Source: Candidatus Dojkabacteria bacterium
GTDB lineage: Archaea; Nanobdellota; Nanobdellia; Pacearchaeales; GW2011-AR1
NCBI GenBank assembly: GCA_017610445.1
Contig: JAFCCB010000001.1
Span: 1-48,246, forward strand
DNA length: 48,246 bases
Direction: 5' to 3'
Shown one piece after another: positions 1-48,246 of the stretch (its first letter is position 1; each line of letters starts with the position of its first letter). The notes under the pieces were generated by a model. The model was not told the DNA's origin and made no database searches. It saw nothing but the letters and a program-made list of their open reading frames with translations. A program made the translations under genes and the position numbers.

Positions 1-1
1 A

Positions 2-97
2 AAGTATGGTGGGGCGGTTCTTGCTAAAAAATCTAAAGGAGTTAAGACAGAAATTTATTGTAAAGCTATTGCACATAATTTATCTCTTGTGCAATAG
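2..97 (+). CDS. DDE transposase, C-terminal fragment (5' part lies outside the window)
   Basis: An open frame enters from the left edge: KYGGAVLAKKSKGVKTEIYCKAIAHNLSLVQ, stop TAG 95-97. The E..(6)..K...HNL tail resembles the C-terminal end of IS4/IS5-type transposases (compare NEETLRWINHNINVL in the complete IS at 28619-29461). It is too short for the ORF track. Confidence 0.4.
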   Translation, partial: KYGGAVLAKKSKGVKTEIYCKAIAHNLSLVQ

Positions 98-130
98 AGA
101 TTTTCAACAGGGCCGCCTAAATAATTAAAC

Positions 131-137
131 TTATAAA
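131..137 (+). promoter_or_regulatory. TATA-like box for tRNA-Gln
   Basis: TTATAAA lies 24-30 nt upstream of the mature tRNA 5' end, which is the usual archaeal TATA-to-start spacing. Confidence 0.4.
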
Positions 138-160
138 CCAAAAATCTTTCAGAGTTCTAT

Positions 161-233
161 AGCCCTGTAGTGCAGTGGTCAAGCATCGATGCCTTTGGAG
201 CATTGGACCCAGGTTCGAATCCTGGCAGGGCTA
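161..233 (+). tRNA. tRNA-Gln (anticodon UUG)
   Basis: 73-nt cloverleaf folded by hand. Acceptor AGCCCTG/CAGGGCT (7 bp, A1:U72), D stem GTGC/GCAT, anticodon stem GATGC/GCATT with loop CTTTGGA (anticodon TTG). 4-nt variable loop, T stem CCAGG/CCTGG with TTCGAAT loop, discriminator A233. No encoded CCA and no intron. Confidence 0.9.
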
Positions 234-275
234 TTTAAACATAAATTTAAATAATCAAATATATAACCAATTAAC

Positions 276-638
276 ATGCCAAAAACTAAAAAAACAAAAA
301 TAGAAAAACCTGTCTGGTTAAAATATACAAAAGATAAAGTAAAAGAAATCATCTTAAAATTAGCTGAAAAAGAACTAACAGCTGAAAAAATAGGCCTGAC
401 TTTGAGAGACCAGTATGGAATACCAAAAGTAAAACTTTACAATCTTAAAATAAGTGAAATTCTCAAACAAAAAAATAAATTTAAAGAACCGACAGAATTA
501 AATTTGCAGAAAAAATTGACAAAACTCGCAGAACATTACAAAAAAAATAAGCAGGACAAAAAATCCGAACGCGCTTTAATAATAACAAAAACAAAACTCA
601 AAAAAATCAAGGATTATCTAATAAAAAAAGAAAAATAA
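276..638 (+). CDS. rps15: 30S ribosomal protein S15 (uS15)
   Basis: 120-aa very basic protein. The N-terminal S13e-type extension and the C-terminal S15 helical region (LTLRDQYGIPKVK ... KSERALIITKTKLKKI) are typical of archaeal S15P. Confidence 0.85.
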   Translation: MPKTKKTKIEKPVWLKYTKDKVKEIILKLAEKELTAEKIGLTLRDQYGIPKVKLYNLKISEILKQKNKFKEPTELNLQKKLTKLAEHYKKNKQDKKSERALIITKTKLKKIKDYLIKKEK

Positions 639-732
639 TTTTAAAAACCAGCCTCTCTTAAGATATTCTTAAAGAATAACCCCCTCAAACTATGCTCTCC
701 AGCAATTTAAAATTATTTAATATTAACATAAT

Positions 733-743
733 ATTTATATAAA
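733..743 (+). promoter_or_regulatory. TATA box (near-leaderless geometry) for the RecJ-like gene
   Basis: ATTTATATAAA lies 20-30 nt upstream of ATG 763, with no Shine-Dalgarno sequence in between. Confidence 0.4.
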
Positions 744-762
744 CAAAATAATAAAAAAGAGA

Positions 763-2097
763 ATGATTGAAAAAGAAGTTAAAGAATTCACACAAAAATT
801 TTTAAAAAAAATAAACAGGAAAAAAATTCATTTAGTCAGTCATTTTGATACAGACGGAATAACTGCCCTGACTATTTTTTCAAAAACCTTAAAAAAGTTA
901 GGCAGACAATTTTCAGTCAAGATAATTAAGCAATTAACTGAAAATGAAATCAATTTATTCCCAAAAAATAAAATTATCATATTATTAGATTTAGGCTCAA
1001 ATAACTTAATCAAATTATCCAAACTGCAAAATCAAATTATTATAATAGACCATCATGAATTAGAAAATAGAAAAATTCCAGAAAATATAGAAATAATAAA
1101 TCCCCATCTTTTAAACAACCCTGAAAACTTATGCGCTTCAGAATTATCTTACCTTATTTCAAAAGAAATCTCAAAAGAAAACAAAACTCTCGCTTACCTC
1201 TCAATAATCGGCATGGTTGGAGATGTCACAGACAGAAATATAAACAAAACAAAAAATATAATAATAAAAGATTCAAAAGTAAAAGTAAAAAAGGGGCTTC
1301 TTTTATATCCTTCAACACGCCCGTTAGATAAAACAATTGAATTCAGTTCTCGTCCATTTATCCCAGGAGCAACAGGCAGTTATCATGGAGCAGTAGATTT
1401 ATTAAAAGAAGCAGGAATTGAGAAAACAGGCAAAATTTACAAAGCATTGATTGACTTAGACGAAAACGAAATGAAAAAACTAACAACAACAGTTTTACTA
1501 AGATTCTCATCAGAAGACAAAACACAAGAATACCTTGGAAATCTTTACCTGATTAAATTCTTTAATAAAATTGAAGATGCAAGAGAACTCTCTGCAGTAA
1601 TCAATGCATGCAGTAAAATGGGCTACTCTGAAATAGCTTTTATGATGTGTATGGGAAATGCAAAAGCAAGAAAAAGAGCAGAAAAAATTCATATAAAATA
1701 CCGTCAATACATTGTCTCAAGTTTAAGATATATAGACCAAAATCACAAAATCCAGGGAAGAGAATATGTTATAATAAACGCGAAAAATAACATAAAAGAC
1801 ACACTAATTGGGACAATCGCAAGCATACTTTCTTTCTCATCAGTATACAAAAAAGGCACAATTATTATCACAATGGCATACAACAACGATAAAATAAAAA
1901 TCTCAACGAGGATAGCAGGAAGAAACTCAAAATCCAACAGGAACTTAAAACAATTGCTTGATTCAATAATGAAAACAATTGGCGGTGAATATGGCGGGCA
2001 TAAAAACGCTGCCGGTTGCACAATTAATATAAAAGACGAAGAAAAATTTATTGATTTAATTAAAAGAAAATTAGAATTTGAAGTGATTAAAGTGTAA
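763..2097 (+). CDS. DHH/DHHA1 phosphoesterase, archaeal RecJ/Cdc45-like (GAN-type) nuclease
   Basis: DHH motifs HLVSHFDTDGITA, LDLGS, IIIDHH and GMVGD, plus the DHHA1 motif GGHKNAAG near the C-terminus. Confidence 0.7.
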   Translation: MIEKEVKEFTQKFLKKINRKKIHLVSHFDTDGITALTIFSKTLKKLGRQFSVKIIKQLTENEINLFPKNKIIILLDLGSNNLIKLSKLQNQIIIIDHHELENRKIPENIEIINPHLLNNPENLCASELSYLISKEISKENKTLAYLSIIGMVGDVTDRNINKTKNIIIKDSKVKVKKGLLLYPSTRPLDKTIEFSSRPFIPGATGSYHGAVDLLKEAGIEKTGKIYKALIDLDENEMKKLTTTVLLRFSSEDKTQEYLGNLYLIKFFNKIEDARELSAVINACSKMGYSEIAFMMCMGNAKARKRAEKIHIKYRQYIVSSLRYIDQNHKIQGREYVIINAKNNIKDTLIGTIASILSFSSVYKKGTIIITMAYNNDKIKISTRIAGRNSKSNRNLKQLLDSIMKTIGGEYGGHKNAAGCTINIKDEEKFIDLIKRKLEFEVIKV

Positions 2098-2114
2098 ATT
2101 TTCTGATTAAAAAT

Positions 2115-2300
2115 TTAATTCAAAACTTCCACAACTCTTGCTTTTATATCTGCTTTTCCGCCTTTTGGTTCTGCTAAAACAGCGTCACAAACCAAGCATT
2201 TAACTTTTGTTGTCGCTCCTTCAAATATTATCTGCTCATTCTTGCAACTCTGACATCTCACTTTTAAAAATCTATTTTTCCTTTTCATAAAAACATACAT
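2115..2300 (-). CDS. rps27e: 30S ribosomal protein S27e
   Basis: Small basic protein with a C4 zinc ribbon, CQSC-x14-CLVC (FLKVRCQSCKNEQIIF...KCLVCDAVLAEPKGGKA). An alternative ATG at 2288 would give MKRKNRF. Confidence 0.85.
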   Translation of the reverse strand: MYVFMKRKNRFLKVRCQSCKNEQIIFEGATTKVKCLVCDAVLAEPKGGKADIKARVVEVLN

Positions 2301-2308
2301 AAGAGAAG

Positions 2309-2318
2309 GTTTTTAAAC
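2309..2318 (+). promoter_or_regulatory. TATA box for the aIF-2 alpha gene (divergent from rps27e)
   Basis: GTTTTTAAAC lies 21-30 nt upstream of ATG 2339. Confidence 0.35.
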
Positions 2319-2338
2319 ATTACTAATTAAAGAATTTT

Positions 2339-3061
2339 ATGATACAAGAACTACAAGAAGGACAAATAGTATTATGCACTGTAGATAAAATAGTTGGAAC
2401 TATTGTATTTGTAAAAATTGAGAACAATAGTGAAGGAACAATAGTAACCCCAGAAATCTCCCCGGGAAGGATCAGAAACCTAAGAGATTATGTTGTTCCA
2501 GGAAAAAAAATTGTTTGTAAAATTTTAAAAATTAAAGATAAAAATATCTACCTTTCATTAAGGCGAGTCAAGCAAAATGAAAAAAAAGAATTTTTAAATC
2601 AGGTTAAAAAAGAAAAAAATTTCAAAGCAATATTAAAAACAGTTTTAGGAAAACAAGAAGCTGAAAAAATAATTAATGAAATAATAAAAACATATTTTAT
2701 TCTTGATTTTTCTGAAGAAATTAAAACCTCACCAAAAATCTTGGAAAAATATACAACAAAACAGCAAGCTAAAAAAATCCTAAAAATTTTAGAGTCAAAA
2801 AAAGAAAAACCAAAGCAAATCAGGCAAATATTTAAACTCTCAAATAAATCATCACAGGGAATAATAATCATAAAAAAAATAATTCAGGATGCAAATAAAA
2901 ATTCAAAAGCTGACATCAGTTATCTTGCAGCAGGAAAATACAGAATAACAATTACAGGGCAAGATTTTAAACAATTAAAAACCCAAATCAATTCTATCTT
3001 ACAGAAAATTAAAAAACAGGCAAAAAAACAGGGTTGTGAATTTAGTGTTGAAAAAAGTTAG
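2339..3061 (+). CDS. eif2a: translation initiation factor aIF-2 alpha subunit
   Basis: N-terminal S1/OB domain (GQIVLCTVDKIVGTIVFVKIE...GRIRNLRDYVVPGKKIVCKILKID..LSLRRV) followed by helical and alpha-beta domains. Sits next to rps27e as in many archaea. Confidence 0.8.
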   Translation: MIQELQEGQIVLCTVDKIVGTIVFVKIENNSEGTIVTPEISPGRIRNLRDYVVPGKKIVCKILKIKDKNIYLSLRRVKQNEKKEFLNQVKKEKNFKAILKTVLGKQEAEKIINEIIKTYFILDFSEEIKTSPKILEKYTTKQQAKKILKILESKKEKPKQIRQIFKLSNKSSQGIIIIKKIIQDANKNSKADISYLAAGKYRITITGQDFKQLKTQINSILQKIKKQAKKQGCEFSVEKS

Positions 3062-3070
3062 GAAAAGTTT

Positions 3071-3562
3071 TTAAAATTGTTCTTTATAAATAAGCAATTT
3101 TAATCCTTCTAAACTAACTCCTAAATCACTTTCAGAAATTGTATAATTTAAATCAAAATCCCCCACATTACTAATCCTCATAACAACAGTTTTTGTTTTT
3201 CTGCCACTATATCCTCCATCAACATCACCACTATCTGCGAAAGATATTTTTCCTAAAACAGCTGCACCATTTTTTATATCTATAGTATAAGTATAATCTA
3301 AGTTTGGAGGGCTTGGAACTATTTCAGCTGTTGCAAATATTAACATAGGGGTATTAGTAGAACCAATTAACGAATCCTCTAACAAATTATACTCTATATA
3401 AAATTGCAAACCCCCCTCAATCTCATCAGCAGGATGCCCATGAATCTGCCATTTTGGTGTTGCACCATTAGCAACAACAAACCCAACCCCAATCAAAAAC
3501 ACAACTACAGCACTAAGCAACCATAAATCTTTTTTCTGGATATTAATATTTAAATTTACCAT
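3071..3562 (-). CDS. membrane-anchored extracellular protein, paralog 1 (GHxxDEI motif)
   Basis: N-terminus MVNLNINIQKKDLWLLSAVVVFLIGVGFVV (signal anchor), then WQIHGHPADEIEGG. The N-terminal ~45 aa are paralogous to 4920-5309. Confidence 0.5.
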   Translation of the reverse strand: MVNLNINIQKKDLWLLSAVVVFLIGVGFVVANGATPKWQIHGHPADEIEGGLQFYIEYNLLEDSLIGSTNTPMLIFATAEIVPSPPNLDYTYTIDIKNGAAVLGKISFADSGDVDGGYSGRKTKTVVMRISNVGDFDLNYTISESDLGVSLEGLKLLIYKEQF

Positions 3563-3609
3563 CTTTTTTCTCTTATTAATAATAATCCCTACTTTTTAAA
3601 TATTCTGAT

Positions 3610-4866
3610 TCAAAACAACTCCCTCTGCACTCCAATTTCTTTTTTGTTATCACTTTCTCCTAATAAAGCAACACCATATTGACCGTCAAAGCCGGGGTTT
3701 ACATCTATCTCCCCAACCCTATTCTTCATAATCAGCTCAATAAGCACTTCACTCTTCAAAACTTTAGTTAAATCTTCTTTAGAAACATTCAGCAAAATAT
3801 TAAATTCTGTTTTAAAATTTTCAATTAATTCATAATAAATTTTCCAAACAGCTTTTGAATTTATTCCAATTCCTAAAGCCAAACTTATTAATTCATGTAA
3901 AGGCAACAAAGTATAATATTTTTTTTTGCCTTTATTATCAGCATCTTCACTTGCTAATTCTTCAACCCTATAATCAACACCAATAACTAAGGGATTTCCA
4001 CATTTAGGACAAATTCCATTTAATTCTTTTGTCTTAGTAGGACTGCATGAAAAATCACAATTTCTATGCCCATCATAATGATATTTTCCATAAGCAGGAT
4101 TTGTTTCAATAGTTCCAATAAAACTATTCTCACGAATCTGTTTTAATATTAAATCATAACTTAATTTTTCTCCTTCCTCTAATCTAAAAATTGTTGCTTC
4201 TCTTCCAAGACGCCAAGGCCAAAAAGAATGAGCATCTGAATTAGAAACAATTGAAATATTTTCTAAATCCTTGATTTTCCAGTTCATTGCAGGATCCGAC
4301 GAAATTCCTGTTTCAATTGCATGAATTCTCCCCCTCATATCTCCAAATGCCTCATCTAAATTATCATACCCACCTTTACTTCCAAAAATCCCAAACCACG
4401 GCGTCCAAATATGAGCAGGAATTATCTCAATTCTATCATCTATCTCAGCCATTTTAGCAACAAAATCCCTACAACTTATTTTAAAAATCGGGCGCCCATC
4501 ATAATCTCTTCGTCCTTTAGAATCTAACCAAGAATTAATCTTTTCAACAGCAGAAATTGAAGGAGCAAGATAAAGTAAATGAACCCTCCTACCCTTATCT
4601 TTATCAGTATAAATTAAACTTATTTCAGAAGAAAGAATAAATGGAAAACCTCCTTTATTATCCTCATACCATAAAATTCCATTATCTTCTCTAAGTTCTT
4701 TTAGTTCAGAAAGCCATTCAGGATGTGTAAAATCTCCTGTTCCTAATAAATTCAATCCTTTCACACGAGCCCATTTAACTAAATTAAGAATATTAATAGC
4801 AGAACTGCATGCTCGACTAAAACGAGAATGAATGTGGAAATCTGCAAAAACCTGTTTGTTTGTCAT
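3610..4866 (-). CDS. PHP-domain nuclease, endonuclease Q (EndoQ)-like
   Basis: PHP motif ADFHIHSRFSRA ... GLNLLGTGDFTHPEW ... SNSDAHS, and a C-terminal Cys cluster CDFSC...CPKCGNPL, matching the EndoQ architecture as I recall it. Confidence 0.6.
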   Translation of the reverse strand: MTNKQVFADFHIHSRFSRACSSAINILNLVKWARVKGLNLLGTGDFTHPEWLSELKELREDNGILWYEDNKGGFPFILSSEISLIYTDKDKGRRVHLLYLAPSISAVEKINSWLDSKGRRDYDGRPIFKISCRDFVAKMAEIDDRIEIIPAHIWTPWFGIFGSKGGYDNLDEAFGDMRGRIHAIETGISSDPAMNWKIKDLENISIVSNSDAHSFWPWRLGREATIFRLEEGEKLSYDLILKQIRENSFIGTIETNPAYGKYHYDGHRNCDFSCSPTKTKELNGICPKCGNPLVIGVDYRVEELASEDADNKGKKKYYTLLPLHELISLALGIGINSKAVWKIYYELIENFKTEFNILLNVSKEDLTKVLKSEVLIELIMKNRVGEIDVNPGFDGQYGVALLGESDNKKEIGVQRELF

Positions 4867-4919
4867 AAAATAAAAAATAAGAATTAGTTTTTATAGATTG
4901 TTGTAATTTAATTAAAAAA

Positions 4920-5309
4920 TTATTTACAACAAAATTGAGGATTATTAGTACTAACCCATTGTTGATTAGGTTCTCCAGCACAATTATCTCCTCTATATCT
5001 TGCAATATTTTCATAATCTACAAAAGTACCTTGATAAGAAGTCCATTCCCCACCACAAGTTTTACAGAAAGTACATGCAGGAGAAGAAACTCCTCCAATC
5101 CACCCATCATCAATCAAACTTTGCAATGTAACTAAACTTCCTGAAGTATCATTAACCATAATTTCATCACTTGAATGTCCATTAACCTGTGCTTCATCCC
5201 CAGAATAATCACCAAAACCTATTATCAACCCAACCCCAATTAAAAACACAACAATAGCTGAAAGCAACCACAAATCCTTTTTCTTAATATCAACTCTCAA
5301 ACTCACCAT
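4920..5309 (-). CDS. membrane-anchored Cys-rich extracellular protein, paralog 2 (GHxxDEI motif)
   Basis: MVSLRVDIKKKDLWLLSAIVVFLIGVGLII, then VNGHSSDEIMVN. C-terminal half has 7 Cys (CTFCKTCGG...NCAG...FCCK). Confidence 0.5.
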   Translation of the reverse strand: MVSLRVDIKKKDLWLLSAIVVFLIGVGLIIGFGDYSGDEAQVNGHSSDEIMVNDTSGSLVTLQSLIDDGWIGGVSSPACTFCKTCGGEWTSYQGTFVDYENIARYRGDNCAGEPNQQWVSTNNPQFCCK

Positions 5310-5315
5310 TTTTCT

Positions 5316-5339
5316 TAATAATAATAATAATAATAATAA
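5316..5339. repeat. (TAA)8 microsatellite between the TATA region and the ATG of 4920-5309
   Basis: Eight perfect TAA units lie 7-30 nt upstream of ATG 5309. The paralogous gene has only 3 units at the equivalent place (3576-3587 region). Confidence 0.9.
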
Positions 5340-5455
5340 ATTAGATTATTTAAATATATTGATATCTTCTTAAAAAATTATGCGAAAATAATTGTTCATC
5401 AAGCTATGTTCTAATCTCCAAAACTCAAAATCCTACAAAATTATCAGTTATAAAA

Positions 5456-5989
5456 TCAAATCCTCAAAAATCTAACTAACTGATAAATATCCCCAGAAGA
5501 AAAAGTTATATTTGAAACAGTTATCTGAATAAGCGCCAGCAGCCACATAAATAAAATCCAATTAATCCCTAAAATCAAAGCAAGATTAACCTCTTTTTTA
5601 ACTCTAATCCTATAAAACAAATAAACATTAATAAAAGTCAAATAAATCCCAATCAAAAACAAAAATCTCAAATCAGAAACAATCCCTGCAATATTAATTT
5701 CAGTCCGCTTATATTTATCTAATTCCTTATATGCTTGTAAATCAAACCTTGTAACACCCAACTTAACAACCTTTGGATTAAAAAAATTAGGAATTGTCTC
5801 TAACAAATTAAAATTATAAGTATTTTCTATTCCATACTTATCCAACACTTTCTGATGTCCACGCTCATGAAAATATGTTGAAACCTGAACTAAGTAAGGC
5901 AAAACAAAAAATATAGTCACAAATAAAAATGCTGCAACACAAAAAACTTTCCAAGCATTATCACTCATAATCCTCTTTTTTAAATCCAT
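5456..5989 (-). CDS. polytopic membrane protein with HExxH (putative zincin-type membrane peptidase)
   Basis: HERGH follows directly after the first TM helix, and several further TM helices come after it. Confidence 0.4.
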   Translation of the reverse strand: MDLKKRIMSDNAWKVFCVAAFLFVTIFFVLPYLVQVSTYFHERGHQKVLDKYGIENTYNFNLLETIPNFFNPKVVKLGVTRFDLQAYKELDKYKRTEINIAGIVSDLRFLFLIGIYLTFINVYLFYRIRVKKEVNLALILGINWILFMWLLALIQITVSNITFSSGDIYQLVRFLRI

Positions 5990-6149
5990 GATTAATTAAG
6001 AAAAATATAATTAATAAATGTTCTTATCTTAAAATTCTCTTAAAATAATCATCATTAAATTCAATAATTTCAGATATAAAAATCTAAAAAATTTCCAAAG
6101 TTAAAGTTTCTAAAATCTCTGATTTCTCAAAATTTTATAAAATTATCAA

Positions 6150-9100
6150 TTAATCTTCTTTATCACTCAGCCCTTTTTTCCCAATCCAAAAAACACACTC
6201 ATTATCAGGAAGATTAGGGCTGTCAATTAACTTAGCAACTCTGCTTCCTTTTCTACCCCTCCTAATATATAATCTAAATGTTGAATTATGAACAACAAAA
6301 CCATTAGCAATATAATTTTCATTTTTAGGAACAGAAAAATCATAAAATAATTTTCTACCACCATTCTCACTAATTTTAATCTTCCTAATTTTTTCAAATC
6401 TGAAATCTGACTTCAACAACTTAAAAATAAACTCAATTTTCTGTTTAATCTGCCTATCTTTAATCTCAATATTCATTAAAGAATTTAATACTTTATTTAA
6501 CTCTCTTCTGTTAATCCATTGATAATTCTCTTGTCTTGATCTAATAATCAAAGAAGGTTGTAATCCTGCTTCCTTTAACAAATCCCAAACATCTTTTCTT
6601 TTAATAGGCATCATTTCTCTCTTGTAAGTACTATCACAATAATTTACACAATCCAATAATCTTTTTTGTTTGTCCAAAGCACTAAAACCAATTTGCAAAT
6701 AATCTTTCACACTTCTGTCTCTTATAGAAAGAACAGACATTTTCTTTTTTCCAACATCAAATCTTAAAAAACTCCTTATTCCAAATCTTAATAAAAACAA
6801 TTGTAGATATCTCAAAATTTGTTTTTCTTTTTGAGCAACACTAATCCTCGCTCTTTTTTTATTAATATGCCCTTCAGCATCTACAAATCCTTTAATAAAT
6901 GAACCAACCACATCATTTTTAGATTTAGCAATAATATTCAAAATATCAGGCATAAATAATTTGAAAAAATCAGAAATTTCCTTTGAATTAATATTTAATG
7001 TAAAACAATTTTTACTGCTCATTTTTGAAATTCTCCCTTTAATATTAAATAAATTTTTAAATAAAATTCTATACTGTTCAAGAACTTCAAATCTCTCGTC
7101 CCTAAACCTCAATCCTCTTAACTCAAAATTTCCATCACCAATAAAATACCCGCAAACTTGCGCAAGTTCTGAATTCATTACAGATGGAATAGATAAATCT
7201 CTGTGTTTATGAGTTTGCACAGGAATCATTTCTAATTGAAGTCCATTAAAACAATTCTTCAGGTTACTTAAAACACTAATAGAAGTTGAATAATTCTGAT
7301 TTAACACTCTCCTAAATTGTCTTGAGGTTATTCCTATTTTCCTACATATTTCCTTTCTTAAAACATTTCCCTCAATCAACTTTTCCTTAATTTTTTTAGC
7401 AGATTTTTTAGAAATCCTTCCAACTCTCTCAATATTTTTTAAAGGTAATTTTTGTTCTTCTCCATTAATTTCAATTCTCCCGATTTGAGCAATAAAATCC
7501 CTTTCTTTCAAATCCTTAGCCTCTTTTTCAACCAAAGAAAAATTCTCTATTGCAAAAAATCTATGCAATTTAGAACAGTTTATTTCATTAGTTGTTTGTA
7601 TTTTATATTCTCTATCAACATTAGGATTTACAAAAACCAATTCAGAATCTGTTTTTTCAAAATTTAATTTTTGAAAATTTCCCGAAATTATATTATCTTG
7701 TTTCATGTCTTTAATTTCTTTTATACTCCCATCTGCTAATTGTATTAAACTATCGCCTGTTAAACAAGCATGCCCAACAATATTGCCTCCAATAGGGGTT
7801 GTAGGATCCCCAAACATCATTGCAGGATTTGACATAACCTGATTAGTAACATAAACACCTAAATTAAACTGCTCTGCTATTTTCATTAAATTATGCAGAT
7901 ATTTATTTAACTTCTGTTGTCTGTCTGCTAATTGCCCTCTGCCGCCAAACTCTGCCCTAAAATGTGCAGTTAAAGAATCAATAATAACTAATTTAATATC
8001 CTCGCCGTCTTTAATCATCTCTCCAATTTTATCAATCAAAAGCATCTGATGATCTGAATTAAAAGCTCTTGCAACCAAGATATTTTTCAGAACATTTTCA
8101 GAATTCATGCCTTTTGCTTCTGCAATTTGTCTTACTCTTTCTGGACGAAAAGTTCCTTCTGTATCAATAAAAACCGCTTTTCCCTCGCATCCTCCCATTT
8201 CAGCAGGTAATTGAACATTAACAGCAAGACTCAATCCTAATTGTGTATTATGCATAAAAGTAGGCATATTTCCCCCAATAAAAGAATGTCCAAAAGGAAC
8301 AACAAAATCATAAACATAATCATCATAATCAATTTCTTTAATTTCAGTAATCTTATCCCATTTAAAATCCTCTAAACTATCCATTAAATCTAAAACTTTT
8401 TCTAATTTATTTTTTCTAATTATCAATTCTCCTAACAAAGCTCTTTTCAAAATCTCTTTTCTATTTTCAGGAATTTTTCTTAAATTATAATTTCTAATAC
8501 TAGATTTTTTAATTCCTATTTGATTAGCTAAAAAACTAAAAGCAAAAGGAAGTTTATCAAAAATCTTCTTTAACAAATCAAAATCAAACTCATTTCCCAA
8601 CACTTCTTTAATCAAATTATCCATACTCCTTTTACCTTCTAAAAAAAGGAGTTTCATAATATTAAATGTCTTAGAATTCATATTCTCAACTATATTTTCA
8701 CGAGTAAGATGCCTGTAGGCCATACTATCTGAATTTATTTTACCAATTTCTTTTCTATGTCTCCCCCGATTTCCACCAATAGTTTCAGAATAAACTTTTC
8801 TTAAAAAACTAATAATTTGTTTAGGATATCCATATTTACTATTAATTTGAAAATAATTTGCTCTTTTAAATTTAAATGGAAAATCATTAAATTTTAATCT
8901 GCTCTCTCCAACAACAAAAATAATATAAAACTCCACACCCTCAATAATCTTTGTTCTAACAGTTGTTGCAACTCCTAATCTTAAAAAAAGATAATTCAAC
9001 TGAATAGCAAGTTTTTGGCTTTTAGTAGTGACTGACAAACTTCTTTTAGAAATTTCACCATCTCCTTCAATATATCCTGCAAGAAAAGAAGTAATAATTT

Positions 9101-10169
9101 TTTCATTAGAATTAAATACAATTTCAGGAATAAATTTAGTGGCAGAATTAGTTTTGTCCAGTCCTAACATAAATTCCCTGCTGTCTTTTCTTAATAAAAT
9201 AGCATAAACAATATTTTCACGCCGAGTATCTTTTCTAATAGTTGGATTATAACCAAATTTATTTTTGATATAATTACAAATCCAATCAATAACTTGTTTA
9301 TTAGAATTAGAAATAGAAAAAGGATTACTACTTCCTTCTGCAACAAAAAAACCTAAAAAATAAGCATCATCACAAGATAACCCCTTATTCTCATCAATAA
9401 TATCTAACTTATTCGGAAAAGCAATAATTTCCCCTTTTTTTAATTCCTTAGTTTTTTTCCATAAAAAGCCATTATCAAAGTTTAATAATTGATGATTACC
9501 TGTAATTTTCAAAACTCTCCCTCTTTCAGTTTGAACTTTAAAAATCTTTTTAACTTTTTCACGATAAATATGTGAAGCAGGCAAAATTTCATAATTTTTC
9601 CTATTAAAACAAAGAACCTTAACAGTATTTAAAGGGACAGCAGTTCCCTCTTCAAAATTAAATTCATTTTTTTTATTATATTTTTCATAAACTTCCTGAA
9701 TCTGTTCTAAATGCATTGAATCATTAAAATAATTAACAAAAGTATCTTTAGTGATGCATTTCCCACTCCCATAAGCGCCAAAAGCTTCTGTAATTGCTTT
9801 AGTCTCAACACCTCTTCCTCCCAAAAGATTATCAAATTCCTTGCTTCCTGTGGTAATATGAAAAATTTCCTCTCTTTTCTGCGCAAACTCAAGCCCATCT
9901 TGAAATCCTAAATCCATCATTTTTCGAGAAGCCTGAATAGCTTTTCTCGCAACACTTTCTCCTAAACCAGCCATTACACTTAATTCCTTAGGACTTAAAA
10001 CAGCAATCCCCATTAAATCAAATATTCCTGCACTTTCTAATTTTTCAGCAGCAGCAGGCCCAACACCAGGCAAATCAGAAATTTTCATTTTATCAGAAGT
10101 TTTCTTTATATTTTTCTTAAAGTTTTTTTTCTTAGAGATAACTTCATCTTTTTTCTTTTTTTCAACCAT
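6150..10169 (-). CDS. radA: DNA repair and recombination protein RadA, interrupted by two inteins
   Basis: HhH domain DLPGVGPAAAEKLESAGI; Walker A GAYGSGK / TQL split by intein 1; Walker B KLVIIDS. GGNIVGHA / STFRLYIRRGRKGSRVAKLIDSPNLP is split by intein 2. The extein totals 341 aa. Confidence 0.93.
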   Translation of the reverse strand: MVEKKKKDEVISKKKNFKKNIKKTSDKMKISDLPGVGPAAAEKLESAGIFDLMGIAVLSPKELSVMAGLGESVARKAIQASRKMMDLGFQDGLEFAQKREEIFHITTGSKEFDNLLGGRGVETKAITEAFGAYGSGKCITKDTFVNYFNDSMHLEQIQEVYEKYNKKNEFNFEEGTAVPLNTVKVLCFNRKNYEILPASHIYREKVKKIFKVQTERGRVLKITGNHQLLNFDNGFLWKKTKELKKGEIIAFPNKLDIIDENKGLSCDDAYFLGFFVAEGSSNPFSISNSNKQVIDWICNYIKNKFGYNPTIRKDTRRENIVYAILLRKDSREFMLGLDKTNSATKFIPEIVFNSNEKIITSFLAGYIEGDGEISKRSLSVTTKSQKLAIQLNYLFLRLGVATTVRTKIIEGVEFYIIFVVGESRLKFNDFPFKFKRANYFQINSKYGYPKQIISFLRKVYSETIGGNRGRHRKEIGKINSDSMAYRHLTRENIVENMNSKTFNIMKLLFLEGKRSMDNLIKEVLGNEFDFDLLKKIFDKLPFAFSFLANQIGIKKSSIRNYNLRKIPENRKEILKRALLGELIIRKNKLEKVLDLMDSLEDFKWDKITEIKEIDYDDYVYDFVVPFGHSFIGGNMPTFMHNTQLGLSLAVNVQLPAEMGGCEGKAVFIDTEGTFRPERVRQIAEAKGMNSENVLKNILVARAFNSDHQMLLIDKIGEMIKDGEDIKLVIIDSLTAHFRAEFGGRGQLADRQQKLNKYLHNLMKIAEQFNLGVYVTNQVMSNPAMMFGDPTTPIGGNIVGHACLTGDSLIQLADGSIKEIKDMKQDNIISGNFQKLNFEKTDSELVFVNPNVDREYKIQTTNEINCSKLHRFFAIENFSLVEKEAKDLKERDFIAQIGRIEINGEEQKLPLKNIERVGRISKKSAKKIKEKLIEGNVLRKEICRKIGITSRQFRRVLNQNYSTSISVLSNLKNCFNGLQLEMIPVQTHKHRDLSIPSVMNSELAQVCGYFIGDGNFELRGLRFRDERFEVLEQYRILFKNLFNIKGRISKMSSKNCFTLNINSKEISDFFKLFMPDILNIIAKSKNDVVGSFIKGFVDAEGHINKKRARISVAQKEKQILRYLQLFLLRFGIRSFLRFDVGKKKMSVLSIRDRSVKDYLQIGFSALDKQKRLLDCVNYCDSTYKREMMPIKRKDVWDLLKEAGLQPSLIIRSRQENYQWINRRELNKVLNSLMNIEIKDRQIKQKIEFIFKLLKSDFRFEKIRKIKISENGGRKLFYDFSVPKNENYIANGFVVHNSTFRLYIRRGRKGSRVAKLIDSPNLPDNECVFWIGKKGLSDKED
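6285..7766 (-). mobile_element. RadA intein 2 (494 aa, LAGLIDADG homing endonuclease) inserted after GGNIVGHA
   Basis: Begins GHA|CLTGDSLIQ. LAGLIDADG motifs are CGYFIGDGNF and FIKGFVDAEGHI. Ends ...NGFVVHN|STF with Ser at +1. Confidence 0.8.
8247..9758 (-). mobile_element. RadA intein 1 (504 aa, LAGLIDADG homing endonuclease) inserted in the P-loop
   Basis: Begins with Cys (GSGK|CITKDTF). Block B is ITGNH. LAGLIDADG motifs are LGFFVAEGSS and FLAGYIEGDGEIS. Ends ...FMHN|TQL with Thr at +1. Confidence 0.85.
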
Positions 10170-10170
10170 T

Positions 10171-10455
10171 TTAAGCAGCTGACCTTCCCTTTACTTCACG
10201 AATAAATTGAACTAATCCCCTTTTTCCAAAAAATCTTTCAGGTTCTAACTTCAAAGAATTATCCTTACTAACACGAACATTAATGGGAAAATAGTTTTTT
10301 TCTATACTAGGAGGCATTCCAAAAAATTCATAATCTGTTCCTCTCTTTAATCCCATATCATTAAGCCTCTTTTCTGTACTTTTAAGTAAACCAACATATT
10401 TCTCATTATTAGCAATAAGAATAGCAATGGGAATTGTTTCTTGAACCATATTCAA
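10171..10455 (-). CDS. hypothetical protein (94 aa), abuts the radA start
   Basis: Clean ORF whose stop lies 1 nt from the radA ATG. No recognisable motif. Confidence 0.35.
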   Translation of the reverse strand: MNMVQETIPIAILIANNEKYVGLLKSTEKRLNDMGLKRGTDYEFFGMPPSIEKNYFPINVRVSKDNSLKLEPERFFGKRGLVQFIREVKGRSAA

Positions 10456-10518
10456 TTATAGCTTATTTGTTTTATAAGCATTACTCCTTTTTGTCATATA
10501 TGTCAAAACAATCTATTT

Positions 10519-10971
10519 TTAAAACACCAAATTCAGAATAATCAAAAGAACATCTAATAAGACCACACCAACAAATATGCTATCTTCAATTCGCCCGCCA
10601 GTTGCTACAAATCCTCTGCTCTTTCCTTTTAATGGCCAAAATGGTTGTATCCCTTCTTTTGTAAAAGAATCACAGATTAAATGAACAGAATAACCTGTAA
10701 AAAATCCTAAACTTCCAACAGGCCAAAACATAGCTAAAATAATTGAAATCACTGTTACAAAGGTAAAACTATGAATCACCCCTCGATGCTTAACAAAAAA
10801 TTGCAATGGCCTAAAAATTAAATGCCTGCCCCAGCTTGAAAAACAAGTATCTAAATCAGGCAGAATAGTAGCCAGCAAAACCATCCCAATAAAAATCATT
10901 TTACTATTAACATGCTGAACAAACAGCACGATTACAAGAATTGCAAAAGCTAAATGAGTTCTGAGTAACAT
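10519..10971 (-). CDS. membrane-bound metal-dependent hydrolase (YdjM/DUF457-like)
   Basis: MLLRTHLAFAIL..., LPDLD, HRGVIHS and HLICDSFTKEGIQPFWPL in a 4-TM frame. Confidence 0.6.
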   Translation of the reverse strand: MLLRTHLAFAILVIVLFVQHVNSKMIFIGMVLLATILPDLDTCFSSWGRHLIFRPLQFFVKHRGVIHSFTFVTVISIILAMFWPVGSLGFFTGYSVHLICDSFTKEGIQPFWPLKGKSRGFVATGGRIEDSIFVGVVLLDVLLIILNLVF

Positions 10972-11051
10972 TTTATTCCTTTATCCTTTTTTAATTATAA
11001 CTGTAATTTATAAAATTAGATAACCAATTCAATAACTCTAAATCTACCATC

Positions 11052-11150
11052 TTAAATAGAAGTGATTATCCCATAAATTAATATGGCAAGGGCAAAAATT
11101 CCCATAGCCCAAGCAAGATAATATAAAATCTGCTTTATTGATTCTTTCAT
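11052..11150 (-). CDS. small membrane peptide (32 aa)
   Basis: MKESIKQILYYLAWAMGIFALAILIYGIITSI, preceded by the SD-like GAGGTG 4 nt upstream of the ATG. Not in the ORF track (below its size cut-off). Confidence 0.3.
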   Translation of the reverse strand: MKESIKQILYYLAWAMGIFALAILIYGIITSI

Positions 11151-11503
11151 TTTACACCTCTTTTGTAAAATTATTAAATTTTTAATATTAATAAATTTAT
11201 TGCTTTTTTGAGAAAAATATGTATAAGCATTTATTTATTCAAAATTATCATAAAAAGGCATAAAAGATAATAAAAATCCGCCAAGTCCACCGAGGAAACT
11301 TCCAACAACCACGCCCTATAATTATAGTAATTCTAGGAGTTTACAAAATTCTGGGAGTTTATAAAAGAGATACCCACCACCAATAGCAGATACAACTGTA
11401 CAAGCAGGGATAATATAAAAAGGAGCATAAACAACCATATAATCCAAAAAATTCATATCAAGTTTAGTTGAATGTCCTTTTTTGACTACATTCAAAATAT
11501 ATT

Positions 11504-12439
11504 TCACTTCTCCAACTCTTCAATCAACTTATCAACCTCAACCTCTTTAATATCATCAACAATAAATTCATTATTATTAAACATCCTATTCTTTCTAACC
11601 TGCCCTGAAATAATTAATTCCTCCCCTAAAAGCTCTTGTTTTTTAACAGCAAATAATTCAGGGCTTTCTATTTCTGTTTTGCCGATTAATTTCCCAACTT
11701 GCTCAGAAAACATAACTGCCCTGATTGAATCACTTCCGTCATCAATAATAAAATTCAGTAAAACTCTCTTTTCAGGAACAACTTTTCCATGCTCTGCACA
11801 CTCGCTTAACTCATTAACTTTTTTCTTGCAATTCGGGCAAACCTCAAAAAATCTCGGCTCAAAAATACTGACAATAAAGGCTCTGGCAGAAACATTATCA
11901 TTTGTATTAAAATCCAAAATTTTCTTATTAACAGTTGCCTTTTCCAAAACAACAGATTTAATCACATGATTAGAGTTTTTAATCTCAGAAAAACTGCCCA
12001 AATGCAACTCTCCATTTTTAATTGTTGCATTATTAATTTCAACAATCCCACTCTTTATAATCTGTCCTTTAACAATTAAATCTATATGATTCTCATCCCA
12101 CAAAACTACCCTTATGTTGCTTGTATCATCTGCTAAAACAAAACTTGCAACTCTCCCGCTTCTGCCATTCTTATTAAACTCCCTGACAGGAAATAAGTCT
12201 ATTATCTTGCCGATTAAATTTATTTTTTTCATTCCAGGAACAATTTGAGAAATCTTAATCATTTGTTTGTCAAAATTAACTCCAAGTTCAGCAGCAACAA
12301 CCTGTGCAGCTCCCTCCTTGCTAATTAACCCTGAAAGTTTAGCCTGTTTAGCCTCCACTCTTCTCTTAATATCTTCAACAGAATTCCCAGAACTCTCTGA
12401 AATCAATTCAACTAATTGCAAATAATTTCCTTCCATCAT
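11504..12439 (-). CDS. rpa: replication protein A (RPA, ssDNA-binding OB-fold protein with zinc finger)
   Basis: N-terminal helical domain (VEDIKRRVEAKQAKLSGLISKEGAAQVVAAELGV), two OB-fold-like regions, and the Zn motif CPNCKKKV-x-CAEHGKV. Confidence 0.7.
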   Translation of the reverse strand: MMEGNYLQLVELISESSGNSVEDIKRRVEAKQAKLSGLISKEGAAQVVAAELGVNFDKQMIKISQIVPGMKKINLIGKIIDLFPVREFNKNGRSGRVASFVLADDTSNIRVVLWDENHIDLIVKGQIIKSGIVEINNATIKNGELHLGSFSEIKNSNHVIKSVVLEKATVNKKILDFNTNDNVSARAFIVSIFEPRFFEVCPNCKKKVNELSECAEHGKVVPEKRVLLNFIIDDGSDSIRAVMFSEQVGKLIGKTEIESPELFAVKKQELLGEELIISGQVRKNRMFNNNEFIVDDIKEVEVDKLIEELEK

Positions 12440-12614
12440 AACTCCTCTTTAATATCACCGTGAAGTAGTTTTTCTACTCCTAACTTAATTTCTTTCTTCT
12501 TAATGTTCTCTTTTTAAAGAAAAAAGTATTTTCTAAAAAGAGATTTAGTTTTATAAGTATTATGTTAATAAGAAATACTCAATCAAACCATCTTAATAAA
12601 CTTCAAAACAATAA

Positions 12615-12624
12615 CTTTATAAAT
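12615..12624 (+). promoter_or_regulatory. TATA box (near-leaderless geometry) for aEF-1 beta
   Basis: CTTTATAAAT lies 21-30 nt upstream of ATG 12645. Confidence 0.4.
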
Positions 12625-12644
12625 CACTTTTTCAAAATATAATT

Positions 12645-12917
12645 ATGGGAACTGCACTCATTAAAATAAAAATAATGCCAAACTCCCCAGATGCAGATTT
12701 AGAGATAATAAAAAATCAGGCAAAAAAAATAATTTTAGAAAAACAAGGACAAAACCCAAAAACAGAAACACAATCTATTGCATTTGGTTTAAATGCAGTC
12801 ATTATCACATTTGCATTAGATGAATCAAAATCAGTAGATGAAATCCAAAATCAATTAAAAAAAATTGAAAATACAAGTTCTGCTGAAGTCATCGATTTTC
12901 GCAGAGCTTTTGGTTAA
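12645..12917 (+). CDS. ef1b: translation elongation factor aEF-1 beta
   Basis: 90 aa; IKIKIMPNSPDADLE...SIAFGLNAVIITFALDE...AEVIDFRRAFG is the typical aEF-1 beta pattern. Confidence 0.85.
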   Translation: MGTALIKIKIMPNSPDADLEIIKNQAKKIILEKQGQNPKTETQSIAFGLNAVIITFALDESKSVDEIQNQLKKIENTSSAEVIDFRRAFG

Positions 12918-12920
12918 AAA

Positions 12921-13538
12921 ATGGCATTAACTAAAGAACAAGCTTCTAAAATTAAACAACAACTTCTTCAGCAAGTTGATAAATTACCCCAGGAAAACAA
13001 AGAGCAGATTAAACAGCAGATTTCTCAATTAAATGAAAAAGAATTAGAAGAGTTTTTAAAACAGAACAAAATTCAAATCCCACAAGGACAAACACAGCCT
13101 AAACAAACTCAGTGCATTTTCTGCTCAATCATAAAAAATGAAACCCCAAATTACAAAATAGCAGAAAACAAAAAAGCAATTGCAATTCTTGAAATTAATC
13201 CTCTAACAAAAGGACATTCAATAATAATTCCTATTAAACATACAACTCTTGAAAAAATACCAAAATCAGCTTTAACCTTGGCTCAAAAAATTGCAAAAAA
13301 AATCAAAACAAAACTCAAACCAGAAGATATAAAAATTGAAACTTCAAGTTTCCAGGGACATGCAATAATTAATGTAATTCCTTTTTACAAAAATGTTCCT
13401 CCAAAAAAAACAAAAGCATCTGAAAAAGAACTAAAAAAACTCCAGTCTATTTTAGAAACAAAAAAGAGAAGTCCAAGAAAACCCAAGGAAATAATTTCTC
13501 CAAAAAAACTGCAGGAAATAAATTTTAGAATTCCTTAA
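12921..13538 (+). CDS. HIT-family-like protein with N-terminal coiled-coil extension and degenerate histidine triad
   Basis: CIFCSIIKNETPNYKIAENKKAIAILEINPLTKGHSIIIPIKH has the HIT fold signature. The triad position reads GHAIINV instead of HxHxHxx. Confidence 0.55.
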   Translation: MALTKEQASKIKQQLLQQVDKLPQENKEQIKQQISQLNEKELEEFLKQNKIQIPQGQTQPKQTQCIFCSIIKNETPNYKIAENKKAIAILEINPLTKGHSIIIPIKHTTLEKIPKSALTLAQKIAKKIKTKLKPEDIKIETSSFQGHAIINVIPFYKNVPPKKTKASEKELKKLQSILETKKRSPRKPKEIISPKKLQEINFRIP

Positions 13539-13684
13539 TTCTTTATTTTCATTATAGCTAGGATTATCCCACCTACATCAACTAGTCCTGCCCCAAGCCC
13601 CATACTCTTTCCAGTAACAAGGACCAAAATTAAATCTATCGTGAATACTACTATCAACAATATATAACTCCACTTCTTAAACAT
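13535..13684 (-). CDS. small membrane protein (49 aa)
   Basis: MFKKWSYILLIVVFTIDLILVLVTGKSMGLGAGLVDVGGIILAIMKIKN; hand-translated, below the ORF-track cut-off. Confidence 0.25.
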   Translation of the reverse strand: MFKKWSYILLIVVFTIDLILVLVTGKSMGLGAGLVDVGGIILAIMKIKN

Positions 13685-13976
13685 GATAATCCCAATCAAA
13701 CAAATAATATAGGCAACTAAAAAGAACAGATAAAATAAAAAAGCATCATCTAAAAAATAGGATACTGAAATAATCTAACCAAAAATTCTTATAGCTAAAA
13801 GAATAATCAAAACTATACTCATCCAATCAAACTTTTTCTTCATAAGTGAGCAGGGTATACTAAATTTATGAATTCTTTCATTAATTAAAAAAGGAATCTT
13901 AATCAATATCTTCTTAAAATATCAAGCTACTCATCAACTCATCTTAAAATCTAATAAAATTATAAAAAAACAAATT

Positions 13977-14822
13977 TCAAAACACCCACCAAAATTTCCA
14001 CATTAAAAACAACAAACCAACAAAACCCAATAAAAACGAGGGTGTAAAAGGAATTCCATATTTAATCAAAATCTTTTTCTTGCTTTTCTTAATCATCCCA
14101 AGTTCCCTTCTAGAAACCCCCTGCCAATCTAATTTTATTTTCCTTCCTTTAATAAAAATATCTTTATACAGCCAATCTCCCTGTGTAACTTTTTCTGCAC
14201 TAACAGATTTAACCAAACAACTTTCCTCAACAGATTTTGCAAAAATAAACAGCACAGGAAATAATAAAATAACTAATCCAATTAAAATAAATCTAATCTG
14301 ACTGATAAAAAAAACAAATACCCCCCACAATAAAACAAAAACCAAACTAATCAAAAACATTTTTTCATATTTCCCCCACTGCCTTAAAAATTCTTTGGAA
14401 AAAATTTTCCAATTGACAATCACCAGAAAAAAAGAATAAATTAAAGCATAAACACTCCCTCCTGCTAAAAACATTAAAATAAAATACCCAAAAATTTTCA
14501 GATTAATCAACCAGTTAAAACTCAAAGGTAAAATTACTCCTAAAGCCATTAATAATTTAGCATCCCCCCCTGCAAACATCCTGCTATAATAAAATAAATT
14601 TCCTAAAATAAAAAATACCCCTAACCCAATCAAACCATTTAAAACAAACCAATAATTCCAACCCCAAACACTAATAACAAGCCGATAAACAAGAGCAAAT
14701 CCAATCAAACTGAAATTCCACAGATTATCAACCTCCCTCCGCTTCATATCCTGAAAAACAGCCCCTACAATCCAAACCAATCCCAAAACAATCAAAAACA
14801 AATTCTCAAAATTAATTAACAT
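13977..14822 (-). CDS. archaeal type IV prepilin/preflagellin peptidase (A24 family, PibD/FlaK-like)
   Basis: Polytopic membrane protein with the two catalytic Asp motifs DMKRREVDN (TM1 end) and FAGGDAKLL. Confidence 0.75.
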   Translation of the reverse strand: MLINFENLFLIVLGLVWIVGAVFQDMKRREVDNLWNFSLIGFALVYRLVISVWGWNYWFVLNGLIGLGVFFILGNLFYYSRMFAGGDAKLLMALGVILPLSFNWLINLKIFGYFILMFLAGGSVYALIYSFFLVIVNWKIFSKEFLRQWGKYEKMFLISLVFVLLWGVFVFFISQIRFILIGLVILLFPVLFIFAKSVEESCLVKSVSAEKVTQGDWLYKDIFIKGRKIKLDWQGVSRRELGMIKKSKKKILIKYGIPFTPSFLLGFVGLLFLMWKFWWVF

Positions 14823-14890
14823 TTTTCAACCTCATTATTAAATAACAAAAACCATTAATAAATATTCTTATCTCAATATGCTCTCAAAAA

Positions 14891-15226
14891 TTATGCAATT
14901 GCAGGCAACTCTATTTTAGAATCTTTTAATAATGGCCCAACTGCTAATTCTACATCTAATCTTATAAGATGTCTTACGAATAAATTATCAGTATTTAATT
15001 TATAAAGCTCAGACTTTCCCTGTCTTCTTGTTCTTATAACAATCTTATTTTTAATAAAATCATCAAAAAAAGAAATCAAAGAATTATAACTAACATTAGA
15101 ACCTCTTGCAATCTCCGTCATATTATAATCAAAAAGTTTATTATCAATTAAAAAATCTAAAACTCTCAATTTAGGAGTATCCCCTAAACTTTTCAAAAAT
15201 GGCGACATAGTTTGTTTTTTTTTCAT
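14891..15226 (-). CDS. winged-helix transcriptional regulator (ArsR/TrmB-like)
   Basis: PKLRVLDFLIDNKLFDYNMTEIARGSNVSYNSLISFFDDFIKNKIVIRTRRQGKSELYKLN has an HTH plus wing pattern. Confidence 0.5.
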   Translation of the reverse strand: MKKKQTMSPFLKSLGDTPKLRVLDFLIDNKLFDYNMTEIARGSNVSYNSLISFFDDFIKNKIVIRTRRQGKSELYKLNTDNLFVRHLIRLDVELAVGPLLKDSKIELPAIA

Positions 15227-15329
15227 TTTATGGTGTAATTACAATACCTGTTTATTTAAATGTTTCCATCCTAACTATTTAAACTATCAAACATAGAAAT
15301 ATTTATAAAATTCATTTTCTTAACAAAAT

Positions 15330-15584
15330 ATGGAAAAAGAACTGATAAAAGCAGAAATTATGCTAAAACTTACAAAAAAGAATAATTGGGGGGCTTGCTA
15401 TGATAGATTAGAACATTTTAAAAGATTTCCAGATTTAAAAAAAATCATAAAAGAATTAGAAAAAAAATTTTGGATTATAATTCATAAAAAACCAAATTAT
15501 ACTGCAATATCATTAAATACCAAATATAAAAGAGAAATTGCAGAATTTATTTATGAACAAATAAAGATTCACTATAAAATTTAA
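15330..15584 (+). CDS. hypothetical protein (84 aa)
   Basis: Clean ORF divergent from the wHTH gene. No motif recognised. Confidence 0.35.
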   Translation: MEKELIKAEIMLKLTKKNNWGACYDRLEHFKRFPDLKKIIKELEKKFWIIIHKKPNYTAISLNTKYKREIAEFIYEQIKIHYKI

Positions 15585-15850
15585 AAAACTTTCCTCTTAT
15601 TTCAATATCTTATAAAACAATTAGCTATCCAATCAGTTTATCAAGCCATACATCCATTAACCCAGTTCAAAAATTTGCAGATTATTAAATGACATCCTTT
15701 CCACACTAAAGTGTGAAGTTTCCTTTTTAATATCTGTTTACAATTTTTAGCTACATAAAACAGAGCTTAAGATTCTCATCTACTCAAAGTTTTGCACATT
15801 ATTGATACCATATCATAAATGATATGGACTTCTCCTGTATTTTAAATAAA

Positions 15851-15970
15851 TCATCCAGAAACCTTCTTTTTTTTCACTCTCTGACTTCCGCCTTTTTTAT
15901 ATCTATTATATCTTCTTTTAGCTCGTTTATCTGTTTTTGTTTTTCGCCTTTGAGGATTTGCATATTCCAT
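15851..15970 (-). CDS. very basic 39-aa peptide at the 3' end of the pilin cluster
   Basis: MEYANPQRRKTKTDKRAKRRYNRYKKGGSQRVKKKKVSG. Its ATG directly abuts the stop (15971-15973) of the preceding pilin-like gene. Hand-translated. Confidence 0.3.
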   Translation of the reverse strand: MEYANPQRRKTKTDKRAKRRYNRYKKGGSQRVKKKKVSG

Positions 15971-16267
15971 TTAACAAATCACCTCAGAACAATCCAGAAC
16001 GCAATTTCCCTTTAATAAATCATCCTGACAACTAACCCCTGCATCTTTTATTTCACAGCAATAATCATAAGAGTTTTCTAACTCACACTGAACTTCACAA
16101 GATTTTCTTGCCTGTGAAATCTCACTTCCTAAAATTGCTCCAATCTGAGTTTTAAAATTATCCCAGCCCATCACCAAAATAGCAATTAATCCAATTAAAA
16201 CAGCAATTCCTAAAATCATTAAAATTATTGTTGAAATCGCTAATTCCAGGCCTTTTTTATTTTTCAT
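15971..16267 (-). CDS. type IV pilin-like protein, Cys-rich (8 Cys)
   Basis: Class III signal MKNKKG|LELAISTIILMILGIAVLIGLIAILV. The C-terminal 45 aa carry 8 Cys. Confidence 0.65.
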   Translation of the reverse strand: MKNKKGLELAISTIILMILGIAVLIGLIAILVMGWDNFKTQIGAILGSEISQARKSCEVQCELENSYDYCCEIKDAGVSCQDDLLKGNCVLDCSEVIC

Positions 16268-16382
16268 TTTAATATTTTATACCCCAAAATTATATCTTGA
16301 TTAGCTTAAGCTCTGCATTTTTAAAGTTTTATTTATAGAGTTACTAATATAAAATATAAGAAAAAATAGTTTTTAAATTATT

Positions 16383-16832
16383 CTAAGGTGTAGTAGTAGT
16401 TGTTATATCTTCAGCATTGCAAACATAACTTTCTATTTTTAAATCATCAATGTAATTTATTGTTTCCCCCTCTTCAGAACATTCTGCTTTTGCACTTTTT
16501 AAATCATCATAAAATCCGCACTTAATTGCCGGACATTCTTTAATTCCATACTGAGTTTTTTTCTTAGCCAAAACATAACAAGTAGTATCTTTTAATGTTT
16601 CATCTTCTGTTTTCAACTCTCTTTTCTCAGAACAAAAACCATATGTCTGCCCCATACTGCAGGCAATATCACACTGATTAACAATTGTATCAACATTATT
16701 AGAAGAAACAATCCAGCTTTTCATTTTACTCCATCCAACAGTAAATCCCAATACAAGAATAACTAAAACAATTATTCCTAATATTACTAAAATAATTGTT
16801 GTTACAGACAATCCTTGAGCTTTTTTATTCAT
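16383..16832 (-). CDS. type IV pilin-like protein, Cys-rich (8 Cys)
   Basis: MNKKAQG|LSVTTIILVILGIIVLVILVLGF; 8 Cys in the extracellular part. Confidence 0.65.
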   Translation of the reverse strand: MNKKAQGLSVTTIILVILGIIVLVILVLGFTVGWSKMKSWIVSSNNVDTIVNQCDIACSMGQTYGFCSEKRELKTEDETLKDTTCYVLAKKKTQYGIKECPAIKCGFYDDLKSAKAECSEEGETINYIDDLKIESYVCNAEDITTTTTP

Positions 16833-16835
16833 ATT

Positions 16836-16979
16836 CTAAATCACTCCTGTTATTAATAATATTCCCAATAAAACAGAAATTGCTCCGGTTATTATTAATA
16901 ATTTATATTTTTTAAATAAAATAGGCAATAAATTTATAACTATTATTGTTATTCCAATTATTGTATAAGATTCTACCAT
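16836..16979 (-). CDS. small two-helix membrane protein (47 aa)
   Basis: MVESYTIIGITIIVINLLPILFKKYKLLIITGAISVLLGILLITGVI. Its stop lies 3 nt before the next ATG. Hand-translated. Confidence 0.35.
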   Translation of the reverse strand: MVESYTIIGITIIVINLLPILFKKYKLLIITGAISVLLGILLITGVI

Positions 16980-17102
16980 TTTTAAATTCCTTCCCTGTTT
17001 TTAGGGAATTTAAATGCAAGAAATTTCCACAAAGGAAATTTCTGCACAGAAAATTGTTTCAAACAATTTTCTTGTGCTTGAAAATCTTTGATTTTCATTG
17101 TA

Positions 17103-17270
17103 TTATAATCCCTTTTGCACAACAAGTTTAATTAACTCAAATACAAGCCCCATACTTGTTATTAAACTGCCTAAATTTATTTTTCCAAAAGTTATAATAA
17201 CACCTCCACAAATTACTATAATCCCAAATATAATATCTAATAAATTAATTTGAGCTTTTTTATTCACCAT
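17103..17270 (-). CDS. small pilin-like/membrane protein (55 aa)
   Basis: MVNKKA|QINLLDIIFGIIVICGGVIITFG... has the same NKKA leader as neighbouring pilin-like genes. Hand-translated. Confidence 0.4.
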   Translation of the reverse strand: MVNKKAQINLLDIIFGIIVICGGVIITFGKINLGSLITSMGLVFELIKLVVQKGL

Positions 17271-17307
17271 TTTTATATTTTTATATAAACAAACATCTTT
17301 TTAAATC

Positions 17308-25423: not shown

Positions 25424-27736
25424 TTATATCTTCTTTCCTTTAATCTGCTTTTTCAGCCATTTCTGCCACAAAGAAAAAACTCTGTCTCCAACAGGCAAAC
25501 CAATCTCTTCCTGGACCTGCTGAGAAAACTGATGAAACATATTATTATTCAAGGCATTAAATTTAGACTCTAAAATTTTGGGCATCTTAGTTTTTTCAGC
25601 AACATCAACAATCTCCTGTTTTATTTTAGCTCTCAATAAAATATTATCATAAACAGCATCCCAATTCCCAGCCCACCCCTTCACCCCCCCAGCAATCGCC
25701 TTAATAATTTCTGAATCTCCATTAATCAGCTCATCACTTGGCTCTAACTCATCTTTCTTAACATTGTATTTCAGCAAATCAACAAAACCTTTCTCTTCTT
25801 CAGGGTCTTTAGTCCAGTGCTTTCTAACTTCTGCTAATTGAATAACTCTTTTCATACTGCTCATTCCATCAGGCGTCTTAACAGGATTAGCAATAATAAT
25901 ACAATCAGTCGCCTTAAAAGAAGTAACAGGAACCCCTAAATCATTAACAACTCTGTCAAAAACACCATAAGGGCTTGCACCATGAATTGTTCCTGCAACA
26001 ACATTTGCTAATGCCCCAACCCTCATTGCTTCATAAAGTGCTTTTGCTTCTAAACTTCTAACCTCACCAACAATCAAGCAAGAATCCCCTAATCTCAGCG
26101 AAGTTCTAATCCCTTCATCAGCGCCTATCTCATTGCTTGTTTTTAATAGAGCACTTCTTACTTTCATTCCAAGAATATCATATTTTAGTTTTCTTAATGA
26201 ATCTATTGGAAGTTCTCTTGTATCCTCCAAGACAATTACCCTATATTTTGGCATTATCTCTAACATTAAACTGCCTAAAACTGATGTTTTTCCACTTGAC
26301 CTGGTCCCTGCCACAAGAATAGTTCTCGCACCATCAACTAAAAAACTCATTAAACCAGCAGAAAAACTATTCATCATTTTATTTTTAACAAATAAAGGCA
26401 AGGTCCATGGCTCTTCTCTATGCCTCCTGATTGCATAAGCAAGCCCATTAGGAGAAAGTGGTTGTTGAATAACTGCAATTCTTGCTTTAATCTTTCCTAA
26501 ACCTAAATCAGTATCCAAAATAGGATTTGCCTCATCTAAAGGCCGTCCAGAAATCATTCTAAATTTTGCAGCCCATGAATCAGCATCTTCTTTGCTCGGA
26601 ATAATATTTGTAGAACACTCTCCAAACTTACTATGTTTAAGATAAACAGGATTAAGTGAAATCGGAGCATTCAAAACAATATCCTGCAGATTCCTGTCTT
26701 GAAGCAAAACTTCAATCAAACCAAAACCAATTGTATGCCTTACTAAAATTGCACTTAATTTATTCAGTTCATCATAATCTAATTTAACTCCTTTGCTCTC
26801 ACTTAACTCCCTGACTAAATCTCTTGAAATATTAAAAAAAACCTGCCTTGTTTTTTCAGGGTCTGTAAATTCCTCTGCTTTCGGCTGATGCTCAATCAAA
26901 ACATTTCTTGCCAAATTTAAAAGATTCTGCTTGCCCTCATCTAAAGAATATTCAGAAGGCATTAAATGATAAATATATTTTGTATCCTCAGGTTTTTTCA
27001 AAATTGTAACAACAGACTTATCATAACCCTCTCCAATCTCATACTGTTCAATAATCTCCGCCCCCTCAGGCAGACTTGCTGCTAGTCGTGTAAAAGTAAA
27101 ATTAGGAATTATATCTGCTCTAAAAAAATGATAATAAATATCCCTATCACCAAAAGAATAATCCTTAAAAAATTTCTTAGCTTCTTTAATCAGTTTTGTG
27201 CTCTCTAAAAGAGAATAAAACTTCTCTAACATTCTAACATAACTCGCCTGGTCAAACCTAACTTCATCAGGAGTATTTCCCAAATTCACTTTCTCTGCAT
27301 CTAAAAATCTCTGCAGTTCAAAATAACAGGCAACAGGATCTCTCTTCAAAGTCATTAAAAGATAACTAATATCATTGTATCTCTGCGACAAATACTGCGA
27401 ATTAGAAATAGACAATTTTAAAGGTGAAAGAATTTTCTCCTGCTTTGTCAAAAAAACATAAAGATTTGCAATCTCCTGTAATAAAAAAACTTGAGAAAAA
27501 TCATAATTGTAATTTCTCTGCTGAACAAAAACAATCCGAGATATATTCGGAGCCCCAATTAGCAAATCAATTGTTCGGTTCATCACCTCTCTGTTTTCAG
27601 CAAGATTAGGAACAAAAGTAGCACCTAAATAATTGACATACATAACCTGATTTTCTGCTTCTCTGACTATCTCATATGCATAAAGTTGCGTCCCTGGTTT
27701 AAATAACATCTTCCCCTTTTCACCTATAACTAACAA
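25424..27736 (-). CDS. type IV pilus assembly ATPase (FlaI/PilB/VirB11, GspE superfamily) with long N-terminal extension
   Basis: Walker A VAGTRSSGKTS, Walker B/Asp box RVIVLEDTRELP, His box region GEVRSLEAKALYEAMRVG...AGTIHGASP. The ORF-track start is TTG; the first ATG is at 27709. Confidence 0.9.
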   Translation of the reverse strand: MLVIGEKGKMLFKPGTQLYAYEIVREAENQVMYVNYLGATFVPNLAENREVMNRTIDLLIGAPNISRIVFVQQRNYNYDFSQVFLLQEIANLYVFLTKQEKILSPLKLSISNSQYLSQRYNDISYLLMTLKRDPVACYFELQRFLDAEKVNLGNTPDEVRFDQASYVRMLEKFYSLLESTKLIKEAKKFFKDYSFGDRDIYYHFFRADIIPNFTFTRLAASLPEGAEIIEQYEIGEGYDKSVVTILKKPEDTKYIYHLMPSEYSLDEGKQNLLNLARNVLIEHQPKAEEFTDPEKTRQVFFNISRDLVRELSESKGVKLDYDELNKLSAILVRHTIGFGLIEVLLQDRNLQDIVLNAPISLNPVYLKHSKFGECSTNIIPSKEDADSWAAKFRMISGRPLDEANPILDTDLGLGKIKARIAVIQQPLSPNGLAYAIRRHREEPWTLPLFVKNKMMNSFSAGLMSFLVDGARTILVAGTRSSGKTSVLGSLMLEIMPKYRVIVLEDTRELPIDSLRKLKYDILGMKVRSALLKTSNEIGADEGIRTSLRLGDSCLIVGEVRSLEAKALYEAMRVGALANVVAGTIHGASPYGVFDRVVNDLGVPVTSFKATDCIIIANPVKTPDGMSSMKRVIQLAEVRKHWTKDPEEEKGFVDLLKYNVKKDELEPSDELINGDSEIIKAIAGGVKGWAGNWDAVYDNILLRAKIKQEIVDVAEKTKMPKILESKFNALNNNMFHQFSQQVQEEIGLPVGDRVFSLWQKWLKKQIKGKKI

Positions 27737-27786
27737 AACATCACCATATTAAAAGTTAATTGTGATTTAAATATTAAAAAATCAAT

Positions 27787-28119
27787 CTACATAATCCTGC
27801 TCGTAATATGAACTGTAGCTTCTTCTTGCTTATATCTTTGACGCAAACGTTCATGCCCCCCCAATAACTCGAAGTCAAAAGTTTTTATAAGTTCATGCTT
27901 CCCAAATTCTGTTGAGTAAACCTTAGAGAAAGGTTGCAGAACCTCTTGGTGATGTTGTGCTATACTTTCTGGAATTCCAATAATAATATCATCTTTCCCT
28001 AGTTCCTGTTCAAGTTTCTCTAGTGCTTTTCTTTTTACACCATCAAAGCCTTTTCTTCCTTTTCTGTTAACTACATAATATCTATATTTTTGTTTAGTTT
28101 GTTTTCCCATATTCATCAA
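27787..28119 (-). CDS. hypothetical protein (about 109 aa)
   Basis: Clean ORF upstream of the ATPase. The ORF-track start is TTG; ATG is at 28116. No motif recognised. Confidence 0.35.
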   Translation of the reverse strand: MMNMGKQTKQKYRYYVVNRKGRKGFDGVKRKALEKLEQELGKDDIIIGIPESIAQHHQEVLQPFSKVYSTEFGKHELIKTFDFELLGGHERLRQRYKQEEATVHITSRIM

Positions 28120-28521
28120 TCAAGAACTCTCTTTCCTTTTTATTGTTAGGGTTGAATAAGTTAATTGTTCTAATCTACTCTCAATCCAATTTGCTCTTTC
28201 TATATATTTTTCTGCACTATCTTTGAATTTTTTTATATAAAGTTTTACAGTTTCTGCCTTAAAAGGAATCAAATCAGTACGATGAAGAAATTTTGAATTT
28301 TGATTCACCCATACTTTTCTTTTCTTTATCTTGTCTCCTAAAAAATCAAATACATCAAAATAATAAGAATTGCCATAACAATCAGTTTTCTTCATTACTA
28401 AAGGATTTTGAATAAAAATATTTTTGGGAGGAATTCCATAATCTAAATTCCCTGCTTGTTGATAAAACCCAACTTTCAAAGGTTCTCCATTAAAATCCCT
28501 TGCTATTATTTTTTCTTCCAT
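28120..28521 (-). CDS. hypothetical protein (133 aa)
   Basis: Clean ORF whose stop abuts the next ORF. No motif recognised. Confidence 0.35.
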   Translation of the reverse strand: MEEKIIARDFNGEPLKVGFYQQAGNLDYGIPPKNIFIQNPLVMKKTDCYGNSYYFDVFDFLGDKIKKRKVWVNQNSKFLHRTDLIPFKAETVKLYIKKFKDSAEKYIERANWIESRLEQLTYSTLTIKRKESS

Positions 28522-28603
28522 CTTTACCTATCATCAGAACTCTCCTTCCCTTTTTAGGTAATTATCCCTATAATTAACCGTTTATAAACTTTATCAAACA
28601 CAC

Positions 28604-28615
28604 GGCTATGTGTAA
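28604..28615. repeat. IS terminal inverted repeat (transposase 3' side)
   Basis: GGCTATGTGTAA is the exact reverse complement of 29866-29877. Confidence 0.8.
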
Positions 28616-28618
28616 TTC

Positions 28619-29461
28619 TTAAACCATCCCTTTAGAAATTATTTTCCATTCATACTTCGCTCTATTAAGAACATTAATATTATGATTAATCCATCTTAAA
28701 GTTTCTTCATTTGTTCTAGCAGATTTTAGTTTAGAATAAACTTTATCTCCATGTAGCATCTTTTTCATTTGATTAGATGTTTCAACATTGCTTCTTTTGT
28801 GATAATGTTTATTATATTCTTCAAGGTTATCTTTTGATTCTTGATTCATCTCTTTCCAAGAAGGAATTCCGCTTTGCTTTCCGTTCCAACTCTTCTTGCA
28901 TTTGAAGTAAGGTTTAGCCCCTACTTCTAAAACCTTTTCACAATTTGCTTTAGCCCAATACATTCCATCTCCACTCCATTCATCAATCTGAAAATTCCTT
29001 GCTGTTTTATTAATATGTTCTCTGAAAATTCCTTGCTGTTTTATTAATATGTTCTCTAAAAATAATATTATCTTTACCCTTTTTATTTCTACATTAAGAG
29101 CAGTTACTATTTTGCTCTTAACACTAATTGAAGTATGAACTGTTAAATGATCTCTCTTTCTTATTCTTTTATTAATTCTCAAGCTATACCAAGTTGAGAA
29201 TAACTTAGTCCTTATTCCAGTTGAGTCTGTAGCAAAATCTTTCTCGATAATTGCTAATGGTTTAGAACTCTCTTCTATCAACAAATCAAGAACTTCTTGA
29301 AGGGAGTTGTCTCCTCTATAATTACATAATGTTTTGAAGCAGGGAATTTTAACACTTATGAGTTTTGTTTTTTTGAAGAGTTTTAATAAATTTCTGGCTC
29401 TTCTTACAGATAAGTTTGGAAATTTATGCCACACTAAAAGGCAAGTTATAATTCTTCTCAT
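28619..29461 (-). CDS. DDE transposase (IS4/IS5 family signature)
   Basis: D in FATDSTG, D in SGDGMYW, and the Y-x2-R-x3-E-x6-K signature in YHKRSNVETSNQMKK. Confidence 0.75.
   Translation of the reverse strand: MRRIITCLLVWHKFPNLSVRRARNLLKLFKKTKLISVKIPCFKTLCNYRGDNSLQEVLDLLIEESSKPLAIIEKDFATDSTGIRTKLFSTWYSLRINKRIRKRDHLTVHTSISVKSKIVTALNVEIKRVKIILFLENILIKQQGIFREHINKTARNFQIDEWSGDGMYWAKANCEKVLEVGAKPYFKCKKSWNGKQSGIPSWKEMNQESKDNLEEYNKHYHKRSNVETSNQMKKMLHGDKVYSKLKSARTNEETLRWINHNINVLNRAKYEWKIISKGMV
28990..29057. repeat. perfect 34-bp tandem duplication inside the transposase ORF
   Basis: GAAAATTCCTTGCTGTTTTATTAATATGTTCTCT occurs at 28990-29023 and again at 29024-29057. Confidence 0.95.
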
Positions 29462-29711
29462 CCTTTTAGTTTTACAAACTTTAAATTCGAGATATTTGAC
29501 AAAGTCAAGGAAGTTTAAGAACCCATTATCTTAAACTTTGTTATATGGTGCCTCATCTCTAAGATACCTCTTTTTCTTTTTCATAACTATTTATGGTGCC
29601 CATAATGGTTATGTTTTTCTATATTTGATTATACTATATAAGAACACCATAAAACTTATATAATATGGTGCCTAAGAATACATTTATAGAATAAATAGTC
29701 TTGTAAACACT

Positions 29712-29861
29712 ATGGCATTCATTAGAAAAAAGAAGATTGGAAGTAAAATCTATTATTATGTTGTTGAGAATAAGTTAATTAAAGGGAGAGTAATGCAAAA
29801 GGTCTTGTATTACATAGGGACTGCAGAAACATTACTTAAAAAATTAAAGATTAAACACTAA
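29712..29861 (+). CDS. small basic ORF (49 aa) inside the IS, opposite to the transposase
   Basis: MAFIRKKKIGSKIYYYVVENKLIKGRVMQKVLYYIGTAETLLKKLKIKH. It resembles the N-terminal DNA-binding module seen at the start of some archaeal transposases (from memory). Hand-translated. Confidence 0.35.
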   Translation: MAFIRKKKIGSKIYYYVVENKLIKGRVMQKVLYYIGTAETLLKKLKIKH

Positions 29862-29865
29862 TCTT

Positions 29866-29877
29866 TTACACATAGCC
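29866..29877. repeat. IS terminal inverted repeat (transposase 5' side)
   Basis: TTACACATAGCC is the exact reverse complement of 28604-28615. Confidence 0.8.
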
Positions 29878-29974
29878 TAAACACTCTAATAAATAAAATA
29901 ATATCCTTATTAAAATTATGTATGCAACGCAACAATTTTAAACCCTTCTTCCTTAATATTTTAAAAGAGATAAA

Positions 29975-30358
29975 ATGGACATTCAACCCCAGCCCCAAGA
30001 TTCCATAAACGCGCTTTTATCTGAATTCAGCACTCGATTAAATGAAGTGGAAGAAAAACAAAGATTAATCAAAGACCGGCTTTTATTAATTGGAGAAAAT
30101 TTAATTTCAACTAAAGAAGATTTTCTAAAACAGGATTTTGAAACAAAAAAACATTTAAAAAAAATAGATTTTGAAACCCACTCTCTAAAACAACTCTTAG
30201 CAAGAATAATTAATGAACTGCCAAACTTTGCAAAAAAACCAGAATTAGAAATCCTGCAAAGACAGATGAAAATGTTCCAGCCATTAGAATTTGCAAGAAT
30301 CAAAGATGTTCAGGATATTATAAAAAAAGAAATCAAAAAGCAAAATTTAAAACCATAA
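29975..30358 (+). CDS. coiled-coil protein (127 aa)
   Basis: Heptad-rich sequence (LNEVEEKQRLIKDRLLLIGENL...). No enzymatic motif. Confidence 0.45.
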   Translation: MDIQPQPQDSINALLSEFSTRLNEVEEKQRLIKDRLLLIGENLISTKEDFLKQDFETKKHLKKIDFETHSLKQLLARIINELPNFAKKPELEILQRQMKMFQPLEFARIKDVQDIIKKEIKKQNLKP

Positions 30359-30374
30359 AAAACTAAATAAAAAG

Positions 30375-31160
30375 ATGGCAATTTTAGAAAAAATAATGCA
30401 GTTAAAACAGCAAGGACAAACAGAATCTCAAATTGCAGATTCATTAAAACAAGAGGGGGTTTCACCTAAAGAAATTAATGAAGCATTATCCCAGTCAAAA
30501 ATTAAATCTACATTAAATGAACAAAACACAATAATGCAGCCGCCACAAATGCCTCCTGTAACTTCTGAAATTCAGCAACCTCCAATTCAAGAAGCACAAA
30601 TGCAACCAAGCATAATGCAGCAGCAACCTGCACAAGCTTTTCCACAGCAACCTCAACAAACACAGGAAATTCCCCCTTCTTTCCAGCCCTCTCAAATGCC
30701 TGTCCAAGAAATTCAGGAAACACAAGAACCACCCCAATATCAAGAATATCAGCCACAAGAAACCGCAGATATTGAAACAATAAATGAAATCGCAGAACAG
30801 ATTGTGGATGAAAAAACAAATGGACTAAAAAAACAAATCTCTTCTTTCACAAAATTTAAACAAGAACTAACATTAGAAATTGAAAAAATAAACCAGAGAT
30901 TATCAAAAACAGAAGATGCATTAAATCAACTGCAGACAGCAATCATAGGAAAAGTTGGAGAATATGGAAAAGACATTAAAAACATAGCAGAAGAAATGCA
31001 CACAACCCAAGATTCTTTTTCTAAAATTCTTAATCCTTTAACCGACAACATACGAGAACTTCAAAAAATAACAGGGACCCAAAAAAAACCTTCAAGACCA
31101 AAGCCAAAAACAGAAAAATCTAAAAAACAAAAACCAAATTTTGAAGATTATCTAAGATAA
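30375..31160 (+). CDS. protein with small N-terminal helical domain, Q/P-rich linker and C-terminal coiled coil
   Basis: MAILEKIMQLKQQGQTESQIADSLKQEGVSPKEINEALSQ, then about 90 aa of Q/P low complexity, then a coiled coil (KQELTLEIEKINQRLSKTEDALNQLQ) and a basic tail. Confidence 0.5.
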   Translation: MAILEKIMQLKQQGQTESQIADSLKQEGVSPKEINEALSQSKIKSTLNEQNTIMQPPQMPPVTSEIQQPPIQEAQMQPSIMQQQPAQAFPQQPQQTQEIPPSFQPSQMPVQEIQETQEPPQYQEYQPQETADIETINEIAEQIVDEKTNGLKKQISSFTKFKQELTLEIEKINQRLSKTEDALNQLQTAIIGKVGEYGKDIKNIAEEMHTTQDSFSKILNPLTDNIRELQKITGTQKKPSRPKPKTEKSKKQKPNFEDYLR

Positions 31161-31196
31161 ATCAATAATTACTTCTGACAAAGTATATAATTCTAA

Positions 31197-31635
31197 TCAA
31201 TTATCATAAACAATTAATCCAGGATTTAATCTTTTTTTATTTTCTCTAAAAGATTTTTCATAAGGGGTGAATTTTTCATTTGGATCAGGCATAGAAGGAA
31301 TTATAATTATAGGAGGATTACGAGGAATAATACGAACTTCTCTTGTATCACGAGTCCCATCAGAATTTGAATCATAGAAAGTTATTATTGCCGTGCCTCT
31401 TTCTCCACCTCGGGTAATCTGCAGCATATTTTCTTTACCTATTGGGTTAATAGTATAATAATCATTTGACCTGATAATATAATTTCCTTTATTATCTTTC
31501 CCAATTATCTCTTTTATCTCAGTAGAAAGATTGTTTATTTTTACTGACTCTTCATGTGTAATGCTTATTTTTTGACAACCAAAAATATTAACACAACTAA
31601 ACAATTCCAGCCAAACCAGCAATCACTTTTTTCAT
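31197..31635 (-). pseudogene. putative lipoprotein with signal peptide interrupted by a 1-nt frameshift
   Basis: ATG 31635 gives MKKVIAGLAGIV then a stop. Removing one A from the A3 run at 31599-31601 fuses this to SCVNIFGC|QKISITHEE..., a complete signal peptide plus lipobox-like IFGC. The ORF-track version starts at a TTG. Confidence 0.45.
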
Positions 31636-31897
31636 ATAATATAAAAATAAAAAGATTTAATAAAGATTGTTATATTTTAAAATATCTATCCTTTAAATTA
31701 TTAAGTTCTATTGATGAGTTGATTTAGTACATAAACTCCCCTTCCAAGCATAACATCTTTATGAAATCTCAATATCTTACAAAAATTAAAAGTATGCAAA
31801 AGAGTTTGCTTAAGTTACTCAATCTCAAAGTTTAATCACCTCATCTTCCAAACTAATATTTTAATAAGTTATAAATACAAAAAAATTTATAAGAAAT

Positions 31898-32404
31898 TTA
31901 TTTCTTTGTAACAACCCAAGCAACAATCCCTGCAATCACCAACAGCAAAATACTTCCAACAACCCCTCCACTTGCATATCCTCTTAATTGCTCAATCATG
32001 CTTGTCCCCTGTCCAGAAGTAATCACCAAATCAGGATGAAAAACAGGATTAAAAACTTTCACAGCAGCAATTAAAAAAATAACAATCAAAACACCAACAA
32101 CAATCCAGGCAAATGTAGGAGTCATCATTTTATCCAAACTTTTAGTTGACAAACCAGCAATCAATAGCACTAAAAAAACAACAACAGCTAAAACAACAAA
32201 CCACGGCAAGATTGTCTGAACATACAACTCCAAAGAAGAAAAACTCATAAAAATAATCGCAACAATAAAACTAATTAAAGAAAGAACAAATTGATTTTCT
32301 CCAAGAACTTTTGTTTTAAAAAGCAAAGCATAAACAACTACAAAAACAAAAAGAAAACTAAATATAGGCATAAAAAAATTCAATCCAGATATATCAAGTG
32401 CCAT
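31898..32404 (-). CDS. 4-TM membrane protein, tandem paralog C
   Basis: Shares FMPIFSFLFVFVVVYALLFKTKVLGEN with the two upstream paralogs. Confidence 0.55.
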   Translation of the reverse strand: MALDISGLNFFMPIFSFLFVFVVVYALLFKTKVLGENQFVLSLISFIVAIIFMSFSSLELYVQTILPWFVVLAVVVFLVLLIAGLSTKSLDKMMTPTFAWIVVGVLIVIFLIAAVKVFNPVFHPDLVITSGQGTSMIEQLRGYASGGVVGSILLLVIAGIVAWVVTKK

Positions 32405-32415
32405 TTTTCATAATT

Positions 32416-32925
32416 TTAATGATGAATAGTTGTCCCACTATCATCCTTATTTTTAGTCCCAAGAATAATCCCAGTAATTATTCCTCCAATAACTACTACA
32501 AGAATAATCCAAGGAACCCAATCTTCTCCAACATATCCTCCAAACCAACTAAAATCCCAAACAGTATAAAGCATTACAACAATAAATATCAAAGCACCTA
32601 TTCCAAAAAAAATCCATTTGCTTGTATCCCCCCCATCAGTTAATATCCCCATTAAAATTAAAGCAACTAATAAAACAGCAATTCCAATTCCAGCATAAGG
32701 AAATATTGTTGCAAAAAAATTCGCAACATAATCAAACTGCAAAGCTAATAAACCAACAGCCAATGCAATAGTTGCATGCACTGCTTTATTCTTGCCTAAA
32801 ATCTTACTCTCACTTAAAATTCCATAAACTAATGCAAAAATCATTAAAAAAGGAAGTATATAAGCAAAAACACCTATGTCAGCCCAAGTATTCAAAATAT
32901 TTGTAACAGTATTTGCATAAACCAT
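32416..32925 (-). CDS. 4-TM membrane protein, tandem paralog B
   Basis: FAYILPFLMIFALVYGILSESKILGKNK; same length and topology as paralogs A and C. Confidence 0.55.
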   Translation of the reverse strand: MVYANTVTNILNTWADIGVFAYILPFLMIFALVYGILSESKILGKNKAVHATIALAVGLLALQFDYVANFFATIFPYAGIGIAVLLVALILMGILTDGGDTSKWIFFGIGALIFIVVMLYTVWDFSWFGGYVGEDWVPWIILVVVIGGIITGIILGTKNKDDSGTTIHH

Positions 32926-33006
32926 TTTTATTTAAGTTTTTATCTCTCTAAATTTTAATCTCCTTACTATATTATCTCAACTCTTTTTTAATTTATATAT
33001 GTTTCG

Positions 33007-33507
33007 TTAAGTTTTTTCTTTTTCTTCTCCTTTAAGAACAGAAATAATTGCTCCAACCATCACCCCAATCAATAAAATATTAATCCAAATCTGCCCTGCT
33101 CCTTCACCTCCAAACATCAAATCATAAACAGCATCCCAATATCCTGAAATAAATAAAATAGCAGTTACAAGCGCCAACCCAATAATAATCCCTAAAGTAA
33201 TTTTCAAACCATTACTTAAAATCTCTTCATTCTTTTTTCTTCCCATAAAACCATACAATAGCATAAAAACAAATAAAACCACCGCAACCACTACTAAAAA
33301 AGGCATTAACTGAACAACAATATTTCTTGCAAAAGGAAAAGCAATTAAAATTATCCCAATAACCAAACCCATAATTGCATTAATTTGTTTCTTGCCCTCG
33401 CCAAGTAACTGTGTCTTTTCTAAAATTGCAAAAATTAAAGTAAACACTAATACAAATGGCAAAATATAATCTATGAAAAATGCAGAAACAAAAATTGGAG
33501 CAGTCAT
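33007..33507 (-). CDS. 4-TM membrane protein, tandem paralog A
   Basis: FIDYILPFVLVFTLIFAILEKTQLLGEGKK. Its ATG lies 1 nt after the PRC-barrel gene stop. Confidence 0.55.
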   Translation of the reverse strand: MTAPIFVSAFFIDYILPFVLVFTLIFAILEKTQLLGEGKKQINAIMGLVIGIILIAFPFARNIVVQLMPFLVVVAVVLFVFMLLYGFMGRKKNEEILSNGLKITLGIIIGLALVTAILFISGYWDAVYDLMFGGEGAGQIWINILLIGVMVGAIISVLKGEEKEKT

Positions 33508-33508
33508 T

Positions 33509-33835
33509 TTATACTATGGTGACTTCTGCAGTTTCGTCAGAACTTTCACTTCCAGATAAATCCACTGTCTCCTCAATAGTTTCATCACCTTCTTCTAAAG
33601 GAAGATTTGCTCTGCTCACAAGCACAACATCCCCAACAGCTTTCACAAACTGATGTGGAATTATCACCCCTCTTGCACCTCCAAGAAAATTCCCCATTGA
33701 ATTAGCAACCCTAATTCTCCAAGAATCAATTTTATTTTCAATCAAATTAGCCTCTTCAATCTCCCCAAAATAATCTCCTGTATCTGTATAAACCTTTCTG
33801 CCAATTGTCTCACTTACTTTTTTTATTTTTAACAT
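33509..33835 (-). CDS. PRC-barrel domain protein (108 aa) with acidic tail
   Basis: VSETIGRKVYTDTGDYFGEIEEANLIENKIDSWRIRV...GARGVIIPHQFVKAVGDVVLV fits the PRC-barrel pattern. The first ATG is at 33835; the ORF-track start is a TTG. Confidence 0.6.
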   Translation of the reverse strand: MLKIKKVSETIGRKVYTDTGDYFGEIEEANLIENKIDSWRIRVANSMGNFLGGARGVIIPHQFVKAVGDVVLVSRANLPLEEGDETIEETVDLSGSESSDETAEVTIV

Positions 33836-33861
33836 ATATAACAAAATCAAATTTCATTTAA

Positions 33862-33886
33862 ATACTTTTCTGTAACAGAAAAGTAT
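33862..33886. promoter_or_regulatory. 25-bp perfect palindrome (12+1+12) abutting the TATA box of the PRC-barrel operon
   Basis: ATACTTTTCTGT A ACAGAAAAGTAT. The TATA-like ATTTAAAT (minus strand, about 33856-33864) lies 21-29 nt upstream of ATG 33835. Confidence 0.6.
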
Positions 33887-34108
33887 ACTTAAAGAATATC
33901 ATAATGTTATTAAAATTCAAGTTTTCATATTAATAACCCCAAAAATTAAAGATTCTTATATCCATGGTTTTTCAAAAACAAAGCTTGAGCTACCAAAATT
34001 TACCCTAATATTTTATAAAATTATTAAATATAAATATCTAATCAAAATATACCCTTGTTCTACTAAAGATTAAGTTTTTATTTAAGAGAATTAATAACAT
34101 AACATTAA

Positions 34109-34119
34109 CTTTATATAAA
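34109..34119 (+). promoter_or_regulatory. TATA box (near-leaderless geometry) for 34139-34762
   Basis: CTTTATATAAA lies 20-30 nt upstream of ATG 34139. Confidence 0.4.
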
Positions 34120-34138
34120 TAAAATTCTTAATTAAAAG

Positions 34139-34762
34139 ATGTTTAACAAAAAAGAAATTGCCTGGATAATCATCGCAGTTTTAATTGCAGGATTTATAAT
34201 TGAAATCTCACAGGAATTAAAACTTTCATTAATTGGATTTCTCTGGGCAGCAATAATAATTCTTACAAGTGTTTTCGCAAAAAAAATAAGCTCAGGTCTT
34301 TACAATATAAAAATAGAACACAAAATCTGGGAGTTCAAACAATTGTGGTGGACTAAAAGAGCTCATTTCAAAAAACCATTTCCAATAGGATTAATCCTTC
34401 CTTTCTTTCTTTCAATACTTTCATTAGGATTAATAAAACCATTTTCTCTTCTTCAATTTGACGCACAAAATCTTTCAAAAAAACGTGCATTAAAAAGAAC
34501 AGGTTCTAATAGATACACAGAAATAAATGAATCAGATATTGCATTCACATCTGCCTGGGGATTTTGGGCATTGATATTATTAGCAATAATTGCATCATTA
34601 CTCAAACAGCCAGAATTAATGAAATATTCAATTTATTATGGAATCTGGAATCTCGTTCCAATCAGCCAACTCGACGGTGCAAAACTTTTCTTCGGAAGTT
34701 TTATCAATTGGATAATTCTTGCAATAATTTATGCAGTTTCATTAATTATTATTTTGATTTAA
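34139..34762 (+). CDS. site-2 protease (M50)-like membrane protein lacking the HExxH motif
   Basis: C-terminal NLVPISQLDGAKLF motif and the overall small-M50 layout. The place where HExxH is expected reads TSVFAKKISS, and there is no HExxH anywhere in the protein. Confidence 0.4.
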   Translation: MFNKKEIAWIIIAVLIAGFIIEISQELKLSLIGFLWAAIIILTSVFAKKISSGLYNIKIEHKIWEFKQLWWTKRAHFKKPFPIGLILPFFLSILSLGLIKPFSLLQFDAQNLSKKRALKRTGSNRYTEINESDIAFTSAWGFWALILLAIIASLLKQPELMKYSIYYGIWNLVPISQLDGAKLFFGSFINWIILAIIYAVSLIIILI

Positions 34763-34826
34763 TCTTTCTTCATAACCTAAATCTTAATAAGATATTAATA
34801 AGTATAATATCAAAGGAGAATCAAAA

Positions 34827-36401
34827 ATGCCAAACAAAGTCCTCACAACCATAAAGCCAAGAAAATATCAACAGGAAATTTATGAAAACTGCAAAAATAA
34901 AAACTGCCTTGTAGTTCTTCCAACAGGAATAGGAAAAACTCTTATTGCTTTAATGCTCACAATCAACAGACAAAAAACTTGCCCAGGAACAAAATCCCTT
35001 TTCTTAGCTCCAACTCGCCCGTTAGCAGAACAGCATCTTGATTATTTTCAAAAATATTTGCCAGAATTATTTGCACAACTGACACTTTTCACAGGAAAAA
35101 TCCCTGCAAACAAAAGAAAACAATTATGGGAAACATCAGACATAATATTTTCAACACCCCAATGCATAAGTAATGATTTAAAAAACAATCTCTATAATCT
35201 AAATGAGGTAAACTTACTTATAGAAGATGAATGCCACAGATGCCTAAAGAACTATGCTTATACTTATGTTGCCCAGCAATATAAAGAACAGGCAGAAAAT
35301 CCAAGAATTTTAGGATTAACAGCAAGCCCTGGAACAGACAAAAAAACAATAAACCAAATAGCTGAAAATCTTGGTATTGAATCAATTGAATTAAGAACAA
35401 GAGAGTCTGATGATGTTAAAGAATATTTGCAGGATTTAGAATTCAAAGTAATCAAACTTGAATTTCCAGAAGAATTTAAAGAAATAACAAAACTAATTAA
35501 AAATTTATATGAAAAGAAAGTAAAAGAATTAAAAAATAGAAAACTCATTTTCAGACCTGCAAATAAAATCAGTCTTTTAGAAGTACAGGGAAGAATTATG
35601 AAGGCAATTTCATCAGGAAATAAAAATTTCAATTATTTTGCAGGAGCAAGTGCTTGTGCACAGGCAATAAAACTTTCTCATTTAATAGAACTTTTACAAA
35701 CCCAAACTCTGCACACTTCATTAGAATATATGAAATCAATTTTTGACCAAGCAAACAAAAACAAATCAAAAGCAGCAAAACAAATTGCAAAAAATCCTAA
35801 TTTTAATCAAGTTTATATAAAAACCCAAGAACTTATTGCAAAAAATATTGAACATCCAAAACTATTAGAACTAAAATCAATCATAGAAGATTTAATCAAA
35901 AAAAATCCTAAAAACAAAACTATTGTCTTTTCACAATACCGGGGCACTGTCTCAAAAATCTGTTATGAATTAAATCAAATCCTAAATATCAATGCAAAAG
36001 TTTTTGTTGGACAGGCAAAAAAAGCAGAAGGAGGCCTTTCTCAAAAACAACAGCAGGAAATTATGAATGAATTCCGGCAAGGAAAAACCAACATAATCTG
36101 CGCAACATCAATTGGAGAAGAAGGTTTAGATATCCCAGAAGTAAATTCTGTAGTCTTTTATGAACCAATCCCGTCTGCAATTCGTTCAATTCAGCGTCGG
36201 GGGCGAACCGCCCGTCTTATAAAAGGAAAACTAATAATTCTTCTAACAAAAGAAACCCTCGATGAAATTTTTTATTATGCATCCATAGCAAAAGAAAAAA
36301 GAATGTATCGTGCAATTGGCAGTATAAAAAGAGATTTAGATGATAGAAAGTCTCTAGAAATAAAGAAAAAAGAAAATCAACAAACCCTTTTCAAATCTTA
36401 A
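34827..36401 (+). CDS. hef: Hef/FANCM-type SF2 helicase (helicase half only)
   Basis: Motif I LPTGIGKT, motif II DECH, motif III LTASP, motif VI QRRGRTAR. SD-like AGGAG lies 8-12 nt upstream of the ATG. Confidence 0.8.
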   Translation: MPNKVLTTIKPRKYQQEIYENCKNKNCLVVLPTGIGKTLIALMLTINRQKTCPGTKSLFLAPTRPLAEQHLDYFQKYLPELFAQLTLFTGKIPANKRKQLWETSDIIFSTPQCISNDLKNNLYNLNEVNLLIEDECHRCLKNYAYTYVAQQYKEQAENPRILGLTASPGTDKKTINQIAENLGIESIELRTRESDDVKEYLQDLEFKVIKLEFPEEFKEITKLIKNLYEKKVKELKNRKLIFRPANKISLLEVQGRIMKAISSGNKNFNYFAGASACAQAIKLSHLIELLQTQTLHTSLEYMKSIFDQANKNKSKAAKQIAKNPNFNQVYIKTQELIAKNIEHPKLLELKSIIEDLIKKNPKNKTIVFSQYRGTVSKICYELNQILNINAKVFVGQAKKAEGGLSQKQQQEIMNEFRQGKTNIICATSIGEEGLDIPEVNSVVFYEPIPSAIRSIQRRGRTARLIKGKLIILLTKETLDEIFYYASIAKEKRMYRAIGSIKRDLDDRKSLEIKKKENQQTLFKS

Positions 36402-36550
36402 TTTCCTTTTCTCAAAAACTTTAAATATTAAACATTAACAATAATAATTAATGATATATAACATATTCAAAAACCTAAAAAAGAGCAGAAAACTTATTTT
36501 AAATTTATGGGGAAATTAGGAGAATAAAACCAAAACCCTTAAAAACTCAA

Positions 36551-36568
36551 ATGTATTAATTAATACAT
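36551..36568. promoter_or_regulatory. 18-bp perfect palindrome abutting the start codon of the RelE-like pair
   Basis: ATGTATTAATTAATACAT ends 2 nt before ATG 36570. A TATA-like TTAAAAA lies about 27-33 nt upstream of the ATG. Confidence 0.5.
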
Positions 36569-36569
36569 T

Positions 36570-36860
36570 ATGATACTAAAGACAAAAAACAAAAAACTCT
36601 TTGAGGCAAGTTCCCCAAGATTAAATACTGTCCTAATGACAGAAGAATTTATTGAGAAAAACAGCGGGAAATATACCCAGATAGAATTATTTAGAAATTT
36701 ACCTAAAAAAATGATGTGGAGAACATTTAAAATAATTCTCTATTACTTAGAAAACTTGCATAAAATTATCATAAATAAAGACGGAACAATTACTTGGATA
36801 TGGAATCCAGTTCTTATAGAAAAATACCTAAAAAATAAAAATTTAGATGTAAAAATTTAA
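36570..36860 (+). CDS. putative antitoxin/partner protein of the RelE-like toxin
   Basis: 96-aa ORF ending 1 nt before the toxin ATG. No motif recognised; the assignment rests on position only. Confidence 0.35.
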   Translation: MILKTKNKKLFEASSPRLNTVLMTEEFIEKNSGKYTQIELFRNLPKKMMWRTFKIILYYLENLHKIIINKDGTITWIWNPVLIEKYLKNKNLDVKI

Positions 36861-36861
36861 A

Positions 36862-37179
36862 ATGACTATTCTCAAATATGCTGATGAAAAAATAAAAAAA
36901 GATTTGGAAAAATTAAAACAAAGAGATCCCAACTTTTATGAACATATTTCAAATGCTTTAAGAAATATACAAGAAGACCCTGTTTGCGGAATTAAAATCT
37001 TACAAAAACTTATCCCAAAAGAATGGATTAAAAGATTTGGGATAAATAACCTCTACAAATATAATCTCCCAAATGGATGGAGATTATTTTACAGCCTAAT
37101 AGGTAATAAAATTGAAGTTATTGGAATTATTTTAAGATTTATGAATCACAAAGAATATGAAAGAATTTTTCATTACTAA
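36862..37179 (+). CDS. RelE/ParE-superfamily toxin-like protein
   Basis: DLEKLKQRDPNFYEHISNALRNIQEDP...LYKYNLPNGWRLFYSLIGNKIEVIGIILRFMNHKEYERIF fits the RelE/YoeB-type pattern. Confidence 0.55.
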   Translation: MTILKYADEKIKKDLEKLKQRDPNFYEHISNALRNIQEDPVCGIKILQKLIPKEWIKRFGINNLYKYNLPNGWRLFYSLIGNKIEVIGIILRFMNHKEYERIFHY

Positions 37180-37184
37180 TAATC

Positions 37185-37859
37185 ATGCCCTTCCTAAACC
37201 CATTCAAATCATCAAGAAAAACCAAATCAAAACCCCTTCCAACTATAATCGCAGATGTCCATGAAAAAAATTCTTTAGTAATTTCAGAATTAAAATCAAA
37301 CAATCAAATAAATACAGAAATAAAATCATTAAAAATAGGTGACTATCTTATTAACAAAACAATAATTGAAAGAAAAACCATAAATGATTTTATTTCTTCT
37401 ATGTTAAGTAAAAGATTAATTACTCAATTAAAAAATATGCAAAAATACCCTCAACAAATCCTAATAATCGAAGGAGATTTATCATCTGCATTATTTAAAA
37501 CAAAAACTAAACTAAATCCGAATGCAATAAGAGGATTTATTCTCTCAATAATAAATAATTATCAAATCCCGATAATCATGACTCAGAATTACAAAGACAC
37601 TGCACAATATCTCATAACCTTTGCAAAACAACAATTAAAAAAACCAATTCAACAATCTCTTCATTCAAGAATCCCAAAAACAATTCCAGAACAAAAACAA
37701 TATGTTTTAGAGGCATTTCCAAATATTGGTCCGGCCACAGCAAAAAAATTACTCAAAAAATTTAAAACATTAAGTAATGTTTTAAATGCAACAACAGAAG
37801 AATTAGCAGATGTTTTAAAAAATAAAGCTCTTGATTTTAAAAAGCTTTTAGATTTTTAA
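37185..37859 (+). CDS. XPF/Hef-type ERCC4 nuclease with C-terminal (HhH)2 (nuclease half)
   Basis: IIADVHEKNS...GDYLINKTIIERKTINDFISS (GDxn-ERK motif) and the HhH region FPNIGPATAKKLLKKFKTLSNVLNATTEEL. Confidence 0.8.
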   Translation: MPFLNPFKSSRKTKSKPLPTIIADVHEKNSLVISELKSNNQINTEIKSLKIGDYLINKTIIERKTINDFISSMLSKRLITQLKNMQKYPQQILIIEGDLSSALFKTKTKLNPNAIRGFILSIINNYQIPIIMTQNYKDTAQYLITFAKQQLKKPIQQSLHSRIPKTIPEQKQYVLEAFPNIGPATAKKLLKKFKTLSNVLNATTEELADVLKNKALDFKKLLDF

Positions 37860-37868
37860 GAACTAATT

Positions 37869-38099
37869 TTAACTTAAATATTTACTTATATTAAATCTAT
37901 AAGAACCCTCAGGAGGACATTGTTTAGGGGTATACACAAAAACATCAACTTTTGGAATTAAATCAAAAACTACTTTTTGTCTTTGATTTTCGGTACCTCC
38001 CTCAATAACAATACCACAAGTTCTTTTCTTAGAATAAAAATTATCAATAACAGAGGCAATTATTTTTTCAAGAACTTCTTGTTTTAATACATCATCCAT
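37869..38099 (-). CDS. hypothetical protein (76 aa)
   Basis: ORF only. Confidence 0.3.
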   Translation of the reverse strand: MDDVLKQEVLEKIIASVIDNFYSKKRTCGIVIEGGTENQRQKVVFDLIPKVDVFVYTPKQCPPEGSYRFNISKYLS

Positions 38100-38136
38100 T
38101 AAAATAACAAAAGACTATCTAGATATATAAATAAAA

Positions 38137-38688
38137 TTATAACGCAGAATACCCTTCCAAATCTTCATAAACAGGTCCTGTCTCAAATAATTCGCTTTTC
38201 TTTAAAAAAAATTTATCTACTTTAAATCCAATCTTAGGAACTTTAATCTTTTTAATATATTCTAAAAACCCTTGTCTGTCATAAACTTTTTTTATCCTCG
38301 CAATAGTAATATGACTCATAAATCTTTTTTCAGGTTCAAACAAACCAGCAAGTTTTTCATCAATCTGTTTTCGTAAATCTCTAACACCTTTGCCTAATAT
38401 CTCAATCCAGACTACACAAAAATAATTTTCATATTTGCTTGAAAAAACTCCAATATTCCCAAGACTTATTTCAAAATCATTAAACTTTATCTCCCTCAAT
38501 TTATTCTTAACCTCATTAACCTTCTCTTCATCAATCTCCCCTAAAAATTTCAAAGTCAAATGTAAATTTCCTGGTTCTGTAAACTTCCCATTAAATAAAT
38601 TTTTCTTCTTAATTAATCCCTGAATACTTTTAATTTCATCAATAACATCACAAGGCAAATCAAGAGCAATAAAACATCTCTTCATCAT
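38137..38688 (-). CDS. thpR: RNA 2',3'-cyclic phosphodiesterase / 2'-5' RNA ligase (2H family, LigT/ThpR)
   Basis: Two HxT motifs, HLTLKFLG and HITIARI, at the expected spacing. Confidence 0.8.
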   Translation of the reverse strand: MMKRCFIALDLPCDVIDEIKSIQGLIKKKNLFNGKFTEPGNLHLTLKFLGEIDEEKVNEVKNKLREIKFNDFEISLGNIGVFSSKYENYFCVVWIEILGKGVRDLRKQIDEKLAGLFEPEKRFMSHITIARIKKVYDRQGFLEYIKKIKVPKIGFKVDKFFLKKSELFETGPVYEDLEGYSAL

Positions 38689-39095
38689 TTTAAACTCCTA
38701 AAAAAAACATCTACTATTATCTGCATTATAAAAGCAAGGATAGTTAAAATAAATAAAATAAAGAAATTCCATTTAAGCTTAGAGACTAATATAGAATCTA
38801 ATAAAGTTTTGATTCTATCTCTATCTTCCCTGCTTAACTCCCTATTATTTAATTTTTCTCTCAATTGATTATTTATTATAATCTTTCTTCTTTTATCCTC
38901 AATATATAAACGATAACCATAAAAAAACAAGTAAGAGAAAATTGCAGTATACCAAGCAATGCTTGCAAATAAATAGTTTATTTTATTTAATAATAAAATC
39001 ATTCTGAATCCTAATGCCCCTATTAATCCTAAAACAAAAAATATTAAAGAGAAAAAATTACTTTTCTTTCCTGTAATACCCTGATAGTTTTCCAT
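38685..39095 (-). CDS. membrane protein (136 aa)
   Basis: Three predicted TM helices with a charged central helix. Overlaps thpR by 4 nt. Confidence 0.4.
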   Translation of the reverse strand: MENYQGITGKKSNFFSLIFFVLGLIGALGFRMILLLNKINYLFASIAWYTAIFSYLFFYGYRLYIEDKRRKIIINNQLREKLNNRELSREDRDRIKTLLDSILVSKLKWNFFILFILTILAFIMQIIVDVFFRSLK

Positions 39096-39182
39096 TTTTC
39101 ACACTAATTAAAATCAAAACTTATTTAAATAGCTTTTTCTTTCTATAAATACCAATCTAAAAATTAGAAAAAGGAGGTGAAA

Positions 39183-39542
39183 ATGGCAAAGAAAAATAAT
39201 TTAGGAACTGTTGGTAAATGGGCTTTTATTATAGGTTTATTATTGGCAGTAATTGCTGGTCTAATACAAGGATTTTATACCATCCCTTATTTAGCATTAA
39301 TTCTTGTTATACTTGGTTTAATAGTTGGTTTCTTAAACATAGCTGAAAAAGATACTGTTAAGCTATTAGTGGCAATTATTGCACTAATGGGAGTTGGAAC
39401 AGCAGCTGTTATGGTTATTGGAGACGTGATAACTTCAATTAATTCAATACTTATCTCTTTAGTTGAAAATATAGTTATGTTTGCAGGAGCAGCTGGTTTA
39501 GTTGTTGCAGTAAAAGCTATTTACGAAACAGGTAAAAGATAA
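39183..39542 (+). CDS. membrane protein (119 aa)
   Basis: MAKKNNLGTVGKWAFIIGLLLAVIAGLI... Strong SD AAGGAGG lies 6 nt upstream of ATG 39183; the ORF-track start is an upstream GTG. Confidence 0.5.
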   Translation: MAKKNNLGTVGKWAFIIGLLLAVIAGLIQGFYTIPYLALILVILGLIVGFLNIAEKDTVKLLVAIIALMGVGTAAVMVIGDVITSINSILISLVENIVMFAGAAGLVVAVKAIYETGKR

Positions 39543-39638
39543 ATTTCCTTTTCCTTAAAAAATTTTTATTTTTTTTATTTTTTCAAACAAAACATATTTA
39601 AACAAGTTTTTCTTGATATTAATAAGAAAGGAGGTAAA

Positions 39639-39797
39639 ATGGCAAAACTAACTGCATGGTTTGCAACTATAATAGCTATTTTATTGATATTGCCTTTAAT
39701 CAAGGTTGATATTGGTACAACATTAAATAGCTGGTTAATTGCATTATCAGTATTAGCAATTGGAATAGGCAAACTAATAAGAAATTACAAAAAATAA
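39639..39797 (+). CDS. small membrane protein (52 aa)
   Basis: MAKLTAWFATIIAILLILPLIKVDIGTTLNSWLIALSVLAIGIGKLIRNYKK, preceded by AAAGGAGGT 4-5 nt upstream. I prefer it to the antisense track ORF 39575-39772. Confidence 0.45.
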   Translation: MAKLTAWFATIIAILLILPLIKVDIGTTLNSWLIALSVLAIGIGKLIRNYKK

Positions 39798-39844
39798 TTT
39801 TTTAATTTTCTTTTTTATTATGCTATTTCAAAATTTCTGATTTT

Positions 39845-41044
39845 TTATTCAGGAACTAATGTAACAAAAGAATATCCTTTTAATAAAGATAATTCTCTAA
39901 CCTTTCCTAATTTAACTGAATTTATTCTATCCTCATATTTATAATAATTTTCTGCATTCCCTCCAATCTCTTCCTGTAACAGCTCAACCATTGTAGAATC
40001 ACATTTTTCCTTGCTTATCTGTTTCAGTCCAATCAATCTTTCTTTAGCCTCATTAAAATCACTTTTCTGTAAATCTTTCATTTTCTTAATTTCTTTTAAA
40101 ATAATCTTTTTAATCTCCTTAACTTTTTCTTTAACACTGCCTGCATAAATCATTTCATAAGCATAATCTTTAGATTGCTCTAAACTGCTTTTAATTGCAT
40201 AACACAACCCTCTTTTTTCTCTGACTTCCTGAAACAATCTGCTGCTCATCCCCCCACCTAAAATACTATCAAAAATTTCAATAGCATACCTGTTTTTATC
40301 AATTAATTTAGGAACATGAAAACCCAAAACCGAATGTGCTTGGTCAATCCCTTTTCTTTTTTCAATCACCTGCCCGTTCTTAAAAATAATCGGAATAAAA
40401 TTTATTTTTTTCCCAGTCCTTGGAAATTTCCTTGCTTCATCCAAAACATCACCCCAATCTGCATCGCCAACCACTGCAAAAATCATATTATTAGTGGAAT
40501 AAATTGAATTAAACAGATTAATAATTTTCTTTCTTGACAAACCAACAACAGTTTTCGCAGTCCCTGCAATTGACATATTAAAAGGTTTCTCATACAGCAT
40601 TTCTTTTATTTTTTCCAGCACATGGGTTGAAGGATTATCATGAAACATTTTAATCTCTTCTAAAACAACTTTTCTTTCTCTTTCCAAAGCTTTTGCTTCA
40701 AACAAAGGATTTAAAATTAAATCTCTGCTAATCTCTGCACCAAGAGAAAAATATTTGCTCGGAAGTTTATTCCAATAACCAGTAACCTCCTCTCCAGTAA
40801 ATGCATTGATAATCCCCCCCTTACTTTCAATTTCCCGAGGAATTTCAGCAACTGTTCTGTTTTTAGTTCCCTTAAAAACTAAATGTTCAATAAAATGAGA
40901 AACCCCTTTTATGCTCTCATTTTCATATTGAGCTCCAAATTTCACACTGCTAACAACAGACACAACCGGAATTTTCCTTTTTTCAAAAATAACAGTCAGC
41001 CCATTATCTAATTTTTTTCTATGAAATTCAGCTCCTTTTGCCAT
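39845..41044 (-). CDS. M16 (pitrilysin) family zinc peptidase
   Basis: HxxEH motif HFIEHLVFKGT plus the downstream E of the M16 signature. The first ATG is at 41044; the ORF-track start is a TTG. Confidence 0.8.
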   Translation of the reverse strand: MAKGAEFHRKKLDNGLTVIFEKRKIPVVSVVSSVKFGAQYENESIKGVSHFIEHLVFKGTKNRTVAEIPREIESKGGIINAFTGEEVTGYWNKLPSKYFSLGAEISRDLILNPLFEAKALERERKVVLEEIKMFHDNPSTHVLEKIKEMLYEKPFNMSIAGTAKTVVGLSRKKIINLFNSIYSTNNMIFAVVGDADWGDVLDEARKFPRTGKKINFIPIIFKNGQVIEKRKGIDQAHSVLGFHVPKLIDKNRYAIEIFDSILGGGMSSRLFQEVREKRGLCYAIKSSLEQSKDYAYEMIYAGSVKEKVKEIKKIILKEIKKMKDLQKSDFNEAKERLIGLKQISKEKCDSTMVELLQEEIGGNAENYYKYEDRINSVKLGKVRELSLLKGYSFVTLVPE

Positions 41045-41174
41045 TTTATTAATATTTTTTAATAATCTTCCAAACAAAGATTGTTATGAATAATTAAATC
41101 CCTCTCATAACTCTTGTTTTGATAAGATATCAATTAATTATCACTATGAAGAAAAATTGCTTAATAAAGTTATC

Positions 41175-41579
41175 TTAAAACATTATTTCAATAATTTCTT
41201 TTGTAGATAAAACTTTAATCTTCTCTTGATTTTTTAAAATTCTATCATTACTCCACAAAAAACAAGAATGCTTAAAACATAATGCAAAAAATTCAGAATC
41301 ATTTTTATCAGGAGAAATCTTAATAGATTTTTTAATAAAATTATCATAACTTTTCTTTTTTACAAAATCAATTAATAATTTTAATTTTTTAAGTTCATTA
41401 ATAAAATTAATTCCAGAAATTCCAGTTTTTTTAATAATCTCATTTTTATAATTTTTAATTTCCTTTAAAGCAATTTCAGGAGACATTAATTCTAAATTAG
41501 TAGTAATTAAAAGTTTTTTAGTTAAAGAATTTTCCCAGAAAAAACTAAACAAAATATTTGTGTCAACAACACATTTCAT
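41175..41579 (-). CDS. PIN-domain protein (VapC-like toxin)
   Basis: MKCVVDTNILFSFF starts with the first acidic PIN residue. Overlaps the upstream small gene by 4 nt. Confidence 0.55.
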   Translation of the reverse strand: MKCVVDTNILFSFFWENSLTKKLLITTNLELMSPEIALKEIKNYKNEIIKKTGISGINFINELKKLKLLIDFVKKKSYDNFIKKSIKISPDKNDSEFFALCFKHSCFLWSNDRILKNQEKIKVLSTKEIIEIMF

Positions 41580-41806
41580 CTTTTACTTTTTCTCCCCTCT
41601 CTAATCATTCGAACAGCCCAATCATTAAATTCATTTTCATTTTCTAATTGCAAAAGTAATCTTTTTTTTAATTCAAGTTGTTTTGCTTTTTCACTTATTG
41701 TTTTTCTAACTAATCCAGACCAATTAATCTCTGGAAATTGATTCATTAAATCTTTTATTTGTTCTGGAATTGAAAGAGTTATGCTTACCATTTTGTGTAA
41801 AAACAT
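41576..41806 (-). CDS. putative antitoxin (ribbon-helix-helix-like)
   Basis: MVSITLSIPEQIKDLMNQ... is a beta-strand-first RHH-like N-terminus. Alternative ATG at 41791. Confidence 0.45.
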   Translation of the reverse strand: MFLHKMVSITLSIPEQIKDLMNQFPEINWSGLVRKTISEKAKQLELKKRLLLQLENENEFNDWAVRMIREGRKSKR

Positions 41807-41815
41807 AATTACGTT

Positions 41816-41833
41816 GAAATATTTAAATGTTTC
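41816..41833. promoter_or_regulatory. near-palindrome over the TATA region of the PIN/RHH pair
   Basis: GAAATATTTAAATGTTTC (17 of 18 positions palindromic) lies 10-27 nt upstream of ATG 41806. Confidence 0.35.
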
Positions 41834-41836
41834 GGT

Positions 41837-42550
41837 TTATTTCCCAAATCTTCTGTGTCTTTGTTTAAATTCATTAATGCAATTAATTAAATCTTGTTTT
41901 TCAAATTCAGGCCACATTTTATCAAGAAAAATCCATTCAGAATAAATAGATTGCCATGGAAGAAAATTACTTGTCCTTCTTTCGCCCCCTGTCCTTATTA
42001 TTAAATCAGGCTCACTCTCAAGCCATAAATTTTTCTGAAAATTTCTTTCATTAATTTCCTCCCTGCTATTTACTAATTTTTTTACTGCTTCAATAATTTC
42101 TTCTCTTCCTCCATAACCCAAAGCAAAATTAATAATATAATCAGAATAATTCTCAGTCATTTCTTCTAATTCTTTAATAATCTTTTGAAGCTCTTTATCA
42201 AATAACTTTGTTTTGCCTATAAATCTTATTTTTATTTTATTTTCATGAATTCTTTTGTCTTTTTTTAATCTTAAGAATTCTTTTTTAAAAAGTTTCATTA
42301 AAAAATCAAATTCTTTTTTAGGACGATTAAAATTCTCCAAAGAAAAACAATACAAAGTAAATTCCTTAATCCCCATTTCTTGTAGCCATCCTAATATCTT
42401 TTCTATTTTCTCAGCTCCTAATTCATGCCCTTTCCAGGGTTGTAGCATTAATTTTTTTGCAAATCTTCGGTTACCATCAAGAATAATCCCTATATGTTTG
42501 AGAGTATTTTCTTGATTGTTTTTTAGTTTTTTTAATTGTTGTTTACTCAT
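41837..42550 (-). CDS. uppS: cis-prenyltransferase (undecaprenyl diphosphate synthase family)
   Basis: HIGIILDGNRRFAKK and IRTGGERRTSNFLPWQSIYSEW are the UPPS signatures. Confidence 0.85.
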   Translation of the reverse strand: MSKQQLKKLKNNQENTLKHIGIILDGNRRFAKKLMLQPWKGHELGAEKIEKILGWLQEMGIKEFTLYCFSLENFNRPKKEFDFLMKLFKKEFLRLKKDKRIHENKIKIRFIGKTKLFDKELQKIIKELEEMTENYSDYIINFALGYGGREEIIEAVKKLVNSREEINERNFQKNLWLESEPDLIIRTGGERRTSNFLPWQSIYSEWIFLDKMWPEFEKQDLINCINEFKQRHRRFGK

Positions 42551-42646
42551 TTTATTAATTTTCTTTTATTATCTTTAATTATAATTATCGATTTTTAAAT
42601 CTTATAAATCATTAATTTTATAGTTTATAAATTTTAAGAAGTTTGA

Positions 42647-43321
42647 TTATTCTATTTTTCTAATATCAATCCAGCATCTATACTCTCCTTCACTTTCTAT
42701 TTTATATTTAATTTTAATATCTTTTTTAAATTCAGGCATTTCAAGCACAGCACTTTCTGCTTCTCCTCCTTCAAAATCAATTCTAAATCTAAACTTCTCG
42801 CTTAATCTCTTCAGCTCAAAAAGCTTTTTCTCGTCGATAACAACCCCTAACCATTCTTTTCCCAAACCTTCACAAGCAATCTTAGTCAAAATAACTTTAA
42901 ACCCCAAACCCAACAACTTCTTCCAAACATCCTCACTTTTATAATTCCATAAAGGAGCATAAAACTTTAAATTTAAATCATCACAAATCTTTTTTATTCT
43001 TTTCCCCTGATATGAACTTGCAATCCCTCCAATAACAATAACCTCAATCTCATCTTTGATTTGTTCAATTAATTTTTTCAAATCCCCTAATTCTCTGCCT
43101 TCTTCTCCTTTACTCCCCATAACAACCAATTCTAAATTTAACATCTCTGCCTGCTTACCCAACAATCTTAAATCAGGTTTATGAAACATAAAACTATCAA
43201 AATTCTCAGGAATAACAGAAAGCAAATATCTAACATCATAATTATTTTCCAAAACCAGATGTAAAGCTAAGCATGAATCTTTCCCGCCTGAAAATAAAAC
43301 TGCTGCCCTTTGTTTTTCCAT
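42647..43321 (-). CDS. ATP pyrophosphatase of the MJ0570/Dph6 (diphthine-ammonia ligase-like) family
   Basis: PP-loop AVLFSGGKDSCLAL and an alpha/beta layout typical of the ATP_bind_4 family. Confidence 0.65.
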   Translation of the reverse strand: MEKQRAAVLFSGGKDSCLALHLVLENNYDVRYLLSVIPENFDSFMFHKPDLRLLGKQAEMLNLELVVMGSKGEEGRELGDLKKLIEQIKDEIEVIVIGGIASSYQGKRIKKICDDLNLKFYAPLWNYKSEDVWKKLLGLGFKVILTKIACEGLGKEWLGVVIDEKKLFELKRLSEKFRFRIDFEGGEAESAVLEMPEFKKDIKIKYKIESEGEYRCWIDIRKIE

Positions 43322-43388
43322 TTTATTAAAAATTATTTTAATACTTAATCACATTAATTATCATTTAAATACCTAACTAAAAACTAAC

Positions 43389-46013
43389 TCACATTGTCCT
43401 TTCAAAAGTATCAATAATGTCTCCTGTATCATTATAAACAATTCCATTCATTACATTATTTGTTATATTAATAATAACATAATGAAAATTATGTCCTATA
43501 CAATCTCCAAGAATACTTGTACTTGTCTCACAAGCTCTTAATGGTGCACCTGCCCCCCCAGAAATAATATTAATCATTTCTCCATCATGTGTTGAATTAT
43601 AATTATAAACATGTTCATGTGAAAAAAGACTTGCTGTAACCTCCTTATTATACATCAAATCATCAATCATTGCTGAACGTGTAGGATTAAAACCCATCAA
43701 ACAATCATCTCTTGTTGTTGCTACTAAAGGCCTATGGCCAATAACAAATTTATGAGTATAACCTTCTTGATGTAAAGTTTCATCAAACCAAGTAAATTGG
43801 TTCCCAGTTATATCTCCTTCATTTCCTGCTTCTTCTGTATTCACAAATATAAATAATGAATTCCCATATCCCCAAGAATATGATACTTCTTGCCATTCAT
43901 TATTTTTCCCCTCAAAAGCATTAGTTGCCCCACCCCCATTTAAAGGAGCTATCCAATAATCTTGATAAGCTTGGTGCCCAAAATTCCAGCCTCCATATAA
44001 TTCATGGTTCCCTATTGCAGATAAAAGAGGAATACTTAAATCTCCTCTTAAACCAGAAGTTAAATCATGAAAATTCTTCCAACCTGTTCTATAATCTGAC
44101 TCTTGTGAACATCCTTCTCCCTGAATATCATCTCCTCCAATTATAACAAAATCAGCTCCTTTAGAAGCTATATCATTAATCATGCTCTCAAAAGCCAAAT
44201 CCCCACCATCACAACCAACCTCTGCACAAATACCATCACAACCTCTTGAATCCCCTAAAAAAGCAAAACTAAAACTTGTTTTTGAATTATCTAATGTTTT
44301 AAATGAAGACTTAAATGAATCATTTTTATAAATTTCTCCATCAGAAATATTCTGCACAATAACCTGATAATAATAAACAGTTCCAGGATTAAGGCTGTTT
44401 ATAGTTAATTCATGTATTTTACTGAAAGATGAATCAGAAACAGAATTCCCATAACCAATTGTCTCTCCATAATTTATTGTAATATTTGTTAACATATTTG
44501 TTTCTGTTCTTATTTTTTCTGTTGTTTCATTCCAAGCCATAACATAAGGCTCAAGATAATAACTAAGAGTTGGCTCTGGTATTACTCCTCCATAAACATT
44601 TTCATATATTTCTTTAATCTCTTCCTCACTTAAACTTCTATTCCAAATTGCAGCCTCATCAATCATGCCATCAAAAAATCTATCATTAGATGCTCTAGCT
44701 CCAATTCTTAAATCATAACTTCCAGTGTCAATAGGCCCAGAAACATCAGGCAGACCAGAATTGTCAAGTTCTCCATTAATATAAATTTTCCACTCATTAT
44801 CTGAATAATTATAAGTCATAGTTAAAAAATACCATTTACCTGATTCAATAGAATTAGAGCTCTGATACGCAGTAGGACTACCTCCTATTTTTAATCCTAA
44901 TTCTGGGTTTAGATCATTTGTTAATGCCATACGATAACCATAAGCATCATCTGTGCCTTTGTTTATAATCCTTTGAGTTTTTCCTGACTTATCTTCTGGT
45001 TTTATCCAAGCAGATAATGTAATCTCCTCTGATATTTGAAGTTCTGGACTATCCTGAACAATAAAACTCTGTCCATTATCATACTCAAAATCAAAAGCCC
45101 CATTAACCTTCCCAGCTTCTACAAAACTTGGACAATTTACAGAACAAGTTGCACTATTCCCATTTCCAGAAAAATCATAAGCAAGATTATCTGTTTCACC
45201 ATAATCAGAATCATTATTAAATTTATAATAAGCAACTAACCCCTGAGAAGCAATATCTAAAATACCTGCCTGACAATCTTCAAAATCATAATAATCAATT
45301 GATCCATCACAATCATTATCAACACCATCATCACAAATCTCATTTGCTCCTGGATTAATGTTTATATTACTATCATTACAATCAACAGAACCACAGCTTT
45401 CTCCAGTAGCATTAAATCCATCTCCATCATTATCAACACACTCAAAAGTTCCTTCCCCACTTCCCTCATAAACATCTGTATTAACTTTATTAGGCAAACT
45501 TGTATCTTTTCTCAAATCTTTTTTAAACTTATCTTTAACAGCACTTGTAATAATCTTCCCAGAACTTATCTGAATCTCAAAAGCAATGCTAACAAAAACA
45601 ATATCACTAAAATTAAAACTAGGATCCCCTATTTGATTTCGAACACCAACTTGAGTTATACTATAAACCTTAGTTTCTAATTCATCTGGAATCCCGCCAG
45701 AAAAAGATGGATAATTATAAATATAATTTTTTTCTCTAGAATCTGTAAATATAAATTTTAATGCAGAAATATTTCCTTTTCCTGCGTCTCTATGAACAGA
45801 AACATAAGCTGTCTGATTATCTTCTGGAATATAAACTGATTTTATATCTAAATCAACTTTAAACTGCTCAATAGAAATTTCTTCAGAACTTTTTTGAACA
45901 ACCCCCTTGAAAACATTCCAAACAATTACAATTATTACAAAAACAATCAATATTAATAAAATAGCTGTTATAACCTGTGCTTGTGCATATTTACTCTTTC
46001 CTCTCTTTTTCAT
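43389..46013 (-). CDS. large surface protein: pilin-type N-terminus + DNDCDG metal-binding repeats + LamG-like domain + FN3/PAP-N + metallophosphoesterase
   Basis: MKKRGKSKYAQAQVITAILLILIVFVIIVIVW; CVDNDGDGF...CDDGVDNDCDG; LamG_3-like ...FFDGMIDEAAIWNRSLSEEEI; phosphoesterase motifs GDSRG, GGDD, GNHE, GHRP, HEH. Confidence 0.7.
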   Translation of the reverse strand: MKKRGKSKYAQAQVITAILLILIVFVIIVIVWNVFKGVVQKSSEEISIEQFKVDLDIKSVYIPEDNQTAYVSVHRDAGKGNISALKFIFTDSREKNYIYNYPSFSGGIPDELETKVYSITQVGVRNQIGDPSFNFSDIVFVSIAFEIQISSGKIITSAVKDKFKKDLRKDTSLPNKVNTDVYEGSGEGTFECVDNDGDGFNATGESCGSVDCNDSNININPGANEICDDGVDNDCDGSIDYYDFEDCQAGILDIASQGLVAYYKFNNDSDYGETDNLAYDFSGNGNSATCSVNCPSFVEAGKVNGAFDFEYDNGQSFIVQDSPELQISEEITLSAWIKPEDKSGKTQRIINKGTDDAYGYRMALTNDLNPELGLKIGGSPTAYQSSNSIESGKWYFLTMTYNYSDNEWKIYINGELDNSGLPDVSGPIDTGSYDLRIGARASNDRFFDGMIDEAAIWNRSLSEEEIKEIYENVYGGVIPEPTLSYYLEPYVMAWNETTEKIRTETNMLTNITINYGETIGYGNSVSDSSFSKIHELTINSLNPGTVYYYQVIVQNISDGEIYKNDSFKSSFKTLDNSKTSFSFAFLGDSRGCDGICAEVGCDGGDLAFESMINDIASKGADFVIIGGDDIQGEGCSQESDYRTGWKNFHDLTSGLRGDLSIPLLSAIGNHELYGGWNFGHQAYQDYWIAPLNGGGATNAFEGKNNEWQEVSYSWGYGNSLFIFVNTEEAGNEGDITGNQFTWFDETLHQEGYTHKFVIGHRPLVATTRDDCLMGFNPTRSAMIDDLMYNKEVTASLFSHEHVYNYNSTHDGEMINIISGGAGAPLRACETSTSILGDCIGHNFHYVIINITNNVMNGIVYNDTGDIIDTFERTM

Positions 46014-46262
46014 AAAATAAAAACCAAATCAATTTATTTAAACCTTTTTAATAATAGTGTTGTAAACTTAAAAGGTGATAAAACTGCTTAATTTTAGTGA
46101 TTTATATACAATATTTTGATATTATCAATAAATAAAATAAGATAATTATTATAATCTGTTTTATCGAGGAGAAATATAGGTTATCACCTGTTGGCTTAAC
46201 AGAGCCTTAATAACTCACATATTGTTATTCTCAGAACTATTTCATAAAACAAATTTTAACTA

Positions 46263-46550
46263 TTAAAACTTCCATCTAAAAATAGGCAAACCAACAAAAC
46301 AAGAATCATTATCAGAGGCAACTAATCTGTTTATTCCTGTATTTTCTTTTATTTCATAATTTTTTTGTTCTTGTGCTAATGCTTGATAATTTTTTAATAC
46401 GCTCTTTTTATTAATGCCCCAACTATAAACTGCATTAATTAAAAATTTAGGTTTAGATTCACAGGATTTTTCATTTGCATAAGCCGGGCTTAAAAACAAG
46501 CCTGCTAAAACAATTCCAGTTCCTATTTTCTTTATTAAATTTCCTTTCAT
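46263..46550 (-). CDS. small secreted protein (95 aa)
   Basis: Signal peptide MKGNLIKKIGTGIVLAGLFLSPAYA|NE. Confidence 0.4.
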   Translation of the reverse strand: MKGNLIKKIGTGIVLAGLFLSPAYANEKSCESKPKFLINAVYSWGINKKSVLKNYQALAQEQKNYEIKENTGINRLVASDNDSCFVGLPIFRWKF

Positions 46551-46631
46551 AAAAAATCTAAATAAACTCCTTTTTTAAAGATTTATCTGCTCTTTTGATT
46601 ATTCTCTATAATAACTATTAGGCAATTACCT

Positions 46632-47144
46632 TCATCTTCTGCTGACAAATTCATTATCCTTAACATAAAATCTCAATTTTCTATCCAAATCATTTTTCAC
46701 TCCAATTCTAAAACTTTTAACAATCTCAAAATCTTTTTTTCTATCTCTTAAATCAAGATATCCTTTATCATTAAAGATGTGTTTTTTATGAAATTTCTTG
46801 TCAATTCCCAATGCTTTTGTAAGCAAGCCAGGCCCATTTCCCTTTCCTTTAAAATTTAAAGGTTCAACAGCCCTAATTAAAACAGCACTTGCTTTTCCTT
46901 TTTCTCCTGTAACAAAATTAATTAACCAGTTATTATGAACTCCATAAACTAAAACAGTCCCAGCATCCATTAACATAGTCCTCCTTAAATCTCCATTTTG
47001 CCGGGCACGAGAAGCAGGGTCTTCAGAACCAAAATAAGCTTCTGTTTCAACTATTTTAGCTTTCTTGCCATTAATACAAATCACTTTCCCTAACAACTCC
47101 TTGGCAACAATTTCTGCATCTCGAACAAAAAATTCTTTATCCAT
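46632..47144 (-). CDS. 3-methyladenine DNA glycosylase (AAG/MPG family)
   Basis: FFVRDAEIVAKELLGK...IVETEAYFGSEDPASRA...GTVLVYGVHNNWLINFVTG...AVLIRAVEPL...GPGLLTKALGI. Confidence 0.85.
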   Translation of the reverse strand: MDKEFFVRDAEIVAKELLGKVICINGKKAKIVETEAYFGSEDPASRARQNGDLRRTMLMDAGTVLVYGVHNNWLINFVTGEKGKASAVLIRAVEPLNFKGKGNGPGLLTKALGIDKKFHKKHIFNDKGYLDLRDRKKDFEIVKSFRIGVKNDLDRKLRFYVKDNEFVSRR

Positions 47145-47282
47145 AGATTAAAACAAAAAAACAGATTTATAATTTTAACTAATTTTTGTTTTAACCCCTT
47201 AATGTAAATATAAAGATTTTCATAACCCTAAAAATACAAGAGCATAATAAAAATTAATGCCCCTTACTAAAAATAAAATTTA

Positions 47283-47840
47283 TTAATAATCCTTATCTTC
47301 ATTTTTAACAAAAACTTTTCTTTTTTTAATTAAAAACAAAATTATTATCACTAATACAATTAAAAATATAACCCCAAAAAAAATCCATATTATCCCAACA
47401 CCCTTTGATTTTCCTTTAACTAAAACTTTTAAAGTACTATCTGTTTTTGTGTCTATAGAAATCATTCCTCCCTCAAGAATAGGATTAACTTCAGATAATC
47501 TAACAGTAATTTTGTATTCTTTATTTTCATCTGCATTCCAAGGAACAGACACTTCCATATTAATTGCTACATGTTTTTCTCCTAAAGGAACAAAATACTC
47601 TAAATTCTCATCTGTCAATTTTGCTATTTCCCCTCCCTTTAATAATTCTACTTTTACAGTTATATTTCTTTCTCCTCTTACATTTTGCAATTCTCCAAAT
47701 ATAATATCCTTTGTTTCTCCAGGAGCCATTACTAAAGGATGCCCAGAATAATAATCAGAAGATATCCCAACAAATGCATTAATAAGATTAATAAAACTAA
47801 GAATAAACAATAAACAAACTGCAATTTTAATTAATCTCAT
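47283..47840 (-). CDS. secreted protein with C-terminal TM anchor
   Basis: N-terminal signal MRLIKIAVCLLFILSFINLINAF and C-terminal GIIWIFFGVIFLIVLVIIILFLIKKRK. Confidence 0.5.
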   Translation of the reverse strand: MRLIKIAVCLLFILSFINLINAFVGISSDYYSGHPLVMAPGETKDIIFGELQNVRGERNITVKVELLKGGEIAKLTDENLEYFVPLGEKHVAINMEVSVPWNADENKEYKITVRLSEVNPILEGGMISIDTKTDSTLKVLVKGKSKGVGIIWIFFGVIFLIVLVIIILFLIKKRKVFVKNEDKDY

Positions 47841-48080
47841 AATATAAATTAAATAACATAATTAATAAAACTTGTGCAATATTAAATCAACTTTATAATT
47901 GTTTAAAAATACTAATTGATTTCCCTGACTCTTTGATTATATCTTTTAGTAACATCCTCCAGCACATAAATGTGTGGGCTTCCTCAATATCTCATTGTAT
48001 TTTTAAGTTATGTTCCTCTATTCATCAGCTATACTTCTCACACTTAAAAAGCAAAAAAACAATAACAAAACAAAACTAAA

Positions 48081-48100
48081 ATTAAATTAAATTAAATTAA
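48081..48100. repeat. (TTAAA)4 pentanucleotide repeat
   Basis: Four perfect units in the intergenic region between 48108 (stop) and 47840 (start). Confidence 0.9.
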
Positions 48101-48107
48101 AAGATTA

Positions 48108-48246
48108 TTTATTTAACAGGTTCAACAAAAGCTTTTTTGTTTTTAGCAACAAACCAGATAACTATTATTATTGCAATAATAAGAACAATCCCAAGTATTA
48201 TCCATGTTGTGCTGATTCCTTCTGGGGTTTCTTGTGGTTTTTCAAT
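48108..48246 (-). CDS. C-terminal end of a surface protein with TM anchor (5' part outside the window)
   Basis: ...IEKPQETPEGISTTWIILGIVLIIAIIIVIWFVAKNKKAFVEPVK, stop at 48108-48110. Hand-translated. Confidence 0.45.

What the first reader, a model, noticed from the sequence alone, without database searches (positions are those of the whole stretch)
13977..28521. Complete type IV pilus-like machinery with an unusually large and diverse set of about 13 pilin-like genes
All on the minus strand, the locus holds four kinds of component.
- An A24 prepilin peptidase (Asp motifs DMKRREVDN and GGDAKLL).
- A 770-aa FlaI/PilB-type ATPase (GTRSSGKTS, VLEDTREL).
- A 715-aa FlaJ/TadC-like platform protein.
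- An uninterrupted head-to-tail run of small ORFs from 21802 down to 15971, with stop/start overlaps at 21122-21125, 18063-18070 and 17699-17706.

At least nine of these ORFs begin with a short basic leader ending N-K-K-[A/G] (or KKG/KRG), followed by a ~20-residue hydrophobic helix. That is a class III (type IV pilin) signal. Five of them are below the ORF-track size cut-off and had to be translated by hand. No archaellin, FlaH, FlaF/G or FlaC/D/E genes are present, so this is not an archaellum.

The mature parts show no obvious similarity to one another. Several are Cys-rich, and four soluble proteins without recognisable motifs are embedded in the ATPase operon. In a small-genome (DPANN-like) archaeon, this many pilin-like genes beside a single secretion core is a strong candidate for a host-attachment or uptake apparatus whose composition has not been characterised.
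Basis: partly seen in the sequence, partly recalled or inferred. Interest (0 to 1): 0.75.

Follow-up and report, generated by a model that had tools for sequence, protein, structure and literature searches.

The report
DPANN archaeal type IV pilus locus
This is a real and complete type IV pilus-type assembly locus of a Pacearchaeota (DPANN) archaeon with eleven pilin-like genes, but the same locus is present in hundreds of related genomes and its kind has already been reported, so it is a well-documented example rather than a discovery.

Summary
On the minus strand lie:
- an A24 prepilin peptidase (13977-14822);
- a block of 13 small ORFs (15971-21802), 11 of which have a class III-type N-terminus ([KR][GA] followed by a hydrophobic helix);
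- a 715-aa platform protein;
- a FlaI/GspE-type ATPase.

The platform fails Pfam, NCBIfam and PDB sequence searches. It is recognisable as a divergent T2SSF protein only through distant relatives and a fold match.

The pilin set is not peculiar to this genome. Eight to nine pilin-like families recur in the same order in 36 related Pacearchaeota/Woesearchaeota loci, with a median of 7 class III ORFs per block. The platform occurs in at least 563 species genomes.

The four "embedded soluble proteins" are not conserved. They are variable cargo, and two of them lie in an insertion that also carries an IS5-like gene. The conserved soluble partners are two divergently transcribed coiled-coil proteins (29975-31160) outside the stated coordinates.

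No archaellum genes are present.

Hamm et al. 2024 and Makarova et al. 2019 already describe such DPANN pilus loci, so this is a new member of a known kind. A role in host attachment is plausible but untested.

By-product: a 66-nt two-hairpin interspersed repeat is read through in frame inside two pilin leader regions.

The parts
13977..14822 (-). A24 aspartyl prepilin (class III signal) peptidase, 281 aa. About 8 predicted TM segments plus a soluble insert.
   Evidence: Pfam PF01478 32.2 bits, above cut-off. FlaK_Arch 39.7 bits, far below its equivalog cut-off. FlaK 3s0x E=1.6e-6, aligned over both Asp motifs. D25 and GGD87 invariant in 40 orthologues. TM count.
15971..16267 (-). p98: Cys-rich pilin-like protein, MKNKKG|LELAISTIIL. 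Paralogue of 16383-16832.
   Evidence: Class III heuristic. Same HMM family as p149a, with 90 shared hits, present in 36/36 loci. Orthologue leaders vary in length but keep [KR][GA].
16383..16832 (-). p149a: Cys-rich pilin-like protein, MNKKA|QGLSVTTIIL, with Q at +1.
   Evidence: Related DPANN loci carry QxSLE-type versions directly after the platform gene.
16836..16979 (-). 47-aa two-TM ORF with no class III motif. Not conserved; doubtful component.
   Evidence: No hit in any related locus. TM prediction.
17103..17270 (-). p55: short pilin-like ORF, MVNKKA|QINLLDIIF. Same family as 17308-17706.
   Evidence: 41 shared HMM hits with p132L.
17308..17706 (-). p132L: pilin-like protein (…DKKA|DIAITILVLG) whose leader is lengthened by an in-frame copy of a 66-nt repeat.
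   Evidence: Orthologues have ordinary leaders such as MKNKKA|DIAITILV. Family present in 35/36 loci.
17620..17685 (-). Copy 1 of a 66-nt two-hairpin interspersed repeat, translated as ANFLRKTSLNKEITFPRKVKSK.
17699..18070 (-). p123: pilin-like protein, MFRQKKA|AIGATMTWVVA.
   Evidence: Present in 32/36 loci.
18063..18629 (-). p188: pilin-like protein, MIKNKKA|GERVLSIYLF. One copy per locus.
   Evidence: Present in 36/36 loci.
18796..19179 (-). p127: pilin-sized protein, MMKNKKA|NILHEQIIFIILNVVF, with Glu at +5. One copy per locus. A few orthologues lack the [KR][GA] motif.
   Evidence: No PDB sequence match with a family profile.
19291..20214 (-). p307: largest pilin-like protein, MKTKKG|ELTSKQLITIIIL. 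Long N-terminal helix, Cys-rich alpha/beta domain and a disordered Gly-rich loop.
   Evidence: Present in 36/36 loci. Conserved Cys columns. AF2 model pLDDT 81.5, pTM 0.78, helix 10-53. No Foldseek match in PDB, best probability 0.10.
20339..20461 (-). p40: 40-aa ORF, MKKINKKA|VMENLMKIILW. Some orthologues lack the motif. Either a pilin or a small membrane protein.
   Evidence: Present in 29/36 loci.
20571..21125 (-). p184L: pilin-like protein (…DKRG|FLLGEYTLKIIIAVL), with its leader lengthened by the second copy of the 66-nt repeat.
   Evidence: Present in 36/36 loci.
21054..21119 (-). Copy 2 of the 66-nt two-hairpin repeat.
21122..21556 (-). p144: N-terminal hydrophobic helix beginning MELTINNLIK, resembling a mature pilin N-terminus with no leader. 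Could be a pilin-like subunit or a bitopic assembly protein.
   Evidence: Present in 30/36 loci.
21638..21802 (-). p54: short pilin-like protein without a globular domain, MDKKSKNKKG|VAIESLVWWVIAI…KNLFRFR. It is the first gene after the platform gene. Similar in size to Flp and EpdE pilins.
   Evidence: Found directly after the platform gene in 19/36 loci by a strict regular expression.
22264..24411 (-). Platform protein, 715 aa, about 9 TM segments. A divergent protein with two T2SSF-like halves (PilC/GspF/TadC/FlaJ class).
   Evidence: No direct Pfam, NCBIfam or PDB hit. 16 of 40 distant full-length relatives hit Pfam T2SSF, best E=3.2e-10. A diverse family profile hits only EpsF, E=0.41. 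AF2 model pLDDT 73.5. Foldseek matches: EpsF cytoplasmic domain probability 0.92, TM 0.72; PilC model 3jc8 probability 0.60. Weak in-register N-half versus C-half hhalign, E=0.002, probability 14%.
24464..25422 (-). Two lineage-specific soluble ORFs (110 and 137 aa) at the ATPase-platform junction. Variable cargo, not core components.
   Evidence: 0-2 orthologues in related loci. The junction varies from 15 nt to 5.3 kb across loci.
25424..27736 (-). FlaI/GspE/CpaF-family secretion ATPase. 770 aa from the TTG start, probably 761 aa from the ATG at 27709. It has an N-terminal region of about 220 aa with no detectable relatives.
   Evidence: N-terminal 310 aa has no PDB sequence match. 761-aa gene calls.
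27787..29461 (-). Insertion specific to this lineage: two orphan ORFs (110 and 133 aa) and a degenerate IS5-family transposase gene carrying a perfect 34-nt tandem duplication.
   Evidence: IS5 model 70 bits against a cut-off of 140. No orthologues of the orphans. In other loci the coiled-coil genes abut the ATPase gene. Duplication at 28987-29054.
29975..30358 (+). cc127: conserved cytoplasmic coiled-coil protein. In related genomes it is divergent from the ATPase gene and directly upstream of it.
   Evidence: Orthologues in 50 related loci, in most listed loci 70-300 nt from the ATPase start and on the opposite strand. No family hit. Fits the CCP genes of PMC11291902.
30375..31160 (+). cc261: second conserved protein of the pair. 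Small N-terminal helical domain, Q/P-rich linker and C-terminal coiled coil.
   Evidence: Orthologues in 50 related loci next to cc127. Only sub-threshold coiled-coil hits.
43389..46013 (-). Possible additional substrate outside the locus. 874-aa protein with a class III-like N-terminus (MKKRG|KSKYAQAQVITAILLIL), a MopE motif, a ConA-like lectin domain and a calcineurin-like phosphoesterase domain.
   Evidence: the only other class III-like ORF in the window. Pfam Laminin_G_3 4.9e-32, Metallophos 1.1e-9.

Best explanation
The locus encodes the type IV filament (pilus) assembly machine that is standard equipment of Pacearchaeota/Woesearchaeota and is shared, in more divergent form, with other cluster-2 DPANN archaea.

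Shown here:
- an ATPase of the FlaI/GspE/CpaF family with intact catalytic motifs;
- a polytopic platform protein that is a very divergent T2SSF-type protein;
- an A24 aspartyl peptidase with both catalytic Asp residues;
- eleven proteins whose N-termini have the class III architecture;
- all of these conserved in order across dozens of genomes, together with two divergently transcribed coiled-coil proteins.

Inferred mechanism:
1. The prepilins insert into the membrane.
2. The peptidase removes the short basic leader after [KR][GA] on the cytoplasmic side.
3. The hexameric ATPase docks on the cytoplasmic domains of the platform and uses ATP hydrolysis to lift processed subunits out of the membrane into a helical filament held together by their hydrophobic N-terminal helices.
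4. The bulk subunit is probably either the short p54, which has no globular domain (Flp/EpdE-like in size), or the duplicated Cys-rich p149a/p98 pair.
5. The single-copy, universally present p184L, p307, p127 and p188 would form an initiation or tip complex of minor pilins that exposes disulfide-stabilised domains.
6. The coiled-coil pair would be a cytoplasmic scaffold or regulator.

The likely use is cell-surface or host-cell attachment by an organism that depends on other cells. That role is not shown.
For: - Core enzymes.
- Platform.
- Class III N-termini: 11 in the block against 1 elsewhere in the window.
- Among orthologues the leader length varies from 4 to about 40 residues, while [KR][GA] and the residues after it are conserved. 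This is what a cleaved leader predicts.
- Gene order ATPase - platform - p54 - p184L - p307 - p127 - p188 - ... - p149a/p98 - peptidase is kept in 36 loci. p184L, p307, p127 and p188 are each present in 36/36.
- The platform family is present in at least 563 species genomes, all labelled Pacearchaeota, Woesearchaeota or Nanoarchaeota, or unclassified archaeon/bacterium, in the 80 shown.
- p307 is predicted with a 44-residue N-terminal helix followed by a globular domain.
- Chromosomal housekeeping context.
- Literature: conserved CpaF/TadC/CCP loci in cluster-2 DPANN including Pacearchaeota, with proteomic detection in Ca. Nanohaloarchaeum antarcticus (PMC11291902). DPANN pilus islands with unrecognisable pilins (PMC6393860).
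Against: - None of the 13 small ORFs hits any curated pilin or class III model in Pfam at E<=1-10. The signal call rests on my own FlaFind-type heuristic, not on FlaFind itself.
- Some orthologues of p127, p40 and all of p144 lack the [KR][GA] motif. These may therefore be bitopic assembly proteins rather than filament subunits.
- The p307 globular domain has no structural relative among solved pilins.
- The platform-T2SSF link is transitive and fold-based, with weak direct statistics (E=0.41; hhalign probability 14%).
- No filament, expression or processing data exist for this organism.
- Which protein is the major subunit is a guess.
Confidence: 0.8

Rival explanations
1. The machine builds a short pseudopilus that acts as a piston for secretion or for DNA or nutrient uptake (T2SS-like or Com-like), not a long adhesive pilus. 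The many 'minor pilin' families would form the pseudopilus tip.
For: - The gene order ATPase - platform - pilins - peptidase resembles gsp and comG operons (established knowledge).
- There are many conserved single-copy pilin-like families.
- No second (retraction) ATPase is present in the window.
- A class III-type lectin/phosphoesterase is encoded 15 kb away.
- SPIII-bearing enzymes and binding proteins are proposed to functionalise archaeal filament machines (preprint 10.64898/2026.04.22.720090).
Against: - No ComEC, ComEA or nuclease partner was found in the locus or in any ORF scanned.
- A short pilin without a globular domain, such as p54, is typical of long Flp/Epd-type pili.
- The sequence data cannot separate a pseudopilus from a pilus.
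Confidence: 0.15
2. Only a few of the small ORFs are true filament subunits. Several (p127, p144, p40, possibly p188 and p184L) are uncleaved bitopic membrane proteins that form the assembly or alignment sub-complex, as PilN/PilO or GspL/GspM do in bacteria.
For: - Orthologues of p127 and p40 exist without any [KR][GA] motif, and p144 never has a leader.
- These families are single-copy and universal, as expected for machine parts.
- There are no pilin model hits.
Against: - Most orthologues keep [KR][GA] at a fixed distance from the helix, while the leader before it varies freely.
- p127 has Glu at +5 from the predicted cleavage site, a pilin hallmark.
- No sequence similarity to solved structures, known PilN/O or GspL/M included, was detected (p127 family profile against PDB sequences). 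No fold search was run for p127.
Confidence: 0.3
3. The locus is an archaellum (motility) operon.
For: The NCBIfam FlaI model is the best-scoring ATPase model, at 118.9 bits. Coiled-coil proteins sit next to the ATPase gene.
Against: - The FlaI score is far below the model's cut-off of 550, and the TadA model scores almost the same (112.9 bits).
- PDB similarity to afGspE and CpaF exceeds that to FlaI.
- No Arch_flagellin, FlaH, FlaF/G or FlaC/D/E hit was found in any ORF of the window.
- Related loci lack them too.
Confidence: 0.02

Closest known systems
Conserved type IV pilus / coiled-coil-protein (CCP) loci of cluster-2 DPANN archaea (Hamm et al. 2024, Nat Commun, PMC11291902)
   Same: A CpaF-like ATPase and a TadC-like platform encoded together with one or two coiled-coil proteins. 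Reported for Pacearchaeota, Woesearchaeota, Aenigmarchaeota, Nanohaloarchaeota and others. The window has the ATPase, the platform and two conserved coiled-coil genes, and distant platform relatives come from Aenigmarchaeota- and Nanohaloarchaeota-labelled MAGs.
   Different: Identity with their CCP families could not be checked, because no sequences were available. The main text of that paper does not describe the 8-9 conserved pilin-like families or the in-locus peptidase. In this genome an insertion separates the CCP genes from the ATPase gene.
DPANN 'dark-matter' pilus islands (Makarova, Wolf & Koonin 2019, PMC6393860, Fig. 2A) and the archaeal T4P census (Makarova, Koonin & Albers 2016, PMC4858521)
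   Same: An ATPase and TadC flanked by many small signal-peptide proteins that match no known pilin family and are interpreted as diverse pilins.
   Different: Here the 'diverse' proteins are shown to be stable orthologous families kept in order across the clade. They are not genome-specific novelties.
Epd pilus of Methanococcus maripaludis / archaeal clade 1 (System 1)
   Same: - A large gene cluster with many minor pilins.
- A short major pilin without a globular domain.
- A dedicated long-form peptidase (EppA) encoded in the locus.
- Q at +1 in some substrates.
Sources: PMC4858521 and preprint 10.64898/2026.04.22.720090.
   Different: Clade 1 has two TadC genes; here there is one 715-aa protein. 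No sequence-level match of p54 to Flp or Epd models. The clade of the ATPase was not determined.
Bacterial Tad/Flp pilus, and the T2SS and Com pseudopilus systems
   Same: The same four core functions are present. CpaF is the second-best PDB hit for the ATPase, and the EpsF cytoplasmic domain is the best fold match for the platform. The operon logic is also shared: ATPase, platform, major pilin, minor pilins, peptidase.
   Different: No secretin, TadZ, TadB/TadC split, GspL/M or PilM/N/O homologues. The leader motif is the archaeal [KR][GA] type. The pilins are unrelated in sequence.
Type IV pili of Saccharibacteria (CPR episymbionts; PMC9894109, PMC11623550)
   Same: A functional analogy. These are ultrasmall host-dependent cells in which type IV pili mediate host binding.
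   Different: A bacterial system that is not homologous at the pilin level. The analogy is not evidence for function here.

Membership tests
Type IV filament (T4P/TFF) superfamily machinery | PilB/FlaI/GspE/VirB11-family hexameric ATPase with Walker A, Asp box, Walker B and His box | tested here: met
   Pfam T2SSE E=2.4e-12. afGspE 5.8e-30. All four motifs invariant in 49 orthologues.
Type IV filament (T4P/TFF) superfamily machinery | Polytopic platform protein with T2SSF domain(s) | tested here: met
   Direct model searches fail. However, 16 of 40 full-length distant relatives hit Pfam T2SSF at up to 3.2e-10. The only PDB profile hit is EpsF. Foldseek matches the EpsF cytoplasmic domain with probability 0.92 and TM 0.72. 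Met by transitive and fold evidence only.
Type IV filament (T4P/TFF) superfamily machinery | A24 aspartyl prepilin peptidase with two catalytic Asp residues (the second in GxGD) | tested here: met
Type IV filament (T4P/TFF) superfamily machinery | Substrates with a class III signal: short charged leader, G/A at -1, then a hydrophobic helix of about 20 residues | tested here: met
   Own FlaFind-type heuristic gives 11 ORFs in the block and 1 elsewhere. The motif is conserved while leader length varies among orthologues. Caveats: there are no hits to Pfam pilin or class III models, and FlaFind and PilFind themselves were not available.
Type IV filament (T4P/TFF) superfamily machinery | Leader cleavage and assembly of an extracellular filament | not testable with these tools
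   Needs proteomics, EM or cryo-ET.
Archaellum | Archaellins (FlaA/FlaB, Pfam Arch_flagellin) and FlaF/FlaG | tested here: not met
   No hit in any small ORF at E<=1-10 or elsewhere in the window.
Archaellum | FlaH (KaiC-like ATP-binding protein) and FlaC/D/E or FlaX | tested here: not met
   No such Pfam or NCBIfam hits. The two coiled-coil proteins match no family.
Epd / clade 1 (System 1) archaeal pilus | Two separate TadC-like platform genes | tested here: not met
   A single 715-aa platform gene is present here and in related loci.
Epd / clade 1 (System 1) archaeal pilus | Long-form (9-TM) EppA-type peptidase encoded in the locus | tested here: inconclusive
   The peptidase is in the locus, is 281 aa long and has about 8 hydropathy peaks plus a soluble insert. 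The only models matched are generic A24 and FlaK. No EppA reference was available.
Epd / clade 1 (System 1) archaeal pilus | Short major pilin lacking a globular domain; QxSxE-type (DUF361) N-termini | tested here: inconclusive
   p54 (44-aa mature form) is conserved next to the platform gene. Q at +1 occurs in p149a and p55. Clear QxSLE motifs appear only in distant relatives, with sub-threshold PF04021 hits, E=0.029.
Bacterial Tad/Flp pilus | Flp pilin (Pfam Flp_Fap), TadE/TadF pseudopilins, TadB+TadC, TadZ, secretin RcpA | tested here: not met
   No Pfam hits to any of these. CpaF similarity (3e-19) is weaker than similarity to archaeal GspE.
Cluster-2 DPANN T4P/CCP locus (Hamm et al. 2024) | CpaF-like ATPase and TadC-like platform with one or two adjacent coiled-coil proteins, in Pacearchaeota and related lineages | tested here: met
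   ATPase and platform as above. cc127 and cc261 are conserved next to the ATPase gene in 50 loci. Taxon labels. Description.
Cluster-2 DPANN T4P/CCP locus (Hamm et al. 2024) | Match to the authors' CCP profile HMMs ('nucleoporin-like' coiled coil) | not testable with these tools
   The profiles and sequences are not held. A supplement search found nothing.

The most novel reading that the evidence does not exclude
The Pacearchaeota/Woesearchaeota locus may be a distinct, still unclassified subtype of archaeal type IV filament. Its features would be:
- a platform so divergent that standard models miss it;
- an ATPase with a private ~220-aa N-terminal domain;
- a cytoplasmic coiled-coil pair;
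- a fixed set of 8-9 pilin-like families, including a Cys-rich protein (p307) whose confidently predicted fold has no relative among solved structures.

Together these would build a composite host-contact organelle specific to DPANN symbionts.
Probability: 0.3. Interest if true: 0.6.

Novelty: new member of a known kind. Interest (0 to 1): 0.35.

Why it matters
No Pacearchaeota or Woesearchaeota have been cultured, and how they hold on to other cells is unknown. This locus is the obvious candidate apparatus.

The useful output is practical rather than conceptual:
- a defined and conserved parts list: ATPase, platform, peptidase, two coiled-coil proteins and 8-9 pilin-like families in a fixed order;
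- all of these are annotated 'hypothetical' in public records;
- the list can seed profile models for genome annotation and targets for metaproteomics, cryo-ET and heterologous cleavage assays.

The work also shows that standard HMM libraries miss the platform and every pilin of this clade. Surveys based on those libraries will therefore under-count such systems.

Tried and rejected
1. Direct family assignment of the platform by Pfam, NCBIfam, and PDB phmmer or profile searches gave nothing. It was resolved only through distant representatives and fold comparison.
2. Pfam scans of all small ORFs for pilin, class III, Flp, TadE or archaellin models gave nothing.
3. A profile of the p127 family against PDB returned only chance ribosomal hits.
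4. Foldseek of the p307 model against PDB returned no meaningful match.
5. The ATPase N-terminal 310 aa against PDB returned nothing.
6. The idea that the shared peptide 'ANFLRKTSLNKEITF.RKVKSK' is a functional leader module was rejected. The same 66-nt DNA is mostly intergenic elsewhere, is 92-96% identical across genomes whose proteins are only 73-81% identical, and sits in different genes.
7. Rfam has no family for that element.
8. The four soluble ORFs as machine components: rejected for lack of conservation.
9. Terminal inverted repeats around the IS5-like insertion were not found.
10. A first iterative HMM run timed out and was repeated with tighter settings. The p54 HMM drifted into other pilin families, so a strict regular expression was used instead.
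11. A supplement search of Hamm et al. for locus details returned nothing.
12. Archaellum and bacterial Tad membership were both rejected; see the membership tests.

Full report
**What is in the sequence.**
The window is AT-rich (26-34% GC). It carries archaeal housekeeping genes:
- ribosomal protein S15, eIF2-alpha, an intein-containing RadA, an RPA-like OB-fold protein and EF-1-beta;
- a Hef-type helicase and an ERCC4 nuclease;
- diphthamide synthase and methylpurine glycosylase.

**Core enzymes.**
- The 281-aa protein at 13977-14822 passes the Pfam Peptidase_A24 threshold (32.2 bits against 26.5).
- It aligns to the FlaK crystal structure 3s0x so that QD25 and GGD87 fall on the two catalytic aspartates. 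Both are invariant in 40 orthologues.
- It has about eight hydropathy peaks and a soluble insert. It is therefore a long-form enzyme, but it matches only generic A24 and FlaK models.
- The ATPase at 25424-27736 hits Pfam T2SSE. Its PDB hits are Archaeoglobus GspE 2oap at 5.8e-30, CpaF at 3e-19 and FlaI at 1.5e-14.
- Walker A (GTRSSGKTS), Asp box (VLEDTREL), Walker B (LIVGEVRS) and His box (GTIHGAS) are invariant in 49 orthologues.
- Gene calls in public data start at the ATG, which gives 761 aa.
- The first ~220 residues have no detectable relative.

**The platform protein needed more work.**
The 715-aa protein has no hit in Pfam, NCBIfam or PDB sequences, not even with a profile of 24 close homologues.
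- It is nevertheless extremely well conserved. There are more than 3,500 relatives, the top 120 at 64-100% identity, and almost all carry the label 'hypothetical protein'.
- A search of 1.84 billion cluster representatives gave 1,050 clusters at E<=1e-3.
- Of 40 diverse full-length members (23-56% identity), 16 hit Pfam T2SSF, best E=3.2e-10.
- The profile of that diverse set has a single kind of PDB hit, the cytoplasmic domain of EpsF/GspF (E=0.41).
- An AlphaFold model (pLDDT 73.5, pTM 0.69) matches the EpsF cytoplasmic domain (probability 0.92, TM 0.72, rmsd 3.1 Å). Its top-ranked hit is the PilC chain of the type IVa pilus machine model 3jc8 (probability 0.60).
- The N- and C-terminal halves align weakly but in register (hhalign E=0.002, probability 14%). 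This fits the duplicated T2SSF architecture.

I accept it as a divergent platform protein. The evidence is transitive and structural, not direct.

**The pilin-like block.**
A FlaFind-type heuristic was applied: [KR][GA] within 35 residues of a start codon, followed by a strongly hydrophobic 15-mer with at most one charge. It finds 11 ORFs between 15971 and 21802 and exactly one elsewhere in the window.
- Nine have short leaders ending KKG, KKA or similar.
- Two (17308-17706 and 20571-21125) have long leaders.
- 21122-21556 starts directly with a mature-pilin-like MELTINNLIK…
- 16836-16979 is a two-TM ORF with no motif.

None of the 13 hits any Pfam pilin, class III, Flp, TadE or archaellin model.

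The stronger argument comes from comparison. Among orthologues from related genomes the leader before [KR][GA] varies freely from 4 to about 40 residues, while the motif and the following residues are kept. Examples are KKG|ELT.KQ, KKA|NILTEN, KKG|FLLAEETLK and K[KR]G|QGLS.

**Synteny and distribution.**
A scan of one genome per species found at least 563 genomes encoding the platform. All 80 loci retrieved are labelled Pacearchaeota, Woesearchaeota or Nanoarchaeota, or are unclassified. The following figures come from the 36 of them that hold the ATPase, the platform and the peptidase.
- The order is conserved: ATPase - platform - p54 - (p144) - p184L - (p40) - p307 - p127 - p188 - (p123) - (p132L) - p149a/p98 - peptidase. 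In about a third of loci the pilin block is inverted relative to the ATPase-platform pair.
- Iterated HMMs find p184L, p307, p127 and p188 in 36/36 loci at about one copy each.
- The p149a/p98 family is in 35-36/36, the p132L/p55 family in 35/36, p123 in 32/36, p144 in 30/36 and p40 in 29/36.
- A short p54-type protein without a globular domain sits directly after the platform gene in 19/36 loci by a strict pattern.
- Related loci have a median of 7 class III-like ORFs in the block (range 2-10). That is 13 times the density of the flanks.

So the 'large and diverse' set is a fixed ensemble of the whole clade, and the window is at the top of the normal range.

More distant platform relatives (24-30% identity) come from MAGs labelled Aenigmarchaeota or Nanohaloarchaeota. 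They also sit next to a 761-aa ATPase and a run of small ORFs. Some of those ORFs have canonical KG|QxSLE N-termini, with sub-threshold hits to Pfam Class_IIIsignal.

**What is not part of the machine, and what was missed.**
- The four soluble ORFs have 0-2 orthologues in related loci.
- The ATPase-platform junction ranges from 15 nt to 5.3 kb and is filled with unrelated genes in different genomes.
- Two coiled-coil genes on the plus strand, 29975-30358 and 30375-31160, have orthologues in 50 related loci. In most of them they are divergent from the ATPase gene and 70-300 nt from its start.
- In the window they are pushed ~2.2 kb away by an insertion. It holds the two upstream 'soluble' ORFs and a degenerate IS5-family gene.
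- The conserved locus therefore runs from 13977 to 31160.

**Structure of a representative pilin-like protein.**
- p307 was modelled with 50 homologues (pLDDT 81.5, pTM 0.78).
- It has an N-terminal helix spanning residues 10-53, a compact alpha/beta domain carrying the conserved cysteines, and a disordered Gly-rich loop that many orthologues lack.
- Foldseek finds no relative in the PDB (best probability 0.10).
- The architecture is pilin-like, but the globular fold is unassigned.

**Comparison with what is known.**
- Hamm et al. 2024 (PMC11291902) report two conserved type IV pilus loci (CpaF, TadC) with adjacent coiled-coil proteins across cluster-2 DPANN. Pacearchaeota and Woesearchaeota are named explicitly, and there is proteomic evidence in a cultured nanohaloarchaeon.
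- Makarova et al. 2019 (PMC6393860) show DPANN islands in which FlaI and TadC are surrounded by unrecognisable signal-peptide proteins interpreted as pilins.
- The locus shares traits with the Epd/clade 1 system: many minor pilins, a short major pilin and an in-locus long peptidase. It lacks that system's two TadC genes.
- It is not an archaellum and not a bacterial Tad system (see the membership tests).

**Mechanism and rivals.**
The best-supported reading is a type IV filament assembly machine working by the canonical route. Assembly, processing and function are all inferred. Three things cannot be settled from sequence:
- whether the product is a long adhesive pilus or a short pseudopilus;
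- which protein is the major subunit;
- whether p127, p144 and p40 are subunits or bitopic assembly factors.

**By-product.**
The two long leaders are caused by a 66-nt element (17620-17685 and 21054-21119; the two copies are 98.5% identical).
- It recurs at 92-96% nucleotide identity in related genomes, in different pilin genes.
- A metagenome scan found it in 22 further stretches, mostly intergenic and often just upstream of start codons.
- It folds into two hairpins (z = -2.8). The first hairpin keeps its pairing with different sequences in about 22 of 25 copies. There is no Rfam match.
- It looks like a REP/MITE-like or 5'-UTR element. Read-through is presumably tolerated because the leader is cleaved off.

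**Verdict.**
This is a new member of a known kind, of modest interest (0.35). The main value is a curated parts list for a clade-wide, unannotated apparatus.

Noticed in passing
window 17620-17685 and 21054-21119 (minus strand); also L003:11910-11977, L004:5096-5268, L005:14996-15062, L083-L104: A 66-nt two-hairpin interspersed repeat of Pacearchaeota genomes. It is more conserved in DNA (92-98%) than the genes around it, and it is mostly intergenic just upstream of genes. Here it is read through in frame as part of two pilin leaders. Hairpin 1 shows compensatory variation. There is no Rfam family.
   Followed up: partly
window 43389-46013 (minus strand): An 874-aa protein with a class III-like N-terminus (MKKRG|KSKYAQAQVITAILLIL), a MopE metal-binding motif, a ConA-like lectin domain and a calcineurin-like phosphoesterase domain. 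It may be a surface enzyme or adhesin processed by the same peptidase. It lies next to a diphthamide-synthase-family gene (42647-43321), a family noted near clade 1 pilus loci in PMC4858521.
   Followed up: partly
window 29975-31160 (plus strand): Two conserved coiled-coil proteins (127 and 261 aa; the second has a Q/P-rich linker). In 50 related loci they sit divergently next to the ATPase gene. They are probably the 'CCP' genes of Hamm et al. 2024.
   Followed up: partly
window 27737-29974: A ~2.2-kb lineage-specific insertion between the ATPase gene and the coiled-coil genes. It carries two orphan ORFs and a degenerate IS5-family transposase gene with a perfect 34-nt tandem duplication (28987-29054). 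No terminal inverted repeats were found.
   Followed up: partly
window 24412-25423, and the same junction in L002-L081: The ATPase-platform junction is a hotspot for unrelated inserted genes. The gap ranges from 15 nt to 5.3 kb across 49 loci, and includes ORFs of up to 1,147 aa.
   Followed up: partly
window about 19620-19690, compared with L082:9320-9330: A second assembly of the same organism from another sample (otherwise identical over the ~1-kb stretch aligned) has a 70-nt frameshifting deletion inside p307. This is either a population variant or an assembly difference.
   Followed up: partly
window 6150-10169 (minus strand): A 1,339-aa RadA/Rad51 gene interrupted by intein(s) with LAGLIDADG homing-endonuclease domains.
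   Followed up: no
window 14891-15226 (minus strand): A 111-aa weakly ArsR-like winged-helix protein between the pilin block and the peptidase gene. It is not conserved in related loci (1 of 36).
   Followed up: partly
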